This document shows positions 1-64,000 of a stretch of DNA of 64,000 bases, in pieces. The notes beneath the pieces were generated by a model that did not search any database, was not told the DNA's origin, and was given only the letters and a program-made list of their open reading frames with translations. The position numbers and the translations under genes were made by a program. Every line of letters starts with the position of its first letter. The stretch's first letter is position 1. The stretch is from a virus, in IMG/VR virus record IMGVR_UViG_3300027976_000007, positions 1 through 64,000 of that record; one strand, given 5' to 3'.

Positions 1-124
1 TTTCTCTCAAAGGAACAACTGTTTCTAGTTGTTTCTCTCAAAGGAACAACTGTTTCTAGTTGTTTCTCTCAAAGGAACAACTGTTTCTAGTTGTTTCTCT
101 CAAAGGAACAACTGTTTCTAGTTG
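1..124. repeat. Tandem repeat, 4 x 31 bp (TTTCTCTCAAAGGAACAACTGTTTCTAGTTG), containing the palindrome AACAACT-N6-AGTTGTT
   Basis: Four identical consecutive copies read directly; may extend beyond the window start. Confidence 0.95.
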
Positions 125-377
125 TTTTCTCCAATTATTTATTTTATGGGAATATCTGGATGGTTAGCCAACACAATCCATCGCCTTTTCACGCGAAATT
201 ATTGCATTATATGTATTTACTCTTGGGAGTCATATAATTTGGCGCCCCGCGATGAGGTAGTGTGGTAACCGCGACATCCCACTCCCACATCGTCCCCTCC
301 ACAGTCCATATACCATAATTACCTTTTCTTTTCCCCCCCTCCGGTTTTCCATACTATCACCCCTGCTATCCATATTA

Positions 378-461
378 CCAAAATAAACAACTGTCCCTAG
401 TTGTTTTTACCAAAATAAACAACTGTCCCTAGTTGTTTTATCTCAAATAAACAATTGTTCT
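378..461. repeat. Second tandem repeat (~32 bp, 2 copies plus a degenerate partial) carrying AAACAACT-N6-AGTTGTTT
   Basis: CCAAAATAAACAACTGTCCCTAGTTGTTTT occurs twice; same palindrome as 1-124. Confidence 0.85.
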
Positions 462-1285
462 AATACGATTGAGAATAATATATTATGTTCCATTGATATT
501 ATATATATTATATTGGATCCTGCCCTCATGAGGGTGATCGTCCGGGATATTTACTCCATTAATATTCAGGGAGGGGGGGCATCGTATATCTTATATCAAT
601 TACAGTGGGTGATTGGATAATTTCCCTTTATGTTTTTCTATTCTGTATTTCCATTCTATGTTATTGGATTTTATTGGGGGGGGTATAGTTGTTAGTGTTT
701 CGGTTTGGGGTTTGATTAATAATTCAACATACGGCATAAAAACATTAAAACGATTTTTTATACTAACCGTTAGCATTAATTAGCACTAACCTCATATTTT
801 TGCAGGCTTATCAAATTTTTGGTATTTAACAGGTGGATAAGATTTTTCCACAAATGTCCATATACCCCCCAAGTATCAAAGTCACTTAATGTTAAAATTT
901 GACCATCAAATAATACTTTATCACCTTTTTTTAATTTTTCTATAATAATTAACTAATGGCTTTTTAAGAGATTGAGAAACCATTTTTAAATGTCTCCATT
1001 TTATATCGCTTTTTATAGCTTCTTCTAGTTGTTTGGGGTCTTTTAAATTCGTATTAAAATTACTAAATCCACTCCTTACCACATTTAAGGCATTCATAAA
1101 GGAGTTTATCTAATTCCATTTCTGATATACTTGTCATTGGTTTTTTACAACAAGGGCTTTTAGGTCTAATCCAATCTAATATTCTTTTTATCATATCCGT
1201 AATTTTACTTTTGCAAAAGGTGTTACAATCGCGTCGGGTGTTGTTGTTAGGGGAGGCCAAACATAACAACTGTCTTAGGTGCCAT

Positions 1286-1474
1286 TTAATTATAGACACG
1301 AAACCAACTTCTTTTATTGTTAGCCATAAATTTTGTTTTACACTTGACACATTCAAATTGACCTACTTCTCTACCATCAACCTTGTCAATAAATTTACAT
1401 TCTTCAATCGTTCTAATGTGATGAAAAAAGGCACATAACAAGGTATTGCCAAAAGTGGGGTTTTCGTTTTTCAT
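1286..1474 (-). CDS. Small Zn-ribbon-like hypothetical protein
   Basis: 62-aa ORF with CVKC; ATGA overlap with 1471-1884. Confidence 0.55.
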   Translation of the reverse strand: MKNENPTFGNTLLCAFFHHIRTIEECKFIDKVDGREVGQFECVKCKTKFMANNKRSWFRVYN

Positions 1475-1884
1475 ATTAAAGTTGTTAAAACATAACTGAT
1501 TGCAGCTTCTTTAGCTTCTTCTGGTGTGTCTGAACCATCAACATCATTGTCAACACCTTCTGACCAAACTTCTTCTACATTTCCATTAGGTGACATTATT
1601 TTACAACCATAATGAAAACCATCATAAAATGTGAAATCCAAAATTATATGAATACCAAAATTAATTCTAATCCACTCAATGACTAATTGTTGAGTTGGTC
1701 TTTTAACACCGCGCGTTAAGGCATCAGTATATTTAACTTCTCTTTTATTTTTATTTTGGACACCATGTTGGTCTCTATTTACAAAATAGTATTCAACTTT
1801 ACACTTAAATCCTTTTTCTTCAAGTAATTTTGCATTATCAAAACCAACTCTCTGTTCTTCTATGTTATTATTTATTGTTTTCAT
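1471..1884 (-). CDS. Hypothetical phage protein
   Basis: 137-aa ORF on the coding strand. Confidence 0.7.
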   Translation of the reverse strand: MKTINNNIEEQRVGFDNAKLLEEKGFKCKVEYYFVNRDQHGVQNKNKREVKYTDALTRGVKRPTQQLVIEWIRINFGIHIILDFTFYDGFHYGCKIMSPNGNVEEVWSEGVDNDVDGSDTPEEAKEAAISYVLTTLI

Positions 1885-2293
1885 TGTACCAAATTAAGAA
1901 CTGGTTAATTGCTTGTACTACTGCTTCTTTTTGCCCTTTCATACCTTTTAAGTAATAATGGCTTACATCTGCCTAGACATTACTGTCCCCTGCCATATTT
2001 GAAGTTATCGTACATCTTCCTTGTTGTATTTTAACAATCCCTCCTAACCTGTCTAAAGTTTGTATTTTTTCAACAACTTTCATTATCAAATTCCAATCAG
2101 AATCCAGTCCATTCTCTTTAACCCAAACTTTTGTAATCGGAGTTTTATATCTACCAAAAATCTTTCTGTTGGGTCTTTTTGTATTTCATACCCAATAATT
2201 TCAGCACACATTTTATTGTACTCTTGTAGTTCTTCTTGTGTCATAATTATTTAATTAAATCGAGTCTAATTGTTTACCTGAACCCCTTATACC

Positions 2294-2325
2294 TAAATAT
2301 AACATCCCTCTTTGGGGAGGCCAAA
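2294..2325 (-). promoter_or_regulatory. Bacteroidota-type promoter TTTG-N20-TATATTTA, with the AACAAC-N8-GTTGTT palindrome just upstream
   Basis: Minus strand TTTGGCCTCCCCAAAGAGGGATGTTATATTTA; motif recurs ~20 times with fixed spacing. Confidence 0.85.
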
Positions 2326-2558
2326 CATAACAACTGTCTTAGGTTGTTTCTTCGACGAGTAGAGGGGAAACCTACCAGATACGCCAATCATTACAGACGT
2401 GTATTTACCTGCGTCTCCGTAGTATATTCCCTCCTTCCAGTTATCATAGTCATGCATCTCAAGAGCGTTCTTTATCTTGGTTGCCAGTGGTATTCTTGAA
2501 AGTAATTTCTTTAATATGTCCATCTCTTAGATTCTATATGTAGTTTTTTTAAAGTTAA

Positions 2559-2789
2559 CTATATTCTAATCCGTTTGGAATATAGTTGATAGTGTTCCCT
2601 GGCATATTTAATCATGTCATATTCTTTTTGAGCAATAGCATCTTTTTCTTTACTATGGTAAGAAGTTTTTGAACCACTCACCTTGTATCTTTTAGTACTT
2701 GGGAAATATTCTACAATAAATTTACCCCTTAATGTTTTTAATAATCTGGCTTTCATATTGTTTATTTTTAAATTAAAAATCAAAACCAC
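2559..2789 (-). CDS. Hypothetical protein
   Basis: ORF; likely start at MKARLL. Confidence 0.55.
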   Translation of the reverse strand: MVLIFNLKINNMKARLLKTLRGKFIVEYFPSTKRYKVSGSKTSYHSKEKDAIAQKEYDMIKYAREHYQLYSKRIRI

Positions 2790-3075
2790 TCAACCCTCTG
2801 TCAAATTCATAATCATTTGGGTTATATTTGTTTTCGGGTAAACAATTTGCTATTTAATTGCATATATTCATCACCATACATTTTATAAGCGTGCCCTTTA
2901 CCATCAGCTATAGCTAATGTTCTTTTATTGTTTGTTATGATAAATACAGGTCTGTTTTCTCTATTATCTTTTGGGCATTTTCCTTTTTTCATCATTTCTT
3001 GATTTTGAATTCCTTACCTATCATTTGAGTTAACTCTTCCATTGTATTTAGATTCATTTATCGTATGGTTCAATG

Positions 3076-3273
3076 TCATCTTGTTGTTGCGATAATGAAA
3101 GTAAGAACACATGAGAAAATTAACCACAAAAAACCTGCCAAGAACCTACCCAATTCATCCCAATTACTTATGTCAAATAAGTTAACCGTGAATGACCCTA
3201 GTATGTATAACACTAAGGCTACAAGTAGCCCAGCTAAAACTATCCAAGCTAAAATTATCTTAATTGCTTTCAT
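3076..3273 (-). CDS. Small membrane protein with two TM helices
   Basis: Two hydrophobic segments; ATGA-coupled to the upstream gene. Confidence 0.7.
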   Translation of the reverse strand: MKAIKIILAWIVLAGLLVALVLYILGSFTVNLFDISNWDELGRFLAGFLWLIFSCVLTFIIATTR

Positions 3274-3530
3274 GACTTCTTGATTTTAAATTCTTTACCT
3301 ACTATCTTGGTCAGTTCCTCCATTGTATACTCTGGAATTGATTTGGAACGTGTGTCTATAATCAATCCATCTGAATTTTCAAAATAGATTACATTATCGT
3401 TATTCAATTCGTCATATTCTCTTTTCATCCAAAACTTATTTGAATCTTCACGATAGATTACATTACCTCTAGAATCCCCTATCCTAAAAGGAAATTCTGT
3501 TATTTTCAGTTGCTCTGCTATTGTTTTCAT
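3270..3530 (-). CDS. 21-aa repeat family protein (1 unit)
   Basis: MxTIAEQLKITEFPF N-cap and PEYTMEELTKxxGKEFKIKK C-cap shared with paralogs. Confidence 0.85.
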   Translation of the reverse strand: MKTIAEQLKITEFPFRIGDSRGNVIYREDSNKFWMKREYDELNNDNVIYFENSDGLIIDTRSKSIPEYTMEELTKIVGKEFKIKKS

Positions 3531-3539
3531 CTTAATTAT

Positions 3540-4232
3540 TTATAAGTTAATTACTTCAAGTATATTCCCATTGTTACTTAGCTTACCAAACTTACCGTCC
3601 GTTACAACAGAACCATTTGAGAATATTGTGTCTAAGAATGGAACTGTTCGTGTTCCTGCATTAATGATGTCATCCATATTATGGATATGTCCGAATAACA
3701 TTAGTTTTGGATTAACCCCAACAACCCTATTCATTAGCGACTTATCTCCGCAATTTTCCATATTCCTACTTCTATCGTAGGATAGGTCTAACATCCCTCT
3801 AGGAGGGCCATGTACTATTACAATGTCACTATCATCATCTATTATGTTACACCACATCCTTTCCAACTTGTTCCTATCTTTGTTGAATGCCCACCCATCC
3901 CCGAAGGTTGGTGAGTAAGGCGACCCAAATATCTTAACGCCTTCAATAGTTACATGGTCATTCTCTAAGTAATAAATTCCATTATTATCAAAATCAGCCT
4001 TAGTTACAAGACCTGCCCCAATTGATGTGTCATGGTTACCCGCAACAAATACTTTGTACTTGATAGGTAGATGACTAAACCAATCCATAAAATTCCTAAC
4101 TTCATGTTCGTTGGTATATGGGTCTCTAAGATTAGCGCAGTCACCACTGAAGATTACCATGTCTATCCCCTCTGGAATTGTTAGTAAACTGTGGTATGTA
4201 TGCGTATCACTTATATGCCAAACTTTCATCAT
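3540..4232 (-). CDS. Calcineurin-like metallophosphoesterase
   Basis: DxH (ISDTH), GD, GNHD, HGPP and FGHIH motifs. Confidence 0.9.
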   Translation of the reverse strand: MMKVWHISDTHTYHSLLTIPEGIDMVIFSGDCANLRDPYTNEHEVRNFMDWFSHLPIKYKVFVAGNHDTSIGAGLVTKADFDNNGIYYLENDHVTIEGVKIFGSPYSPTFGDGWAFNKDRNKLERMWCNIIDDDSDIVIVHGPPRGMLDLSYDRSRNMENCGDKSLMNRVVGVNPKLMLFGHIHNMDDIINAGTRTVPFLDTIFSNGSVVTDGKFGKLSNNGNILEVINL

Positions 4233-4543
4233 TTCTTAATTTTAAATTCTTTACCTAACATTTTAGTCAGTTCTTCCATTGTATACTCTGGAATTGATTT
4301 GGGGCGATTGTCTACAATCAATCCTTCTGAATTTTCATAATAGATTTCCCACTTATTCAAGTCAAATTCGCTTTTACGCCGATACTTATCTGAATCTTCA
4401 TAATAGATTACATTATTATTCGAGTCATATTCTCTTTTTATCCAATACTTATATGAAGTTTCAAAATAGATTAGATTACCCTTAGAATCCTTTATCCTAA
4501 AAGGAAATTCTGTTACCTTAATTTGCTCTGCTATTGTCATCAT
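4229..4543 (-). CDS. 21-aa repeat family protein (2 units)
   Basis: Shared caps; Y.E.S.K.W.K.E.D...N repeats. Confidence 0.9.
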   Translation of the reverse strand: MMTIAEQIKVTEFPFRIKDSKGNLIYFETSYKYWIKREYDSNNNVIYYEDSDKYRRKSEFDLNKWEIYYENSEGLIVDNRPKSIPEYTMEELTKMLGKEFKIKK

Positions 4544-4917
4544 TTCTTAATTTTAAATTCCTTACCTAACATCTTGGTTAGTTCTTCCATTGTGTACTCT
4601 GGAACGGATTTGGGGCGGTTGTCTCTAATTTCCCCCTTTGAATCTTCATAATAGGTTACACGACCTCTTGAGTTAAATTCTCTTTTGACCCAAAAATTAT
4701 TTGAATCTTCAAAATAGATTTTATTATTATTCAAGTCATATTCTCTTTTGATCCAATACTTATTTGAACTTTCAAAATAGGTTATATTATTATTCAAGTC
4801 AAATTCTTGTTTGTACCAAGACTTATTTGAATCTTCAACATAGATTTTATTACCCTTACCGTCCTTTATGATAAAAGGAAACTCAGTTATTTTTAACTGT
4901 TCTGCGATTGTCATCAT
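4540..4917 (-). CDS. 21-aa repeat family protein (3 units)
   Basis: Shared caps and repeats; ATGA overlaps. Confidence 0.9.
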   Translation of the reverse strand: MMTIAEQLKITEFPFIIKDGKGNKIYVEDSNKSWYKQEFDLNNNITYFESSNKYWIKREYDLNNNKIYFEDSNNFWVKREFNSRGRVTYYEDSKGEIRDNRPKSVPEYTMEELTKMLGKEFKIKK

Positions 4918-5291
4918 TTCTTGATTTTAAATTCTTTACCTAACATCTTGGTCAGTTCTTCCATTGCATATTCTGGAATTGATTTGGGGCGGTCGTCTCT
5001 AATTGTTCCATTTGAATCTTCAAAATATATTTCATTGTCATTCGAGTCAAATTCTCTTTTGTACCAAAACTTATCTGAATCTTCAGAATAGGTTACATTA
5101 TTATTCGAGTCATATTCTGTTTTTTCCCAAAACTTATCGGAATTTTCATGATAGGTTTCATTACCTTTTGGGTCAAATTCTTGTTTGTACCAATATTTAT
5201 CTGAATCTTCAGAATAAATTTTATTACCCTTTGAATTCCGTATTTCAAAAGGAAATTCAGTTATTTTTAATTGTTGTGCAATTGTCATCAT
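4914..5291 (-). CDS. 21-aa repeat family protein (3 units)
   Basis: Shared caps and repeats. Confidence 0.9.
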   Translation of the reverse strand: MMTIAQQLKITEFPFEIRNSKGNKIYSEDSDKYWYKQEFDPKGNETYHENSDKFWEKTEYDSNNNVTYSEDSDKFWYKREFDSNDNEIYFEDSNGTIRDDRPKSIPEYAMEELTKMLGKEFKIKK

Positions 5292-5662
5292 TTCTTAACT
5301 TTAAATTCCTTACCTACTATCTTGATCAGTTCTTCCATCGTGTACTCTGGAATTGATTTGGGGCGATTGTCTACAATCAATCCTTCTGAATTTTCAAAAT
5401 AGGCCATATTACCCCTTGAGTCATATTCGCTTTTCTGCCAAAAATTATTTGAATTTTCAGAATAGATTTCATTATTATTCGAGTCATATTCTCTTTTTAA
5501 CCAATACCCCTTTGAATCTTCATAATAGGTTACACTACCTCTTGAGTTAAATTCTCTTTTGACCCAAAACTTATTGACAAACTCAACATAGATTTTATTA
5601 CCTCTAGAATCCCATATTTCAAAAGGAAATTCAGTTACTTTTAGTTGCTCTGCGATTGTCAT
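5288..5662 (-). CDS. 21-aa repeat family protein (3 units), first gene of array 1
   Basis: Shared caps and repeats; promoter at 5719-5750. Confidence 0.9.
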   Translation of the reverse strand: MTIAEQLKVTEFPFEIWDSRGNKIYVEFVNKFWVKREFNSRGSVTYYEDSKGYWLKREYDSNNNEIYSENSNNFWQKSEYDSRGNMAYFENSEGLIVDNRPKSIPEYTMEELIKIVGKEFKVKK

Positions 5663-5718
5663 GATGATGTTGTTTAATATTAATATGGTTCATTTCAATT
5701 ACCCGAACCCCTTATACC

Positions 5719-5750
5719 TAAATATAACATCCATCTTTGGGAAGGCCAAA
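5719..5750 (-). promoter_or_regulatory. Bacteroidota-type promoter with upstream AACAAC-N8-GTTGTT palindrome
   Basis: TTTGGCCTTCCCAAAGATGGATGTTATATTTA; palindrome AAACAACGGAAATCGTTGTTT adjacent. Confidence 0.85.
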
Positions 5751-5879
5751 CAAAAACAACGGAAATCGTTGTTTCTTCAATTCAAAACCAACTAATTTGA
5801 GCCAATCTCTTGTTACTCCTCCATAGATATAAAGGATGAGAGCCGCGGAAGCTGGGTATATAGAGGAGTTAGAAGACAT

Positions 5880-6065
5880 TTAGCCGAACTTAACCGACCA
5901 TGTTTTTAAGGCACCTGCATTTGGGTCTTTTGACAATTTCCAAATAACGATTCTTGGGTATTTACTAAAATACTTTGATTTAGTTATCCAAATTTTAAAC
6001 CTGAAAATTGTAAAAACTAAATAGTCAATTTCCCTTCCTTCACTTCTTTTTCTGTTGGTAATCAT
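5880..6065 (-). CDS. Hypothetical protein
   Basis: 61-aa ORF on the coding strand. Confidence 0.5.
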   Translation of the reverse strand: MITNRKRSEGREIDYLVFTIFRFKIWITKSKYFSKYPRIVIWKLSKDPNAGALKTWSVKFG

Positions 6066-6099
6066 ATTCGTGTATTATTTCTGTAAATTAAAAATAGTA

Positions 6100-6306
6100 T
6101 TAACTTTCTAGTTCTTTAACCAACTTCTCCAAAGCGGTGAATTCTCCCCAAGTTAATTGAAATCTTGTGCTTAATTTACCAACTATATCAACATCAAACC
6201 CGTCACCGTTTTTCCATTCAGTAACTTCTATAAAGTCATCTTCATTAGCAATAAAGTCATATTTTTTTAAGTTACTAAACACCGCTTTTTTATTGTACTT
6301 ATCCAT
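6100..6306 (-). CDS. Hypothetical phage protein
   Basis: 68-aa ORF (IEVTEWKNGDGFDV). Confidence 0.65.
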   Translation of the reverse strand: MDKYNKKAVFSNLKKYDFIANEDDFIEVTEWKNGDGFDVDIVGKLSTRFQLTWGEFTALEKLVKELES

Positions 6307-6323
6307 ATACCTATCAGTTATTT

Positions 6324-6554
6324 TTAATCACGTTTTTCATCCTCTAAGGTTACACTTTTTACGAATTTTCCCGTTTTGGTTGTAAAGTAATAATCAATCA
6401 ATATTTGTCTTCCGCCCCTAACATTTATAACGCTAATCCCGAATTGATTTTTATTGGTAGGAGTAAATGCAAATACCATTATCTCTTTTGTAAAAACACT
6501 GTTAACTTGTGTGACTGCTTTTTTTAGTATTTTTTCTGAGGGTTTCATTTCATG
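6324..6554 (-). CDS. Hypothetical protein
   Basis: ORF downstream of promoter 6570-6601; the track's start lies inside the promoter, so the start was moved downstream (approximate). Confidence 0.5.
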   Translation of the reverse strand, partial: HEMKPSEKILKKAVTQVNSVFTKEIMVFAFTPTNKNQFGISVINVRGGRQILIDYYFTTKTGKFVKSVTLEDEKRD

Positions 6555-6569
6555 TTTCTCATTAATACC

Positions 6570-6601
6570 TAAATATAACATCCGTCTTTGGGGAGGCCAA
6601 A
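6570..6601 (-). promoter_or_regulatory. Bacteroidota-type promoter
   Basis: TTTGGCCTCCCCAAAGACGGATGTTATATTTA. Confidence 0.85.
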
Positions 6602-7039
6602 CAGATCACACCTTTCTTATTCTATTTGCGATTAGGTGTCACGAGACGTTGGATGTATCCCTTTGTTTCTGTCATATTTATAAAATATCGCATTACTTAT
6701 ACTATTGTCTGTATTCATACAACTCGTTACATTAAAACTATTAACAAGGGTATAGTTAATGCTTAACTCCGTACTTCATTATCACTTTCTACTTCTTTAC
6801 TTATAATATTTTTTTTAGCCCACTCTACTCCAGCTTCAAAACCTTTTTTCAATTCCTTGTAACTATTTGTTTCGTGCATATCAAAATAATTATGTGCATA
6901 ATATTCAGATGCTCTTTCAATTTTTTGTTTTGTGTTTTCCATTTTATAAAATATTTTAATTATTACTTATGTTGTTAATTTAAAATTTTGTGCTATTTAA
7001 ACGGCACAAACCATATACCTATACGTTGTAAGTAATAAA

Positions 7040-7173
7040 AAAGCTAGTCTCTCCTAGCAGTCACACCTAAATTAACTGGTACAACATAGTATTGGCATCG
7101 CTCCTTTCGGTTTACGTATGTTTATCCAACCTAACACCGTTATACGTGCTTCCCTGTGTCCTACACGTTCATC
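7040..7173 (-). ncRNA. Candidate structured ncRNA ending in a GCTAG-GAGAGA-CTAGC-TTTT hairpin
   Basis: GC-richer non-coding stretch; ACGTAT/ATACGT stem, CC-GAAA-GG tetraloop, terminator-like 3' hairpin. Confidence 0.4.
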
Positions 7174-7341
7174 TTTATATTTTAACTGCTTTTTAACTAC
7201 TCACAACTCGGCAAAGTTCAAATAATGGCTTTCACAACAGTCTTGGGTCGTGACTTGATAATAGTTGAGTTCCGTCATTAAAAACTAGTTCGTTATTCTC
7301 TATTTTTACTACTTTTAATTTTTTCATTTTATTAAAATTTA

Positions 7342-7545
7342 TTATTGTTCACTCCCTTTTATTGATTCCTCAACATATAATACTTGGGATCTTAGATCTT
7401 TCAACTTTTCTTCTCTCTCTATTAGGAGTTTGACATGGAGACCTTTAAGAATGAGGTTCTGTTCTTTCATAGTGTACCGAATTAAAGAAGAATACACCTC
7501 CATCAACCCTTGAACTTTTTCTATTTCACTCATATTTTTTCTCAT
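7342..7545 (-). CDS. Hypothetical coiled-coil protein
   Basis: ORF directly after promoter 7553-7584. Confidence 0.6.
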   Translation of the reverse strand: MRKNMSEIEKVQGLMEVYSSLIRYTMKEQNLILKGLHVKLLIEREEKLKDLRSQVLYVEESIKGSEQ

Positions 7546-7757
7546 TTATGTCTAAAAATAACATCGATTTTTAGGGAAGCCAAACAAGACATACTATTCT
7601 TGAGGAAGTGTTTGATTTTCTATCATGATTCTTTATAATCAAAGTTAAAGTTCAAGTTGGGTTTTTGTTTTGGTTTTTTGTTGGGGTTAATTTTCATAAA
7701 TCTCATCCATTCTTTAAGTTGGGTGAGATTCTGTTGAGGGCTGTTTTTGTTCATAAT

Positions 7758-8015
7758 TTAAAATTCTACATTAATTGGGTTTACTCTATCAGAGCATACT
7801 ATTCGTCTTTCTTTACCGTTGGAAATGGCACAAGTTGAATCCCCATCAAGGTAATAAACCAGATTCCATGTTCCTGGATGGTCTAAACACATTACAGTAT
7901 CTCCTTGTTTTAGATGGCTTTTTTTCTTAGGCCTACCTCTCTTCTTTTTTACCTTCGGTCCAACGGTTATTGGATTTTTCCTTGGTCTTCCTCGTTTACG
8001 TTTTACAGATTCCAT
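7758..8015 (-). CDS. AT-hook DNA-binding protein
   Basis: Two KRGRP(R/K)K motifs; start moved downstream of promoter 8033-8064. Confidence 0.75.
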   Translation of the reverse strand: MESVKRKRGRPRKNPITVGPKVKKKRGRPKKKSHLKQGDTVMCLDHPGTWNLVYYLDGDSTCAISNGKERRIVCSDRVNPINVEF

Positions 8016-8254
8016 CCGTTCTTTCTTATACCTAAATATAACATCCTTTCCTTGGGGGGCCAAACCTAGGTTATAATGGGAATAATACTAAATACTTTAG
8101 GATTAATTGAAAATAGTGAAGAACCTGGTCAAACCCTATTAAGGAGAATGCTCCTAAATTAGGTATAGGCCCCCAATATAACACCAACAAATATCAGACT
8201 ATTGACCCAATTGCCTTCTAACAATAATATTTGTTTTTGTTTTAAATTAAATTT

Positions 8255-8713
8255 TTATCTACAAAGGTGATCTGCAGCTCGGCATGCAACTAAAGTTTCT
8301 GGTTTTACATTACATTTATAACCATAACCTCTAGCCCATCCCAAAGACGAAGATACCAGTTTATTTGAAAAGTAAGCATCATCATCATTTAAATCAAAAT
8401 CTACCCAATCAACTTTCAAATTGTTATTTGAGATATGCATTGCTACCTCCATAGTTAATTCAGTTTCCTTCCATAAACGTGTATACTTATCCTTAATCTT
8501 CTTTTCTTTGATCTTGTGATAAATTACATGAACTCCTCTATTCCCATATCTATAACATACACAAACAACAAAGAAGGTATGTCTTCTATGGTTTTGAGAA
8601 TCGGTTCCGACATGGACCGTTACATAGGGATTTTGGGAGATCATCTTCTTAGTATAGGAAATCACATCAATAGGGACATTGGGGGCTCTCTCGTTTTTAA
8701 AAACCTTTTTCAT
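8255..8713 (-). CDS. YkuK/DUF458-like RNase H-fold protein
   Basis: VHVGTDSQ, RLWKE and AAD motifs. Confidence 0.8.
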   Translation of the reverse strand: MKKVFKNERAPNVPIDVISYTKKMISQNPYVTVHVGTDSQNHRRHTFFVVCVCYRYGNRGVHVIYHKIKEKKIKDKYTRLWKETELTMEVAMHISNNNLKVDWVDFDLNDDDAYFSNKLVSSSLGWARGYGYKCNVKPETLVACRAADHLCR

Positions 8714-8858
8714 TATGTTCTTTTATGATTTTAAAACTTCCATCTACTATTTTACATTGTGGGGGGGAGTGACTTACATATAATTTATTTTTCATAGTTA
8801 CCTGAATCTTTTTAGGTATAGGGAAACTCTGTTATTTTCCGTTGCCCCGTTATTGTCA

Positions 8859-9173
8859 TCATTCCTTGATTTTAAATTGTTTACCTAACATTTGAGCCAG
8901 TTCCCCCATTGTATATTCTGGAACGGATTTGGGACGGTTGTCTCTAATTTCTCCATTTGAATTTTCATAATAAGTTACATTATTATTCGAGTCATATTCT
9001 GTTTTTTCCCAAAACTTATCGGAATTTTCATGATAGGTTTCATTACCTTTTGGGTCAAATTCTTGTTTGTACCAATATTTATCTGAATCTTCAGAATAAA
9101 TTTTATTACCCTTTGAATTCCGTATTTCAAAAGGAAATTCAGTTATTTTTAACTGTTGTGCAATTGTCATCAT
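8859..9173 (-). CDS. 21-aa repeat family protein (2 units)
   Basis: First ~67 aa identical to 4914-5291. Confidence 0.9.
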   Translation of the reverse strand: MMTIAQQLKITEFPFEIRNSKGNKIYSEDSDKYWYKQEFDPKGNETYHENSDKFWEKTEYDSNNNVTYYENSNGEIRDNRPKSVPEYTMGELAQMLGKQFKIKE

Positions 9174-9544
9174 TTCTTGATTTTAAATTCTTTACCTAAC
9201 ATCTTGGTCAGTTCTTCCATGGTGTATTCAGGAATTGATTTGGGACGGTTGTCTTCAATTATTCCATATGAATTTTCAAAATAGGTCATATTACCTCTTG
9301 AGTCAAATTCTCTTTTGACCCAATACTTATTTGAATCTTCATAATGGATTTCACAATTATTCAAGTCAAATTTTTGTTTGTACCAAAATTTCTTTGAATC
9401 TTCAGAATAGGTTAAATTATCCCTTGAATCAAATTCGTTTTTGATCCAATACTTATTTGAATTTTCAAAATAGATTTCATTACTTCTTGAATCCTTTATC
9501 CTAAAAGGGAATTCTGTTACTTTTAACTGTTCTGAAATTGTCAT
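9170..9544 (-). CDS. 21-aa repeat family protein (3 units)
   Basis: Shared caps and repeats. Confidence 0.9.
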   Translation of the reverse strand: MTISEQLKVTEFPFRIKDSRSNEIYFENSNKYWIKNEFDSRDNLTYSEDSKKFWYKQKFDLNNCEIHYEDSNKYWVKREFDSRGNMTYFENSYGIIEDNRPKSIPEYTMEELTKMLGKEFKIKK

Positions 9545-9987
9545 TGTTTCTTAATTTTAAATTCTTTACCTACTATCTTGGTCAACTCTTCCATTGTGTA
9601 CTCTGGAATGGATTTGGGGCGGTTGTCTCTAATTTCCCCCTTTGAATCTTCATAATAGGTTACACTACCTCTTGAGTTAAATTCTCTTTTCTCCCAATAT
9701 TTATTTGAAGTTTCAAAGTAGATTTCTTCATTGTTCTTCAAGTCAAATTCTCTTTTGACCCAAAAATTATTTGAATTTTCATAATAGATTTGATTATTAT
9801 TCGAGTCATATTCTTGTTTGTACCAAGACTTATTTGAATCTTCAAAATAGATTTTATTACCTTTCAAGTCAAATTCTTGTTTGTACCAAAATTTCTTTGA
9901 ATTTTCCCAATAGATTTTATTACCCTTACCGTCCTTTATGATAAAAGGAAACTCTGTTATATTTAACTGTTCTGCGATTGTCATCAT
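9541..9987 (-). CDS. 21-aa repeat family protein (4 units)
   Basis: Shared caps and repeats. Confidence 0.9.
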   Translation of the reverse strand: MMTIAEQLNITEFPFIIKDGKGNKIYWENSKKFWYKQEFDLKGNKIYFEDSNKSWYKQEYDSNNNQIYYENSNNFWVKREFDLKNNEEIYFETSNKYWEKREFNSRGSVTYYEDSKGEIRDNRPKSIPEYTMEELTKIVGKEFKIKKQ

Positions 9988-10487
9988 TTCTTGATTTTAA
10001 ATTCTTTACCTAACATTTGGGTTAGTTCTTCCATTGTGTACTCTGGGGTTGATTTAGGGCGATTGTCTATAATCAATTTATCTGAATTTTCAAAATATAT
10101 TTCCTTACTATTCAAGTCAAATTCTTTTTTATACCAACAACCATTTGAAGTTTCATAATATATCACATTACTATTCAAGTCAAATTCTTTTTTATACCAA
10201 CATTCATCTGAATCTTCATAAAATGTTACCCTATTATTCAAGTCAAATTCTTGTTTGTACCAAAATTTCTCGGAATTTTCATAATAGGTTAAATTATTAT
10301 TCGAGTCATATTCTCTTTTGGACCAAAAATTATTTGGATCTTCATAATAGGTTACACTACCTCTTGAGTTAAATTCTCTTTTCTCCCAATATTTATTTGA
10401 ATTTTCATAATATGTTTGGTTGCCTCTTGAATCCTTTATCCTAAAAGGGAATTCGGTCATCTTCAGTTGCTCTGCTATTGTCATCAT
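9984..10487 (-). CDS. 21-aa repeat family protein (5 units)
   Basis: Shared caps and repeats. Confidence 0.9.
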   Translation of the reverse strand: MMTIAEQLKMTEFPFRIKDSRGNQTYYENSNKYWEKREFNSRGSVTYYEDPNNFWSKREYDSNNNLTYYENSEKFWYKQEFDLNNRVTFYEDSDECWYKKEFDLNSNVIYYETSNGCWYKKEFDLNSKEIYFENSDKLIIDNRPKSTPEYTMEELTQMLGKEFKIKK

Positions 10488-10861
10488 TTCTTAACTTTAA
10501 ATTCTTTACCTAACATTTGGGTTAACTCCTCCATCGTGTATTCAGGAATTGATTTGGGGCGGTCGTCTCTAATTGTTCCATTTGAATCTTCAAAATATAT
10601 TTCATTGTCATTCGAGTCAAATTCTCTTTTGTACCAAAACTTATTTGAATCTTCATAATAGGTTTCATTGTCATTCGAGTCATATTCTGTTTTTTCCCAA
10701 AACTTATCGGAATTTTCATGATAGGTTTCATTACCTTTTGGGTCAAATTCTTGTTTGTACCAAAATTTCTTTGAATTTTCCCAATAGATTTTATTACCCT
10801 TACCGTCCTTTATGATAAAAGGAAACTCTGTTATATTTAACTGTTCTGCGATTGTCATCAT
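10484..10861 (-). CDS. 21-aa repeat family protein (3 units), chimera of 9541-9987 and 4914-5291
   Basis: N-terminus identical to 9541-9987; remainder nearly identical to 4914-5291. Confidence 0.9.
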   Translation of the reverse strand: MMTIAEQLNITEFPFIIKDGKGNKIYWENSKKFWYKQEFDPKGNETYHENSDKFWEKTEYDSNDNETYYEDSNKFWYKREFDSNDNEIYFEDSNGTIRDDRPKSIPEYTMEELTQMLGKEFKVKK

Positions 10862-10920
10862 TTCTTGATTTTAAATTCTTTACCTAACATTTGGGTTAAC
10901 TCTTCTATTGTATATTCTAA
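10858..10920 (-). pseudogene. Orphan C-cap fragment of the repeat family (similar relics at ~2992-3050, ~8797-8858, ~11260-11303)
   Basis: Encodes EYTIEELTQMLGKEFKIKK without the rest of the gene. Confidence 0.7.
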
Positions 10921-10943
10921 CATATGAGTTGATTGTAGTTCAA

Positions 10944-11162
10944 TTATCTTTCTAAAATTACAAAATCACCGAAGTATTCATCGAAAACCTTTATGAGTTC
11001 TTCATAGTCACCTTTCATCATCTCTCTCACAACATCATTCCCATCTATCCTCATCTGTCTTGCATATTCTTTAGCAATCCCCATCAAAACGAAAGCATTC
11101 CCTTCGGGTCCTGTCAAGTCAATAATTCTCTTACCTTTTGCTTTATTTTTTTTCCTTATCAT
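10944..11162 (-). CDS. Conserved small phage protein (IDLTGPEGNAF motif)
   Basis: Motif recognisable from large phage genomes; start moved to MIRKK. Confidence 0.7.
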   Translation of the reverse strand: MIRKKNKAKGKRIIDLTGPEGNAFVLMGIAKEYARQMRIDGNDVVREMMKGDYEELIKVFDEYFGDFVILER

Positions 11163-11561
11163 TTCCTTAATTTTTGAAATTCCTAATGTATGACTTAACC
11201 TCATAGATTATCTCAGGAGAAATTTCTACTTTAGGGCTTTCTGTTTTCTTAGGGAGGATTGTGTACTCTGGGGTTGATTTAGGGCGATTGTCTATAATCA
11301 ATTTAAGGGAATTTAATATCTTAATATTCCTATCCATCATCCTGAAAAGATCCTCTAAATTATAGTCTTTATTTCTCATGTCTGTTAATTATATCTAAAT
11401 ATAACATCAAATTTTGGGGGAGCCAAATCCGTTTTTAAATATATGGTAAATATGTGGCCTTTTAACGTAAGATTATAAGGTTATAACCACTACTTATAGA
11501 TTTTTAATACCCTATACGTTGATGGTGGGGTAATGGTTTAAATCGAAGGTAGGTGGGAAAA

Positions 11562-11897
11562 TTATTTCAATTTGTTTAAATATTGTTGGGTAGTTTTAAT
11601 TTCACCTTCATATTCTGTAAAATATATTATGAAATCGGCTTCTAATTGAATATCACAGAGATAAGCTTTGGTTTTCCTACTATAAACGTTTTCTCTATCC
11701 CAATACCAAAATCCTGGGTAGAATCTTGCTTTAATTGAATTGTTAGTAGATTTAACTATTATGTTTGCTTTATATTTCTCATTAGTGAAAAAGATTTTAA
11801 TATCAGCTTCATGGGTAGAAGGGGTGAAGGATATTATTTGGGTTTTAAGAGAAACAGAAATGAAAACAAATAGAAATAGAAATAAACTTTTCATCAT
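11562..11897 (-). CDS. Secreted small beta-repeat protein (DUF6150-like)
   Basis: Signal peptide; ADIKIFFT and ADFIIYFT repeats. Confidence 0.55.
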   Translation of the reverse strand: MMKSLFLFLFVFISVSLKTQIISFTPSTHEADIKIFFTNEKYKANIIVKSTNNSIKARFYPGFWYWDRENVYSRKTKAYLCDIQLEADFIIYFTEYEGEIKTTQQYLNKLK

Positions 11898-12295
11898 ACT
11901 ATTGGAGGATAGATAAATTTAAGTAGAGGGAATATTATTTTCTCCCACACCCATCCTAGAGAAATTATAATGGTTAGGATAACCGCTATTATTTCGAATT
12001 TGGATAGCTTCATACTCCATCTTTCCTTTTCATCTTCTTTTTTCCCTTTCTCTATAACTTGAATCTCAGACTTAACCTTAATTGTTGTAGCTTGTTCATC
12101 CATAAAATGTTTTACCATATCCCTAAAAGCATTAGATTCCTCAATTAACTTATCTAATTTTTCTTTGCTAGCTTTATGTTTGATGTCTTCTTTTAAGCTC
12201 ATAAGGTCTTTATCAACAAACCTAAGGTGAGTCAATACTTTAATGACCAAATCTCTAGTACCGTTGGTACTTTGGTCGTTGAAATCTTCATTCAT
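11894..12295 (-). CDS. Coiled-coil protein with C-terminal TM helix
   Basis: Hydrophobic C-terminus; ATGA-coupled to the cupin-PAS gene. Confidence 0.7.
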   Translation of the reverse strand: MNEDFNDQSTNGTRDLVIKVLTHLRFVDKDLMSLKEDIKHKASKEKLDKLIEESNAFRDMVKHFMDEQATTIKVKSEIQVIEKGKKEDEKERWSMKLSKFEIIAVILTIIISLGWVWEKIIFPLLKFIYPPIV

Positions 12296-13191
12296 ATCAG
12301 ATTTTTATATTTTGCTTTAAATTCTTTGTATTTCTCTTCTGTTGAAGGTGTATTATTACATATCCAATACTCCCCACCTATACTAGTACTTGATCTCTCC
12401 CAATCTACATAGAAATAATCTCCAGTGTGTTTTTTATCTTCGTTAAATATTTTATATTTTGTTATAACATTGTCTTTGGAAGAATCAGATTCCCAAAATT
12501 TGAGTATAAAGGTTTTTTCTCTGTCGGCAATCATATCCATGAAAGGAGTAGAATCAAAGGTTGCCGCGTCGAGTTTGGTCATTTCCAACCATAAAGGGGA
12601 ATAGTATTTAAAAAATCCATCAAATGTTAGGATACAATTTAGCCTATACGGTGAGAAGAAGAGATCCGTTAATAGTTGCTCTTTTAAAGCAAAATCATAA
12701 GCCATTATCTCCAGATTATCATATATGATATCAATTCTTTGTTCGGGGGTTATGTCCTCTCTTTCTTTATATTCTGCTGACCATCCATCCTGACCTAAAG
12801 CGGGACACCATACTAAAACAATCCCTTCGTTATCCAAGAATAAGGCTTTATGGATAACTCCTTTAGGTATTTTTAAACAATCACCTGCTTTCAATAAAAT
12901 CTTTTTGGTTGTAATTACTTGAAAACGTCCATCCTCTAATTCTTGCACTTCACCTAGAAAATACACGACATTTCCTACGGCGGTCACGCTTTCAGAGAAA
13001 TCATGATAATGCCAGTCAAAAAGTTCTCCATCCACACCTTTGTAGATAGCTAGAGTTGCTATCTTACCTCCAATATCAAAAATTCCCTTTAATTTTGAAC
13101 CTTTTGAATTAAAGATTTGCCATTTATCGGTTATTTTGAAGTTTTTAACATTTTGAATGGGTTCTTTTAAAATCTTCTTTTCAATTTCCAT
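12292..13191 (-). CDS. Cupin domain plus PAS-like domain protein
   Basis: WHYH..SE / GD...IPKGVIH cupin motif; LNCILTFDGFFKYYSPLW...PFMDMI resembles a PAS core. Confidence 0.6.
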   Translation of the reverse strand: MEIEKKILKEPIQNVKNFKITDKWQIFNSKGSKLKGIFDIGGKIATLAIYKGVDGELFDWHYHDFSESVTAVGNVVYFLGEVQELEDGRFQVITTKKILLKAGDCLKIPKGVIHKALFLDNEGIVLVWCPALGQDGWSAEYKEREDITPEQRIDIIYDNLEIMAYDFALKEQLLTDLFFSPYRLNCILTFDGFFKYYSPLWLEMTKLDAATFDSTPFMDMIADREKTFILKFWESDSSKDNVITKYKIFNEDKKHTGDYFYVDWERSSTSIGGEYWICNNTPSTEEKYKEFKAKYKNLI

Positions 13192-13248
13192 TTATACATT
13201 TTGTTATAAATATATAGAAAAGTGTCAATATTGTACTTAATTTTAATG

Positions 13249-13321
13249 AGCCTCCCCCCAGAATCGAACTGGATTCTCCAACTTACCGAGTTGGACATCA
13301 TCCAATAAATGTTTAGGAGAC
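13249..13321 (-). tRNA. tRNA-Thr(GGU), atypical C33
   Basis: Cloverleaf; CCAAC-TCGGTAA-GTTGG; GTTCGAT T-loop. Confidence 0.75.
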
Positions 13322-13326
13322 TTAAT

Positions 13327-13415
13327 TGGAGGAAGACAAAGGTATCGAACCTTACTCCTTATGGGGAGCGTGTTGTTTAGCAAACAAACCCCATCACCAT
13401 TTGGGATTATCTTCC
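13327..13415 (-). tRNA. tRNA-Ser(GCU)
   Basis: TT-GCT-AA loop, long variable arm, encoded CCA. Confidence 0.85.
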
Positions 13416-13426
13416 TTTTTTATTAG

Positions 13427-13508
13427 TCGGCAGAGAGGGATTTGAACCCACATTTTCAACATACCAATTACAGTTCTCCATCTTATCAGGATGGGCTGGT
13501 ACCTGCCG
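13427..13508 (-). tRNA. Non-canonical tRNA-Ile(GAU)-like RNA; anticodon arm precedes the D-loop-like motif
   Basis: CGGCAGG/TCTGCCG-A acceptor; CCATC-CTGATAA-GATGG after a 7-nt linker; then GTAATTGGTATGTTGAAAAT and the T-arm. Confidence 0.75.
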
Positions 13509-13516
13509 TTTATTTT

Positions 13517-13586
13517 AGCCCGTATACTGAAATCGAATCAGTCTAGCCACCGTTATGAGCAGCAACCCTTCCCAGAAGATACGGGT
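13517..13586 (-). tRNA. tRNA(CAU) Met/Ile2 with a minimal D-arm
   Basis: CT-CAT-AA loop; CTTC-TGG-GAAG D-arm; ACTGA-TTCGATT-TCAGT T-arm. Confidence 0.65.
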
Positions 13587-13905
13587 GGTCCAACTTTAGA
13601 ATTTTAGGGTTTCTCGGTATGTGACTCCTTAACCTTTGTACCTCTTCCATTATTACTAAAATGAAAGCCATATTATTAAATGTGATGAATTTTTCTTTAT
13701 TCCAATACTTCTCATGTATACTAAAAGCTCTGGGTGGATGCATTCAAAATGTTATAACATTTCTTTATCTATTAACCAACAATTTTTTACATTTAATTTA
13801 TATAATATTAAACTGTTATTAGTTTTCTCTTTCTAACATCGGCTGTTTAGCTTGGGTTAAGACTTAAGTCTTTTATAGCCCCAACGATTAACAATTTAAA
13901 ATCAG

Positions 13906-13992
13906 TAGCGGGAGAGGGAATTGAACCCAGCGCACCTTTTGGTTCTTAGCTTATGAGACTAAGGAGGCATACCAACAGCCTTCATTCCCGCT
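13906..13992 (-). tRNA. tRNA(CAU) Met with extended D-stem and long variable arm
   Basis: AGCGGGA/TCCCGCT-A; TTAGT-CTCATAA-GCTAA. Confidence 0.7.
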
Positions 13993-13994
13993 AG

Positions 13995-14075
13995 TAGTCT
14001 AGATGGGATTCGAACCCACGTTTTCAATGTACCGCTACGGATATCCAAGATATAAGCTTGGTTCGATACTAGACT
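13995..14075 (-). tRNA. Non-canonical tRNA-Ile(UAU)-like RNA; anticodon arm precedes the D-loop-like motif
   Basis: AGTCTAG/CTAGACT-A; CCAAG-CTTATAT-CTTGG; CGTAGCGGTACATTGAAAAC; GTGGG-TTCGAAT-CCCAT. Confidence 0.75.
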
Positions 14076-14085
14076 ATTTATGTTG

Positions 14086-14158
14086 TGGAGCCACCGACAC
14101 ACGATATCGGATCCGATGATTGCAAATCATCAATTTTAACCACTTAAACTATGGCCCC
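14086..14158 (-). tRNA. tRNA-Ala(UGC), atypical T-loop
   Basis: G3:U70; TT-TGC-AA loop; T-loop ATCGTGT. Confidence 0.85.
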
Positions 14159-14166
14159 TTTTGTTG

Positions 14167-14246
14167 AGGGGATGGTGGGATTCGAACCCACATTTTCAAC
14201 TCCAATTACGATTAGTAGTTTCGAAGACTACCTCGATTACATTCCC
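14167..14246 (-). tRNA. Non-canonical tRNA-Arg(UCG)-like RNA; anticodon arm precedes the D-loop-like motif
   Basis: GGGAATG/CATCCCC; GTAGT-CTTCGAA-ACTAC; CGTAATTGGAGTTGAAAAT; GTGGG-TTCGAAT-CCCAC. Confidence 0.75.
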
Positions 14247-14255
14247 TTTTTTGTT

Positions 14256-14564
14256 TTATTTAAAAGTTTTAGAATATTCTTTAATTGTATCTAAAACTGT
14301 TTCATCTTTAGCAACTAATTGTGCTAGCCTTTTTATTACCTCTTTCATTTGCCCAAAATTGGCTTGACTGTTACCTATATCCTCCTCACATAAACTTTGA
14401 GCTAGAGGATTTATTTTTTCATTGTAATTAAACTTATCCATTCCTTTGCTATTTTTATTAACAATTGTTCTGTTTTTATATTGGAGGTATTCATATTTTA
14501 TTAAATTAAATAGTATATATAATACTACAACTACAATACTGCACAAAGCTAATACTTTCTCCAT
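14256..14564 (-). CDS. Hypothetical protein with N-terminal TM helix, inside the tRNA array
   Basis: 102-aa ORF filling the gap between tRNAs. Confidence 0.55.
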   Translation of the reverse strand: MEKVLALCSIVVVVLYILFNLIKYEYLQYKNRTIVNKNSKGMDKFNYNEKINPLAQSLCEEDIGNSQANFGQMKEVIKRLAQLVAKDETVLDTIKEYSKTFK

Positions 14565-14578
14565 ATATTTAAATTTTG

Positions 14579-14651
14579 TACCCCTAACAGGACTCGAACC
14601 TATACTAAAACTTTAGAAAAGTCTTGTGCTAATCCGTTACACTATAAGGGC
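14579..14651 (-). tRNA. tRNA-Arg(UCU)
   Basis: Canonical cloverleaf, TT-TCT-AA. Confidence 0.9.
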
Positions 14652-14663
14652 ATTTTAGTTTTG

Positions 14664-14737
14664 CTGTCCCCCCAGGGATCGAACCTGGAAACTCTACATT
14701 CAAAATGTAGCGGCTTTTCCTGTTTGCCTAGAGGACA
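14664..14737 (-). tRNA. tRNA-Gln(UUG)
   Basis: CTACA-TTTTGAA-TGTAG. Confidence 0.9.
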
Positions 14738-14750
14738 TTATATTAATTTG

Positions 14751-14824
14751 AGCGAGTAGACGGGATTGAACCTACTCTATTCCTGGTTGGAAGCCAAGTG
14801 CACCACCTCTTATGCGTTACTCGC
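14751..14824 (-). tRNA. tRNA-Gly(UCC)
   Basis: CT-TCC-AA; GCG start, U73. Confidence 0.9.
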
Positions 14825-14889
14825 TTGTATTTTCATTGTAATGATGTTTCCTATGACAATTAGAACATAAAACAATGCATTTATTTTTG

Positions 14890-14975
14890 TACTCGGAGAG
14901 GGACTCGAACCCTCACGATCGTTACTGATCACTGGAGCTTAAACCCAGCGTGACTACCAATTCCACCATCCAAGC
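14890..14975 (-). tRNA. tRNA-Leu(UAA)
   Basis: TT-TAA-GC; long variable arm. Confidence 0.9.
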
Positions 14976-14988
14976 ATCTTTATTTAAT

Positions 14989-15020
14989 TAAATATAACAT
15001 CCATATTTTGGATAGCCAAA
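14989..15020 (-). promoter_or_regulatory. Internal Bacteroidota-type promoter in the tRNA array
   Basis: TTTGGCTATCCAAAATATGGATGTTATATTTA. Confidence 0.8.
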
Positions 15021-15034
15021 TTATGGTGAAAATA

Positions 15035-15107
15035 GAGCACTTAACCGGCTTCGAACCGATGACCTCTCATTACAAGTGAGGAATTTTACCTACTAAACTA
15101 TAAGTGC
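15035..15107 (-). tRNA. tRNA-Thr(UGU)
   Basis: CT-TGT-AA. Confidence 0.9.
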
Positions 15108-15165
15108 TTATAAAATGGCCTTGCACCATTTCGGAAGTCTTTCGCGTTAACTTCTAAAGCCATGA

Positions 15166-15250
15166 TGAGGGTGGAGGAACCGAGCCCCTACCGATATTAC
15201 ACGATACCCTAGTTTTCAAGACTAGTTGTTCTCCCTTGAACGGCACCCTC
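15166..15250 (-). tRNA. tRNA-Ser(UGA), degenerate T-arm
   Basis: CTAGT-CTTGAAA-ACTAG; long variable arm; T-loop CTCGGTT. Confidence 0.65.
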
Positions 15251-15260
15251 AATTTAATAG

Positions 15261-15331
15261 TCTAAATGGTCAGAATCGAACTGACTACACCATGAACCCC
15301 ATTCATGATCGATACCTTATTCGTCATCTAG
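15261..15331 (-). tRNA. tRNA-Pro(GGG)
   Basis: CATGA-ATGGGGT-TCATG; C1-G72, A73. Confidence 0.75.
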
Positions 15332-15341
15332 TTTTATATTG

Positions 15342-15420
15342 TGGTCTTAAGAGGATTCGAACCCCTACCTGCGATTACTACTTTTGAAATAGTGGACTTT
15401 ACCAATTTGTCCATAAGACC
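15342..15420 (-). tRNA. tRNA-Leu(CAA), short variable arm
   Basis: ACTAT-TTCAAAA-GTAGT. Confidence 0.8.
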
Positions 15421-15425
15421 CGTTG

Positions 15426-15504
15426 TACCCATAACAGGACTCGAACCCGCACCAACGATTATTGCTTCTAAGGCAATGGACTTTACCAATTTGTCCATAT
15501 GGGC
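15426..15504 (-). tRNA. tRNA-Leu(UAG), short variable arm
   Basis: ATTGC-CTTAGAA-GCAAT; D-arm identical to the adjacent Leu(CAA). Confidence 0.85.
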
Positions 15505-15509
15505 ATTAA

Positions 15510-15584
15510 GGGAGTTATACGAGATTCGAACTCGTTCCTGAAGATTCACAATCTTCTATGCATACCTCTTACAACTATAACTCC
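15510..15584 (-). tRNA. tRNA-His(GUG)
   Basis: GAAGA-TTGTGAA-TCTTC. Confidence 0.9.
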
Positions 15585-15808
15585 ATGTAAAAATTTAATC
15601 TAGTTGGACTGGTTACCCGAATCCTCTTCATTTTCCCTCCAATTGAGTCTAAAATGAACCATGGCCTTCAAAACCTTATCAATAATAAGGGATGATTTGT
15701 TCTACTATAGATTAAAAGTATCGTCGAGGATAAGTATAACATTCAAGTTTAGTTTACAGACAAAACTTCTTTGTCCAACCTTTTTGTTTTTATTCCTTCG
15801 ATATTATG

Positions 15809-15879
15809 TCGGGTAGGTAGGATTCGAACCTACTATGCAACCGCTTCCAAGGCGGAGCCAGACCCATCGTGTCTACCCG
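15809..15879 (-). tRNA. tRNA-Pro(UGG), weak D-arm
   Basis: CT-TGG-AA; CGGGTAG/CTACCCG-A. Confidence 0.8.
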
Positions 15880-15889
15880 TTATTAATTG

Positions 15890-15960
15890 AGGTCAGTATA
15901 GGAATTGAACCCATATAAGATGGGTTGCAACCACCTACCTTACCAGTCGGACAACTGACC
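15890..15960 (-). tRNA. tRNA-Cys(GCA)
   Basis: TT-GCA-AC; U73. Confidence 0.9.
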
Positions 15961-15967
15961 TTGTTAG

Positions 15968-16040
15968 TACCCCCTGTAGGAATTGAACCTACCTAATGTT
16001 GTATGTAAAACAACCTCCTACCCAGTCAGAACTAAGGGGC
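15968..16040 (-). tRNA. tRNA-Val(UAC)
   Basis: GTTGT-TTTACAT-ACAAC. Confidence 0.85.
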
Positions 16041-16048
16041 TTATAATG

Positions 16049-16157
16049 TGGTGAGAGGGTTTGAGTTCTAACTAACACTTATTGGACCGTTCTATGATCC
16101 GTGACAAGTTAGTCATATGTTTTTTCCAATAATACATCTTTCTATTTGATGTCCTCA
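16049..16157 (-). ncRNA. Unclassified structured RNA candidate ending in CCA
   Basis: Paired termini TGAG../..CTCA-CCA; internal stems ACATC/GATGT, TTATTGGA/TCCAATAA, TGAC/GTCA. Confidence 0.4.
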
Positions 16158-16162
16158 TTTTT

Positions 16163-16234
16163 TGGTGGGCCTGAAGGAATCGAACCTTACTTGGTAGAGT
16201 TTTACAGACTCGCCCGCACCCTGTGCTCAAACCC
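16163..16234 (-). tRNA. tRNA-Tyr(GUA), short variable loop and 3-nt D-loop
   Basis: CT-GTA-AA; GCAC-AGG-GTGC; encoded CCA. Confidence 0.8.
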
Positions 16235-16289
16235 AAATTGTCCATTCTATATTCTATATTGGTCTGTGAATGGTCTTAACAGCCCCCAG

Positions 16290-16363
16290 TGCACCCCGAG
16301 GGGATCGAACCCTCAACCTGCCGGTTAAAAGCCGGTAGCTACTTCCACTTGAACTTCGAGTGC
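16290..16363 (-). tRNA. tRNA-Lys(UUU)
   Basis: CT-TTT-AA. Confidence 0.9.
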
Positions 16364-16491
16364 AATAATTAATAGAGCTTCATTGATTTCCTACTCCATT
16401 TACTACCTTTAATCAGGTAGAGGCTCATTCACGGTATCTATCAATACCTAATGAATTTTTACATTACTATGATAATTAAGTAAAAGATTGT

Positions 16492-16562
16492 CGGACCCGG
16501 GGGACTCGAACCCCGACCTTCACAGTGACAGTGTGATATGCAAGCCATTACACCACGAATCC
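16492..16562 (-). tRNA. tRNA-Asp(GUC)
   Basis: TCACA-CTGTCAC-TGTGA; G73. Confidence 0.9.
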
Positions 16563-16687
16563 GTTATTTTAAAGGTTAATTACTTCTTTGCTTCAAAATC
16601 ATATCTCGAGAATTTGATTCATAACCTTAAATGTGATCTTAATGTAATTTTCTATTACAATTCGAACATAGAATAATACATTGGAAG

Positions 16688-16761
16688 TACTGTCGACCGG
16701 ACTCGAACCGGCATCTTCTATCTTGAAAGGATAGCGTCCTAAGCCATTAGACGACAACAGC
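16688..16761 (-). tRNA. tRNA-Glu(UUC)
   Basis: CTATC-CTTTCAA-GATAG. Confidence 0.9.
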
Positions 16762-16851
16762 ATTTTTAAATTAATAAAATAGGATGGAATTACAAACCAT
16801 TTGTACGAAACGTACTGTATGTTTTCCTTTTTATAAACTTATTTTTAATTG

Positions 16852-16923
16852 AGGGCCTGGAGAATTTCGAAATCCCGGCCTGTTAGTTAACAGCTAACTG
16901 CTCTGCCTCTGAGCTACAGACCC
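16852..16923 (-). tRNA. tRNA-Asn(GUU)
   Basis: GTTAG-CTGTTAA-CTAAC. Confidence 0.85.
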
Positions 16924-16932
16924 TATTAAGTA

Positions 16933-16948
16933 CAATACGTCAAACAAC
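16933..16948 (-). promoter_or_regulatory. boxA-like antitermination signal in the tRNA-array leader
   Basis: GTTGTTTGACGTATTG, downstream of promoter 17027-17058 and a hairpin; resembles rRNA-leader boxA. Confidence 0.45.
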
Positions 16949-17026
16949 TTATGATTAATTTAATAAGTCCTAATCATTCAGACTTGTTAATTTTCGCGGC
17001 TGTTAACCCCGCTCCTCTTAACTATA

Positions 17027-17058
17027 TAAATATAACATCCTTTTTTACCGGAGCCAAA
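17027..17058 (-). promoter_or_regulatory. Bacteroidota-type promoter
   Basis: TTTGGCTCCGGTAAAAAAAGGATGTTATATTTA-type motif. Confidence 0.8.
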
Positions 17059-17072
17059 CTTATTTTTAATTG

Positions 17073-17144
17073 CACGTTGACTAGAATTCGAATCTAGATC
17101 TTCAATTCTGGAGATTGAAATGCTTGCCATTACACCATCAACGT
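17073..17144 (-). tRNA. tRNA-Trp(CCA)
   Basis: TCAAT-CTCCAGA-ATTGA. Confidence 0.9.
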
Positions 17145-17155
17145 ATTTTATATTG

Positions 17156-17227
17156 CGGGACCGAAGGGATTCGAACCCTTACCCGAGGATCTTCAATCCC
17201 CAGTGCCACCTGTTACACCACAGTCCC
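17156..17227 (-). tRNA. tRNA-Phe(GAA), first gene of the array
   Basis: TT-GAA-GA. Confidence 0.9.
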
Positions 17228-17243
17228 TAATTTCTCTTATATC

Positions 17244-17275
17244 TAAATATAACATCCCTCTTTTGGGAGGCCAAA
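17244..17275 (-). promoter_or_regulatory. Bacteroidota-type promoter
   Basis: TTTGGCCTCCCAAAAGAGGGATGTTATATTTA. Confidence 0.85.
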
Positions 17276-17285
17276 CATATTTTTA

Positions 17286-17317
17286 AATAAAGAAAGCTCA
17301 ACTTTGAGGTTGAGCTT
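17286..17317 (-). terminator. Intrinsic terminator, candidate attenuator
   Basis: AAGCTCAAC-CTCAAA-GTTGAGCTT followed by TCTTTATTT. Confidence 0.75.
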
Positions 17318-17348
17318 AAATTATTTTTCAATATTATTTGAAATCTAC

Positions 17349-17447
17349 TTATTCAAGCTCATATTTTTCCCCTTTAAAGGCCACCGTATCTATCTCACTA
17401 GGGAGTAGCTGTGGCCAGGTATAATTATGTCTTAAATTTAATTTCAT
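17349..17447 (-). CDS. Candidate leader peptide MKLNLRHNYTWPQLLPSEIDTVAFKGEKYELE (32 aa)
   Basis: Translated by hand; A-rich start context; 19 amino acids and 25 distinct codons; last codons complementary to the terminator 5' arm. Confidence 0.65.
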   Translation of the reverse strand: MKLNLRHNYTWPQLLPSEIDTVAFKGEKYELE

Positions 17448-17463
17448 TGTTTCTTATTTGTTA

Positions 17464-17493
17464 TAAATATATAAAGAAGTTTAAGTCGCCAAA
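17464..17493 (-). promoter_or_regulatory. Promoter variant (TTTG-N18-TATATTTA) upstream of the leader peptide
   Basis: TTTGGCGACTTAAACTTCTTTATATATTTA. Confidence 0.6.
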
Positions 17494-17647
17494 CTTATTT
17501 TTTTTCTTTTTTTCATCTAGATGTTTATAGGGTTCTTTAAAACTCATGAATCCTTCAGGGGAGTCATAACCTATACCCCCATAAATGAACCATCTCCTGG
17601 ATCAGCTATTCTTAATTTATTAATTTATTTAGTTCTGATTTTTTATT

Positions 17648-17848
17648 TTATTCCCAGTCTTCATTTTTAGGTTTTTTTTTATTTATTTTCTTTTTTTCTT
17701 TCTTAGGTTGGAATGGTATATCATGAAGATCCTCATCGCAATTATGACATCTCATTATTCCATCAGGCTCTATATAATATCCTTCTATCTTTAAACAATG
17801 GGGACAGCCTTCCTCAGATAAATAATCTTCTACTTTAATCTTGGACAT
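17648..17848 (-). CDS. Zn-ribbon protein
   Basis: CPHC...CHNC, basic tail. Confidence 0.7.
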   Translation of the reverse strand: MSKIKVEDYLSEEGCPHCLKIEGYYIEPDGIMRCHNCDEDLHDIPFQPKKEKKKINKKKPKNEDWE

Positions 17849-17851
17849 TAC

Positions 17852-18256
17852 TTATAATTCGAGAGGATCTATATTAACTTCTATTGAATCCATATCTTCG
17901 AATTCTTCATAATCTTCTTCTAAAACCCATTCTTGGTCTTCTTTAAGGAGGTCTTCAAAAGACTTTTCATCTTTTTCTAACTTCCAAGCTATAGGCTGGA
18001 GTAAACCTGCATTTTCATATACTACCCATACTCTGTCTTTCCAAAGATCCATAGTAATACCTTCTACTTCACATTTATATCCAAATTTCATAGTTATTTG
18101 GGCTAAAAGATCTATAAACTCATCACATAGTTTATGTAATTCACCCTCTATAGGGAAATTTGAACCATATTCTTTAGACCTGTTGGTTTTGGAATCAAAT
18201 AGGTTTTTAATCTCTAACCATTTGGTGTTTATTATACTCCGTTTTCCTTCTTTCAT
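17852..18256 (-). CDS. Hypothetical protein with acidic C-terminus
   Basis: 134-aa ORF. Confidence 0.7.
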   Translation of the reverse strand: MKEGKRSIINTKWLEIKNLFDSKTNRSKEYGSNFPIEGELHKLCDEFIDLLAQITMKFGYKCEVEGITMDLWKDRVWVVYENAGLLQPIAWKLEKDEKSFEDLLKEDQEWVLEEDYEEFEDMDSIEVNIDPLEL

Positions 18257-18429
18257 ATTTAATTTTTAATTATAATTTTTCTTAACATGCAATGTTACGT
18301 TTGTGTTTCGTATTAAGTTTTATTTTAATGAAACCCTAGCATATTTTTCTCTAACCTTTACCAACCAATTCATGAAAGGTTAGGTTTTGGTGATCTTCAT
18401 TTAGGAACTTTTTCCAATTTTCCTTTATG

Positions 18430-19224
18430 TTATCTTCCATTTTTATTGTTTGGTCTGTTGTCGTCAATTCTTCCATCTGAATCTTCATAATAGGTTTCAT
18501 TGTCATTCGAGTCAAATTCTTGTTTGTACCAAAAATTATTTGAATTTTCATAATAGGTTTGATTACCATTCGAGTCAAATTCTTGTTTGTACCAATACCC
18601 ATCTGAATCTTTATAAGAGGTTACATTATTATTCGAGTCATATTCACTTTTGGTCCAATACTTATTTGAACTTTCATAATAGGTTATATTATTATTCAAG
18701 TCAAATTCTTGTTTGTACCAATACTTATCTGAATTTTCAAAATAGATTTTATTACCTCTAGAATCTTTTTCTATATAGGGGAATTTTGTTATACCCAATT
18801 CTTGAGCTTTAGTCATTTCTTCATTTAGGAACTTTTTCCAATTTTCTTTTATATTATCTTCCATGTTGTTGTTTGGGCGATCGTCTATAATCAATCCACT
18901 TGAATTTTCATAATAGGTTTGATTACCCTTCGAGTCAAATTCTTGTTTGTACCAATACCCATCTGAATCTTTATAAGAGGTTACATTATTATTCGAGTCA
19001 TATTCACTTTTGGTCCAATACTTATTTGAACTTTCATAATAGGTTATATTATTATTCAAGTCAAATTCTTGTTTGTACCAAGACTTATTTGAATCTTCAT
19101 AATAGATTTTATTACCTCTAGAATCCTTTTCTATATAAGGAAATTCAGTTATACCCAATTCTTGGGCTTTAGTCATTTCTTCATTTAGGAACTTTTTCCA
19201 GTTTTCCTTTATGTTATCTTCCAT
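18430..19224 (-). CDS. Tandem fusion of two [MEDNIKENWKKFLNEE leader + 21-aa repeat module] units
   Basis: Leader at 19224 and 18864 (360-nt period); a third leader at 18440 is out of frame; repeat units match the 4229-10861 family. Confidence 0.8.
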   Translation of the reverse strand: MEDNIKENWKKFLNEEMTKAQELGITEFPYIEKDSRGNKIYYEDSNKSWYKQEFDLNNNITYYESSNKYWTKSEYDSNNNVTSYKDSDGYWYKQEFDSKGNQTYYENSSGLIIDDRPNNNMEDNIKENWKKFLNEEMTKAQELGITKFPYIEKDSRGNKIYFENSDKYWYKQEFDLNNNITYYESSNKYWTKSEYDSNNNVTSYKDSDGYWYKQEFDSNGNQTYYENSNNFWYKQEFDSNDNETYYEDSDGRIDDNRPNNKNGR

Positions 19225-19255
19225 GTTGCTGTTTGGGCGTTTGTCTTCAATGTAC

Positions 19256-20302
19256 CTAATCTGTTTTTTCCTGTATGTAATTCTCAAAATCTTCAACCAT
19301 ATCCTCCAAAGACATATCTTCATATTGATCAGTATCTCCTCTCTTAATGTCAGCATAAACTGCAGATAAATATAGTTTAATGTTACCTTTATCTTCTCCT
19401 TTAAGGTTAATTAAAAGGTCTTTAAGTTTTTTCTTTAGAGTTCCGGTTATGGTGGGGGTTTTTTCATCTTCCTTTAGATCCCCATCATCCTCCGAATGGT
19501 CCTCAAGGTATTTTTTTAGGTTAAAACCACCCCATGAAATATCTGTTTTTTTCTTGGGGGTTTTTTCATCATCCTCCGAATGGTCCTCAAGGTATTTTTT
19601 TAGGTTAAAACCACCCCATGAAATATCTGTTTTTTTCTTGGGGGTTTTTTCATCTTCCTTTAGATCCCCATCATCCTCCGAATGGTCCTCAAGGTATTTT
19701 TTTAGGTTAAAACCACCCCATGAAATATCTGTTTTTTTCTTGGGGGTTTTTTCATCATCCTCCGAATGGTCCTCAAGGTATTTTTTTAGGTTAAAACCAC
19801 CCCATGAAATATCTGTTTTTTTCTTGGGGGTTTTTTCATCATCCTCAGAATAATCCTCACTTAAAAACCTATTCCATTCCTTTTTAATTACCTCATCTAT
19901 GTTAGAAGTAACCCCAGCTTCATTTCTTTCCAAGAAATCAACTATTTCGCCTTCTTTTGGTCCTTTGAAGGTTTTCCATTCCCTTATTCGGTTATCATAA
20001 ATATAAATATAATTTTCACCCGAAAATATTCTAGACATTTTCTCTACTATTGAGTAATAGTCCATTTCCTGGATAGGTTGGGAAAAATGTTTTGGAGGTT
20101 TAGAATCTGGGTAAAATTCTAAATTCCCTTCCTCATCAAGAAATCTCATTTCTTTTTGTTTTGATATAAAAAGGGCCTCATTGTCGGTGTTGTATAGGTT
20201 TTTTAAGATTTTTCCAGTATGGTCTTCATAACCATCAGAGTTTACTCTAGTCCCATTTATTTGGCCATGGCCATCATAATATATAATTGCAGCAGAAGTC
20301 AT
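19256..20302 (-). CDS. Hypothetical protein with internal 28/35-aa tandem repeats (probable internal head protein)
   Basis: 4 x EKTPKKKTDISWGGFNLKKYLEDHSEDD. Confidence 0.75.
   Translation of the reverse strand: MTSAAIIYYDGHGQINGTRVNSDGYEDHTGKILKNLYNTDNEALFISKQKEMRFLDEEGNLEFYPDSKPPKHFSQPIQEMDYYSIVEKMSRIFSGENYIYIYDNRIREWKTFKGPKEGEIVDFLERNEAGVTSNIDEVIKKEWNRFLSEDYSEDDEKTPKKKTDISWGGFNLKKYLEDHSEDDEKTPKKKTDISWGGFNLKKYLEDHSEDDGDLKEDEKTPKKKTDISWGGFNLKKYLEDHSEDDEKTPKKKTDISWGGFNLKKYLEDHSEDDGDLKEDEKTPTITGTLKKKLKDLLINLKGEDKGNIKLYLSAVYADIKRGDTDQYEDMSLEDMVEDFENYIQEKTD
19455..19850. repeat. Perfect in-frame tandem repeats, alternating 84- and 105-bp units
   Basis: Identical DNA blocks read directly. Confidence 0.9.
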
Positions 20303-20323
20303 ATTTTAGTTTTATTATAAATA

Positions 20324-20740
20324 TTATAGATTATATTTAAGTTCATATGATTTCAATACTTTGTAACCTACACCTATCTCTAGTATCTGGGCTTTAGAAG
20401 GGATACCTACTATTTTATCACAAGACAAAATGTAGTCTATATTTTGATTCTTAAAGATTTTAATTTTGGTTGGGGCTTTAGGTTTGGATGAAGATTTGTA
20501 TACAATAGATACAGGCATCCTACCGTAAGACTTATTCTTTTCTATTTTAGGAGATGTGAATTTATATCCTTTAGGATAATTATGTTCTACCTTATAAGGT
20601 CCAGTATTAGACTTTAATAGATCAACAAACCATTGAGTATGCCAACCTTCACCTTGAACCTTCTTACTTGCAAACTCATGAAAGTTTTGAGTATATTTCT
20701 CAAGAACTTCATCATTCTCACTGGGTCTTCCTCTACTCAT
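20324..20740 (-). CDS. Hypothetical protein
   Basis: Start moved downstream of promoter 20767-20798. Confidence 0.7.
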   Translation of the reverse strand: MSRGRPSENDEVLEKYTQNFHEFASKKVQGEGWHTQWFVDLLKSNTGPYKVEHNYPKGYKFTSPKIEKNKSYGRMPVSIVYKSSSKPKAPTKIKIFKNQNIDYILSCDKIVGIPSKAQILEIGVGYKVLKSYELKYNL

Positions 20741-20805
20741 AATTTTCTTGCGTTTCTTATTATACGTAAATATGACATCCTTATCTTGGAGAGCCAAACA
20801 GGGGG

Positions 20806-21252
20806 TTATGTATTTTTTAATTTTTGTACGTGCTTACAAGCCTTGGTTTTATCATAAGCTCTGGCGAATCCCGGACAATTACATCTATATTTAATCTCAC
20901 CGTTTTCAATTGTCTCCTTTACTTTATAAATAACACCACTTGATGAAGACTTCATCTCATGAGTTATGGTTTCAATTGGACTTTTAGGAATGGGTTTAAC
21001 CCAAACAATGTCTTTCAAAGTAGTACCTTTATGAACTTCAACCCATGAAGGAACTAAGTATCTTTTTCCATCAGGGGAACTATATAGAATGGGAGGCAAA
21101 TAAGAATGTTTATATTCATAAACAAACCTTCTAACATAAACTACCCTCCCTAACCCTTTTCCTAAAGTGAGGGGTCGGCCCGGGGGAATGTTAACTATTC
21201 TAGTTCTAACATTCCCATATTTATTCAGATTTTTAAACTCCCATAAAGCCAT
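20806..21252 (-). CDS. SWIM Zn-finger protein
   Basis: CNCPGF...CKH; promoter 21271-21302. Confidence 0.75.
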   Translation of the reverse strand: MALWEFKNLNKYGNVRTRIVNIPPGRPLTLGKGLGRVVYVRRFVYEYKHSYLPPILYSSPDGKRYLVPSWVEVHKGTTLKDIVWVKPIPKSPIETITHEMKSSSSGVIYKVKETIENGEIKYRCNCPGFARAYDKTKACKHVQKLKNT

Positions 21253-21503
21253 TATACTCCATTTTACGCGTAAATATAACATCACTCTTTGGGGGTGCCA
21301 AACATATGATGGGGTATGAGGTAGTGGTTAAAAAGCGTTAATCCCACGTTAATTCACGTTACTTTTTAATGTTGATGTAATCATACCTTCAATAGTCAAT
21401 AACAAACATATGCTATCAAAAGAATTTGGATTCTGTGTGAAAGAATCTATTAATTGACCGTCGGTCATATTATGGAATATGGTTTCAAAACTAAAATGAG
21501 AGG

Positions 21504-21812
21504 TCATGATTTTTTTTGTTTTAGGTAATTTATGGCTTTAACGGCTTTAGCACATTCTTCATATTCTTGAAATTTTTCTAAAGTTTTTAAGTTGAGCTCT
21601 AAAGAAGATATAAATTCCTTTCTATCTAGCCTTACATCTAATACATCACCATCATCAGTAAAATATACTTCTAATATATGAATTTTTGAATCTTTGGTAT
21701 CTAAGTTGGAGATTATCCTTTTAATTACTTCTTTAGAAATAGTTATATTTGATCCTTGAATTAGAGTCTCAAATGTTGAGGAGTTTGGGGTTTGAATGTT
21801 ATAGGGTTCCAT
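21504..21812 (-). CDS. Hypothetical protein with UVR-like coiled coil
   Basis: QEYEECAKA motif; related to 22993-23310. Confidence 0.6.
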   Translation of the reverse strand: MEPYNIQTPNSSTFETLIQGSNITISKEVIKRIISNLDTKDSKIHILEVYFTDDGDVLDVRLDRKEFISSLELNLKTLEKFQEYEECAKAVKAINYLKQKKS

Positions 21813-21971
21813 ATGTTTAAAATTTATCTAAGAATCCCGGATCTATTATTTTACCTTTTAATTTCTGGTTATGTTGGTCTTTTTGAAGCATTTGGGTTGC
21901 TAGTTTTTCTAAATGTTTGGATTTGGAAGTTTCATAATCATCAAGTATTTTTTTATGTTTTCTCTTTTTCT

Positions 21972-22607
21972 TCATTCTCTAGCTATAATATCATAATCAT
22001 CATCATCATTTTTTCCATCTAAACCAAGTTCCTTTAATCTTTCTAAATGATAATCATCCACTTCCCAATCTATCTTAGTGTTAAACTGCTGTGTTTGATA
22101 ATCTTCCAGTCCTGAAATTTGTTTGTCTGAGAATACATTCCCTATTGTAAGGAAATAACAATTATAACATAATACTTCTACATTTTCTAAATGGTAGTTT
22201 TTTTTATTTTTATCTTTAAAGTTAAATATAAGAGGAATTTTATAATCTAATACTCTTCTTTCTTCGAAACCACAAAGATAACATTCTTCCTTTAAATATC
22301 CTTCAGATAGCAATCTATACTTTAGTTTCTCATTACTAAAAGAAGATGGATCAGCTCGGCCTTGGATTATATCCATTATAGGGGGTTCTTTTCCTTTATT
22401 GCTTAAAAATTTAGGAATACCTATACCTGTTGGGTTTTTATGTTGTTCAAATAAATTAACAGATACTCCATCAGTTGCTTCATACAATTTCATCCATTTT
22501 TTAAGATGTTGATAAGAACAACATAAGTATCTAGCCGCGGCCCTTACTGATAAAGTATGGGACATAGCTTCTAAAATTTTTTCTTTTGGAAAGTCTTTCC
22601 TTACCAT
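21972..22607 (-). CDS. HTH plus degenerate HNH-like protein
   Basis: SVRAAARYL HTH; CYLC...NYHLENVEVLCYNC. Confidence 0.6.
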   Translation of the reverse strand: MVRKDFPKEKILEAMSHTLSVRAAARYLCCSYQHLKKWMKLYEATDGVSVNLFEQHKNPTGIGIPKFLSNKGKEPPIMDIIQGRADPSSFSNEKLKYRLLSEGYLKEECYLCGFEERRVLDYKIPLIFNFKDKNKKNYHLENVEVLCYNCYFLTIGNVFSDKQISGLEDYQTQQFNTKIDWEVDDYHLERLKELGLDGKNDDDDYDIIARE

Positions 22608-22996
22608 TACTTTTTTAAACAGTTATGTTCTATATAATCATAAAGTTCAATAGGAGAAGTCATTATATACTCTTTTTGGTCTTCTCCTAAAAAGGGGTGT
22701 ATTTTACCCTCTAGATCTAACCTTTCATATAAATAGAAGAATACTAAATTCCCCACTTCATCCCCCCACAGTATTCTAAAAAAACCATCTATTATAGTAC
22801 AATAAGGTTCTGTAAGGAAACTTATGTCAATACCGCTACAATCTAAAATAGTAAATTCTTTTTTGAGAGAGTTTTCTATTTTGGATATGGAGTCTATAAA
22901 AAATTCTTTATCTATTCTTACAGTATTATCTATTATGTTTACTTTTGCCCTTAATATAGCTTCAAAGAGATTTTTTAGTTTTTCATTATTATTCAT
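22607..22996 (-). CDS. Hypothetical protein
   Basis: 129-aa coupled ORF. Confidence 0.7.
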   Translation of the reverse strand: MNNNEKLKNLFEAILRAKVNIIDNTVRIDKEFFIDSISKIENSLKKEFTILDCSGIDISFLTEPYCTIIDGFFRILWGDEVGNLVFFYLYERLDLEGKIHPFLGEDQKEYIMTSPIELYDYIEHNCLKK

Positions 22997-23310
22997 AACA
23001 GTTTATATTTGGATTCAAGTTTTTGAATTTCTAAACATTCTTCAAATTCTTGTTTTTCAAGGTGTAAATTTTTAATATTATCTAATATTATCTTAAAATC
23101 TTTTTTTTCAATTTCTATTAAAACCGAATGATTATACACGTTTAAAAATTTAGCGGAGGTATGTTTATTTTTTAAGGCATCTTTTATAGAGGAGTATGCT
23201 TCCCCTATAATAAAAGTTTTAAAAGTTTCATCCACCTTTAAGGATTCTAAATCTTTATCGGTATCCCACACTAATGCTATTTTCTTTATATCTCTAAGTT
23301 TCTTTTTCAT
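22993..23310 (-). CDS. Hypothetical protein with UVR-like coiled coil
   Basis: QEFEECLEI motif. Confidence 0.6.
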   Translation of the reverse strand: MKKKLRDIKKIALVWDTDKDLESLKVDETFKTFIIGEAYSSIKDALKNKHTSAKFLNVYNHSVLIEIEKKDFKIILDNIKNLHLEKQEFEECLEIQKLESKYKLL

Positions 23311-23349
23311 ATTAAGGGGATATTAAGGGGTTTATTATACATATGAAGT

Positions 23350-23679
23350 TTAGGTTCTTAAAATACAAATAAATAATCCCCCCAAGTTAAAAGACCCTAT
23401 CTTTTTTCCTTCTAAAACTTCCTCAAGGTTTTTCATATTAATATGATCCCCTATAGAATAATCTTTACTATTTACCTCTATCAGGATTTTGTTGGTTTTT
23501 AAATCTTCTAGGGTTTTTAGCTTCTCTTTTAATAATAAATTACTTCCAGAACTTCTAGTTTTCATTCTATAGAATTGGTCAGTATCCATATCAGTGTAGA
23601 TTGTATGTCCTAAAGGTTCTAATATTGATAGAAGCTCTCCATTACAATTTTCAATCACTATTCCTATATCGTATTTCAT
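23350..23679 (-). CDS. Stand-alone paralog of the C-terminal domain of the adjacent GT2
   Basis: KYDIGIVIENC..LLSILEP versus KYNIGIMIKNC..ILEALEP. Confidence 0.7.
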   Translation of the reverse strand: MKYDIGIVIENCNGELLSILEPLGHTIYTDMDTDQFYRMKTRSSGSNLLLKEKLKTLEDLKTNKILIEVNSKDYSIGDHINMKNLEEVLEGKKIGSFNLGGLFICILRT

Positions 23680-23727
23680 ATTATTTTTTTTAAAATATAA
23701 GTATAATCTTTTACATATCCAAACTTT

Positions 23728-24894
23728 TCAAAGATGGATTAAGGAATTTTGGTATTGGTTTACTTTGGATATTATTAAATCCCAATCTAGTAGTTTATAT
23801 GTCCCCTCTCCTATATCAGAGGGTAATATTTTAGGGAGGATGAATATTTCTTCTGATAGAGGTTTGTTTCCATCTATTTTTATTATGATTTCATCTTTAG
23901 GGGGAGATGAGTTATATTCATAGATTTTCTTATTAAGATCTATTGAAGTTTTTTCTCTTTCATTATAAATGTAAGTTTGAATTAAAGTAGGTATCCTACT
24001 TTCATCTATATAAAGAGTATCATAAAAAGGTTCTAAAGCTTCTAGGATAGGGTAGGTACAATTTTTTATCATTATCCCTATATTATATTTTGGGGTAATA
24101 ATAGGTTCCATTAAGGGAGAATGATTTATAGTACTACCCCATTTTCTTATGAATTCCCTAGTTGAAGCCTCCATTTCCATACCCCAAAATTTATGCCTTC
24201 TAGGATCTCCTGAAAAACTACCAGCTCCCCTACCTGTAAAATGATATACTAAACTATTCCAAGGCTGGATGAAGTTATATTCGGCCAGTTTCATTCTATT
24301 AAAAATGTCCGAATCTTCTCGACAAGATTTAAGTCTAGGATCATGTCCTCCTAAAAATTCAAAATCTTTTTTATACATCATCCAAGGGGCAAATATCCCA
24401 TTAGTTATTTTATCTTTATCAAGGTTATCTTCAACATAGGAATTAAATTTATCCTTTTTAAATACTTCAGGGTACATACCTAAATCCATCAATATTTTTT
24501 CCCCATTGTTAGGATGAATTGGAGGTTCAATTCTAGTAGAACATACTACCGTATTAGGTTTAAGATGATGAAAGGATTTTAAGTCTGCATGTTTTCCTAA
24601 TATCATATCCGCATGAAATATTATGAAAATGTCTGTTATGGACTTATTTATTAAAAAATCATAAGCTCTACCTATACCATAAAGTCCAATGCCTATATCA
24701 GGGTTTATATGATATTTGATATTATATTCATCTTTGATTTCTTCTAACCAGGCTATAGTTCCATCTTCATCAGAATCAACAAATATCAATATTTCATGGT
24801 CTTTTCTAAAAGAGTTCTCACGTATTGAAGGTATGCATGACTTTAAATACCTTAAATTAGATTTGCTTGGTATACAAAAAGTTATTTTTTCCAT
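23728..24894 (-). CDS. Glycosyltransferase family 2
   Basis: ITFCIPS, VDSDEDGT, HAD(DxD), GGHD and REDSD motifs. Confidence 0.85.
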   Translation of the reverse strand: MEKITFCIPSKSNLRYLKSCIPSIRENSFRKDHEILIFVDSDEDGTIAWLEEIKDEYNIKYHINPDIGIGLYGIGRAYDFLINKSITDIFIIFHADMILGKHADLKSFHHLKPNTVVCSTRIEPPIHPNNGEKILMDLGMYPEVFKKDKFNSYVEDNLDKDKITNGIFAPWMMYKKDFEFLGGHDPRLKSCREDSDIFNRMKLAEYNFIQPWNSLVYHFTGRGAGSFSGDPRRHKFWGMEMEASTREFIRKWGSTINHSPLMEPIITPKYNIGIMIKNCTYPILEALEPFYDTLYIDESRIPTLIQTYIYNEREKTSIDLNKKIYEYNSSPPKDEIIIKIDGNKPLSEEIFILPKILPSDIGEGTYKLLDWDLIISKVNQYQNSLIHL

Positions 24895-24906
24895 TATATC
24901 ATTTAT

Positions 24907-25491
24907 TTAAAACCATTTATGAACCTTAATCCCTAAATCTTCAATTTGGGAAATTAAAACCTTTCTTGAATTTTCATCTTCATCATCCATAATATGGTCA
25001 TGGAATTCAACATATATTTCTTTTATTAAAGATATGGATTTTTCTTTTATAAGGTGTCTTAGAACTTTAAATTCACTCCCTTCAATATCCATTTTACATA
25101 TTATATTAGAGTCTTTACTAAACCCATAAATAAAACGGCTAAAATCTATACTTTTAATCTTCACCTGAGTATTATACCCCTTATGGTTAAAACCTATCCC
25201 ATCAACAGAAGAACCCCAACCATCAATATCAGAGTGACCATCTGTAGGTGAGTGACTTCCACTATCTTTATGGTTTTCTTGATTAAATAATACAAACCCA
25301 TCTTCTACCCAAACCGCGACTTCATATAAATTTATACCCAGGGGAATCTGTTTTATTCTTTCTTTTATATTACATGCGGGGTTTGCTTCGAATGTATGGA
25401 TTTCAAAGGAATCATCAATAATTCCCTTATTATAAAAGTCTACTAGACCTTCACATAAATGGGTCCCACAGTCTAAAAAAATATTTTTCAT
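24907..25491 (-). CDS. FkbM-family methyltransferase
   Basis: FLDCG, FEANP, KMDIEGSE and VEFH motifs. Confidence 0.9.
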   Translation of the reverse strand: MKNIFLDCGTHLCEGLVDFYNKGIIDDSFEIHTFEANPACNIKERIKQIPLGINLYEVAVWVEDGFVLFNQENHKDSGSHSPTDGHSDIDGWGSSVDGIGFNHKGYNTQVKIKSIDFSRFIYGFSKDSNIICKMDIEGSEFKVLRHLIKEKSISLIKEIYVEFHDHIMDDEDENSRKVLISQIEDLGIKVHKWF

Positions 25492-26288
25492 ATTATTATT
25501 ATTTGTTTATCATTAAAATGGTGATGACATATACCCTCAACAGATAGATTCTTATAACTAGGATCATGTATTTGGTAAAACTTTATAGTTTCTAATAACA
25601 TCTTATACTTTTCCTTAGGTATGAGGTGTCCTTTACTTAATTTATTTCTTTCCGTACATTGTTTTAAAAAATTTTCACAAGACCATCCATCTATATATTC
25701 CCAAATCTTACCATTATATTTAGGTATGGTTTTTGAGAATTCATAAGTTTCATTTATATATTGTTTATCATTCAAAAAATCTACTTTTGAAGTATTTATA
25801 AAGTAAAAATTAGTTTGAGGGAAGAAACTTTCAGATATTATTTTTTCTATATTAAAATCATATTCCCTCATCCCACCATACCCTACACCATTCATATAAT
25901 AGAAGTCTTTACCTTCATCGATTTCAATGTCTAATACAGAGGGATCAAAGATCATATCTGCTGAAGTTTTGCATAACCAATCAAACCCCAATCCATCACA
26001 TTCTCTGAAAATAATATCATCTAAATCTACGGTCCCGAAATTATGGCCTCTATTAAATAATGAATCTTTTATTAGAATGTTAGGGAAATATTTTCTCCAT
26101 AATTCTTCATTTTCCTTTTGTAAGGGGGAAGAGTAATTAGTAGCCACTATCTGGGCTTTAAATTCCTTTAATATTGGGAGGTTGTATATTATAAAAGATT
26201 CTAACTTTTCAAGATCCTCAATATAGTGTATATGGTTTATAACCCCATATACAGAAGTATTAATTAAACTTTTAAGAGTGGATTTCAT
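25488..26288 (-). CDS. Putative glycosyltransferase-like protein
   Basis: GT-A-like features; located in the glycan cluster. Confidence 0.5.
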   Translation of the reverse strand: MKSTLKSLINTSVYGVINHIHYIEDLEKLESFIIYNLPILKEFKAQIVATNYSSPLQKENEELWRKYFPNILIKDSLFNRGHNFGTVDLDDIIFRECDGLGFDWLCKTSADMIFDPSVLDIEIDEGKDFYYMNGVGYGGMREYDFNIEKIISESFFPQTNFYFINTSKVDFLNDKQYINETYEFSKTIPKYNGKIWEYIDGWSCENFLKQCTERNKLSKGHLIPKEKYKMLLETIKFYQIHDPSYKNLSVEGICHHHFNDKQIIII

Positions 26289-27087
26289 ATATAAATTGTG
26301 GATAGTTATTCATTATTTCTAATATTTCTTGAGGATATGTTTCTTTTAAATCCTTTATCGAAAAGTTCATTCCTTCTCTATTAAATATATCTTTACCCTC
26401 TTGAAGGCATTTGTTTATGTGAGGTTTATTCCAATATTTGATGTCATTGAATTCGGTGTGGGAGAATGATTGGATCTTGTTTTTAATCATTTTCTCCCCA
26501 CCTAAATATGATAAATGCCATCCTGATGGAACTACAGTGAAATTGTTTTTTATATCCCTTAAATGTTGTATGGAGGATATTTTTTTTATAAATTCTCCTT
26601 TAGTAAGGGAGGTGCCTAACCAAAAAGGGTCTCTTGGTCCAATGCTTTTATTATTTATATAATAATAGAAAAATCCCATCGAAAAAACTGTTGGGGTAGG
26701 ATAATGTCTTATGTCCTGAGGGTTGGGTATCTCATCTAAATCCCCCATTAACACTAGGGCATCATCCTCTAAAGTATCTAAACCATAAATTAAAGCATTC
26801 CTTTGTTGATATTCAAAACTCCAAGCAGGTGAAGATGGGGTATATTCTTTATCTTTTAAAGAAAAGTCTAAATCCCCAGGATCTAATTCTACAGGGAGAT
26901 AAATTATTTTACCCCACCATTTTTTAAATCTTTCGACATTATCTAAATAAAAATAAGGTTTCAGCTGGTTTGTAAAGGTTTTATTGGCCTCACATATTAC
27001 AAACTTATCTACAACTTTATCTAAAATTTTCAGTCTTAATTCTAAAACATCCAACTCATCTCTAAAAGTAAAACAATCATATATCAT
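26272..27087 (-). CDS. Glycosyltransferase family 17-like
   Basis: IYDCFTF, E...TFT, QRN, GDLDEIP, GWHLSY and SFSH motifs. Confidence 0.85.
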   Translation of the reverse strand: MIYDCFTFRDELDVLELRLKILDKVVDKFVICEANKTFTNQLKPYFYLDNVERFKKWWGKIIYLPVELDPGDLDFSLKDKEYTPSSPAWSFEYQQRNALIYGLDTLEDDALVLMGDLDEIPNPQDIRHYPTPTVFSMGFFYYYINNKSIGPRDPFWLGTSLTKGEFIKKISSIQHLRDIKNNFTVVPSGWHLSYLGGEKMIKNKIQSFSHTEFNDIKYWNKPHINKCLQEGKDIFNREGMNFSIKDLKETYPQEILEIMNNYPQFIYEIHS

Positions 27088-27308
27088 AAGGAAGTATATA
27101 ATAAATTTTGTTGTTCTTGTTTTTCTATAGTTTTATGATGGTGGATAGACCATACATCTTCCTCAGGTAAATAAGATATAGTCTCATAACCCTGTAAAGT
27201 TTCATGTACTTTGTTTATCCATTTTATTGATCCATTATTTTTATAGATCCTTCCTTGCATGTCTGACCAATTGATTATGGGTTTATAATATTTAACTTTT
27301 ATTTTCAT
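27084..27308 (-). CDS. GT2 C-terminal fragment (split gene)
   Basis: NWSD.Q.RIYKN...W.NKVHE...HHKT.EKQ.QN, typical of GT2 C-termini. Confidence 0.7.
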   Translation of the reverse strand: MKIKVKYYKPIINWSDMQGRIYKNNGSIKWINKVHETLQGYETISYLPEEDVWSIHHHKTIEKQEQQNLLYTSL

Positions 27309-27444
27309 TTCCTAACATTTTTATTTAACATGGATTGGGGGATTTTTTAATATTCTTTTCTTTTTGGTTTAATATTTTTTTCAATTTCACCGTTTTTAAA
27401 CCCTCAAAGAAATCCTAATTAAAATATAGGAGAAATCCGGAAAA

Positions 27445-27969
27445 TTAACCCTCCCTAATAATTAAATCGTAGATCTTTAAAAGGTTATACTCCTCTAAAT
27501 CTCGTAGGTTACTTAAATTAAATTCTTTTTCTTCTATATGAGATTCTAGTTTTGAAACCCTCCACCCCCACTTATCTATATGTTCTTTAGTAATTCCTTT
27601 TATAGTATTAATACGAGGTACCGATATAAGATCTATAGGGTTTGTTTCAATAACCGTTTTAATATGTTTTATGAAAAGAGGGTTAACCATTTCATCAGCA
27701 TCAAGGTTTATTATATAATCCCCACAGCATGATTTAGTTAGTTTATTTTTCATATCTGAAAAGTTTCCTTCAAAAGGGAAGGGAAACCATCTAAAGGAAT
27801 TGTTGACGGAGTGGGATCTAAGATATTCTTCTACTTTTGGAGATCCATTTTTAGAATCAAATAAAATAACGATTTCATCTTCAAGATCTTTATGTTCTAA
27901 GAGAAGTGATACTAATCTTTGGATTTCAGTTATTTCTTTACATACAGTAATAGCGAAGGAAAGTTTCAT
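27445..27969 (-). CDS. GT2 N-terminal part (split gene)
   Basis: LSFAITVC, NLDADE and VPRIN motifs. Confidence 0.8.
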   Translation of the reverse strand: MKLSFAITVCKEITEIQRLVSLLLEHKDLEDEIVILFDSKNGSPKVEEYLRSHSVNNSFRWFPFPFEGNFSDMKNKLTKSCCGDYIINLDADEMVNPLFIKHIKTVIETNPIDLISVPRINTIKGITKEHIDKWGWRVSKLESHIEEKEFNLSNLRDLEEYNLLKIYDLIIREG

Positions 27970-28009
27970 GATTAAGATTTTAATATATAGTTAATATATG
28001 ATCTTAATC

Positions 28010-28483
28010 TTAGGTTTCCAAATTTTCATTAAAAACCCCTATAAAATCCATAGCTTCTATAAAATCTTCTCTTTCAAACATTTTAAGAGATTTTATGTCG
28101 GTCTTATGGGTATAAAACTGATTTTTCTTTCCTGGTATAGGAAATTTTTTCTTTTCCTTTTTTGTTATAGGTACAGCTTTAACAGCCCCCCATTTCCAAG
28201 TCTCAACATCAACCCCATTAACAAAGACCATACCCACTTCCGGTATATTATAGGTTGAAGGGAACCATACTTTCCCTTCCTTGTCTTCATACATCAAATC
28301 TACATAGATGTTAGGGAGGATTTCTTTTTGTTTTTCATAGAATTCCTCTCCCACTCTCATTAGTGAGTTTGTTTGGAACCCGCAGGACCAACACATCCAA
28401 TTAGAAACTTTGTCTGATATTTCTTGTTTGAAGGCTGCATCTCCTCCACATTTATCACATATAGTTAATTGCCCTTGATCCAT
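28010..28483 (-). CDS. Zn-ribbon hypothetical protein
   Basis: CDKC...CWSC. Confidence 0.7.
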   Translation of the reverse strand: MDQGQLTICDKCGGDAAFKQEISDKVSNWMCWSCGFQTNSLMRVGEEFYEKQKEILPNIYVDLMYEDKEGKVWFPSTYNIPEVGMVFVNGVDVETWKWGAVKAVPITKKEKKKFPIPGKKNQFYTHKTDIKSLKMFEREDFIEAMDFIGVFNENLET

Positions 28484-28486
28484 AAT

Positions 28487-29800
28487 TTAAGTAATTTTTG
28501 TTAATTTAGGTAGTTGATTTTTAATTGAAGGGAGAGTAGGTAATTTTAATTGTACTATAGATGGAAGTTTAATTATATGTTGGTTAAAAACATCTCCCAA
28601 CTTGGAAGTCATTTTTTCTTTGTTAAATCTATCTCTATTATGTTTCCCCTGTTTTTTTCCTTTAACCTCCCATGTTTTATAATTTTTAAATATATCTAAG
28701 AAGAAATGACCTACTTGACCATGATCTACTGAAAACCATTGAGAACCCTCTATGAGCATTTCTTTTTCTTGAGCTGTTGGATGGATAGGAGTTAATGATC
28801 CTCCTATTAAAGCTGAAGTTGAGGGGTTTAAGAAATCAAGATGTCCTGAAAATCCACTAACCATTATAGGTTTTCCTGTAAATGAAAATTCTAATAGGGG
28901 TCTACCGAATCCTTCCCCTTTTGTGAGACTAACCATAGTTTTTATTTTTGGATGATTGTATATTTCACATATATCCTCATCATTAATATCCCCATGTAAG
29001 AGATAGACATTAGGTAGAGGTTTTGAAGATTTAGAGGTCTTTTTTAAGGAATTAATTCTATTCATAATTTCCCTCCGGTCCATATATGAACCTTTACCAC
29101 AGCTGGTTTTTAATAATAGAGCCGGTGGATTTTTTTCTTTCTTAAAAGTCTCATAAAATGACTTAACTAACAAACCTACATTTTTTCTATCTTCCCCAAA
29201 GTCTCCCTTAAGCCAATGCCCTACAAAAAGAAAGACGTTTTTATTAGGAATTGAATCTATAGTATTAAAGAGGGATTCATTTTTAAATTTTTTCTTTTTA
29301 GGGTCATAAATTTTAAGATCAGCACCTTCAAATATAACTTCTATAGGAGTATTTAGTTCTAAAACTTTTTGATCATCCCCGACTTTATATTTAGTACTTT
29401 CAAATACTTTTTTGGAATGTTCAGAAGGGACTATTATTAAATCCATTCTGTTACATCCTTCTAACCATTGAGGGGAACATATTGTAGTTTCTATTCCAGC
29501 TGTAATAAGACAATTCCATCTTCCTATTCTTTGAGCTTCTGAAGGGATAGTTATCCAGAACATATAATCTGGTTGATAATTTAAAGGTTCATTTAAAATG
29601 TAAGAGTTTAAGAAACCCCATTCCTCTTTATGGTCTTCAATAAACCCTGAAGTAGTATTACCCCAAGGACAAGAAATAATTTTTATATCCCACTCTTCTC
29701 CTTTTAATTCTATTATAGATTTAATTTTATCTCTAGAATTAGAAGAATAGCCACTATAACAATCTATAGGTGCGTATATAACACAAGTGTTTTTGTTCAT
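28487..29800 (-). CDS. Glycosyltransferase family 4
   Basis: DRKN and GEGFGRPLLE motifs. Confidence 0.9.
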   Translation of the reverse strand: MNKNTCVIYAPIDCYSGYSSNSRDKIKSIIELKGEEWDIKIISCPWGNTTSGFIEDHKEEWGFLNSYILNEPLNYQPDYMFWITIPSEAQRIGRWNCLITAGIETTICSPQWLEGCNRMDLIIVPSEHSKKVFESTKYKVGDDQKVLELNTPIEVIFEGADLKIYDPKKKKFKNESLFNTIDSIPNKNVFLFVGHWLKGDFGEDRKNVGLLVKSFYETFKKEKNPPALLLKTSCGKGSYMDRREIMNRINSLKKTSKSSKPLPNVYLLHGDINDEDICEIYNHPKIKTMVSLTKGEGFGRPLLEFSFTGKPIMVSGFSGHLDFLNPSTSALIGGSLTPIHPTAQEKEMLIEGSQWFSVDHGQVGHFFLDIFKNYKTWEVKGKKQGKHNRDRFNKEKMTSKLGDVFNQHIIKLPSIVQLKLPTLPSIKNQLPKLTKIT

Positions 29801-31290
29801 ATATATAAAAGTTTATGATTTAAAGTTCTAGGTTTGAATTCATCATCCTTATAAAATTCGTATTTTTCTCTGGGGGACCAAGTTTTAAATAGTTCCTCCA
29901 TCCCTTCTATTACTCTTTCTCCCATTCTTGAAGATGTGAAACCTATATTCTCTTTTAAAGCCCATTTCATCCCTTCTTCCCCATATAATTTTCTATCAAA
30001 AGGTTGAGTATTATATAGAGACTTTATAGCACCTAAAATGTCTTTAATATCACATCTACTATCGAATATATAAGGAGTTTGAGGTGAGCCTACTAAGGAT
30101 AATGATTTTGGAAATATAGGATAAGCCCAACTCCCATGATTTAAATAGGTTTTTTGATGGTTTGAAGGTACATCTTTATCGTTTACATATAATTCCCCTC
30201 TATTATCTTTAAAACCCATTTGGTCTTGCATCCCTCCCGTTACAGTGGCTATGAAAGGAGTAGCAGTTAATAAAGCTTCTGTTAAACTTAAACCCCAACC
30301 TTCAGCAGATGAAGGTAATATTACTCCATCCGAACAATTATAAAGATAATTCATATATTTTGGAGGTAATTTGCCTCCAGAGAGAGCTACATTATTACAG
30401 TCCCTACTAAACAAATATTCTATAGTTGCTTGAAGGTCAGTTCCTTCATTAGATATAGGTTCTGTATGGCAAATTAATAAACATTTATCTTGTTGTTCTT
30501 TAGGGAGTGAATCTGTAAATTCTTTCCATGCTCCTAAAATGTCAGGGATTGATTTTCTTCTTATGTTTCTCGAATTTAATAACAAGACAAAGTTCTTTTC
30601 AAGGCCTTTAAATAATTCAGATTTGAATTTTTCAAATTCTTCATCTTCTCCTTTTATTGGATAGAAAGTTTTTTCATCTAAACCATGAGGGATATATTTT
30701 AAGAGAATTGGTGTTTTTCTATTACCCGCCCCAAAAAAGTAATTAATACCAGAATCCATATCTTTATGGGAAACTTTATTATTTTCTAAACATAAATGAT
30801 TTATTACTTTGGTTTGTTTATTTATAGAAAATAAAGCATCACAAGATTCATAAAATTCCGAGTTATATAAAGGAACAGGCATATCATCCCATATATTAAG
30901 GTAGGCTATAGGAATATCTTTTCTAATTTCATTTTCCATCATAAATAACCATTCAAAATATCTAGGGTCGGTTATTAAGAATATGGCTTCTATTTTCTCT
31001 TTCTTTATTATTTCTAATATAAGTGATGGGGTACCATAACCTTTAACAGGATAGGAGATAAATGAAGCGTCCGCCACTTTAGATCCTTCAACAATCATAC
31101 TAGATAAATCTAATCTTTTACCTTGGTCAGGATGGTTTATACTTCCCGCAATTTGGACCCAATTATATTTATGACAAGTATTATATATAATTTCCCTCCC
31201 TATATGCCCCACACCACTATGGGATCTTATATCATCCGTTATGAGAAGGATTTTCTTCCTTTCGTCTTTTTTAATTTGGTCTTTTTTCAT
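29797..31290 (-). CDS. Glycosyltransferase family 4
   Basis: RNIRRK and EGWGLSLTEA motifs. Confidence 0.9.
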   Translation of the reverse strand: MKKDQIKKDERKKILLITDDIRSHSGVGHIGREIIYNTCHKYNWVQIAGSINHPDQGKRLDLSSMIVEGSKVADASFISYPVKGYGTPSLILEIIKKEKIEAIFLITDPRYFEWLFMMENEIRKDIPIAYLNIWDDMPVPLYNSEFYESCDALFSINKQTKVINHLCLENNKVSHKDMDSGINYFFGAGNRKTPILLKYIPHGLDEKTFYPIKGEDEEFEKFKSELFKGLEKNFVLLLNSRNIRRKSIPDILGAWKEFTDSLPKEQQDKCLLICHTEPISNEGTDLQATIEYLFSRDCNNVALSGGKLPPKYMNYLYNCSDGVILPSSAEGWGLSLTEALLTATPFIATVTGGMQDQMGFKDNRGELYVNDKDVPSNHQKTYLNHGSWAYPIFPKSLSLVGSPQTPYIFDSRCDIKDILGAIKSLYNTQPFDRKLYGEEGMKWALKENIGFTSSRMGERVIEGMEELFKTWSPREKYEFYKDDEFKPRTLNHKLLYI

Positions 31291-31299
31291 TTGTATAAT

Positions 31300-31473
31300 T
31301 TAAGGTTTTATATCTACCTGATGAATCATTTTTCTAAATTCTGGGTCTTTATTGTATAAATAAATAACCCTATCTGATAGTTTTTGGAAGCTAAATTTAT
31401 ACCTTATAGTATTAATTTTAAATTCATCCCAAGAAATATCATCTATTTTAACGCTCGTTAATCTTTGCCCCAT
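31300..31473 (-). CDS. Small ribbon-helix-helix-like protein (57 aa)
   Basis: Translated by hand: MGQRLTSVKIDDISWDEFK...SFQKLSDRVIYLY. Confidence 0.5.
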   Translation of the reverse strand: MGQRLTSVKIDDISWDEFKINTIRYKFSFQKLSDRVIYLYNKDPEFRKMIHQVDIKP

Positions 31474-31503
31474 AATGTTAATTGTTTATATATAAATATA
31501 TAA

Positions 31504-32505
31504 CTATTCTTCATAAGTAACAGAACAGAGTTTTGTTTTATAAAAAGGACACCAGTGACAGTTATTATTTATGATAGGTTTATGATCTGCATCTTTATAT
31601 CCTTGCTGGTCAAAGGCTTCTGTTATAAATTTTTCTAAAGCCTTAGAAGCCTTCCCTAATTTAATTTTACCTGATGGAGGTGAAAATCTTTGAATTTTAG
31701 GTATATTATATTCAGGATGGTCATATACTTTTCTCTTAAGAATAAAGAATTCAATTTTTATTTTATCTAAATTAATCCCAAACATTTCAGAAAAAAACTT
31801 CTTATATAAAATAAGTTGAAACTGTTTATTTTCATCCTTTTTAGCTTTGTCATTCCATCCTCTGGTACTGGTTTTTAAGTCGATTATATGAAATACCCCT
31901 GTAGGTTCATGGAATAATACGACATCTAAGTAACCCTGGTAAATAACGCGTTTAAAGCGGTGATTAGGCGTTAAAGTTATAGGTAACTCACATGCAACTA
32001 AATACCATCCGCGTTTGCTAAAATATTTGCTCCTATTCTTGACTATATGGTTAATAATCCCTTCCCCATCTTCAAAGAATTCTCCTAGTTCTTCTGGAGT
32101 ACTAAAATGGGAATTATTGTTTTTGACATATTGTTTTTTATATTCTTTTCTTAAGGCCTCTTCAAATATACCTAATATATCCTCTCTGTCAGCTTCTGCC
32201 CCACTTTTTTCATACATGATGGTTAAATAATGTTGGAGGGCTTCATGCAAGGCTGTTCCAAACACTGTATGAATGGTAGAGTTGAAAGTTTTATGACCTT
32301 CTACATAATTTAATGACCACTTTTTAGGGCATTCATTAAACATAGAAAATTGAGAATAAGAAATATTTTTTTGGAAAGTATAATCTATTTCTATAGGAGT
32401 ATAGTTTTGAATAGCTTCTATAAGTTTAGGGATGTACTTCTTTTTTTTCTTATTCTTAAGAGTAGGTTTATACTTTTCAGGGAACGAAAATAAATTATTT
32501 TCCAT
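31504..32505 (-). CDS. PD-(D/E)xK exonuclease (RecB/Cas4-like)
   Basis: SYSQ..CP, GYLD, IIDLKT, QL.LY and CHWC.....C motifs. Confidence 0.85.
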   Translation of the reverse strand: MENNLFSFPEKYKPTLKNKKKKKYIPKLIEAIQNYTPIEIDYTFQKNISYSQFSMFNECPKKWSLNYVEGHKTFNSTIHTVFGTALHEALQHYLTIMYEKSGAEADREDILGIFEEALRKEYKKQYVKNNNSHFSTPEELGEFFEDGEGIINHIVKNRSKYFSKRGWYLVACELPITLTPNHRFKRVIYQGYLDVVLFHEPTGVFHIIDLKTSTRGWNDKAKKDENKQFQLILYKKFFSEMFGINLDKIKIEFFILKRKVYDHPEYNIPKIQRFSPPSGKIKLGKASKALEKFITEAFDQQGYKDADHKPIINNNCHWCPFYKTKLCSVTYEE

Positions 32506-32677
32506 TATCTAGGACCAATTAATAAGCCTCTACTGTCTTTGGTTTTTTTATAGGTAAGAATTTGAATCATTTCATAGGTCTCCTTAATCTCTAAACTCTT
32601 AGATAAATCACCATCATTATAATGATCAATAAGAGAACTTAAGTGAGATTCTAATTCCTCTATTTTTTCTCCTATGC

Positions 32678-32917
32678 TCATATTACATGTTTTGAATATT
32701 CTTCTCTAAGGTCAGCAGGTATAGTATCCTTTATTATTTTATTAGTTATAGGATCATAAAAAACAGGGATTGGTAATAAACCATCTTCCTCCCCACCAGA
32801 AAGGAATTTTGAGACTTTTCTTAATATTACTCCTTGCTGGAATATCACTCCACCTTCAGGGGTTTCAATACTGGTGGTGGATTTTAAATCCAAATTCATT
32901 TGAGGTACTTGTTCCAT
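32678..32917 (-). CDS. Hypothetical protein
   Basis: 79-aa ORF in the replication operon. Confidence 0.7.
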   Translation of the reverse strand: MEQVPQMNLDLKSTTSIETPEGGVIFQQGVILRKVSKFLSGGEEDGLLPIPVFYDPITNKIIKDTIPADLREEYSKHVI

Positions 32918-32918
32918 T

Positions 32919-33371
32919 TTATTTTGTTTTTAATAAATTTTTAGCTTCTTTTCCATCTATCCCATAATCCTCTAAGATTTGACTAAACCATTCTTTAGGC
33001 ATTATTCTTAAATAATCATTAGATTCTTTTATTGAGATATCAAATAAATTAGATATCAGTTTTAATTTATCTTCATTTAGTTTTGAAGATTTTGATTTTA
33101 TATATGGTGAATATGTTCTATTGTTCTTAGGTATAAGATTTGAATATATTCTATATAGTTTTTCTTTGTCTGAAGTTAGGGATTGTATTTCATCTATAAG
33201 TTCAATATATGAGGGGTTCATACTTAAAAATAAACTTATCATATATGGATCAAAAGTTTTCCATTGTTCAGGAGTAAAAGATTTATAATCGGATTTAGTT
33301 TTGATTATTTCTTCTAACCATGAAAATATATTCCATTTTTTATTCTTCACCATCAATATTCTTGATTTCAA
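32919..33371 (-). CDS. Clamp loader small subunit (gp62-like)
   Basis: FDPYMISLFLSM motif; adjacent to the AAA+ subunit. Confidence 0.7.
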   Translation of the reverse strand: MKSRILMVKNKKWNIFSWLEEIIKTKSDYKSFTPEQWKTFDPYMISLFLSMNPSYIELIDEIQSLTSDKEKLYRIYSNLIPKNNRTYSPYIKSKSSKLNEDKLKLISNLFDISIKESNDYLRIMPKEWFSQILEDYGIDGKEAKNLLKTK

Positions 33372-33375
33372 CCCT

Positions 33376-34296
33376 TCATGAAATTACTTTTAGAAGTTTA
33401 GCTAAAGTAGATACTATGTTGATCTCTTTATTTAATCTACTTTGGGTCTTATATAAACCCTCCTCTATTAAAATTATAATTTCAGCAGTGTCTCCTTTTT
33501 TGTCATATTCCTCTATATTTTCATATAAGAATCTATATACATCCTCAAAATCATTTTTATTAGCATCAACTAATATTTGTCTTAGATTTTTTAATGAACT
33601 TCTATCTGGGGATTTAAGTATATCTAATACTAATTCTTTCCAATTATCTTGTGAATTTGTTATTTTTCCTAATTTTATTTCACCTTTTAAAGTAAATTGA
33701 TCACAAAGGTTATACATACTCCTCAAATCAGGATAAGTACTATTTATGATGGTAACTAAATCCTCCTTACTATATTTTATTTCTTGTTGATCTAATATTT
33801 CCATTAAACGTTTTCCTACTACCTGTTTTGATGGAGGTAATAATTCAAATTCTTGTAAACGGCTCCTAAGAGGTTCTATTAATCTTTCAGGAAAGTTACC
33901 TGTTAATATGAACCTAGTATTTAAACTAAAAGTTTCCATCATATTTAAAAGCAATACTTGACTCGCTTCTAGAATATGAGTTGCTTCATCTAGAATAACT
34001 ATTTTTAGAGGTTTAAATGAACCCGCAGAGGCAAAAGATCCTACTTTTTCTTTTATAGAATCCATCCCCCTATTATCCATAGCATTCAAATATAAAAAAT
34101 CACAATCTATATTTTTGGCTAAAATTTTGGATAAAGTAGACTTCCCACATCCTGGAAGTTTAGAGAACAAACCTATATGAGGTATGTCTTGTTTCTCTAT
34201 ATATTCCTCAAATTTATTTTTCTGATCTTCATCACAAATGAAACCTTTTAAAGTATCAGGTCTAGCAAGCTCATTAAGAATTGTATGTTTCTTCAT
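33376..34296 (-). CDS. Clamp loader AAA+ subunit (gp44/RFC-like)
   Basis: RP, PGCGKS, VILDEA, LRSR and PDLR motifs. Confidence 0.9.
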   Translation of the reverse strand: MKKHTILNELARPDTLKGFICDEDQKNKFEEYIEKQDIPHIGLFSKLPGCGKSTLSKILAKNIDCDFLYLNAMDNRGMDSIKEKVGSFASAGSFKPLKIVILDEATHILEASQVLLLNMMETFSLNTRFILTGNFPERLIEPLRSRLQEFELLPPSKQVVGKRLMEILDQQEIKYSKEDLVTIINSTYPDLRSMYNLCDQFTLKGEIKLGKITNSQDNWKELVLDILKSPDRSSLKNLRQILVDANKNDFEDVYRFLYENIEEYDKKGDTAEIIILIEEGLYKTQSRLNKEINIVSTLAKLLKVIS

Positions 34297-34332
34297 ATAT
34301 TTAATATAACATAAATTTAATTAAAGGCCAAA

Positions 34333-34614
34333 TTATATACCTTGTTTAAATGTACCATAGATACTATATTCTTTAGGGGGAGATGGTGGGTGTACTTCTA
34401 CTTCCTCTATATTTACCGAATATAAGTTTCCTCCTATAGGGTCTAAGTAAAAAGCTTTATTAAATCCTGTATTTTGGAAGTATGCTTCTAAAGCTTCTGT
34501 AAGGGAATTATATACCGTAAGGGATGATTTTAATACCCAATTATCTCCATTTGTCCCTTTGAGAGGTCTTCTGGTAGCTATAAGGACTTTTGACTCTATT
34601 ATTTCTTTTTCCAT
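34333..34614 (-). CDS. Hypothetical protein
   Basis: 93-aa ORF. Confidence 0.65.
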   Translation of the reverse strand: MEKEIIESKVLIATRRPLKGTNGDNWVLKSSLTVYNSLTEALEAYFQNTGFNKAFYLDPIGGNLYSVNIEEVEVHPPSPPKEYSIYGTFKQGI

Positions 34615-34615
34615 A

Positions 34616-36268
34616 TTAATACATACTTTGCATCATATTCTGAGATGATTCTTCTGATTTATCTTCGGGAATATCTATTATTACAGCTTCTGTAAGTAAT
34701 ACTATTCCTGCCACAGAACAAGCATTTTCTAATGCTACTCTACAAACTTTAGTAGGGTCTATAATCCCTTTTTCAATCATGTTAACTACGGTTTCTGTTT
34801 TTAAATCAAAACCAAAATGAGGAGATGAACCTGCTTTACCTTTTTTTAGGATTTCATCAGTTATACTAAATATTTCTTGAAGAGAATATCCGGCATTTTC
34901 TAATATTTTATTAAAGGGGGATGAACATGCTCTATAAACTATACTTTGACCTGTTTTGAAACTTTTACTACTACTTTTATCTTCAATTATAGCTTCTTTA
35001 GCAAACAATAAAGCAACTCCTCCTCCAGGTATAATTCCTTCTTCTAAAGCGGCTTTGGTCGCATGTAAAGCATCATCAACGCGGTCCTTCTTCTCTTTCA
35101 TTTCCGTTTCACTATTCCCACCAACATGGATTATAGATACTCCTCCTACCATTTTAGCTAATCTATCTTGCACTTGTTCCTTCTCAAATGGTGACTTTGA
35201 AATGTCTATTTGGTTTTGAAGTTCTTCCACTCTAGAATTAATAGCTTCTTCATCTCCCTTCCCATCAATTATAGTTGTTTGATCTTTAGTAATGTTGGCT
35301 ACTCTGGCCTCACCAAACCATTCATAACTAAACTTATCAAGTTTCATACCTTTACTTTTACTAAAAACTTGACCTCCTGTAAGAGTAGCTATATCTTCTA
35401 ATATAAGTTTTCTTCTATCTCCAAAGTCTGGAGCTTTGACAGCACATACTTTTATAGTTCCTCTTGCTTTGTTAACTATAAGGGTAGCTAAGGCTTCATG
35501 GTCTATGTCTTCCGCTATAATTAAAAGAGATTTATTGCTGGAAGATACAGACTCTAATATAGGAAGAAGTTCTTTAACTTGAGTAAATTTTTCATCTGCA
35601 ATTAATATATATGGGTTTTCTAAAGTACAAGACATTTCATTATTGTTGGTGACAAAGAAATGGGATTTATATCCTCTATCAAACTGCATACCTTCTACAT
35701 TTTCAAGAAAAGTCTCTCCTGTTTTTGATTCTTCTATATGTACTATTCCATCTTTCCCTACTGTTTTTACAGCTAAAGAAATAAGTTTCCCTACTTCAAC
35801 ATCATTATTAGCAGAAATCATAGCTACTTGTTCTAGTTGGAAGTCTTGAGAAATATCTTTTGATATATGTTTTTTCAAATGATCAATAACTTGAGAAACC
35901 GCATTGTCAATTCCTCTTTTAACCTCTACAGAATTAACTAAGGGATTAATTTCTTCCGCCCCCAGGTTTACCATTTGTTGAGTTAGTAGTGTAGAGGTAG
36001 TAGTTCCATCCCCGGCTTTATCCGAAGTGTTAATTGATGCTTGCTTTACCATCTGCGCTCCTATATCTTCTACAGGATCATCAAGTTTTTCTATAGCTTT
36101 AGCAACAGATACTCCATCCTTGGTAGAAGTAACTTCTCCATTTTTAATATAGACGGCGTTTCTACCATTAGGTCCTAATGTTGATACTACAGCGTCTGCT
36201 AACTGGTTTATCCCTTTTATAAGTTTAGTTCTTCCTTGGGTTGAAAGATGTATTTTTTGTTTTTTCAT
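34616..36268 (-). CDS. groEL: Chaperonin GroEL
   Basis: [23 protein letters not shown] and GGGVALL motifs. Confidence 0.97.
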
Positions 36269-36278
36269 GTTTTGTTTC

Positions 36279-36581
36279 TTATTTAATAACAGCTAATATT
36301 TGTTTCTCTGGACCTATAAAATATTCTTGTCCTTTAAATTCGAACCTGGTAAAACCCATAGTAGGAAGAACAACTACATCCCCTATATTAATTCGGGTTG
36401 GGATAAGATTTCCCATAACCGAATAACTTCCGGGCCCTACATCTACTACAGTTCCTTTCTTATTTATATCTTTCCCTAAATCTGGTACTATAATAGAACC
36501 ATGAGATTCTTCTTCATCCTCAAAGGGTAATACTATAACGGCATCAAAGAGGGCAGTGAGTTTTTGTTCTTTTTTATTCAT
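36279..36581 (-). CDS. groES: Co-chaperonin GroES
   Basis: GSIIVPD, GTVVDVGPG, IGDVV and ILAVI motifs. Confidence 0.92.
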   Translation of the reverse strand: MNKKEQKLTALFDAVIVLPFEDEEESHGSIIVPDLGKDINKKGTVVDVGPGSYSVMGNLIPTRINIGDVVVLPTMGFTRFEFKGQEYFIGPEKQILAVIK

Positions 36582-36879
36582 CTATTTTTAATTTTTCCAT
36601 TAAAGTTTTCAATTCGTCATTTATATTTTGAAAAGTTTGAAGGTAGGAATTAATTGAGGTATATTCCTTTTGATCCTCTTGAACTTTTATAGTGCTTATT
36701 TTTTTAAGTACATCACCTAATTTAGGATAAAAACCTAATTTAGAATCAGAAGAAACATAATATTTCCCTTTTGTTCTACTTTTAAATATAGTATAACAAT
36801 ATCTATCTTTAGATAGATAATAGGGGTCTAGATTCTTATCTTTTATAATAACATTAAGTTGGACTTTACCTCTACTCAT
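36574..36879 (-). CDS. Hypothetical protein
   Basis: 101-aa ORF. Confidence 0.65.
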   Translation of the reverse strand: MSRGKVQLNVIIKDKNLDPYYLSKDRYCYTIFKSRTKGKYYVSSDSKLGFYPKLGDVLKKISTIKVQEDQKEYTSINSYLQTFQNINDELKTLMEKLKIDE

Positions 36880-36889
36880 TTTTTAATTT

Positions 36890-37624
36890 TTAAAAATTAT
36901 TATCACTTTTTCTTACAATAAAATACTCACTCTCTACTCCATCAACTATAAATTCTAATTTCATTAGGCCTTTATTACTTATAAAAAGCTTACCTCCATT
37001 TGGGTTTTTATTAACATGGAGAATAGTTCTAAAAATTTCTGAATTAAAAGGGAGCCTAATGTTTAGTTCTTTAATTTTCCCTGTAACGGAATATGAAATT
37101 TTGTTATTATGCCCTTCTTCATCCCCAAAAATAAATTCACATACGTTATCCCCAACCAATGAAGTAGTAGTATGTATTAACATATTGTCAACTTCCCCTA
37201 AAGCGGCTTTAGCTTTAGTAAGATTTAAAACATCCTTTTCTTCTAGATTTAATTCTACTTCCCATTCAGGAATGTTAACAGTCCCCACTTTAGATATAAG
37301 TAGAGGTTCGGCTAAAGCATAAGTAAGATTAAAATCTTGATCTGAAATATGGAGTTTAGTGAATTTAGATTGATGTTTTTCTAAATCCAAAGAAATATCT
37401 TGACTACATATAGATATCAAACCTGATAGTTTTTTAGTATCAAATATAGCTAACTTACTATCAATCAAATTGAAATTGGGGCATTTAACCTTACCAATAA
37501 CATCCCTTGTAGGGGTCATAAAGTCTATATTAAGAGAATTATTCTTAATTTCCCACATTACAGATTCATTTATCTTTAAATAATACTTATCTATTATAGA
37601 AGAAAGTAGAGATTTATTTATCAT
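36890..37624 (-). CDS. Sliding clamp (gp45-like)
   Basis: Size, alpha/beta pattern, C-terminal ISNKGLMKLEF..SEYFIV; next to PolB. Confidence 0.7.
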   Translation of the reverse strand: MINKSLLSSIIDKYYLKINESVMWEIKNNSLNIDFMTPTRDVIGKVKCPNFNLIDSKLAIFDTKKLSGLISICSQDISLDLEKHQSKFTKLHISDQDFNLTYALAEPLLISKVGTVNIPEWEVELNLEEKDVLNLTKAKAALGEVDNMLIHTTTSLVGDNVCEFIFGDEEGHNNKISYSVTGKIKELNIRLPFNSEIFRTILHVNKNPNGGKLFISNKGLMKLEFIVDGVESEYFIVRKSDNNF

Positions 37625-37672
37625 ATCTTATATTATATTTAAATATAACATCTTATTTTACGTAAACCAAAC

Positions 37673-38602
37673 TTAAAAATTAAAAAATATATCTATATGT
37701 TCGTTAGTATTAAAAACCCATTCTAGGTCACTATATAAACCTTCAAGTTTATTTAATAATATAGATTCAAATATTTTCTTTCTATTTACGTATGTTTCTA
37801 TAAATGTTAAAATTTCAGGGGATATATCATAATCCAAAAAAGCTATAGCCTCTATATGGTAAGGATTAGATTTTAAATAAACCCATTTTACTTTATCCCC
37901 AGGGGAAATAGTTTTGTGTTTTTTATTTAAATCCCAGAAATTTAATAAATCATTATGTCGGGCTACTGCTCTTACGGCGGCGGGCGTTCTTTTTTTTAAT
38001 TTAGATAGAATTTCTCCTTTTTTAGGTTTTGAATCTAAGTATTTAGTGAGTGTTTTTACTGAAGTTGGATTACCTAATTTGTTAATAGATATCTCCCCAT
38101 CTAATATTTGGTTTTTATATTTTTTAATTCTCTTATCTATTTCATTTTGAGATTGGCCTTTTAATATATCGATTAAGGCTTCTCTAAAGAACTTACCAAA
38201 ATCTGGAGGGAAATTTGCTTTTTTAAATTCTAAACCTTTTATATCTAATTCATCAACATCTATCCCTTCCTTTTTAGTAATCCATTGAGCATATCTTCTA
38301 GTAGATCTAAAGTAAGCGGATCGAATTACAGCTTCCGTTTTCATCTCTAATCTATGTTCTTCAACATTAAAACATTCCCGGGTTAAAGAATTATAAGATT
38401 CATTTATTATATCTTGATACTCAAGAGCTATTTTCTCTAAACGTTTATCTTTATCCTTTTCATCTAAGTTATCAAAATCAGGGTATAAATATCTTAGGAG
38501 GGGTTCTGCATGTACATAAATTGAGTCAGTGTCTGAGTAGATTACATAATTTTTTAAACTTGAAGGGCAAATAAATTCAGGGATTTCTTGTAAATGTTTC
38601 AT
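37673..38602 (-). CDS. Family B DNA polymerase, C-terminal subunit
   Basis: YSDTDS motif C, RRYA and KGLE motifs. Confidence 0.92.
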   Translation of the reverse strand: MKHLQEIPEFICPSSLKNYVIYSDTDSIYVHAEPLLRYLYPDFDNLDEKDKDKRLEKIALEYQDIINESYNSLTRECFNVEEHRLEMKTEAVIRSAYFRSTRRYAQWITKKEGIDVDELDIKGLEFKKANFPPDFGKFFREALIDILKGQSQNEIDKRIKKYKNQILDGEISINKLGNPTSVKTLTKYLDSKPKKGEILSKLKKRTPAAVRAVARHNDLLNFWDLNKKHKTISPGDKVKWVYLKSNPYHIEAIAFLDYDISPEILTFIETYVNRKKIFESILLNKLEGLYSDLEWVFNTNEHIDIFFNF

Positions 38603-38604
38603 TT

Positions 38605-41424
38605 TTATGTTTTTATAACTTCATTCATTCTCCTGTTGATGGTCAAAGCGGATTCTTGGATAATTCTGTGACCACTAAGTGTTATAGCTTCACTTAGAAG
38701 AGCATGGTTCATCCCATAACGGAAAGAAGGTTGACTAGTAGCACCATAAAGACTGTTCAGTAGAATCTTTACTGTATATTGGTACATATGATAAGTTTCA
38801 GCATCCACTTTGTTCCCGGATTTATATGCTTCTTTCATTAAGGTTTTATATTTAACCCTTTCATTAAACCATTTTTTTAATATGATAGATAATACAGATT
38901 CTCTCTCTTTTGTAAAGAAAACACCATTAGCGGAAATTGATAAATTTTGGGATACTATAAGGTTAATAAGATCCAAAACTTTTATTTCAGTTCTTTTCCC
39001 TTTATTATTTTCTATTATAAGTTTTTCTTTTGGATCTTTAAGTTTTAAATCATTTAACCCTAAACGATTATTTCTATCATCGGTATCAATGATCCTGCCT
39101 ACCAAAGTTTCTTTCCCTATATTGAGGGTCATTATTATTTTAGGATATAGGGAAACTAAATCTTCATCATACACATATTTATAAATTCCGGCTTTAGGGC
39201 AAAACAAATAACCTCCAGCATAATCTTTTTTAGGTATTTGGTTTCTTTCTCTTGATGGAGGAATAATATTTTTATCTAAAAGGTAAGCTGAAATAGCTCC
39301 ATCTTGAGTTTTAGTATTAGCATATACTTCACTATAATTATGTTTTCCTTTATGGGATAGATTTTTAACTAAGGTTAAATAATTCCATTTGGGGTCTAAT
39401 AAAACTAATATTTCCACGTCTCTGAAACCATATTGGATAAAGGTTTCTATATCATTTTCATATAGTTCATCTAAGTTTCCGGCCTCAATCTTTTTTAGAT
39501 TTACATATTTTTCCCCTATGTCATCTAATTTAAAGGATATTTCATCCTCCCAACTGAATTTTTTATGTAACCTCATAAAATCTAAAGATTCAACTCCTAC
39601 TATTTGGATATATTGATCATCATACCAAGGTGTTTCTCTTATTTTATTTATAGGAGAAAGATAAGATGTAATTTCCTCTCCTAATATTCTACACATTCTA
39701 TAATAGGTATAAGGTACATCAAAGAAATCACAGTTATGGGTTTTTACTCCTTCATAAGTAAAATAACTTGTTGAGGTAGTTATATCACACATATCTACCT
39801 CCTCCTTAGTATCTATAATTTCTCTTACCCTAACTAGGACTTTATCTTTAAGAACATACTTTTTAGTATTACATGAGGGTTTGTTTTTAAATTCAAAATA
39901 TTTTATTTTATTTTTTTGTTGGTTATTCTTGTACCCTCTCAAACATAAACCCTCAATGAAGGTTTTGTTATTGAAGATATTGGTGTATGGTATATTTAAA
40001 TTATTCTCGGAAGATTCAATTGTAGAATAAACACCATTCCATAATAACAACTCATGAAATTTATGGATGTTGTTTTCATAATTACAAAAAGATAAAAATT
40101 TATTATTAACACTACCATCCCCATCGATACACCCTGAAAAGAATGATGAAAATTGTTTTTTAGAAAGTTTAGATAGTAAATTTATATTAAGTGATTTTTC
40201 ATCATTCCCCCCATAAATTAACTTTTTTAATAACTTAAACTTACCATCATGTGAATTTTTACTAAACATTCTAAAATTATAATTAGGTTTAGCATTAGGG
40301 TAAAGTTTTGATATGGAGGGTTTTAATTGATCAATATTCTCAATTTGGGATGATTCTCGCCTATAAATATTTGCTAGAGGTATAATATTTTCAATTAGCT
40401 CCTTACAACTATTAGATACACTAATAGAGTTAGTGTCACCCTTCCCTTCACTGTGATACCAACCATCAGTAAATATAAGACCTAACAGATATAAATCATC
40501 ATTAGTTATAGGTACAGTATCTTTACCCCCTACTAAACTCATATTTTGATTATTGTTAGGATTATTACCTTTAATAACTTCTAGATATAAATCATTGTTA
40601 TTACCTATCATATCCTTTACAGATTTATCGGATACATTCTCTAGTATAGGGTTTAATGATTGATAGGTTGATGTTTTTTCATATACTGGGAAGATATGGT
40701 CTATACTACTTTTTATAGTGTTACCATTTTCTAATAGAAGATTATATTGGTTCTTCATTTTTGATGATACATATCGAAGTACTCTGTTATCCACACCATG
40801 TAATGGGGTATTATTGGGTATATTTTCGATTTCTACAATTTCATCCTCTTTCCATATTCTGGATGTTTTTGGAATACAATTCCATCCTACTATTATGTCG
40901 GGATCTATCTCTCTGAACCTTTCTAAGAATATTAACAGGAGTTCTTTTTCCGTTCTGCAAGGTATTATTTCTTTATTTCTATGTTTGGTGTGGGCTACTT
41001 TACCTGTAGGGTCTAAGATTAATAGACCCCACATATCTAGTTGTTTATCGTACCAAGCGATTTGGGTGATTTTTTTAGCTGCTTCTTTTATACTTTCAGG
41101 GGTTAGAGATTCTAACATCTCAGTTTCTATATCCCAAAAGAATTCTCTGTGGGTTTTAGAGGGTTCATCATTTATTCCATATTTTTCAATAAGGAATTTT
41201 TGGTGAGGGGTAATATCATGGAAATGTAGTCTTGGATTATCTTTATCCCATTCATTAACTTTTTTTAGAAATTCCCCATTTAACCCTCGATGAGTATGAA
41301 TAGATTCAGAGCATTCTATAAAGGCCCAATTATTCCATTTTATTTTTTCATACCCTCGATCATCCCAAAGATGGATGAGACATTTATTGCCCCCTAACCC
41401 CTGGGAAAAACATTTCTTATACAT
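38605..41424 (-). CDS. Family B DNA polymerase, N-terminal subunit (exonuclease, motifs A and B), intein-containing
   Basis: DIET, VGWN..FD, DLVSLYP and KILLNSLYG motifs. Confidence 0.95.
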   Translation of the reverse strand: MYKKCFSQGLGGNKCLIHLWDDRGYEKIKWNNWAFIECSESIHTHRGLNGEFLKKVNEWDKDNPRLHFHDITPHQKFLIEKYGINDEPSKTHREFFWDIETEMLESLTPESIKEAAKKITQIAWYDKQLDMWGLLILDPTGKVAHTKHRNKEIIPCRTEKELLLIFLERFREIDPDIIVGWNCIPKTSRIWKEDEIVEIENIPNNTPLHGVDNRVLRYVSSKMKNQYNLLLENGNTIKSSIDHIFPVYEKTSTYQSLNPILENVSDKSVKDMIGNNNDLYLEVIKGNNPNNNQNMSLVGGKDTVPITNDDLYLLGLIFTDGWYHSEGKGDTNSISVSNSCKELIENIIPLANIYRRESSQIENIDQLKPSISKLYPNAKPNYNFRMFSKNSHDGKFKLLKKLIYGGNDEKSLNINLLSKLSKKQFSSFFSGCIDGDGSVNNKFLSFCNYENNIHKFHELLLWNGVYSTIESSENNLNIPYTNIFNNKTFIEGLCLRGYKNNQQKNKIKYFEFKNKPSCNTKKYVLKDKVLVRVREIIDTKEEVDMCDITTSTSYFTYEGVKTHNCDFFDVPYTYYRMCRILGEEITSYLSPINKIRETPWYDDQYIQIVGVESLDFMRLHKKFSWEDEISFKLDDIGEKYVNLKKIEAGNLDELYENDIETFIQYGFRDVEILVLLDPKWNYLTLVKNLSHKGKHNYSEVYANTKTQDGAISAYLLDKNIIPPSRERNQIPKKDYAGGYLFCPKAGIYKYVYDEDLVSLYPKIIMTLNIGKETLVGRIIDTDDRNNRLGLNDLKLKDPKEKLIIENNKGKRTEIKVLDLINLIVSQNLSISANGVFFTKERESVLSIILKKWFNERVKYKTLMKEAYKSGNKVDAETYHMYQYTVKILLNSLYGATSQPSFRYGMNHALLSEAITLSGHRIIQESALTINRRMNEVIKT
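39733..40878 (-). mobile_element. Intein (382 aa) with LAGLIDADG homing endonuclease in the ExoII motif of PolB
   Basis: GWN|CIPKT...SSIDHIF...LLGLIFTDG...FFSGCIDGDG...KTHN|CDFFD. Confidence 0.92.
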
Positions 41425-41436
41425 GTAAATAGATTT

Positions 41437-41979
41437 TTATTTTTTACAAGAATCAATTTCGTCTTGGGTAAAGAATTTTTTCAAGTCAGGGGAGAAATAA
41501 TTAATAGATTTCATTACCTTCATATCGTGAGTTCTGAAGACTACATATCCATAATCTGTTTTAACATAACGGCAAGGTGTTCCTTGTTGTAATGATCTTA
41601 CTCTAACGGTTTCTTCAGCTTCATATAATGTATTGCATATTTTGGATAAATTAGAAGCTTGAACTTCAGCATATCCCGCTTCAATTTTATCCTTTAAACC
41701 AAAAACTAAAGCACCATTCCCTAACCCTACATAAACTATATCTAATATCCCATCAAATATTTTTACTATATCCTTTTCATCAACTGCTTCTTTTAATTCA
41801 TCTAACTCCTCTTGAATAAAATCAATTACAAATTTGGCATCCTTAAGGTCAATGGTAGGGGTTGTTCTGTTTTGCCAACTCTTATTCATAAGTTCATTAA
41901 ACTCTTCTACTTCCGAAATGAAAGGTATCTTATTTTTCATATTTATTTCGATATTTGTTTTGGTATTTGTTTTTAACAT
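41437..41979 (-). CDS. MazG-like / PRA-PH family NTP pyrophosphohydrolase
   Basis: EELDEL...D.ILD..YV, EVQASNLSK and KVMK motifs. Confidence 0.8.
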   Translation of the reverse strand: MLKTNTKTNIEINMKNKIPFISEVEEFNELMNKSWQNRTTPTIDLKDAKFVIDFIQEELDELKEAVDEKDIVKIFDGILDIVYVGLGNGALVFGLKDKIEAGYAEVQASNLSKICNTLYEAEETVRVRSLQQGTPCRYVKTDYGYVVFRTHDMKVMKSINYFSPDLKKFFTQDEIDSCKK

Positions 41980-42111
41980 ATTGAAATTTATTATCCATTT
42001 TAATATTCTCGTCTTTCAACATAATATACATTTTCTTTTTGTAAATTCCAAATTATTTTTTTTGATATTCCTAGATATAACACTTTTTATATAAGAATAC
42101 AAATACAGGAA

Positions 42112-42876
42112 TTATCTTGAGGGAGATATTTTCAACATATCAAAAACTTCTTGTTTAGCTGTTTTATTATGGTCTAAAAACACACCACTCCCACAACTGG
42201 TTATCATAGAACTATTAATATCACGAACTCCCCTACATTTCACACAATTATGAGAATTTTCCATTATTACTAAGGTACCCAAATTATTCTCACAAATTTT
42301 ATCTATTGCTTTTTGTATCGCTAGTGTTAAGTCTTCTTGAATACATCCACGAGAGGCAAAATAACTACAAATTCTATTAAGTTTACTTAAACCAATCACC
42401 CTATTATCTTCCCCCCCGGGGATATAAGCGATATGACAATACCCAATTACACTTTCATGATGATGAGAACATTTACTATAAATACCAATATTTTTTTCTA
42501 AAATTATACCTGTATAATTACTAGGGAAACTTGAGATATCACTTAAAAGGTTATATCTTCCCTTAAAAGCATCTTCAACATAAGCTTTGCTTACACGATG
42601 TGGGGTGTTATCAGAATTGGGGTCATTTTCCCAATCTACCCCAAGTGCTGTTAAGAACTTACCATAATGTTTGGCAGCCTCATTTATTATTTCCTCCTTC
42701 TCTTTTTGATTTAAAGAACGACATTCTCCACTCTCAAGCAAATTATGGAGTTGTGTAGAAATACCATTAGCATATCCGGCTTTGGCAATTTCTAACTCTT
42801 GACTGGAGATAGTTTTTTTGGTACTTCCTTCTACACCATTTGCCTTTTTAAGTAATTCAATTTCGTTTTTAATCAT
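42112..42876 (-). CDS. folE: GTP cyclohydrolase I
   Basis: TPHRV, CSHH, GLSKLNR, QE and HNCVKCRG motifs. Confidence 0.95.
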   Translation of the reverse strand: MIKNEIELLKKANGVEGSTKKTISSQELEIAKAGYANGISTQLHNLLESGECRSLNQKEKEEIINEAAKHYGKFLTALGVDWENDPNSDNTPHRVSKAYVEDAFKGRYNLLSDISSFPSNYTGIILEKNIGIYSKCSHHHESVIGYCHIAYIPGGEDNRVIGLSKLNRICSYFASRGCIQEDLTLAIQKAIDKICENNLGTLVIMENSHNCVKCRGVRDINSSMITSCGSGVFLDHNKTAKQEVFDMLKISPSR

Positions 42877-42981
42877 AATTTTATTCTCCTTTTATGTTTA
42901 TTTATTTGTATTAATATATGAATTTTATTTACAAAGGCCAAAGTAATGGTGAATTTATATTATGTTTAATTTATTGGGATA

Positions 42982-43527
42982 TTACATCACCGCATATCTT
43001 AATAATCCTCCTCTGAATCCTGTCTGTAGGTATTCCTCAGGATTACTTAGTACCTTTTCTAACATATCACGAATCATTTGTTTTTCCTGTTCATAGGTAA
43101 GTGGGGGTGTATCTATGTATTGTGTGATAGAGGGTGACCATGTTAGAGTAATACTCTTCGAAGGTTCATATGTTTTTGGGTTATAAGTAATAGGTGAAAT
43201 TACACACCCATCTTTAACTGGAGTGTGGATATCTAATGGTGAATACATTTTTGGGGTAAACGATATGGTGTAAACATATCCTACTTTATTTTTGTAGGTT
43301 GGGTTTTCTGAATCTGATAGAATTGTTTCGTCAGCAACCAATAAGGTAATACCATCCTCCAATAATACCGAAGGGGCAGACATCCAAATGATTTTTTCAA
43401 ACTCAAAATGATTAATGAGTTCGGTTTCTGCTAGAATACGTTGTTCTTCCGTTAAGTTGTGAATACCCATTACCTCATAAGGTTCATTAAGTATGGATAA
43501 TAATTTTTGAGTTATACTTACTTTCAT
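42982..43527 (-). CDS. Hypothetical protein, paralog of 48236-48781
   Basis: Shared NPTYK.KVGY and FTPKMY..TPVKDGCV. Confidence 0.8.
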   Translation of the reverse strand: MKVSITQKLLSILNEPYEVMGIHNLTEEQRILAETELINHFEFEKIIWMSAPSVLLEDGITLLVADETILSDSENPTYKNKVGYVYTISFTPKMYSPLDIHTPVKDGCVISPITYNPKTYEPSKSITLTWSPSITQYIDTPPLTYEQEKQMIRDMLEKVLSNPEEYLQTGFRGGLLRYAVM

Positions 43528-43779
43528 TTTTCTTTTATTTATTTATGTATTTTTCTATTTTATCCAACAATTCTAGTACTTCATCAGGTTCCATTGTTAT
43601 AGCACAACAAAGGTTTATATTTTCTTTTATTTTATCTAAGATATGAAGTATTTCTTGTTTATCCAAAATATTTTTTATTTTTAACCCATCCCTGATTATG
43701 CCCTTCAATTCTTCATATTTAATTTGGAAGTTCTACAACTAAAAGAGGTTTTGTCATTTTATTTTATATTAATTCATCA

Positions 43780-44634
43780 TCAAACCTCTCTCATCTCATC
43801 GAATGCAATTATATGTGGGCGAGGTGAGAATTTATATCCTCTATCCTTACACATATTCATTACAGGACCATAACTTTCAATTAATTGTTCTCTAGTAGCT
43901 CCGGCGGGCATCATCCATGTCTTAGACTTAACCATATTATGAATTCCTTCAAGATCAAACCTAACATAAGAATTAATATATTTGGGGGATGATAAGAGGC
44001 CGGTAGATAACCTTTCTAAAAAATCTTCAACTTCTCCCATTATCGTGAGGTCCTTATCAATTACGGGCTTTATATGGTAATCGTGATGGTAGTTGATAGA
44101 ATCGATTATATTCGCGTAATTTAGACGGAACTTATTATGTTGTTTAACCATCCTTTCATCTACTATAGCCCCCAATGGAGTTTTTTCTCCTTTTATAGGT
44201 ATAGAATTAGAAAATTTAGGACTAATAGATAATAAGTTTATAGGGTGATCTGTTTCTAGGAAATGAGACCCTTCAGTTTCCATAGTTATAAATATTTTGT
44301 TTTGGTAAGCAAAATGAGTAAGTTCATTTACTAAGGAAGGATGCATTGAAGGTGAACCTCCAGTTAACATCATCTCTTTTATATGAGGGTTAGATTTATA
44401 CATATCAATTATTGATTGAAAATTATGCGTACCCTTTTCTGGGTGGATAGAGGTATACCAGCTATCGCACCATCCACCTTCCCCAAAAAAACATCTGTGG
44501 GTGCATCCAGTGGTTCTGATTACTATGGTAGGATAACCTGCTCTAGACCCTTCTGACTGGATTGCTGTGTAAACTTCTAAGATAGGTAAAACCTTATCAT
44601 AATCTTCTATACGGTCTAATTTTTTATGTTCCAT
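43780..44634 (-). CDS. queE: 7-carboxy-7-deazaguanine synthase (radical SAM)
   Basis: IQSEG..G, RTTGCTHRC...CDS, LTGG, METEG and SISPK motifs; start uncertain. Confidence 0.9.
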   Translation of the reverse strand: MEHKKLDRIEDYDKVLPILEVYTAIQSEGSRAGYPTIVIRTTGCTHRCFFGEGGWCDSWYTSIHPEKGTHNFQSIIDMYKSNPHIKEMMLTGGSPSMHPSLVNELTHFAYQNKIFITMETEGSHFLETDHPINLLSISPKFSNSIPIKGEKTPLGAIVDERMVKQHNKFRLNYANIIDSINYHHDYHIKPVIDKDLTIMGEVEDFLERLSTGLLSSPKYINSYVRFDLEGIHNMVKSKTWMMPAGATREQLIESYGPVMNMCKDRGYKFSPRPHIIAFDEMREV

Positions 44635-44662
44635 AATTTTTCTGATATTTTCTTCTGGGATT

Positions 44663-45142
44663 TCAATTTTCTTCATATATCCCTGAATTTTTGCTGTTTT
44701 CGAATACTTCCACTTTAATAGCTTTACATCTATTAGCATCTATTTTTGAAAAAACATCATTGAATTTTTCTAATATAAATTTAGCTAAATATTCGGCACC
44801 CATCTTTTCCATAAAATGCACTTTACATATTCCTTCCATAGCCATAGTTTCGAATAAATCCCTATAAGGATCATCTTTTTCAACTAGTAAAGTATGGTCC
44901 AATAAACCATCTAACCAATTTTTTAAACCATTACCTTCAGGTTGAGCCTTAAATGAACCAAAATCAACTATCCAATTCATAGAGTCAAGCTGTTTATCTA
45001 TTTCAGGTTCATTAGAAGCAAACCAAACCTTCACCTCAAAGGAGTACCCATGAAGCAATTGACAATGTGAATGTTTGGCCTTCCATTGTCTTATAGCTAT
45101 TGAAAAATTATCGAATTTCTTAGTTGAAATATATCTTGGCAT
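44663..45142 (-). CDS. queD: 6-carboxytetrahydropterin synthase
   Basis: C.LLHGY, VDFG, LDH and AE motifs. Confidence 0.9.
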   Translation of the reverse strand: MPRYISTKKFDNFSIAIRQWKAKHSHCQLLHGYSFEVKVWFASNEPEIDKQLDSMNWIVDFGSFKAQPEGNGLKNWLDGLLDHTLLVEKDDPYRDLFETMAMEGICKVHFMEKMGAEYLAKFILEKFNDVFSKIDANRCKAIKVEVFENSKNSGIYEEN

Positions 45143-45160
45143 TTGTTTTGTTTTTAAATA

Positions 45161-45346
45161 TTAATATGTTATAGTGAAAGGATTATAAGGATTAGTAGGA
45201 GGATTATAAGGGATATTATAAGGATAAAAGAGATTTATCCTACTAGATTCGATTTCAGCTTTCAACAATATAACAGCCTCTTGAGGTGTTATAGAGTTTT
45301 GTTTAAGTAGTTTTTCTACTATGGAAGTTATTGTATCATTATTCAT
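45161..45346 (-). CDS. Hypothetical protein
   Basis: 61-aa coupled ORF. Confidence 0.6.
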   Translation of the reverse strand: MNNDTITSIVEKLLKQNSITPQEAVILLKAEIESSRINLFYPYNIPYNPPTNPYNPFTITY

Positions 45347-46196
45347 TGTTGTAAAAATTTAATACATTGTTTTTGATAACATTACTTATATAAAATCCTT
45401 TATCTACTAACTTTGTTGATCTAGCTTTATTAGCACTAGGTAACGCCTTTAATTGTAATAATGTTAAATGGGATTCATCAATAAATAAATTTGGTTTGGA
45501 TTTTTTGAAATAATCTGTTAAATAAAAATCTCCTAATTTTTCCCCTAAAAGTGCAATCACATCAGTATTGTAATATTCACTATCTGAAGGTAACAACATA
45601 TTAATGGTATGATCTATATGATTTTCTAATCGTTCAGCTTCTTCCAATCTACCTTCCCTATTAAAATCTCTAACTTGTTTAACCATCTCTTCATTCAATC
45701 TCCTGATGATGAAACTTTTATGTTCAGTAATTAACTCTGGCAATTGTTTTTCAAAAGTTGGAAATAAAATAGTACTGGAGCATATTAAAATAGCTTTATC
45801 GGAATAATCTAAGAAATCTTTAACTGCGTAACGTAAATCCTTATTTTCTTGATTAACAACTACTGTACCTCCTACTTTCTTATTAAGAATGTTGTGAAAA
45901 TATGGTGGTATATAAATATCATAGTTAGATACATAATATCCAACAAAGTTATCGGGGAACATTGCTACTAATTCATTATATAGCTGATATGCTAATACCT
46001 TATTAGGTGCTAAAACACTCGCGGGTTTATTTTCTCTATCGATAACATTCCCTAATACAAATGTTTTTCCTGAACCTGTTATTCCTTTTAAAGTTTGTTG
46101 TTTGTACTTACCAATTCCATCTAATAAACCATCAATTGAATTATATTGATCTTTAGTAGGAGTGAAATCGGATTTTAAATTAAATCCATTTTGCAT
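45339..46196 (-). CDS. UvrB-like helicase, N-terminal half (its last 4 aa appear to be the thioredoxin tail)
   Basis: GITGSGKT, LAPNKVLAYQLY, YYVSNYD and IDESH motifs. Confidence 0.85.
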   Translation of the reverse strand: MQNGFNLKSDFTPTKDQYNSIDGLLDGIGKYKQQTLKGITGSGKTFVLGNVIDRENKPASVLAPNKVLAYQLYNELVAMFPDNFVGYYVSNYDIYIPPYFHNILNKKVGGTVVVNQENKDLRYAVKDFLDYSDKAILICSSTILFPTFEKQLPELITEHKSFIIRRLNEEMVKQVRDFNREGRLEEAERLENHIDHTINMLLPSDSEYYNTDVIALLGEKLGDFYLTDYFKKSKPNLFIDESHLTLLQLKALPSANKARSTKLVDKGFYISNVIKNNVLNFYNNE

Positions 46197-46419
46197 AACT
46201 CTTATTTTTAAATTAACGTGGCTTCCTTACCAACACGTAAAGATACGAAAGATAGCTCGGGTATCCAAATTTTTATACCATTATAGTTTAAGTAGGCAAC
46301 TCTATTTACCTTTATTTAATTTATATAGTTCATTGTATATACCTGCAAGCAGGATATAAAGGGGTAAAAATATAACCCATAGGTCTAGTGGAGTCATAAT
46401 ATTAATTTATTTAGTTTAA

Positions 46420-46974
46420 TTATTTTAACGAGCTTCTGTATCTGTAATGTAAACACTGAATATCACCCCCGCATAAGGTTCCGTAGGTAACAAATTGTTT
46501 ACCATCAACTATAGCATTTACTTCAGCACCATCATTCCCCTTTCTAATTACGATATCACTTGCAATCATGTCATTGGTTAAGTGTTTTGCTAAAGCACGT
46601 TGTAACTTAAACATATTTACTGATATAAAGGTCTCCATATATTTTTCCTCCCAATTAGGACGTAACTGGTTCTCTAAGGTAGATATGTAATATGTTAAAT
46701 TGCCATTGTTTCTAATTGCCTTATATGCATCCTTTTCGATATATTGTTCAGGTAAGTCATAACTGGTACCACTCCAAGTCCTATGTTCGGTCATATAAAC
46801 AAACCTCTTTATACCTGTATACTGACATGCAACGCCATATCTTATTACTTCCCCATTCTCCTTAACCCATTCCTGGTGCTTAGTAAAATCAGCTTTCATG
46901 TCATTGACCTGCTTGGTAGCTAAATCTGTAACAATAACTTTAGCCTCTTCTGAAATTTTATCTAATGCGTTCAT
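46420..46974 (-). CDS. Hypothetical protein
   Basis: 184 aa; C-terminal GGDIQCLHYRY. Confidence 0.75.
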   Translation of the reverse strand: MNALDKISEEAKVIVTDLATKQVNDMKADFTKHQEWVKENGEVIRYGVACQYTGIKRFVYMTEHRTWSGTSYDLPEQYIEKDAYKAIRNNGNLTYYISTLENQLRPNWEEKYMETFISVNMFKLQRALAKHLTNDMIASDIVIRKGNDGAEVNAIVDGKQFVTYGTLCGGDIQCLHYRYRSSLK

Positions 46975-46979
46975 AACCT

Positions 46980-47198
46980 TTATTTTACAACACCAATTAC
47001 TCTATATTTCTCACTGTATCTTGTTTTGGTACAATCCCATACCATAACCTTACATTCAACTTTTTTCCCAAAATATTCTCTAACATCGGTAAATTTATCT
47101 TCATTAATTAGTATCGAATCACCTATTTCTACATCTAGGAAATAGAATATACACTCCATAAACTCCTCCATTATTACTCTTCCAAATATAGTCTCCAT
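46980..47198 (-). CDS. Hypothetical protein
   Basis: Follows promoter 47247-47278 and a GGGC-AAGAA-GCCC hairpin. Confidence 0.65.
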   Translation of the reverse strand: METIFGRVIMEEFMECIFYFLDVEIGDSILINEDKFTDVREYFGKKVECKVMVWDCTKTRYSEKYRVIGVVK

Positions 47199-47301
47199 AA
47201 CCTTTATTTTTAATTATAATATGGGCTTCTTGCCCTTATTTATGCGTAAATATACGAAAGCTTTTTCGGGTATCCAAGCTTCCTGTGCATTACTGTTAAT
47301 C

Positions 47302-47844
47302 TCATTCAGATAAAAATTCACCAAATAATTGCATATATCTCCCTTCCTCTATCTCATTTTCAAAATATTTATTTGATGGTGTTTTAATAGAAAAATCATC
47401 TCCATCAATAGAGAATACTGCTTTTTTATAACCTTTTACATATAAATCGTATCTACCATCTCCTTTATCTATAAATTTATTATATTTAGGGTTTGATTTA
47501 TGGATTCCTTGTGCTTTTACATTTTTATAACCAAAAATCTTATCCATCAACATTTTCCAAGCATCACCATGTGGTTTGGGATCACATCCAGCCGTTTCCG
47601 GTCCTAATTTAAAATAATGATGGTCATAAGCGTGACAAAGCTCATGTGCAATGGTATCTTTTTCCAATTCTGTATCCAATATAAAGGATGATAAACTGAT
47701 TAAATAATGATTTGGTCCTATATACTTACAATGTCCAAATTTAGATTTTGCCTTTGTAGATACTTCATATTTAATCTTAAGCTTCTCAACACCTAAATCA
47801 TTTGATATTTTAGTGTTTAAATTTTCTAATAATTTATTCTCCAT
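47302..47844 (-). CDS. SprT-like Zn metalloprotease
   Basis: HELCH and HG..WK..M motifs. Confidence 0.85.
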   Translation of the reverse strand: MENKLLENLNTKISNDLGVEKLKIKYEVSTKAKSKFGHCKYIGPNHYLISLSSFILDTELEKDTIAHELCHAYDHHYFKLGPETAGCDPKPHGDAWKMLMDKIFGYKNVKAQGIHKSNPKYNKFIDKGDGRYDLYVKGYKKAVFSIDGDDFSIKTPSNKYFENEIEEGRYMQLFGEFLSE

Positions 47845-47903
47845 CTTGATTTATATAAACTATGTTAATAAGTGTGCTACTTCCCAGACTTTTTTCAATT
47901 TTC

Positions 47904-48179
47904 TTATTTTGAAATTTCATCTACATCTACATTAATGTGTATTCCTAACTCCTTTAATTGTTCCGGTGATAATGGTTTTACGAGTGAGGGTTGATGTTGT
48001 TTAGGATATTCTCTTTTTAGTGGATCTTTCTTAAAGAAAAATCCTGTTATATCCGCATATCGAAGAAGTTCTTTATCTCCCTCTATAATGGTATTTCCTG
48101 ATTTTGCTTTAAGCATTACAATCTTAAATCCTAATTTATTTGTAAGCCATTTGATAAATAGTAAAGATAATCTTTCCAT
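47904..48179 (-). CDS. Hypothetical protein
   Basis: 91-aa ORF. Confidence 0.65.
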   Translation of the reverse strand: MERLSLLFIKWLTNKLGFKIVMLKAKSGNTIIEGDKELLRYADITGFFFKKDPLKREYPKQHQPSLVKPLSPEQLKELGIHINVDVDEISK

Positions 48180-48235
48180 AACTTTTATTTTTAAAATTTA
48201 TAATTTTTATATGTTAGTTTATTAATCTTATATCA

Positions 48236-48781
48236 TTATACAGCTGCAAATCTTACTATGCATCCTGTATGTTCAACTGGTCTATACTCTTCAGGATTAT
48301 CCAATACTTTTTCTAACATATCACGAATCATTTGTTTATCATCTTCATATGTTCTTTGTGGAGCCTCAATATCTTGAGGAAAGTCAGGTGACCAAGTTAG
48401 AGTAATACTTTGTTTAGGTTTATATGTTTCTGGATTGTAAGTGGTGGGGGCAAATACACATCCATCTTTTACTGGGGTATATATTGTATCCGACTCATAC
48501 ATTTTTGGAGTAAACATTAAAGTATAGATGTATCCTACTTTATGTTTATAAGTTGGGTTATCTGTATCTGATATTTTTATTGATTTTATAACAATTGGGG
48601 TTGATTTATCTTCTGTTAGTCCACCCTGAGATTTCATCCAAACAATTTTATCGAATTCAAAGTGTTTAATAAGTTCTGCCTCTACTTGTATGAGTTGTTC
48701 TTCGGTTAAGTTGTTAATACTCAAGGCGTCCATAGAGTAACCGCAAATATCTACTAGTTTTTCTGTTAAATTTGATTTCAT
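48236..48781 (-). CDS. Hypothetical protein, paralog of 42982-43527
   Basis: High similarity to 42982-43527. Confidence 0.8.
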   Translation of the reverse strand: MKSNLTEKLVDICGYSMDALSINNLTEEQLIQVEAELIKHFEFDKIVWMKSQGGLTEDKSTPIVIKSIKISDTDNPTYKHKVGYIYTLMFTPKMYESDTIYTPVKDGCVFAPTTYNPETYKPKQSITLTWSPDFPQDIEAPQRTYEDDKQMIRDMLEKVLDNPEEYRPVEHTGCIVRFAAV

Positions 48782-48856
48782 GATTTCATGATTTCATGAT
48801 TTTATTATTTTTATTATTTTTATTATTTTTATTATTTTTATTATTTTTATTATTTT
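48774..48856. repeat. Short tandem repeats (GATTTCAT) x3 and (TTTTTATTA) x ~6 over a start codon and 5' UTR
   Basis: Read directly. Confidence 0.85.
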
Positions 48857-48909
48857 AAAATATACTATAAATGTACGAAAGATAATCCGAGTAACCAAAC
48901 CTCCCTTGT

Positions 48910-48996
48910 AGATACCTCGTATTTAATCTTAAGTTTCTCAACACCTAAATCATCTGAGATTTTAGTGTTTAATTTTTCCAGTAATATATTTTTCAT
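48910..48996 (-). pseudogene. Relic of the 5' end of a second SprT-like gene (3' relic at ~49335-49375)
   Basis: Nearly identical to 47760-47844. Confidence 0.75.
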
Positions 48997-49010
48997 TTTC
49001 TTTTATTTAC

Positions 49011-49235
49011 TTAATCCCTAATAATAAATTCATCACCTACAATACAATCTCCATTATCAATAAAATGTAAAATTTTATTTTTCAAACCATCACTTTTATT
49101 ATCACATTCTATAATCTCTTTAGTTAATAAATTCTGAACAACACAACTTTCAACATAACTAGAATGTGTACAATTAAAATGTCCCTTTACTTCTTCTATT
49201 ACATTTTTTACTTCTAATACTTTAAATCTTTCCAT
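49011..49235 (-). CDS. Hypothetical protein
   Basis: Follows promoter 49285-49316. Confidence 0.65.
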   Translation of the reverse strand: MERFKVLEVKNVIEEVKGHFNCTHSSYVESCVVQNLLTKEIIECDNKSDGLKNKILHFIDNGDCIVGDEFIIRD

Positions 49236-49395
49236 AACTTTTATTTTTTAATTATCAATTGGGCTTCTAACCCCTCTTACCCTATGAAGATACGAACCCT
49301 ATTTGAGGTAGTCAAGCTTCCGGTGTATTACTGTTAGATTTTATCAAACAAAAATTCACTAAATAGTTACCCACTTCAATAAAAAATACTAATTT

Positions 49396-50037
49396 TTAAA
49401 TACTACCTATTAAACTTAATTGTTTTTCCCTCCTATATTCAATCTCTTCAATTGCTCCCTCTAATGAAGATGATATATGATTACAACACATAAAAACTTC
49501 TCCATTTGTATTTCTAGCAGCTCTACCTGATACTTGAATTAAACATGATTTAGTACGTAGAAAATTATTTCTACTAGCTTGCTCAACAATAACTAAGGAA
49601 CATTGTTTTACATCAATCCCCTCACGTAACATATTAATACCAATAATAACATTAATTTTACCACTACGTAAATCTCTTAAAATCTCTTTACGTTTATTTT
49701 GTTTTATTTTGAAATGTATAACTTCACTATCAATATTATTGTATGAGAGTAAAATATGAATATCATTAACTGATCTTCTAGATATACAGTTTATAAAAAC
49801 AGTTTCACCTTTTTTTACTATATTTTTAATATCATTAATCATAACATTACTTCCAAAATAATCCCCCTCCTTAAGAGTTAATTTAGGATCTACTATATTA
49901 TTAGGACGGGTTAATAATTCCGAAATATATTCACTATTTTCTAATTCAAATTTTGATGGAGTAGCGGACATATAAGTTATTGTGTTTACTCTATCTTTTA
50001 AATCATCAAAATTTAATATTTGTTCTTTATTTAACAT
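49396..50037 (-). CDS. UvrB-like helicase, C-terminal half, in frame with the upstream thioredoxin
   Basis: MSATP, RP...DP, GINMLREGID and QVSGRAARN motifs. Confidence 0.85.
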   Translation of the reverse strand: MLNKEQILNFDDLKDRVNTITYMSATPSKFELENSEYISELLTRPNNIVDPKLTLKEGDYFGSNVMINDIKNIVKKGETVFINCISRRSVNDIHILLSYNNIDSEVIHFKIKQNKRKEILRDLRSGKINVIIGINMLREGIDVKQCSLVIVEQASRNNFLRTKSCLIQVSGRAARNTNGEVFMCCNHISSSLEGAIEEIEYRREKQLSLIGSI

Positions 50038-50240
50038 TCCTATAGTTCTTTGAATTTCTACTCCATCTTTTAATAGGATTAAACATGGAATATTTTTAAC
50101 GTGATATTTTACACGTAATTGACTTTCTAGATCTACATCTACTCTTGTAAATGATATTTGATTGGAAAGAGAATCCCTGATGGGGCTTAAGGTTTTGCAT
50201 GGTAAACACCAATCTGACGTAAAGTATAATATTTTTTCAT
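50008..50240 (-). pseudogene. Thioredoxin (WCLPC), interrupted near its C-terminus; ATG is 1 nt out of frame in an A-run
   Basis: Translated by hand: ILYFTSDWCLPCKTLSP...VKNIPCLILLKDGVEIQRTIGMLNKEQILNF. Confidence 0.8.
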
Positions 50241-50334
50241 TATATTTTAATATAATTAATATAAGGTATTAAGCCAATTTATCTTTTAAAAGCTCGTGAA
50301 GATATTTCTTTTTCTTTATCGTTTTCCATAATTT

Positions 50335-50943
50335 TCAATTACTTAGTTTCAGTTTTATGTTTGGATGGTTTTCATATCCGTTTAGGTAAAAATCGCTTAT
50401 TTCTAGGTTATTAATAAATTCAACTCCTTTTCTATCTGGGTTCCAGAATTCATCATTTATAACAAGTGTTGGTAAATCGTATGGTTCCCTAGTTAATTGT
50501 TCTTTAAGTCCATCTTTATGATTGTTATAGATATGAGTATCTCCTAAACTGCCAACCAACATATCAGGGACCATATTAACTTCTTTTGCAATTATTGATA
50601 ATAATAAACCATATGAAGCTATGTTATAGGGTAAACCCAACCCAACATCAACTGATCTTTGATTCCATATTAAGGAGATTGCTCTTGTTGGGACACGGTT
50701 AGCTCTCATATCGTCTTCTTCATTCTCTAAACCAGCTTCTAAATGTTCTAAAATGACATTGTTTTGTAGGCACCAATTTCTTCGCTCACCCATAGACAAT
50801 TTTCTTGTATAAACTTGAAATCCATAATGGCATGGTGGTAATACTTGCTTACCTTCAGTTATATTTTTTAATCCATACCTTTTGTTAAATTTAATATTAC
50901 ATTTTAATTCTTTTAAGAATGCTTCTTTATTTAAAGGCTTCAT
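50335..50943 (-). CDS. thyA: Thymidylate synthase, C-terminal subunit
   Basis: LPPCH, QRSVD, PYN and GDTHIY motifs. Confidence 0.92.
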   Translation of the reverse strand: MKPLNKEAFLKELKCNIKFNKRYGLKNITEGKQVLPPCHYGFQVYTRKLSMGERRNWCLQNNVILEHLEAGLENEEDDMRANRVPTRAISLIWNQRSVDVGLGLPYNIASYGLLLSIIAKEVNMVPDMLVGSLGDTHIYNNHKDGLKEQLTREPYDLPTLVINDEFWNPDRKGVEFINNLEISDFYLNGYENHPNIKLKLSN

Positions 50944-50963
50944 ATATTTTATATTTTTAAAAT

Positions 50964-51596
50964 TTATTGCTTTTTTGATTGGGTAAAATCTTTTAAATAT
51001 ATTTGATAAAGTTCATCAGATGTTCTATTATCTGTTACGGGTAAATCCGCGGGGTTCCATGCCGATACTAACATCCTACGAGAATCTGGATTGGTTCTTA
51101 GTTCGTGTATTATGTCGGAGATCTGATCTATTGAATCCTTTATTGTAAGGGAATACGCTTTATTTTGAATGGCAGGATGGTTTGTGTCAAAACGTATATT
51201 CCAATTCCTCCATTGTTTACCATATATGGGACCTAGTTCCCCCCACTTCTTTGCGAATTCGATATTAGTTTTTATCTCATGTATAAATTCTTTTCTAGTA
51301 AGTGGTTTACCATCCTTTAGATAATTAGAGAAGCAATCCCCCACCCAAATATTATTCCCATTCTCCACCAAGTATTTAATGTTCGTGTCACCTCTCAAAA
51401 ACCAAATAAGTTCTGATACAATGTTCTCAAAATTGATTTCCTTTGTTGTAAGTATAGGAAATCCATCTTTCATGTTATGTGTTATATGCATACCAAATAT
51501 GCTGGAAGTTCCGGTCCCCGTCCTATCTGATTTATCGTAACCATTCAATAGAATATGTTCTACTAAATCTAGATATTGTTTGTCTAGTTTATTCAA
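50964..51596 (-). CDS. thyA: Thymidylate synthase, N-terminal subunit
   Basis: DRTGTGT, FPILTTK, ELIWF, LGPIYG.QWR and DSRR...SAWN motifs. Confidence 0.92.
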   Translation of the reverse strand: MNKLDKQYLDLVEHILLNGYDKSDRTGTGTSSIFGMHITHNMKDGFPILTTKEINFENIVSELIWFLRGDTNIKYLVENGNNIWVGDCFSNYLKDGKPLTRKEFIHEIKTNIEFAKKWGELGPIYGKQWRNWNIRFDTNHPAIQNKAYSLTIKDSIDQISDIIHELRTNPDSRRMLVSAWNPADLPVTDNRTSDELYQIYLKDFTQSKKQ

Positions 51597-51925
51597 AATC
51601 CTTTAAAAATTTCAGGTTCATTTTTCATCTTTTTATCAAACTCCTTTCTAATCTTTTCATTCCAAGGTCTATTTATACGAGTTAACTCATTTGCTACTAA
51701 TAGCAAGTTATGTTCAGTCCAATAACCACTATTTAAGCCCCTCGCATAATAGAACCCATCAACATCCATTACAAACTCACAAAGGGTTTTTCTGTTTTCA
51801 TAAACCACCTCATAAGTATGAAGATTTATAGGTTTTAGAGATAGATCTGATTTTTTAGTTGGAGATGGTGAAGGAACAGAACCTTTTAGAGGGTCATTAG
51901 AAGGTTTGATGTTAATCTTACTCAT
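51593..51925 (-). CDS. Hypothetical protein
   Basis: 110-aa coupled ORF. Confidence 0.65.
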   Translation of the reverse strand: MSKINIKPSNDPLKGSVPSPSPTKKSDLSLKPINLHTYEVVYENRKTLCEFVMDVDGFYYARGLNSGYWTEHNLLLVANELTRINRPWNEKIRKEFDKKMKNEPEIFKGF

Positions 51926-52802
51926 ATATTTTTTTAAACATTTTAAAAGTTTTTTCTTGAAGGTGGTTCTTAAGAACTTCCATCACATGGTTCTTTGCAG
52001 TTTCCCATTTAACCGGTCCATTTTGGTCGGCATAAAGTGTTGGGTCTTTTTTATCTAATTTTATAAAAGCTTCAATCCTCTCGACACTAGAAGCGGATTT
52101 ATAGTCACTATAAACTTTCCCTTCTATTGTTATTGGTTTATAAGAGGTTATAGTTCTTTTATAAATTTCTTTGAATTTTAAACCTAATTCTTCACATAAC
52201 CTAACACCATCCTTTAAGATATCTATTTTCATCCCTTCAAGATAAGGGGTAAAATATTTTACGTTTTCCCAATTCCAATTTCCTAATCTGAAAGCTTTTT
52301 GGTCTGCATCTCTGAATTCAGGTCTACAGTCTGGGTATATATTAAAATCTCCAGCATGGATCCCCATTGCTATATCACAACATTCTTCCGTTTCATTAGC
52401 TATGGATAAAGCTATAGATTGTATTATAGATGAGAATAATTTATTTCGGTTAGGAACAACAGTTTCTTTCATGTTAGACTGTTCATAATGACCTTCTGGT
52501 ACTTCTGTTCCTCCTTCTATTAACCCACTAACCAAAAGTTCGGATAGGCCTTTTAATTCTATTACACGATGTTTAGTTTGAGGATAGTTGATTGTTACTT
52601 TTGAAGGTGTAATAAAACTCCTATGAGGATTCAAATTTAAATATTCTACTAGTTCCCTAGCTTTATTTAATTCCTCTTTATGTTTTTGACCATAGTCAAA
52701 TGAAACACAAACTATATTTTCATATTCATTTAAACATCTAAGTAACAAGGTGCTAGAATCCATCCCTCCGGAGAGTGAAAGTACTACATTTTTCTTTTTC
52801 AT
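51918..52802 (-). CDS. queC: 7-cyano-7-deazaguanine synthase
   Basis: SGGMDS, FDYGQKH, VPNRN and YPDCRPEF motifs. Confidence 0.95.
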   Translation of the reverse strand: MKKKNVVLSLSGGMDSSTLLLRCLNEYENIVCVSFDYGQKHKEELNKARELVEYLNLNPHRSFITPSKVTINYPQTKHRVIELKGLSELLVSGLIEGGTEVPEGHYEQSNMKETVVPNRNKLFSSIIQSIALSIANETEECCDIAMGIHAGDFNIYPDCRPEFRDADQKAFRLGNWNWENVKYFTPYLEGMKIDILKDGVRLCEELGLKFKEIYKRTITSYKPITIEGKVYSDYKSASSVERIEAFIKLDKKDPTLYADQNGPVKWETAKNHVMEVLKNHLQEKTFKMFKKIYE

Positions 52803-52987
52803 ATTTTGGATTTGTTTGAAATTATTTCTAAAGCCTCTTCCCTATCTTTAGATAGGAAGGGTTCTATAACTCTCCAAACAAAAGGAGATTCATAAGCCTC
52901 TTCTAAGTCTCTTTTGTCAAGGTATCTTTTGGTTTGTATACTACCATTTTTATGAATATAACCCCACCATAAATTTTCAGTATTCAT
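52799..52987 (-). CDS. Hypothetical protein
   Basis: Coupled 62-aa ORF. Confidence 0.65.
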   Translation of the reverse strand: MNTENLWWGYIHKNGSIQTKRYLDKRDLEEAYESPFVWRVIEPFLSKDREEALEIISNKSKI

Positions 52988-53175
52988 AATCTGTCGGATA
53001 TTTTTTTTATTAATTCTTCCTCTTCTAGGGTTAATAGGTGTCTATTATCTGCTAATATATATATAATATTTTCCCATTCCAAATCTATCCAACCCATTCT
53101 TCGAGAGTTTGAATATATTATTTTTTTAACATAAGGATGCATTGTTCGTGTAAATTCTTTTCTGTTTAATCTCAT
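52984..53175 (-). CDS. Hypothetical protein
   Basis: Coupled 63-aa ORF. Confidence 0.6.
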   Translation of the reverse strand: MRLNRKEFTRTMHPYVKKIIYSNSRRMGWIDLEWENIIYILADNRHLLTLEEEELIKKISDRL

Positions 53176-53957
53176 CTTATTATTTGTTTAAAAAGATCTA
53201 TATTATGATATAATAATGGTAAATTAATATCATTTTTATCAATTTCAAAACTTAGGTTTAAATTAGATAAAGGTTTTTTAAATAAACCCATAGGACCATA
53301 AATTAATCCCTCTATGGAAGCCATAATAGGGTTGGAAGTATCTATACTTTCAATATTATATTCAACACCCCTATATAAACCAAATTCAAAAGCACAATAT
53401 GTTCCTAAAAGGTGAATCCTATCTCCTTTTTTTATAGTACCATTTAAATACAACCTATTAAGAAGATAATTTCTCCCTAAAACCCCTCCTATCGATCTAT
53501 TAGCATGAGGAAATAGACTGTTATAATAAGAACTACCATAAGGGAATGCTATTTTCTCATATCCCACTTTTTTATATTCTTGGTAACAAATCTCAGCCTC
53601 ATTTAAAGTATTGGCTTGAATTATAGCTATAGGAGTTGTTTCTACAGGGTAGGCTTTTCTGCTCCATTCTAAAGCATTTTTTAGAGTCTCATTAGCGTTT
53701 CCCCATACATCAGGAACAAAAACATGTTCTGGTTTTAGTTTTTCTATCCATTTCAATAAAATATCTCCCCCTACCGCTGTTCCTAACTCGTGTAGACTAT
53801 TATCTAAATATATAGGGATTCCTTCTTCTTTACATTGGAGGAAATGTTGTTCATATTCCTTATCTTTTTCTAAGAGATGGACTAAAGCATATTGATAGTC
53901 ATTAAATTTTTTGCTTTCTTCAAGGAGGCATCTTGGAACTTCATGGGATATTTTCAT
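53172..53957 (-). CDS. TGT-fold transglycosylase (DpdA-like)
   Basis: LDNS, PD, IHLLG and SIDTS motifs; co-located with queC. Confidence 0.7.
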   Translation of the reverse strand: MKISHEVPRCLLEESKKFNDYQYALVHLLEKDKEYEQHFLQCKEEGIPIYLDNSLHELGTAVGGDILLKWIEKLKPEHVFVPDVWGNANETLKNALEWSRKAYPVETTPIAIIQANTLNEAEICYQEYKKVGYEKIAFPYGSSYYNSLFPHANRSIGGVLGRNYLLNRLYLNGTIKKGDRIHLLGTYCAFEFGLYRGVEYNIESIDTSNPIMASIEGLIYGPMGLFKKPLSNLNLSFEIDKNDINLPLLYHNIDLFKQIIR

Positions 53958-54529
53958 GGTATGTATAAATTTGTTGGGTTGTCTTTATGAATCTCAATAT
54001 CGGGGTATGTTTTTTTGAAATAATCTACCCTAAATGGAGAGGTTATTATATGGATGCCGTTTAATGATGGTATTTCAACATAGACTTCACCACCAAGTGT
54101 TTCGATATACTCTATGATTGTGGATGCTCTCAATACATCAGCAGGTTCATCAATATCAACTATCCATTTTCTAACCTTCTCTGAATGATGGTTGCCTGCA
54201 ACTTTGTCATGGACTTTCCTAAGAGCTTTGTATTGACCATCTCTTATTAGTTCTGTTGTTTTAACCATAACCTCTAGGGATAAATCCTTGAAGTTTCTTC
54301 TGTTGAGTCTTATATAGGCTCTACAATTTGAAACATTACAAAATATGATGATTTCTTCCATACATTCCTTCAATTTCTCAAGTGAAGTTATATTGTATTT
54401 CTTGATAATATTCAGATTTCTTGAGATTGAAGGATTTTCCTTCCTTCTCTGAATAAGTTCAATTATATAGAAATCGTTAACATCCGAAAAATTAAGTAAT
54501 GGTTCTATTAGTTCAAAATTATTAGTCAT
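53954..54529 (-). CDS. Conserved phage protein, possibly AEP/PrimPol-like fold
   Basis: IVDID and PSLNGIH motifs. Confidence 0.45.
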   Translation of the reverse strand: MTNNFELIEPLLNFSDVNDFYIIELIQRRKENPSISRNLNIIKKYNITSLEKLKECMEEIIIFCNVSNCRAYIRLNRRNFKDLSLEVMVKTTELIRDGQYKALRKVHDKVAGNHHSEKVRKWIVDIDEPADVLRASTIIEYIETLGGEVYVEIPSLNGIHIITSPFRVDYFKKTYPDIEIHKDNPTNLYIP

Positions 54530-54850
54530 CTTTTTTAAATTTAAAATAGACAGCTTTGATATTCATTAACATCATATTAAAATCAATCCCCATTTCCCCA
54601 AAAAGAAATACCAAAACATTAGGGTGAGATTCCCCACATATTCCTAGAAAATGCATCATAAATTCAATCATTGTTTAAGTTTTATTTCAAAAAGTTTGTT
54701 AAAGATTTTCACTCCTAATTTTTTCCTTTCCATAAAGATCCTCTCAGCATCTAAATAGTTAGAGGCATTACAAGAGTCAATAGGCTCTCGTTTGCTATCA
54801 TTCCGGGAATAATATATGTAGTTTTTGAAACTCATAATTTATTTATAATA

Positions 54851-54882
54851 TAAATATAACATCCTTATCCTGGAAGGCCAAA
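54851..54882 (-). promoter_or_regulatory. Bacteroidota-type promoter
   Basis: TTTGGCCTTCCAGGATAAGGATGTTATATTTA. Confidence 0.85.
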
Positions 54883-54888
54883 CATTTT

Positions 54889-55902
54889 TTAGTTGTAGGT
54901 TTTACCTGAAGAGAAATCATCCTTTTTGGATTTTTCTCTAGCGATTTTATTTTTCCTCCAACCCGATAAAGAAGGATCTATATATTCCTCTTCCTTTACT
55001 TTTTTAGGGGTTATAGTTGGGGGTTCAGGTTTAGGTTTTTTTTTTAGGAGGGGGGGGTCTGTTGAGGTAGGAGGGGTTATTATCTCCTCTCCCTGCAAGT
55101 TTGTTTTAATTTTAATTTGGGAGAAGGCAAAGTTAGCCGCTAATATTAAAGCAATGGCTAGAGGGTCAAACACAAATATTATAATTAATAACAACCAGTT
55201 TATAACTTGGTTCATCCCCATCCCTGTTAATTCTGCTAAATATTTTAGGGGGCCTAATTCTGAGGTTATTCCATTATTAGTTTTAATATCCATAACTTGA
55301 GAATTCAAAGAAAATATTTCAGAATTTATTTCATCTATCTTGATATTAAGTTGAGATTGCCTTTCAAAAGATTGAGTTAACTGTTTTTCTAATGATGTCC
55401 TTGTTGAACTTGAAGTAGTATTTATTATATTTCCTTGTTTATCCTTATATTGGATTTTATTGTTTGATAACCCCCCTCTTAAAGAAGATACACCTTCATC
55501 TATTGAGGTTTTTTCTTGGGTATATAATACTAATTGAGATTGAAAATTTTCTTTTTTGTTTTCTAAAAGTTCTATTTGGAAATCTACATTTTGATCCTTA
55601 TTTGCTACCTCCTGGTAAGCACTACTAAGATATCCATAGATGCCTATAGAGGTGATTCCCATTAATATTACAGTAGCCATTATTAAATAATATTTTAAAA
55701 ATGAAGGAATGGTTTTTCTGTAAGTGTATAAGAGGGAAGCTGCTACAAGTTTTGAGAATTCAAGAGATCCAGCCATTATCATTACTGTAAGAGAGGCACC
55801 GGCAAACAGTTTAGAAAGACCTATAACTGAATATAAGGCAGCAGAAATGGAGATAGATAAACCTGAGAGAAGAATTAGAATTGGTAATATATACTTTTTC
55901 AT
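54889..55902 (-). CDS. Multi-TM coiled-coil membrane protein
   Basis: N-terminal TM helices; ELGPLKYLA and IFVFDPLA motifs. Confidence 0.75.
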   Translation of the reverse strand: MKKYILPILILLSGLSISISAALYSVIGLSKLFAGASLTVMIMAGSLEFSKLVAASLLYTYRKTIPSFLKYYLIMATVILMGITSIGIYGYLSSAYQEVANKDQNVDFQIELLENKKENFQSQLVLYTQEKTSIDEGVSSLRGGLSNNKIQYKDKQGNIINTTSSSTRTSLEKQLTQSFERQSQLNIKIDEINSEIFSLNSQVMDIKTNNGITSELGPLKYLAELTGMGMNQVINWLLLIIIFVFDPLAIALILAANFAFSQIKIKTNLQGEEIITPPTSTDPPLLKKKPKPEPPTITPKKVKEEEYIDPSLSGWRKNKIAREKSKKDDFSSGKTYN

Positions 55903-56444
55903 TATGGGGTTTGTATTAATTGGTATATTTTAATACCACAATAAGTTCCTACTAGGAAACTTCCTGTTCCTATGAGAACTATGGTTATATTTTTGTTTTT
56001 GTTTTTCTTGTCAAATTTTTCGGCAAGTTCTATTCCTTTAACCCACCCCGATTGAGTGTTCTTAAGATATTTAGAACCATATAGTAAATAATTTTCTAAT
56101 ACTTCAGTATTACCTAAGAGGGTATCTATAAGGGCTATATTTTTACTGTTAGCTTCTACAAATTCTAATAAACTTCCTTTGTAATATTCAGAATATCCTT
56201 GGTTTATCAAAAGTTGTTCTTCTTGAAGGGGGGTAAAGACAACCATCTTCCGTCCATTTAAGGTAATTCTTTCTGGCATGAGAGAATAATCTATAGGGTA
56301 GTAATTTATTACTATAGCCCCTATAGTATCATTCCTTTGGGGTAAGGGTGTAGTTGGGAGAAGTTGAGATTTTTGCCCAAAGAGCGTCACGTTCCCTATC
56401 AGAATAAGAACCAATGTTATTAATATCTTTCTTAAGAATGTCAT
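55902..56444 (-). CDS. Spanin-like lysis protein
   Basis: Signal peptide plus C-terminal hydrophobic helix; overlaps 56329-56721. Confidence 0.5.
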   Translation of the reverse strand: MTFLRKILITLVLILIGNVTLFGQKSQLLPTTPLPQRNDTIGAIVINYYPIDYSLMPERITLNGRKMVVFTPLQEEQLLINQGYSEYYKGSLLEFVEANSKNIALIDTLLGNTEVLENYLLYGSKYLKNTQSGWVKGIELAEKFDKKNKNKNITIVLIGTGSFLVGTYCGIKIYQLIQTP

Positions 56445-56721
56445 TTCTTTTCTTTTGAGTTTGTTTAATTGAAGATTGTATTTCGGAGTTTTGGTCTTTG
56501 ACAGAAATAGATAAATCCTCTGAAGTTTTTAATATACTATCAACTTCATATATCCATTTAGAATTTATTTCTATCTGATTATTCAGTTCTTGGATTTGGT
56601 CTTGAAGTTTTGAGGATTGAGGTTTGGGAGATAAATATGACCATCCTGTAAAGATTATAATCCCTATAATTATTAACCGTATTTCAATGGGTATTTTATA
56701 ATACCAATTATTACTTGTCAT
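56329..56721 (-). CDS. i-spanin-like protein
   Basis: N-terminal TM plus coiled coil; follows the endolysin. Confidence 0.55.
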   Translation of the reverse strand: MTSNNWYYKIPIEIRLIIIGIIIFTGWSYLSPKPQSSKLQDQIQELNNQIEINSKWIYEVDSILKTSEDLSISVKDQNSEIQSSIKQTQKKRNDILKKDINNIGSYSDRERDALWAKISTSPNYTLTPKE

Positions 56722-57194
56722 TTTATTATCTTGTTATAAAAATTAATTTCCTTTAACCATTTATTAACATCAAATGAAGGACATAACTTAACCCATTCAT
56801 TTGGGGTTATAATTCCGTTTCTATCTAGGTCTGGGGATAAATCCCTATGACCTACAACAGGTAATATACCTAAAATATCTGGTGAAACCAATTCTAAAAG
56901 AAGATTTTCTAATTCTGCTTTTTGAGCGTCAGTTCTATCATCTCCTCTAGCCCCCCCTATATATGAAATATGAACTGAATCCCAATTATAATTTTTAACC
57001 CCATTTGTTGGGGATTTTAAATTAGATAAGATATGTCTTTCCCCATTTACTCCTATTATATAATGATATCCTACATGCTTCCATTTTAGAACCTTAGACC
57101 AATAGTTTATGATACTATCTACTGTAGCCTTTTGGGAAGTAGCGGTACAATGAAGTACTATACGATTTATAGGTCTTCCGAAATTTATAGGCAT
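56718..57194 (-). CDS. Endolysin, N-acetylmuramoyl-L-alanine amidase (T7 lysozyme-like)
   Basis: LHCTA, GYHY, GHRD and K.CPSF motifs. Confidence 0.92.
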   Translation of the reverse strand: MPINFGRPINRIVLHCTATSQKATVDSIINYWSKVLKWKHVGYHYIIGVNGERHILSNLKSPTNGVKNYNWDSVHISYIGGARGDDRTDAQKAELENLLLELVSPDILGILPVVGHRDLSPDLDRNGIITPNEWVKLCPSFDVNKWLKEINFYNKIIK

Positions 57195-57252
57195 AATTTA
57201 TTTTTTATTGGTTATCTATTCTTACTGATTTGATTGTTTTGGTTTTTAGTTT

Positions 57253-57588
57253 TTATAGTGGGATATCTTCAGGGTCAGATTCATCCTCAAATCCCGGGGT
57301 TTCGTTTTTATATCTAGTTTGGTTGACTATGTTTATAGCTTGACCCCCCATTCCTCCTAAAGCATTCATTACTCCTCCCCCCATCATACCCCCACGACTA
57401 AAAGTATTTAAACCTATATACCCTCCCCCTATAGCTGCTATAGCATATAAAGCGGTGTGGATCACTTCTGGCCAGTCTTTATATTCTGCTATGTAAGTTA
57501 CCCAACCTATATATAATATACAAGTAAGGGCTATAACTAATCGAGTACTATTCCATTTAGATGGAGGGGTTGGTTGGTGTTGTTTCAT
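57253..57588 (-). CDS. Holin-like protein with two TM helices
   Basis: Two TM segments; upstream of the endolysin. Confidence 0.5.
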   Translation of the reverse strand: MKQHQPTPPSKWNSTRLVIALTCILYIGWVTYIAEYKDWPEVIHTALYAIAAIGGGYIGLNTFSRGGMMGGGVMNALGGMGGQAINIVNQTRYKNETPGFEDESDPEDIPL

Positions 57589-57728
57589 CGTTTGATGGTT
57601 TAAATATATCTTTATTGAGTCCTAAAAAGATTCCTATAGCAACTCCTGAAAGGAAATACATTTTAAAAAATCCTAATAAGATTCCTGAGATTAGGAATAT
57701 AATTTATTTTAATATGTTTTGTCAGATT

Positions 57729-57995
57729 TTAGCTTAACTCTATTATTTCATATTCATTATAATTTTCCCCATCCTCTGGGTTATGATAATGATATTTGGT
57801 TTCATATCTATAATCTCCATCTTTATATACTTCTACTTGTTCATCCCATTCTTGTCCATTAGCAAACGATATAGATTCCCTTTTAGAATTAAAGATTTGG
57901 GAGTACTTAGCCTCTTCACCATTACCATAAAAAACAACTTGAAATTGATTTTGGTTCTCATTTAAATATTTTCTAAATGTGTTTAGTTCTTCCAT
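57729..57995 (-). CDS. Probable internal head protein (FRKYLNE leader)
   Basis: Leader related to FDLKKYL.E. Confidence 0.6.
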   Translation of the reverse strand: MEELNTFRKYLNENQNQFQVVFYGNGEEAKYSQIFNSKRESISFANGQEWDEQVEVYKDGDYRYETKYHYHNPEDGENYNEYEIIELS

Positions 57996-58138
57996 TATAC
58001 TTCAATTATTTTATGTGTTTCTTATTTTATACCCCCAAACACCTTCACCTATTGTATTACCTGCTTATTGGATATTATTCTTGTCTTCTAAAAATTTAGT
58101 AAGCTCTTTATGTATCCTTTGAGCATCATTAGATGTAA

Positions 58139-58555
58139 TTAAGGCCTATCAATTGTTCTAAGTCTATCTAATGAAGCTTGATATTCACCCTCTTCTGAAT
58201 CTTTAAAATCCTCATTTTCCCTACCAATCATTCCTTTAAGATCTTCTAAATCTACGGTAATCATAACATAATCACCTAATGCTTCAACTTCAGTAGGTAT
58301 TTGACTTGATATTTTTGTGAATGCATGATCTAGACCTAATATATCTTTCCAGTTATCTTCATCAAATTCCATTCCATCTCTATCATCTTCATCATCATAT
58401 ACTACTGAAAATGATACTTTACCATCTTTTATTTCACCATTATAATCACCAGAATCAGCTGTTAATTCTACGGATTGGTCGTAGATTTCAAGATCCATAT
58501 TTTCTTTTAATAGCTTTCCTTCCACTAAGTACTTTTTTAAATCGAAATTGTCCAT
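58139..58555 (-). CDS. Probable internal head protein (MDNFDLKKYLVEGKLLKE leader)
   Basis: Shared 18-aa leader, unique acidic body. Confidence 0.7.
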   Translation of the reverse strand: MDNFDLKKYLVEGKLLKENMDLEIYDQSVELTADSGDYNGEIKDGKVSFSVVYDDEDDRDGMEFDEDNWKDILGLDHAFTKISSQIPTEVEALGDYVMITVDLEDLKGMIGRENEDFKDSEEGEYQASLDRLRTIDRP

Positions 58556-58565
58556 TTTATTTTAT

Positions 58566-58850
58566 TTATACTATATTTATTAAATCTGATTCTTTTACTC
58601 TATAACTCATTACCATATTTCCTCTATAATTATCATGTTCAACAACATAAACATACTCACCATCTTTTATTTCTAGATTTTCAGGTTCATTCATGTAAAC
58701 ATCCCAAATAATACCCTTAAAACCTTTACCTAGACCTGATTGGGGTGTTGTTGTAACTTTATCACCAATTTTGAATTTAGGTTCTGGTTTGTTTTCCTCT
58801 TTTAATAGCTTCCCTTCCACTAAGTACTTTTTTAAATCGAAATTGTCCAT
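58566..58850 (-). CDS. Probable internal head protein; leader plus SH3-like body
   Basis: Shared leader; KFKIGDKV...VKESDL. Confidence 0.7.
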   Translation of the reverse strand: MDNFDLKKYLVEGKLLKEENKPEPKFKIGDKVTTTPQSGLGKGFKGIIWDVYMNEPENLEIKDGEYVYVVEHDNYRGNMVMSYRVKESDLINIV

Positions 58851-58867
58851 TTTATTTTATTTTATTT

Positions 58868-59560
58868 TTAACCGGCATGTGAGTTAAAAGGAACATTAAA
58901 CTTAGTAAACAATTTGTCTACTTCCCCCTCCCAATCTTCAACATCTCTTATGATTTGTTGGTATTTGTGGGCCATACCATCATATTCATCTTCATGTCTA
59001 AATTCTCTAGGCCAATCTGAATGGAAATATAATTCTTCATATCGATCATTATCTAAAAAACTCTTATGTTCAAATCCTGCTCTTTTAGCATTATTTGGGT
59101 ATTTAAGATATAATTCTTTATATGCAGCTTTTAATTTTTCAATGTCTCCACTATCTTCTTTTATATTAAGAAATTCTTCATCTCTTTCTTTATCTCGTCC
59201 AATGGTATTTCCAGGGTTGATGAAATCATCTGACTTATCACCACCGAACTCTTTAAGTTTTTTATCTCTTAATTTGTTAACCCCCTCAATGATGCTATCT
59301 ATAAATAGGTTAATATCTTCTTTACTTTCAAATTCACTATTCATCATATCATCCTCAATCTGATCAGTAAGATATTTAGAATTTTGATCTACAATGTAAT
59401 CATCTATGTTTTCTTTAATTTTGTTTTTAGCTTCGTAAGCTGCTTTAACATTTTCTAATGTTGGTAAAGCTTCACCTTGTTTTCGGGTGTCGTATCCCGG
59501 TGCATTTTCTTTTAATAGCCTACCTTCAGCTAAATACTTTTTTAAATCGAAATTGTTCAT
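58868..59560 (-). CDS. Probable internal head protein (MNNFDLKKYLAEGRLLKE leader)
   Basis: Shared leader; internal IKE sites. Confidence 0.7.
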   Translation of the reverse strand: MNNFDLKKYLAEGRLLKENAPGYDTRKQGEALPTLENVKAAYEAKNKIKENIDDYIVDQNSKYLTDQIEDDMMNSEFESKEDINLFIDSIIEGVNKLRDKKLKEFGGDKSDDFINPGNTIGRDKERDEEFLNIKEDSGDIEKLKAAYKELYLKYPNNAKRAGFEHKSFLDNDRYEELYFHSDWPREFRHEDEYDGMAHKYQQIIRDVEDWEGEVDKLFTKFNVPFNSHAG

Positions 59561-59595
59561 TTTATTTTTGTTTTAATTTGTGGATTTAGATTCAT

Positions 59596-60012
59596 TCATA
59601 TCGTAATGATCCAGTTGTTTTTGAACTTATATAAACGAGCTTCTAAATCATTTAATTCGTTACCATATCTATTAGCTATTTCTCCTCCTTCGGGTTCAGC
59701 TTCCTGCTCCATATCAATGAACAGCTGTTCAATTTCATCTTCTAATTCTCTTTTTTCTCCTCTTAAATCTAAAACCCCATCATAATCTATTTCAGTTAAC
59801 GCAGAACCTCCTACATTATCAGGTTGTTTAATATTATTCTTGTCTTCTAAAAATTTAGTAAGCTCTTTATGTATCCTTTGAGCATCATTAGATGTAATTA
59901 CTTTATTTGATTCTAAAAAATCCAAGATTTGATTACTTAAAATAGTTGCACTTTTGTCTTCTTTTAATAGCCTTCCTTCCACTAAGTATTTTTTTAAATC
60001 GAAATTGTCCAT
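59596..60012 (-). CDS. Probable internal head protein (shared leader)
   Basis: Shared leader; C-terminus probably frameshifted. Confidence 0.7.
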   Translation of the reverse strand: MDNFDLKKYLVEGRLLKEDKSATILSNQILDFLESNKVITSNDAQRIHKELTKFLEDKNNIKQPDNVGGSALTEIDYDGVLDLRGEKRELEDEIEQLFIDMEQEAEPEGGEIANRYGNELNDLEARLYKFKNNWIITI

Positions 60013-60099
60013 TTTATTTTATTTTATTATACATATGTAATTTTTGAGTTAGGTATAAAGTGTAAACCCAACAAGGTTTTCCTAAATAAGTATATTCTA

Positions 60100-62325
60100 T
60101 CATATTACTTCACATGAGGATCCTTGACATGCAATACTTCCCATAGTATCAATATCAGCATATGAAGGTTTAGTTAATACTGAAGTGTAATCTATTAAAG
60201 ATATGTTTTGGGTTATTTGATTCCATTTATGCCATAGATGAACATCCTTCATACAATATATAGTTTTTTCTAAATCTTTTTTGAAATAATTAGAAGCAAA
60301 TTTCTTTACTCTTCTTATCCAATCTTTTTTAAGAAGGACTTGGGTTCTAGAACCTTCTATCGTCATATTTTTATCTTGGACGTGTTGTGTAGCTTTCCAT
60401 AAATTATCATTAAAATAATGTAAACCATCCACAATTAACCCTGCCATAAAAATCACCCCATCTCCATATTTATTAACTAGCTCTTGAGTAGTAAGTACTG
60501 AAGTAAATGGGGCTTGAGCATAATCTTTATCCCCTGTTTGGGGTAAGAAAGATACGGCAGCGAATTCATTTTGATGTTTAAAGATATAATCTGTCATTTC
60601 ATTCATATCATCAATGATTATAGTATTAGATACATTATGGGAAGTTTCTGGTAAATAACATAGCTCTTTATTTTTTCCTCCTTTAATCCAGGAATTTTGG
60701 ACTAAGCGGATCAGTTCTAGATGTTTTACCCCCATCATTTCACTTTTATATAAGGTACCTTTAGGATTTTCAAAAGGACAATATACAACATAATCGGTGT
60801 TTGTAGCAGACCAAGAGGATTCTTCTAACATTTCGGGATTATGTATTTCTAAATATTTAGCCGTCTCACTGTCCTTATTTAACTGCATTATTCTAAAATA
60901 ATTTTGGGAATGTTCGGGATGGATTCCTGAGGGAGATTTTAAAATCACAGAAGCATTACCCGATGGTTTTACTGTTGTACATCTAGCCGCTTGGTTAATT
61001 CCTAAAAATTCAGCAACTTCCTTATTAGTATCTTTTACTATTTGAGCCCCTTTAATTAATATTTCCTTATTAAAAAGTTCTGGTCGAGCCATCCACCCCG
61101 TTATAGAAACTCCTAATAAAGCCTCTCCAGCTACTATTTCTTCTGTTTCTTTTCCTAAGTAAGGGAATGAAGTATATCCGGCCTGTAAAGTCCCAACAAT
61201 AGAAGCATTTCTGCAAATTTTGTAAAATGTTTCTTCATTAAACTTGTTGTTGGTTTTGTTAGAACATGAGAGGGCATCTATTTCATTTAAATTGCAAAAC
61301 TGGAAAACTGATTCGTTTAGGTTTTTTATTTTGGTATAAAAATTGAATTGGATTTCAAAACATGGATTAAACATATCATCTTCATGAGACATGAAAACAA
61401 AACCTAAATCACTATCTCCTTGATTAATTTCAACTAGATTTAAAAATTCCTCTTTCGAGAACTTACCTCTAAGAAGACCCACAGAATTATTACTTCTAGC
61501 TCTTTGAGGGTTATCTATATACCATGTTCCCGTTTTAGCGTTTATTAGATCAGTATCGTCTTGATCCATTATTATATTCATAGCACTTCTTCTTACTCCA
61601 CCTGACAACACCGCATCTGATAAATGCATAAAGATATCATATATTAGTATAGATTTAAAGGGAATTTGAAGTTTGTCTCCTAAAGCAGAATTTATTAAAT
61701 TTTCTATTTTTTCTAAAGCTTGTTTTAACCCTTCGGGTCCTGGGGCTTTAAACCCTCCAGAAATCAAAGACCCTTTGGGTCTTACTAGAGAGTAATCAAA
61801 TTTTATTTGATACCCAAAATATTCTTCATATAATGATGGATGGGAACAAAAGGAAGATATTAGTACTTTACAAGCTTCAGACCACCCCTCCACTGAGTCT
61901 TCTACTATATGCTGTTTAGCTTCTTTTGAGTCTCTTTTTACTAATGGAGGTAATAAACTTACATATTTATTTTTTAGAGATATTCCCAACCCTGTACCTG
62001 CTAAAAGAACGAAAAATCCTTTATTAAAAATATCTGGAGAGTAGGCATATGTAACACAACAGTTATACATCCTAGCATGGTTTTTTAGTAAATGTTTCCC
62101 TCTAAATTGGAGATTTCTTTGAGAAGCTAGGAATTCTTTTTCTTTATATGATTCCATAACTTCATCAAGATAGGGTTGTATTTTATCCCCATATTTCATG
62201 GTATGGGTGTTTAATACTCCTTCAACCGCTTCATTCCATGTTTCATAACGATTTAGGGATTCATCCCATTTTAAATAATCGGTGTATAGTTTTAGTTGAG
62301 ATAAAAATTCTTTTCCTTTTGACAT
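60100..62325 (-). CDS. nrdJ: Ribonucleotide reductase, probably class II (B12-dependent)
   Basis: NC, GGVRRSA, NPCFEI, CNLNE, VKPSG motifs and C-terminal CxxxxC. Confidence 0.75.
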   Translation of the reverse strand: MSKGKEFLSQLKLYTDYLKWDESLNRYETWNEAVEGVLNTHTMKYGDKIQPYLDEVMESYKEKEFLASQRNLQFRGKHLLKNHARMYNCCVTYAYSPDIFNKGFFVLLAGTGLGISLKNKYVSLLPPLVKRDSKEAKQHIVEDSVEGWSEACKVLISSFCSHPSLYEEYFGYQIKFDYSLVRPKGSLISGGFKAPGPEGLKQALEKIENLINSALGDKLQIPFKSILIYDIFMHLSDAVLSGGVRRSAMNIIMDQDDTDLINAKTGTWYIDNPQRARSNNSVGLLRGKFSKEEFLNLVEINQGDSDLGFVFMSHEDDMFNPCFEIQFNFYTKIKNLNESVFQFCNLNEIDALSCSNKTNNKFNEETFYKICRNASIVGTLQAGYTSFPYLGKETEEIVAGEALLGVSITGWMARPELFNKEILIKGAQIVKDTNKEVAEFLGINQAARCTTVKPSGNASVILKSPSGIHPEHSQNYFRIMQLNKDSETAKYLEIHNPEMLEESSWSATNTDYVVYCPFENPKGTLYKSEMMGVKHLELIRLVQNSWIKGGKNKELCYLPETSHNVSNTIIIDDMNEMTDYIFKHQNEFAAVSFLPQTGDKDYAQAPFTSVLTTQELVNKYGDGVIFMAGLIVDGLHYFNDNLWKATQHVQDKNMTIEGSRTQVLLKKDWIRRVKKFASNYFKKDLEKTIYCMKDVHLWHKWNQITQNISLIDYTSVLTKPSYADIDTMGSIACQGSSCEVI

Positions 62326-62372
62326 ATAATCTTGTATTGTTAATTTTTGGGCGTAATTATAAATATATAATT

Positions 62373-63731
62373 TTATTTATTCATACCTAATTCAAAAAAC
62401 TTTTCACGTAATTTCTTTTTCTCAGATTTTTCTATATCTGTAGTTTGGGTCTTTTGAGCGTATTCTAATTCCTCTTCATCCATTTCATCTTCTTCGATTT
62501 CAAACTTGCCCATTGATGTATCTATATAAGGAGAATAGAAAGTACATCCATCTTTACCATATCTGTTTCCCATAAAGTGCCACCTACCTGTACCATCAAG
62601 TCTATCTTTTCTCCCTCTTGATAGTGATATTATTATATCTCCTATCATTAATTTATCAAAACTGCCTGCAATGTGAGTACTTTCTAAGATAGCTTTATCT
62701 GCTCCTGATCTGTTTGCTTGTGATGGTGATATTATAGGAATGTTTAGTTCTTTAGCTAATCCTTTAGCGTCTGTAAATATGTCATCTATTTCATCTTTTC
62801 TTTCACCTCTAATTTGTCTTCCTTTTAATAAATCTAGATAATCTATTATAATGAAGTCTGGTTTGAAATCTAAACTATTTAAGTGGGCTTCTATAGTACT
62901 TAATGAAGCTCTTTTTGGTGAGTATGATTTGATTACTAATCTTCCAGGTAAGGAATCAGCTATCATTTCTATTTTTTCTCTATGTTGTCCTAAATCGTCT
63001 ACAGGAATTTCTGCTAAACAGGCGTCCATTCTTCTACCTACATATTCTTCACCTAATTCTAGAGAATAATATACTCCGTTATATCCGGCTTTCAAGGCTT
63101 CGGCGGCCATGGCTACTACCGCCCATGATTTTCCTCCTTTAGGATTACCAAATATTAATACTAAATCTCCACCCCCATAACCTCCTTGAGTTATGTTATT
63201 AAAGGAGTCCCAGGGAAAAGGAATTGCCTTTCTAGAGTTTTCTCTAAATCTAGCTTCTACATCTTTCTCATATTCATGTCCTACACTCCTATCAGCTCCC
63301 GCTTTCAGGGCTTTATCTACTATATGCCTTATAGAATCATATTCCCCATTAGATAATAAATCTACACTTTCTATTAAAGCTGATTTCAGTTGTTGGTTCT
63401 TACAAAAAGTAGAAAATTCTTTCTTTACATAATCTAAATCATCTTTACTAGTTTCGTAAGCCAACCTTAATTGTTCTTTAACTGAGATTTTTAATATATC
63501 ATTAGGGATTTTTTGGAGTTCTACTTTTAATATCTCCATTGATATTGTATTATGATAATCCTCATAATATTTCAATATTTTTTCTATTATCCAAGAGTGG
63601 GCGGGATTGTCCCAGTCTTCAGGTCTAACTATATCATATATATTATTTAAAAAATCTTTATGGGTTAACAAAGATGATATAACTTTGATTTGGAATGAGG
63701 GCCCATAAGCTTGTATATTGGAAAGAGTCAT
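62373..63731 (-). CDS. DnaB-like replicative helicase (gp41-like)
   Basis: GNPKGGKS, YSLEL, IIDYLD and SQANR motifs. Confidence 0.92.
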   Translation of the reverse strand: MTLSNIQAYGPSFQIKVISSLLTHKDFLNNIYDIVRPEDWDNPAHSWIIEKILKYYEDYHNTISMEILKVELQKIPNDILKISVKEQLRLAYETSKDDLDYVKKEFSTFCKNQQLKSALIESVDLLSNGEYDSIRHIVDKALKAGADRSVGHEYEKDVEARFRENSRKAIPFPWDSFNNITQGGYGGGDLVLIFGNPKGGKSWAVVAMAAEALKAGYNGVYYSLELGEEYVGRRMDACLAEIPVDDLGQHREKIEMIADSLPGRLVIKSYSPKRASLSTIEAHLNSLDFKPDFIIIDYLDLLKGRQIRGERKDEIDDIFTDAKGLAKELNIPIISPSQANRSGADKAILESTHIAGSFDKLMIGDIIISLSRGRKDRLDGTGRWHFMGNRYGKDGCTFYSPYIDTSMGKFEIEEDEMDEEELEYAQKTQTTDIEKSEKKKLREKFFELGMNK

Positions 63732-63916
63732 TTATTTTTTATTTTTTCAAAGGTTGTTTTAATCCATAAATCTACATTATTAATAATATTACCTAATTGG
63801 TCTTTTTTATAAAACTGTAAAAATTGTTCAGGGTCATAATTTAATTTTTTATTTTTAATAATTTCATTTAAATAATCTTCATCTTGTAAACTTAACATAG
63901 GTTTTGATAAATCCAT
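63728..63916 (-). CDS. Hypothetical protein, possibly the C-terminus of a longer gene cut by the window or a frameshift
   Basis: Coupled to the helicase start. Confidence 0.45.
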   Translation of the reverse strand: MDLSKPMLSLQDEDYLNEIIKNKKLNYDPEQFLQFYKKDQLGNIINNVDLWIKTTFEKIKNK

Positions 63917-64000
63917 AACTTTATGACTTTTTTCTAACTCTGTTATTGTTTTTAATATTTTAGGATAAATGATATGATCCTTTATATTAGATTCACATAT

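Follow-up and report, generated by a model that had tools for sequence, protein, structure and literature searches.

A probable leader-peptide attenuator ahead of a phage tRNA array, with counterparts in other phage lineages

The locus lies in a phage genome record of 142,110 bp (31% G+C), the first 64 kb of which form the window, by which we mean the whole stretch of DNA analysed. Every long ORF of the genome is on the minus strand, and the presence of tail sheath, tube and baseplate genes indicates a phage of the myovirus type. No close relative was found among deposited phages, either by blastn or by comparison of the DNA polymerase, which shares at most 33% identity with those of known phages. 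When the region was compared by blastn with 50,697 phage records, matches were absent or confined to tRNAs, and a search of viral contigs with peptide patterns from the neighbouring proteins and the DNA polymerase found nothing. ARAGORN counts 27 tRNAs in the array at relaxed settings and 19 at default settings. Upstream of the array we find a short ORF, a terminator and promoters of two kinds, with the features given here in the direction of transcription.

17488-17493, minus strand: -33-like element TTTGGC of the leader promoter, a hexamer identical to that of about 20 early-class promoters
17457-17471, minus strand: exact copy of the 15-nt late-type promoter motif TATATTTATAACAAA, from a motif search of the genome
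17349-17447, minus strand: leader ORF, 32 codons plus stop, 19 kinds of amino acid
17426-17446, minus strand: region 1, the predicted anti-antiterminator, pairing with region 2 when no ribosome is present (MFE and partition function)
17379-17416, minus strand: internal G+C-rich hairpin, nested within the helix of regions 1 and 2
17351-17361, minus strand: region 2, predicted 5' strand of the antiterminator, spanning the final four codons and reaching one base into the stop codon
17311-17321, minus strand: region 3, predicted 3' strand of the antiterminator, which is also the 5' arm of the terminator
17284-17317, minus strand: intrinsic terminator, with its hairpin at 17317-17294 and a T-rich tract running to 17284
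17286-17372, minus strand: segment matched over the whole length of covariance model R1 (24.4 bits; E 0.0055 within the window)
17245-17275, minus strand: early-class promoter between the terminator and tRNA-Phe, which could bypass the terminator
13248-17227, minus strand: array of 27 tRNA genes that together serve all 20 amino acids; two early-class promoters lie within it, at 17058 and 15020

The leader ORF reads from 17447 to 17349 and, as recounting confirmed for the earlier sequence-only reading of this DNA, it employs 25 different codons for its 19 kinds of amino acid and lacks Cys. It contains no codon runs, and no codon is used more than three times. That reading proposed a comparison of this diversity with other windows of the genome, which bore it out: only 0.17% of 32-residue windows in the phage's own proteins, and 0.5-0.7% of random ORFs of 32 codons, reach 19 or more kinds, and the leader alone does so among the genome's 152 ORFs of 28-36 codons. 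The unusual diversity stems from codons 16-25, partly beyond the zone in which sensing is predicted to be robust; codons 1-15 hold merely 11 kinds (P=0.33). The frequent G/C-ending codons remarked on earlier are likewise real, GC3 being 0.34 in the leader vs 0.23 in the phage genes. The rare ones are concentrated at codons 10-26, and several are explained by the internal hairpin (GGCCAC/GTGGCC), the arms of which lie at 17416-17411 and 17384-17379. Under strict wobble rules the codons of the leader call on 20 of the 26 phage tRNA species, and its amino acids are 19 of the 20 that the array serves, a comparison of low power given that the array is complete.

The ATG of the leader stands 17 nt past the -7 box, a distance that matches protein genes behind the same promoter family, and its context ranks at the 40th percentile among real gene starts and within the top 4.8% among all ATGs. 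Judged by sequence, the locus therefore satisfies one classical criterion for an attenuator, a short leader ORF with a usable start close behind a promoter, although translation has not been shown. It does not satisfy another, a run of codons for the sensed amino acid or amino acids. Searches for homologues of the leader peptide by tblastn, by tblastx and in a protein atlas returned only noise. The exact peptide recurs in metagenome contigs, all of them 99.9-100% identical and hence uninformative on covariation; the sole SNP that falls in the leader ORF among these near-identical strains is non-synonymous.

Where the sequence-only reading saw a promoter-like motif ahead of the leader, a motif is indeed present, but its nature had been understated, for it contains an exact copy of a 15-nt motif that belongs to late genes. 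With up to two mismatches allowed, this motif occurs in 20 copies on the coding strand and 3 on the other; exact copies precede the tail sheath gene, the baseplate hub gene, a minor-head-like gene and the gene after the tRNA array, and the motif is also found ahead of the tail tube and head-tail adaptor genes. By our estimate, about 0.007 exact copies of the 15-mer would be expected. The hexamer TTTGGC lies 16 nt upstream of the -7 motif, with equal spacing in the leader promoters of four of the cassettes described below (L048, L163, L173 and L162). The leader promoter thus combines the -7 motif of late genes with TTTGGC, and its sequence marks it as late-type or dual.

The promoters behind the terminator are of another kind. 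Three had been placed downstream of it, at 17244-17275, 17027-17058 and 14989-15020, and we find them (17275-17245, 17058-17028 and 15020-14990) to be genuine members of a family of about 20 copies, with 11 matches in the window vs 0.10 expected. Most of its copies lie in the left arm of the genome, which looks early, or at the right end. The classical expectation that the controlled genes depend on read-through is consequently not met here, an early-class promoter being present behind the terminator. Because there are three such promoters, read-through can only add to other transcription, which upholds the earlier caveat that an attenuator at this locus might control read-through alone. Late transcription offers a possible solution. 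With a leader promoter of the late class and array promoters of the early class, the attenuator would probably gate late read-through only, and the objection that it can be bypassed is weaker if, as we infer, the early promoters are shut off late.

The intrinsic terminator and the hairpin inside the ORF, both proposed from the sequence, are present. The terminator hairpin has 9 bp, of which 4 are G-C pairs, a 6-nt loop and a T-rich tail, and the coding strand of the entire 142-kb genome has just one other canonical intergenic terminator. A terminator between leader and tRNA genes, a further classical requirement, is thereby in place. Complementarity between the end of the ORF and the 5' arm of the terminator, previously given as 10 bp, extends to 11 bp with one G-U pair (17361-17351 with 17321-17311), for a duplex energy of -14.8 kcal/mol, and region 3 begins about 28 nt after the stop codon. 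Only 0.1-0.3% of natural windows, and 1-2% of local shuffles, pair as strongly with the terminator arm. The antiterminator hairpin has a folding energy of -15.3 vs -13.2 for the terminator, so that the balance between the two amounts to about 2 kcal/mol in the equilibrium model. The unit of about 170 nt folds better than its shuffles (z = -3.6). This z-score was dropped as evidence, the energy of the ORF region being matched by 13% of genome windows.

In all, the RNA has four pairing regions that exclude one another. The effect of a ribosome on these pairings was modelled by treating it as a 30-nt unpaired mask and taking the probability of the terminator stem from the partition function, at equilibrium folding only. 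The model yields three states. Without a ribosome the probability of the terminator is 0.94; with the A site at any of codons 1-15 it drops to 0.02-0.22; and from codon 26 to the stop codon it returns to 0.93-0.95. This profile is stable at 10, 25 and 37 C, with two footprints and with three 5' ends. The logic of ribosome position put forward in the sequence-only reading, in which a ribosome at the stop codon permits termination and a stall further upstream prevents it, is therefore reproduced by the partition-function model. The assertion that a stall at almost any codon would suffice is not, as the effect is robust only for about codons 1-15, and the zone of predicted read-through reaches about codon 25 only for longer transcripts that start upstream, at 37 C. 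In silico, then, the locus has the mutually exclusive antiterminator, the sequestering strand and the dependence on ribosome position that define a classical attenuator, and of these elements the antiterminator also covaries, as set out below.

How often such behaviour arises by itself depends on the control. Regions 2-4 alone give a terminator probability of 0.03, which rises to 0.94 once the native upstream part is added; upstream sequence also restores the terminator in 11% of shuffles and in 19% of natural segments. Of 400 dinucleotide shuffles none showed the full three-state behaviour, and of 5,794 natural segments set in identical register just one did. Among comparable natural hairpins in their own context, 1 of 31 in the phage genome and 4 of 217 in related loci are switch-like. 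Dinucleotide shuffles were initially our sole null, and the evidence was downgraded in view of the 1-3% of natural hairpins that are switch-like. Taken by itself, the folding evidence is suggestive and not decisive. These frequencies, together with the fact that the features were picked after the fact, are what could be said for a chance ORF with chance complementarity in a decayed intergenic stretch, and the slot between the 66-aa gene and the tRNAs, in which the element sits, is indeed variable in relatives. We nevertheless regard that explanation as very improbable: the joint probability is small, with diversity at about 0.3-0.7% and a registered switch at about 0.02% (natural segments), the promoter contains an exact 15-mer of which about 0.007 copies are expected, and the locus is recovered by a covariance model derived from other phages.

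It was comparison with cassettes in other phages that turned us towards a regulatory element. One of the four switch-like hairpins in the related-loci control proved to be such a cassette (L048), and further examples came from two scans of the collection. The search for the same arrangement of leader, antiterminator and terminator ahead of tRNA arrays, recommended in the sequence-only reading, was in this way successful: at least five further lineages of uncultured phages have similar cassettes in front of large tRNA blocks. Common to them are a promoter and an ORF of 25-34 codons whose last codons hold an antiterminator strand, with the terminator following after a spacer of about 30 nt. The cassette of L048, a contig unrelated to the window phage, lies within an array of 23 tRNAs; it has a hybrid promoter like that of the window and a 31-codon ORF with 19 kinds of amino acid, and its terminator, 29 nt past the stop codon, is followed by tRNA-Phe and 17 further tRNAs with no promoter between. 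L048, L163, L173 and L214 form one family, in which the other leaders (L163/L205, L173 and L214) have 19-20 kinds in 30-31 codons. A promoter, a mini-ORF and a terminator also precede blocks of 6-20 tRNAs in L224 (18 kinds in 28 codons), L162 (17 in 27) and L290 (20 in 31). Less diverse leaders are found in L283 (14 kinds in 25 codons) and L299 (15 in 34). Among control mini-ORFs of 25-34 codons from all loci (n=4,512), at least 19 kinds are reached by 0.29%, at least 18 by 0.9% and at least 17 by 3.5%.

The composition of these leaders follows the tRNAs behind them. Thr is absent from the leaders of L048 and L163, members of a family whose Thr tRNA is encoded upstream of the cassette; the L162 leader covers 14 of the 14 amino acids downstream, and that of L299 consists mostly of the 7 amino acids served by the 10 tRNAs behind it. 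The window element meets two of the criteria that describe the cassettes, namely an ORF of 25-34 codons with 17 or more kinds of amino acid, its end lying on the antiterminator strand and 20-34 nt away from the terminator, and leader amino acids that cover the tRNAs behind the terminator, the latter with low power here. A strand equivalent to region 2 is found at the ORF end in every homologous cassette. The L048 family and L224 have the identical three-state profile, with region 2 at the last codons and 28-32 nt from stop codon to terminator. In the equilibrium mask model no switch was obtained for L283, L290 or L299, and only a partial one for L162.

The cassettes differ in their flanks. The hybrid promoter is shared by the L048 family and L162, and is not found in L224, L283, L290 or L299. 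None of the other cassettes has a promoter between terminator and first tRNA, and in the L048 family, where about 29-31 nt separate terminator from tRNA, the dependence of the tRNA genes on read-through that is missing in the window phage is satisfied. The motif GTTCTTTGACRTAT occurs right after the terminator in L048, L163, L173, L162, L224, L283 and L299, and as a one-base variant in L214; it is absent from L290 and from the window cassette, in which the early-class promoter fills its place. A tail sheath gene was sought in the cassette-bearing contigs, which are fragments, and was not found.

The window cassette aligns with the others, including a common spacer segment and the start of the terminator, and its peptide sequence is unrelated to theirs. 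We built covariance model R1 from five cassettes of other phages, with the window locus excluded; the RNAalifold consensus structure of these five is the antiterminator. R1 finds the window cassette as its only match in the whole genome (E 0.012), with a score level with those of L283 and L162, its E-values being modest and roughly calibrated. In an alignment of eight cassettes (A4), the antiterminator helix is 96% paired and 9 of its 16 pairs have changed on both sides. None of five covariation measures was reached in shuffles (0/500), and slid controls were 22-52% paired. Two reservations apply: A4 was fitted to the model structure, a caveat on the covariation, and its terminator register differs by one column between rows.

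Conservation of the RNA pairing across phages, where peptide sequence is not conserved, could also be expected of an element that acts without translation, such as a small RNA or a riboswitch-like structure that senses tRNA directly, with the ORF merely incidental; the better folding of the 170-nt unit relative to shuffles would agree with this. When 12.5-18.5 kb was compared with Rfam at E up to 1, the matches were tRNAs only, and no family, T-box included, matched within 17228-17650 at that threshold. An open frame of 25-34 codons that ends exactly on region 2 has been kept in all cassettes despite their divergence, its amino-acid diversity is far above chance and makes sense only if the ORF is translated, and its start context resembles that of real genes. 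We hold such a translation-independent element to be improbable.

The relatives nearest in gene content, L147-L152, encode homologues of both neighbours, the 134-aa one at 67% identity and the 66-aa one at 34%. Their small tRNA cluster is syntenic, and its first tRNA directly follows a promoter of the same type as that at 17275-17245; leader, terminator and cassette are all missing. Homologues of the 134-aa neighbour at 45-51% identity occur in a different gene context. In L147-L149, a T4 Rnl1-like ligase gene and a kinase-like gene adjoin the tRNA cluster; this shows only that tRNA damage is a theme in that group, and nothing more. Other phages with this promoter type show further arrangements. 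In G004 and G001 the promoter is followed by an ORF of about 65 codons and then by tRNAs, without a terminator, and L063 has a promoter, a 95-codon ORF, a terminator, a second promoter and then the tRNA array.

Because the nearest relatives lack the cassette and the tRNA array has promoters of its own, we initially favoured a plain mini-cistron with an insulating terminator, to which we gave about even odds at an intermediate stage and which we abandoned once the L048 cassette was found. In the form still to be weighed, the ORF is an autonomous gene for a small late or early peptide, the terminator does no more than close this unit and the upstream operon and shield the strong tRNA promoter behind it from incoming transcription, and the alternative pairings have no regulatory role. 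Small ORFs right behind promoters are common in the phage genome, L063 provides a comparable layout with its 95-codon ORF, the array owns three promoters, L147-L152 manage without a cassette, and the folding energy of the ORF region is ordinary. What this account leaves unexplained is the extreme diversity of unrelated peptides in equivalent cassettes, the covariation of the helix between ORF end and terminator arm, and the recurrence of the three-state behaviour. Nor does the peptide itself speak for it, having no homologue and a single strain SNP that is non-synonymous. We therefore consider it unlikely, though it is the least implausible of the alternatives.

A similar principle appears in an unrelated phage. 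In phiCbK (JX100813, 51.3-51.5 kb), a 32-codon ORF containing a stretch rich in Gln, Phe, Val and Ile lies behind a sigma-70-like promoter; next come a terminator annotated by the depositors and the tRNA block Phe-Val-Ile-Ile-Val-Gln-Gln. The mask model predicts antitermination solely at codons 11-13, inside the stretch rich in those four amino acids. On the strength of that model, the attenuator principle would exist beyond the cassette family of the window.

Taken together, these results make it probable, in the absence of expression or ribosome data, that the window element is a ribosome-mediated leader-peptide attenuator that heads a phage tRNA array and belongs to a recurrent family of phage cassettes. 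The proposal that a leader here samples nearly all amino acids has been strengthened by cassettes elsewhere, by their equal diversity, by covariation and by the R1 match. According to our model, region 1 would hold region 2 in the absence of a ribosome and the terminator would form. A ribosome delayed in approximately the first 15 codons would cover region 1 and leave region 2 free to pair with the 5' arm of the terminator, so that RNA polymerase would read into the tRNA genes. A ribosome that reaches the stop codon would cover region 2, and the terminator would form again. The attenuator would most likely act on RNA that starts at its own late-type promoter or in the upstream operon and on no other, and would provide a conditional late top-up of tRNAs.

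What the leader senses is a separate matter. As it has about one codon for nearly every amino acid, shortages of many charged tRNAs could slow its decoding, and the leader may then act as a broad sensor of decoding speed instead of responding to a single amino acid. A tentative extension of our model, which we think possible and would not put at even odds, is that the cassette gauges decoding health for all amino acids: late in infection, with the early promoters off and structural proteins in bulk production, shortage or cleavage of almost any tRNA would slow the ribosome on the leader and thereby re-open the complete tRNA set from the late promoter. Possible causes of such a slowdown, no firmer than that extension as a whole, are a mismatch in codon usage, starvation and host anticodon nucleases. 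A link between the cassette and these nucleases is speculation.

In the textbook cases of leader-peptide attenuation, the controlled genes are amino-acid or synthetase genes and the signal is a single amino acid or a few. A full-text literature search turned up no account of phage tRNA genes under control of this kind. Phages apparently apply the same logic to their own tRNA genes, and the leader seems to be a roster of the tRNAs behind it. If true, this would explain the regulation of large phage tRNA arrays, which is left open in the phage-tRNA papers that we found. Phage tRNAs are now viewed as counter-measures to tRNA-targeting host defences (PMC10264068, PMC11555353, PMC11464382), and control by such an attenuator would render that counter-measure inducible. 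Should the broader sensing role hold, it would constitute a feedback loop in which a virus gauges translation capacity and repairs it with its own tRNAs, and the cassette of about 200 nt would be a compact natural sensor of global decoding speed.

Among known systems, the closest are the leader-peptide attenuators of enterobacterial amino-acid operons, which include trpL, hisL and the multivalent ilvGMEDA and thr leaders. The window element resembles the trp, his and ilv attenuators in its promoter, short leader ORF, terminator, antiterminator that shares a strand with the terminator, sequestering strand and predicted outcome by ribosome position. The ilvGMEDA leader is 32 codons long, as is the leader described here. 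In contrast to these attenuators, the window cassette is encoded by a phage and is predicted to regulate tRNA genes rather than biosynthetic enzymes; its leader has about one codon for each of 19 amino acids and no regulatory runs, a further promoter lies behind the terminator, and no Rfam leader family matches it. It is therefore an element that, as modelled, works like classical attenuators without being a classical member. T-box riboswitches have a conserved fold and precede genes for aminoacyl-tRNA synthetases as well as related genes; each recognises one particular uncharged tRNA by binding it directly, without translation. They too couple the state of the tRNA pool to terminator read-through by means of a competing antiterminator; unlike them, the window element is unmatched by the T-box model and has a conserved open frame instead.

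Without codon runs, the leader would need to sense speed at single codons, as demonstrated with the his leader in Salmonella, where attenuator output reports the decoding speed of single codons (PMC4046918). That system is an engineered genetic assay and not a natural sensor of many amino acids. The L048 family, L224, L162, L290 and L299 share with the window cassette the length of the ORF, the position of region 2, the spacer length, the terminator and high diversity. The window cassette differs from them as the extreme case, heading a complete array for 20 amino acids, and it is this pan-amino-acid extreme, the covarying cassette family, the covariance model and the late-promoter context that are new here.

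The promoters of the phage genome (the whole 142,110-bp record) fall into two classes, early and late:

Early class, window 2295-21302 and genome 133-141 kb, about 20 copies: TTTGGC, a conserved spacer and GATGTTATATTT
Late class, genome 76-138 kb and window 20325, 17471 and 13214, about 20 copies: TATATTTATAACAAA, without a -33 element

Small genes and tRNAs lie downstream of the early-class promoters, the spacer of which holds a short CC...GG dyad, and structural genes lie downstream of the late-class promoters. Apart from the terminator of the leader cassette ahead of the window's tRNA array, the coding strand of the genome carries a single canonical intergenic terminator:

Genome 79979-79947 (L155:3948-3980): terminator that separates the tail tube gene from the late promoter in front of the baseplate hub gene

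The remaining terminator-like hairpins of the genome are inside ORFs.

In other phages that carry leader cassettes ahead of tRNAs, a further motif, GTTCTTTGACRTAT, is conserved directly 3' of the terminator T tract (L048, L163, L173, L162, L224, L283 and L299), and these phages are otherwise diverged. It is exemplified by one locus:

L048:2729-2745: GTTCTTTGACRTAT, just after the cassette terminator

L214 has a variant that differs by one base, and the motif is absent after the terminator in the window's cassette and in L290. GTTCTTTGACRTAT is too near the first tRNA to serve as a promoter.

Two other groups of loci contain possible variant or related leaders. In L170, L180 and L209, the same hybrid promoter as in the leader cassettes is followed by a 22-codon ORF that uses 15 kinds of amino acid, and tRNAs Thr, Met and Trp start approximately 70 nt past it. 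This layout may be a variant cassette; the scan did not find a canonical terminator. At L123:5698-5903, and also in L003 and L051, a 48-codon ORF precedes a terminator and then tRNA-Thr. Its N-terminus is lipoprotein-like and its second half is very rich in Thr, and it may encode a small lipoprotein or serve as a leader specific for Thr.

The window's tRNA array itself contains an ORF called by gene callers in all near-identical metagenome contigs:

Window 14256-14564, minus strand: 102-codon ORF of no known family

Several tRNA-like genes at 13327-14246 with ambiguous anticodon assignments (e.g., 14246-14166 and 14080-13992) were detected only by relaxed ARAGORN settings or Rfam, in agreement with a separate remark on atypical tRNAs in the sequence-only reading.

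Behind the small tRNA cluster of the closest relatives by gene content (L147-L151) are an RNaseH-like gene, a KTI12/AAA_33 kinase-like gene and a Septknot protein, joined in L147-L149, but not in L150-L151, by a T4 Rnl1-type RNA ligase:

L147:13854-16175: gene set behind the tRNA cluster, the same in L148 and L149; L150-L151 without the ligase

This set looks like a tRNA repair module. Its only recognisable member behind the window's array is the Septknot homologue (11562-11897).

The unrelated phage phiCbK has two more depositor-annotated terminators, each directly before a tRNA block:

JX100813 49540-49769 and 48120-48166: loci of the two terminators

In the same phage, gp083 (45 aa), which precedes the Pro/Lys/Leu/Ser tRNA block, has a high content of Ser, Leu, Pro and Lys as well as of Ala and Thr.

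Follow-up and report, generated by a model that had tools for sequence, protein, structure and literature searches.

The window analysed here, a stretch of 64,000 nucleotides, belongs to the 142-kb genome of a phage (hereafter W) that was recovered as a short-read metagenome contig from environmental samples. One locus in it raises the question of how the gene for a compact UvrB-like helicase came to lie in two halves, in swapped order, at the ends of a segment that interrupts a thioredoxin gene (trx). The W genome carries a gp23-type capsid gene (PF07068, E=2e-73) and also encodes a RecA/UvsX-like ORF and a B-family DNA polymerase; W is a T4-related phage, the type of host in which PeSL (promoter-early stem-loop cassette) mini-circles and modular shuffling have been described (Arbiol et al. 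2010, PMC2839356; Comeau et al. 2014, PMC4122927).

The split helicase gene and its intact relatives

On the minus strand, the thioredoxin frame passes directly into the C-half of the helicase, and this C-half (frame 49396-50037) precedes the N-half (frame 45339-46196) in transcription order, confirming the permutation that the first-pass annotation had described. The halves are 3.2 kb apart and are not one continuous ORF in the window. The N-half ends in ..NNVLNF followed by YNNE*, that is, by the missing tail of Trx, and the C-half frame reads ..EQILNF followed by DDLKDRVNTITYMSATP. At both joints lies the 11-mer AAAATTTAATA, whose two copies form the direct repeat noted at first reading and define a unit of 4654 bp (Table 1). 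A third copy is present at 61693 on the opposite strand, and the 11-mer by itself is not significant (at least three copies in 13 of 100 shuffles); the significance rests with the reciprocal gene halves. The 11-bp identity is flanked by approximately 30 bp of weak similarity, and at the crossover both uvrB and trx encode (I/V)LNF with AT-rich codons.

The intact small uvrB that the first reading had suggested looking for was found in five relatives and in 16 protein clusters as a single gene of 479-536 aa (484-486 aa in L003, L004, L005, L072 and L073). All of them, 5/5 relatives and 16/16 clusters, are continuous at exactly the residue where both halves had been said to break, while in the protein cluster comparison a stand-alone C-half was confined to W's own cluster. 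When rejoined, the halves match L003 and are identical to it over 102 nt across the joint, and the C-half is L003-like for the first ~55 nt past the joint and 96% identical to L005 over the remainder; judging from this identity and the L003-like tract, the two halves were once a single gene. The proposal that a crossover between the 11-mers would yield a 4654-bp circle encoding the whole 484-aa compact UvrB, and would re-create the 3' end of trx, is thus supported in its geometry.

Compared with UvrB chains in the PDB, the intact L003 protein gave E=5e-83, against 1e-8 for the next family, eIF4A. It shares with bacterial UvrB (PDB 9gy7, 1d9z and 2fdc) the GSGKT motif, the YY..Y hairpin region, DESH, SAT and the motifs of RecA-like domain 2, and the window halves jointly hold motifs I (GSGKT), II (DESH) and III (SAT) plus RecA-like domain 2. 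Unlike bacterial UvrB, the compact form is without the UvrA-binding domain 2 and the UVR domain, and in the window it is additionally split. The UvrA-interaction domain 2 (PF17757), which is present in the cellular hits, was found in 0/16 compact clusters, the alignment skipping UvrB residues ~150-237; the UvrC-binding C-terminal UVR domain (PF02151) had no match in the compact clusters, the protein ending at UvrB residue ~574 of 661. These results bear out the earlier view that much of domain 2 and the UVR domain are missing, and they suggest that the compact UvrB probably does not act with UvrA and UvrC.

The two halves part within RecA-like domain 1, at a point 13 residues N-terminal to SAT, and not at a domain boundary. 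In the PDB alignment the N-half is without the motif III strand, and in the structural model strand 291-295 follows the break at residue 281. Both halves are free of stops and frameshifts, with 6 synonymous vs 3 non-synonymous changes relative to L003 and no clear amino-acid excess, and we can therefore only infer that helicase function was lost by the split.

Table 1. Features of the interrupted trx locus of phage W, with positions in the window
Feature	Position	Strand	Evidence
Resident thioredoxin, 5' four-fifths (WCLPC)	50019-50241	-	Pfam PF00085, E=1.5e-13
Crossover microhomology copy 1, joint J1 (Trx / UvrB-C)	50008-50018	-	TATTAAATTTT on minus strand
Compact UvrB-like helicase, C-half	49396-50007	-	Motif III (SAT) strand, RecA-like domain 2, UvrB motif; Pfam Helicase_C, 1e-16
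Promoter-like cassette c3, upstream of 74-aa gene	49233-49335	-	TTGACT-17-TATCTT; nhmmer 1.4e-26; sigma-70-like hexamers
74-aa cargo gene	49011-49235	-	98% nt identity to L005; 3' of uvrB in L005 and L073 too
Truncated 5' fragment of SprT-like gene	48865-48996	-	Duplicate of 47751-47857, 85% identity
Tandem repeats 5' of 181-aa gene (9 bp x 6.3, 8 bp x 4.8)	48773-48856	-	
181-aa cargo gene	48236-48781	-	Paralogue of resident gene 42982-43527; DNA 93% identical to gene of co-occurring phage Z
91-aa cargo gene	47904-48179	-	
SprT-like metalloprotease gene	47302-47844	-	Pfam PF10263, 2e-12; 92% nt identity to L003
Promoter-like cassette c2, 5' of 72-aa gene	47196-47296	-	nhmmer 3.8e-26
72-aa cargo gene	46980-47198	-	
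184-aa cargo gene	46420-46974	-	Homologue of gene 3' of uvrB in L003; 85% nt identity to L003
Promoter-like cassette c1, immediately 5' of UvrB N-half	46194-46288	-	
Compact UvrB-like helicase, N-half	45365-46196	-	Walker A GSGKT, beta-hairpin region, DESH; Pfam ResIII; 98.9% nt identity to L003
Crossover microhomology copy 2, joint J2 (UvrB-N / Trx-tail)	45354-45364	-	
Thioredoxin last four codons and stop (YNNE*)	45339-45353	-	Relatives' Trx ends; Trx-queD-queE synteny

The joints, the interrupted thioredoxin gene and the origin of the insert

Both joints were found base-for-base across six or more sample accessions assembled with three pipelines, the exact joint-bearing proteins being present on 9-10 contigs (JGI 3300027983, 3300007523 and 3300007722; ENA ERZ27247425; Logan SRR5208886 and SRR5208770). 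Since JGI, ENA and Logan recovered them independently, the joints are real and not an assembly artefact. The W order was seen in G000, JGI 3300027983 and four more places of the same kind, the linkage of the two joints being read from short-read assemblies, several contigs of which break at the tandem repeat (48800-48856). In one ENA assembly the two joints are on separate contigs, which was traced to swaps with phage Z within the 181-aa gene, where the two phages share 29 identical nt. This fusion of W to phage Z, the breaks and the short-read origin of the contig could be taken to mean that the joints, or their order, arose in assembly or amplification and are absent from the real phage DNA; we regard this as highly improbable given the recurrence just described, and also because the 11 bp that are the sole sequence common to the joints are not long enough to misguide a k-mer assembler and no internal repeat of the insert is long or similar enough to reorder the segment.

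The in-frame thioredoxin (WCLPC) upstream of the C-half was confirmed with PF00085, which scored 51 bits in the window frame and 53.4 bits in the genome search (cut-off 23.5), and the WCLPC CxxC site is present. The stop-to-stop frame 49396-50268 of the minus strand reads thioredoxin and then, in frame, Helicase_C and a weak UvrB motif. The first-pass annotation had taken this as a Trx-UvrB(C) fusion frame, but a translated fusion was not supported, as the Trx frame contains no in-frame ATG, GTG or TTG before the Met at 50037. The native trx ATG (50238-50240) is out of frame, with six A in the A-run 50232-50237 in the window and five other assemblies, compared with seven in L006 and L007. Accordingly, trx is neither complete nor translatable: the UvrB C-half replaces its 3' end and its 5' ATG is frameshifted.

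The Trx proteins of relatives start with MKKILYF and end in ILNFYN*, ILNFYNG* or ILNFYK*, and Trx-queD-queE synteny was seen in many relatives. In the window, the Trx tail overlaps the start of a resident 61-aa gene (45161-45346), and queD comes next. The first reading had suggested looking in relatives for a thioredoxin ending in ILNFYNNE at this place; ILNFYN(G)* directly upstream of queD was found. The relatives' Trx ends and the queD-queE neighbourhood indicate that the trx site is ancestral, and the ancestral gene order of W would have been thyA - trx - 61-aa gene - queD - queE.

All three cassette copies of the 142-kb genome are inside the insert, and several copies are present in loci of a related lineage, represented by L003, L004, L005 and L073. 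The insert is 85-99% identical to this lineage, vs 65-70% for the backbone. Because the cassettes are restricted to the insert and its identity to this lineage exceeds that of the backbone, the insert is foreign and we consider the lineage to be its donor, which fits the earlier suggestion of a minicircle captured from a related phage. The uvrB gene of the donor lineage, whose usual neighbour is the SprT-like gene, lies in a variable region syntenic to ~132.4-134.4 kb of the W genome.

The cassettes have conserved hexamers (TTGGAT/TTGACT - 16/17 nt - TATCTT/TATATT) and look like sigma-70-type promoters. A cassette occupies the position equivalent to c1, just upstream of uvrB, in L003, L004, L005 and L072, and c1 is a possible closure point of a circle; the adjacent stretch 46289-46409 matched nothing. 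Folding of the cassettes (z-scores 0.76, -1.92 and 0.69) revealed no shared hairpin, and no terminator-like site was found within them, which leaves them as candidate PeSLs at most. Searches of the segment ORFs of at least 61 aa with Pfam and PHROGs returned only helicase, thioredoxin and SprT-like domains and no tyrosine or serine recombinase, transposase or homing endonuclease, in agreement with the first reading and in contrast to an integrase-driven element.

Probable circle capture and competing explanations

Because the insert starts and ends in uvrB at the same base, with the halves swapped, we infer from the topology alone that the incoming DNA was circular or was copied as circular. 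The split genes are probably explained by a single illegitimate crossover of a circular, or circle-equivalent, donor fragment with trx at the 11-mer. A 4654-bp donor piece, comprising an intact compact uvrB-like gene, the SprT-like gene, five small genes and promoter-like cassettes, would have entered trx when one crossover at the 11-bp identity joined the circular DNA to it. Recombination between repeated promoter cassettes may have closed the circle in the donor, as has been described for PeSL mini-circles, and the crossover may have been performed by the general recombination and replication machinery of the phage. The outcome would be a fixed insertion that brought in six intact cargo genes and disrupted uvrB and trx, the base missing from the trx A-run having been lost either after the insertion or already before it. 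The circle, the donor allele and the empty site were not found in viral and metagenome collections, in scans that may not have reached the records closest to the window.

A less probable but still credible route is copy choice with no free circle, in which recombination-dependent replication would have switched template from trx to the donor uvrB at the 11-mer, run downstream through the cargo, passed from cassette to cassette to the front of uvrB and returned to trx at the 11-mer; variants invoke a 'virtual circle' or the copying of a tandem duplication. Its footprint would be exactly identical, the donor lineage has repeated cassettes at the right places, and T4-type replication is established as recombination-dependent (discussed in PMC2839356). 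However, copy choice requires the template to change three times, with the 11-bp site serving twice, compared with one crossover for the circle, and integrase-free mini-circles between promoter cassettes have been demonstrated in T4-type phages by inverse PCR and proposed as gene-transfer vectors (PMC2839356).

Whichever way the segment arrived, it is unlikely that the products of the halves (285 and 213 aa) form a two-piece enzyme that acts in trans and is kept by selection. Split phage enzymes can work in trans, examples being the nrdA of Aeromonas phage Aeh1 and g43 polymerases, the latter mentioned in PMC2839356. Both halves of the W helicase are open and differ from L003 and L005 mostly by synonymous changes. 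Nevertheless, the synonymous differences are probably mostly older than the event, the break deprives the N-half of its motif III strand within RecA-like domain 1, the family clusters are single genes throughout, and the split form is limited to one population of at least 99.6% identity.

We see little chance that the segment is a still active, integrase-free mobile circle that excises at the 11-mers at a useful rate during infection. If it were, the whole compact uvrB would exist only on the excised, possibly packaged mini-circle, with the permuted chromosomal copy as its storage form, acting as an on-switch at the level of DNA and carrying cargo from phage to phage. The related proposal of a reversible DNA switch, turning uvrB and trx on and off by excision and re-entry during infection, draws on the direct repeats that flank the unit and on the intact 484-aa gene that excision would rebuild, but it is very unlikely because excision would leave Trx unrestored, its 5' frameshift being fixed in five assemblies, and because the segment has no recombinase, eleven base pairs are far below the need of efficient homologous exchange, and the collections yielded neither an empty site nor a W-type circle joint, close records again being possibly hidden.

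Comparison with known recombination systems

The proposed capture of a circle in W resembles PeSL mini-circles in its T4-related host, in the small multi-gene unit with its own repeated promoter-type cassettes, in the lack of an integrase, in having a circular intermediate as the simplest explanation, and in transfer between related phages in a variable region. Cassettes of ~100 bp are repeated three times in the insert and several times in donor loci, and their promoter nature is predicted. In the PeSL model, the cassettes are where circles both arise and re-insert, in intergenic positions, whereas the W joints are inside the coding sequences of trx and uvrB at an 11-bp chance match, so that entry breaks both genes and leaves swapped halves. 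The W cassettes also differ in having promoter-like hexamers with no consistent stem-loop, and the W circle is deduced from sequence.

The topology is that of Campbell-type integration (lambda-like prophages, suicide plasmids), i.e. one reciprocal crossover between circle and target, with the common sequence duplicated at both ends and the circle permuted at the crossover point. In contrast to these cases, W has no att site, integrase or long homology, the core is 11 bp, and the target is a lytic-type T4-like phage genome and not a bacterial chromosome. Illegitimate deletions and duplications at short homologies are known in T4, for example from rII deletion studies, and the W event shares with them end points at direct repeats of ~10 bp, AT-rich DNA and the general replication and recombination machinery. 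PMC2839356 discusses how much homology T4 recombination needs. Illegitimate events in T4 delete or duplicate resident DNA, whereas the W event inserts foreign DNA in permuted order. The locus would represent a mini-circle-like event in which the fragment landed off-target within a gene, and it bears the clear mark of gene transfer with no integrase rather than that of a functioning switch.

Structure and authenticity of the trx-uvrB joints

Phage W is represented by a 142,110-bp IMG/VR viral contig, of which the window spans the first 64 kb, with a CheckV completeness of 88% and a G+C content of approximately 30%. The contig encodes a T4-type major capsid protein (PF07068, E=2e-73), a RecA/UvsX-like protein and a B-family DNA polymerase, together with a queuosine-type gene set (queC, queD, queE and folE) on the minus strand.

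Downstream of thyA, a minus-strand open frame first encodes a thioredoxin (Trx) with the WCLPC motif (PF00085, E=1.5e-13) and continues, with no stop, into the C-terminal portion (C-half) of a UvrB-like helicase (Helicase_C, 1e-16; weak UvrB motif). Approximately 3.2 kb further in transcription order, the N-terminal portion of the helicase (N-half) ends in ..NNVLNF, after which come YNNE and a stop codon. The 11-mer TATTAAATTTT was present at both joints, at a spacing of 4654 bp. By itself it is unremarkable in such AT-rich DNA, and weak additional trx/uvrB similarity was detected ~30 nt left of it, with a score that 1.4% of random pairs attain. The coordinates of these and other features are collected in the table.

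The exact joint-bearing proteins (285 and 213 aa) were encoded on 9-10 contigs, at 99.6-100% identity to the window (JGI 3300027983, 3300007523 and 3300007722; ENA ERZ27247425; Logan SRR5208886 and SRR5208770). This recurrence across assemblies confirmed the observation made in the first-pass annotation, namely permuted uvrB halves around an insert in trx with a shared 11-mer. Eleven shared bases are too few to mislead a k-mer assembler, and no repeat within the insert is similar enough to reorder it. Several assemblies were broken at the 9-bp tandem repeat, their pieces overlapping consistently with the window order. In ENA ERZ27247425 the two joints were on separate contigs, both departing from W at the 3′ end of a 181-aa gene. 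Walking outward from these flanks led to phage Z, a co-occurring phage (GH16, 181-aa gene, LOG, sulfatase and onwards) that was contiguous in at least five assemblies and carries a 181-aa gene sharing 93% DNA identity with the copy in the W insert; the ENA pair represents reciprocal W/Z swaps, with 29 nt of identity at the 3′ end of that gene. Since Z is separate and contiguous, we rejected both two distinct genomes and a reciprocal two-phage exchange plus deletion as sources of the split joints, and we take the odd contigs for chimeras or rare recombinants rather than the ancestral arrangement. Joint-to-joint linkage rests on short reads, and the odd ENA contigs leave the overall picture unchanged.

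Relatives of Trx (at most 49% identical) start with MKKILYF.. and end, immediately before the stop, in ..ILNFYN, ..ILNFYNG or ..ILNFYK, and in many contigs Trx is directly ahead of queD and queE. In the window, the YNNE tail and its stop overlap the start of a 61-aa gene, for which no relatives were found, and queD comes next. Taken together, these ends and this position indicate that Trx is the resident gene at the old site, and therefore that the 4654 bp are an insertion into trx. The gene is broken twice, having lost its tail and having its 5′ ATG out of frame: an A-run holds six A in the window and in all five other assemblies examined, and seven in the closest relatives. No alternative start codon was found in the Trx frame, which makes a Trx-UvrB fusion protein unlikely, and because of the 5′ frameshift excision would not restore Trx. 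Thus, neither the expressed fusion nor the reversible excision switch proposed earlier was supported. No second thioredoxin was found in the W contig.

The neighbouring thymidylate synthase of W is divided over two ORFs (210 and 202 aa) that are separated by 20 nt and differ in frame, with ~60 additional residues between the conserved ..NPADLP and LPPCH.. motifs. The thyA genes of relatives gave the same two-part match pattern, several with ~1-kb insertions and others as one continuous gene. The split in W may reflect an enzyme made in two pieces, a site of frameshifting or decay of the gene.

Coordinates of features in and around the insert of phage W and of the helicase loci of relatives
Feature	Sequence	Coordinates	Strand
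Trx and C-half open frame	window	50268 to 49396	minus
Trx ATG	window	50238-50240	minus
C-half	window	49396-50037	minus
N-half	window	45339-46196	minus
11-mer, Trx/C-half joint	window	50008-50018	
11-mer, N-half joint	window	45354-45364	
Thymidylate synthase ORFs	window	50335-51596	minus
SprT 5′-end duplicate	window	48903-49009	
SprT 5′ end matched by the duplicate	window	47751-47857	
Tandem repeats	window	48773-48856	
Break of several assemblies (9-bp tandem repeat)	window	48800-48856	
181-aa gene, copy in insert	window	48236-48781	
181-aa gene, second copy	window	42982-43527	
31-codon mini-ORF	window	46302-46397	minus
Region searched for circle closure point	window	46289-46409	
W region matching the uvrB-bearing variable region of the donor lineage	W contig	~132.4-134.4 kb	
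Compact uvrB + SprT-like genes	L003	2702-4713	
Compact uvrB + SprT-like genes	L004	6319-8312	
Compact uvrB + SprT-like genes	L072	2088-4098	
Compact uvrB + SprT-like genes	L073	5434-7489	

Intact relatives of the split helicase

The helicase was found as a single gene of 484-486 aa in three viral contigs (L003, L004 and L005) and two metagenome contigs (L072 and L073), all continuous across the break residue (..NNVLNF-DDLKDR..). A search of 5.8 billion proteins returned the compact form in 16 clusters, 479-536 aa long and 55-96% identical, 16/16 of them continuous at the break residue, while a stand-alone C-half was present only in the window's own protein cluster. When joined end to end, the window halves were identical to L003 over 102 nt spanning the joint; the L003-like tract (99%) extends ~55 nt into the C-half and is followed by an L005-like one (96%). 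The match across the joint and the continuation of the L003-like tract indicate that the halves were once one gene, in support of the earlier geometric argument that a crossover between the repeats rejoins them. No intact protein combining the N-type and C-type halves of the window was found among the compact-form clusters.

The compact form matched solved UvrB structures with E=5e-83 and is without domain 2 and the C-terminal UVR domain. In the structure alignment the break corresponds to UvrB F379/E380, 13 residues ahead of the SAT motif (motif III), and in the AlphaFold model of an intact relative (pLDDT 90.5) it falls at residue 281, before the SAT-bearing strand 291-295, which by the architecture of SF2 helicases is part of RecA-like domain 1. 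The N-half is thus missing a core strand, so that assembly of the two halves in trans is possible but not favoured. Compared with L003, the halves carry six synonymous and three non-synonymous codon changes, with private changes at otherwise invariant columns numbering 2+1; these counts are too few to call decay. The halves contain no stops and no clear excess of amino-acid changes, so that either the event was recent or some constraint still acts on them.

In four of the five relatives read, compact UvrB directly adjoins an SprT-like metalloprotease gene. The family, comprising at least 16 clusters, is without the UvrA-binding and UvrC-binding domains, and the helicase and protease may constitute a phage module repairing DNA-protein crosslinks or other lesions. 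We found no literature specific to compact phage UvrB; INPHARED phage genomes gave no DNA match, and protein matches there were only to cellular-type UvrB in contaminated or transducing records.

Origin and cargo of the insert

Insert genes were 85-99% identical in DNA to the lineage carrying intact compact uvrB (the donor lineage), as compared with 65-70% for shared backbone genes. In that lineage uvrB lies within a variable region whose counterpart in W has no uvrB, and the gene order around uvrB differed in every relative, which makes this a region of frequent shuffling. A cassette of ~100 nt with conserved sigma-70-like hexamers precedes the N-half, a 72-aa gene and a 74-aa gene. A profile of this cassette found only these three copies over 142 kb, all upstream of insert genes, and between two and six copies per short donor-lineage locus (L003, L004, L005, L072 and L073), one of them immediately ahead of uvrB in L003, L004, L005 and L072. 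A fixed-spacing pattern gave no matches because cassette spacing varies, and stem-loops in the cassettes were unsupported, a folding check revealing no consistent one. On these sequence comparisons, the insert is foreign to W.

Six cargo genes are still intact. The tandem repeat, the 181-aa gene and a 91-aa gene lie between the SprT 5′ end and a 107-nt copy of it (85% identical), and this block may have arrived earlier as a nested insertion, again through a circle and short homology. A third nested footprint, duplicated uvrB 3′ ends around the 74-aa gene, was rejected, as the similarity was of low complexity only.

The tandem repeats consist of a perfect 9-bp unit (6.3 copies) followed by 4.8 copies of 'ATCATGAA'; they put nested ATGs just upstream of the 181-aa gene start and coincide with breaks in short-read contigs from several samples. 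The 181-aa family, of unassigned function and seen on contigs L036, L041 and L075-L082, occurs twice in W (56% aa identity between copies) and in many relatives near que and thyA genes, and is often where contigs stop. Phage Z (L075, L076 and L080) is otherwise unrelated to W, and its accessory block encodes an unusual set comprising a GH16 glycoside hydrolase, a LOG-like protein, a sulfatase, a poly(A) polymerase-like protein, an HD domain protein, an FKBP, a thioredoxin, a DnaJ and two DNA methyltransferases. The 120 nt between a 184-aa gene and the cassette ahead of the N-half, otherwise without matches, hold a hydrophobic mini-ORF of 31 codons, with no relatives among the loci compared.

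Route of entry and significance

Neither Pfam nor PHROGs revealed an integrase, transposase or homing endonuclease in the segment, the only domains being helicase, thioredoxin and SprT-like. One crossover between a circle and its target yields an insert whose two ends fall at the same base of a donor gene, with the halves of that gene swapped. The swapped halves of uvrB around the cargo, interlocked with the two halves of trx, can hardly be accounted for unless the intermediate was circular or circle-like. Inverse PCR on cultures infected by T4-type phages has revealed mini-circles that form without an integrase, by recombination between repeated promoter cassettes, and these were proposed to carry genes from phage to phage (PMC2839356). 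In W, a mini-circle carrying compact uvrB and cargo would have formed in a donor phage during mixed infection and undergone a crossover with trx at a fortuitous 11-bp match. By comparison with the PeSL-type mini-circle model, in which exchange is cassette-to-cassette (PMC2839356), such an entry would be off-target. A captured mini-circle crossing over with trx at the 11-bp match is the best explanation, and the capture from a related phage envisaged in the first-pass annotation agrees with the identity of the insert to the donor lineage and with the cassettes common there. Replication copy-choice around a 'virtual circle', instead of a free circle, would leave an identical footprint; we regard it as a less likely route. 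For the captured mini-circle, the stretch searched for the closure point matched nothing, and no empty site, circle joint or donor allele was found in the viral and metagenome collections with a degenerate pattern covering all four joint types, which recovered, apart from two chance matches, only intact uvrB in other allelic forms.

The event is an instance of the integrase-free, short-homology gene shuffling known in T4-type phages, and its value is an unusually clean natural footprint, clear ones of circle entry into a genome being scarce. It offers a concrete case, with an identifiable donor lineage, in which gene capture without an integrase between wild T4-like phages can be checked, and indicates that such capture can go off-target, at a fortuitous match of 11 bp and at the expense of two genes. 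Swapped-order gene halves with reciprocal partner halves are a suggested signature with which to search for further events, and a by-product is a family of compact UvrB-like phage helicases, so far unstudied and usually adjoining an SprT-like protease.
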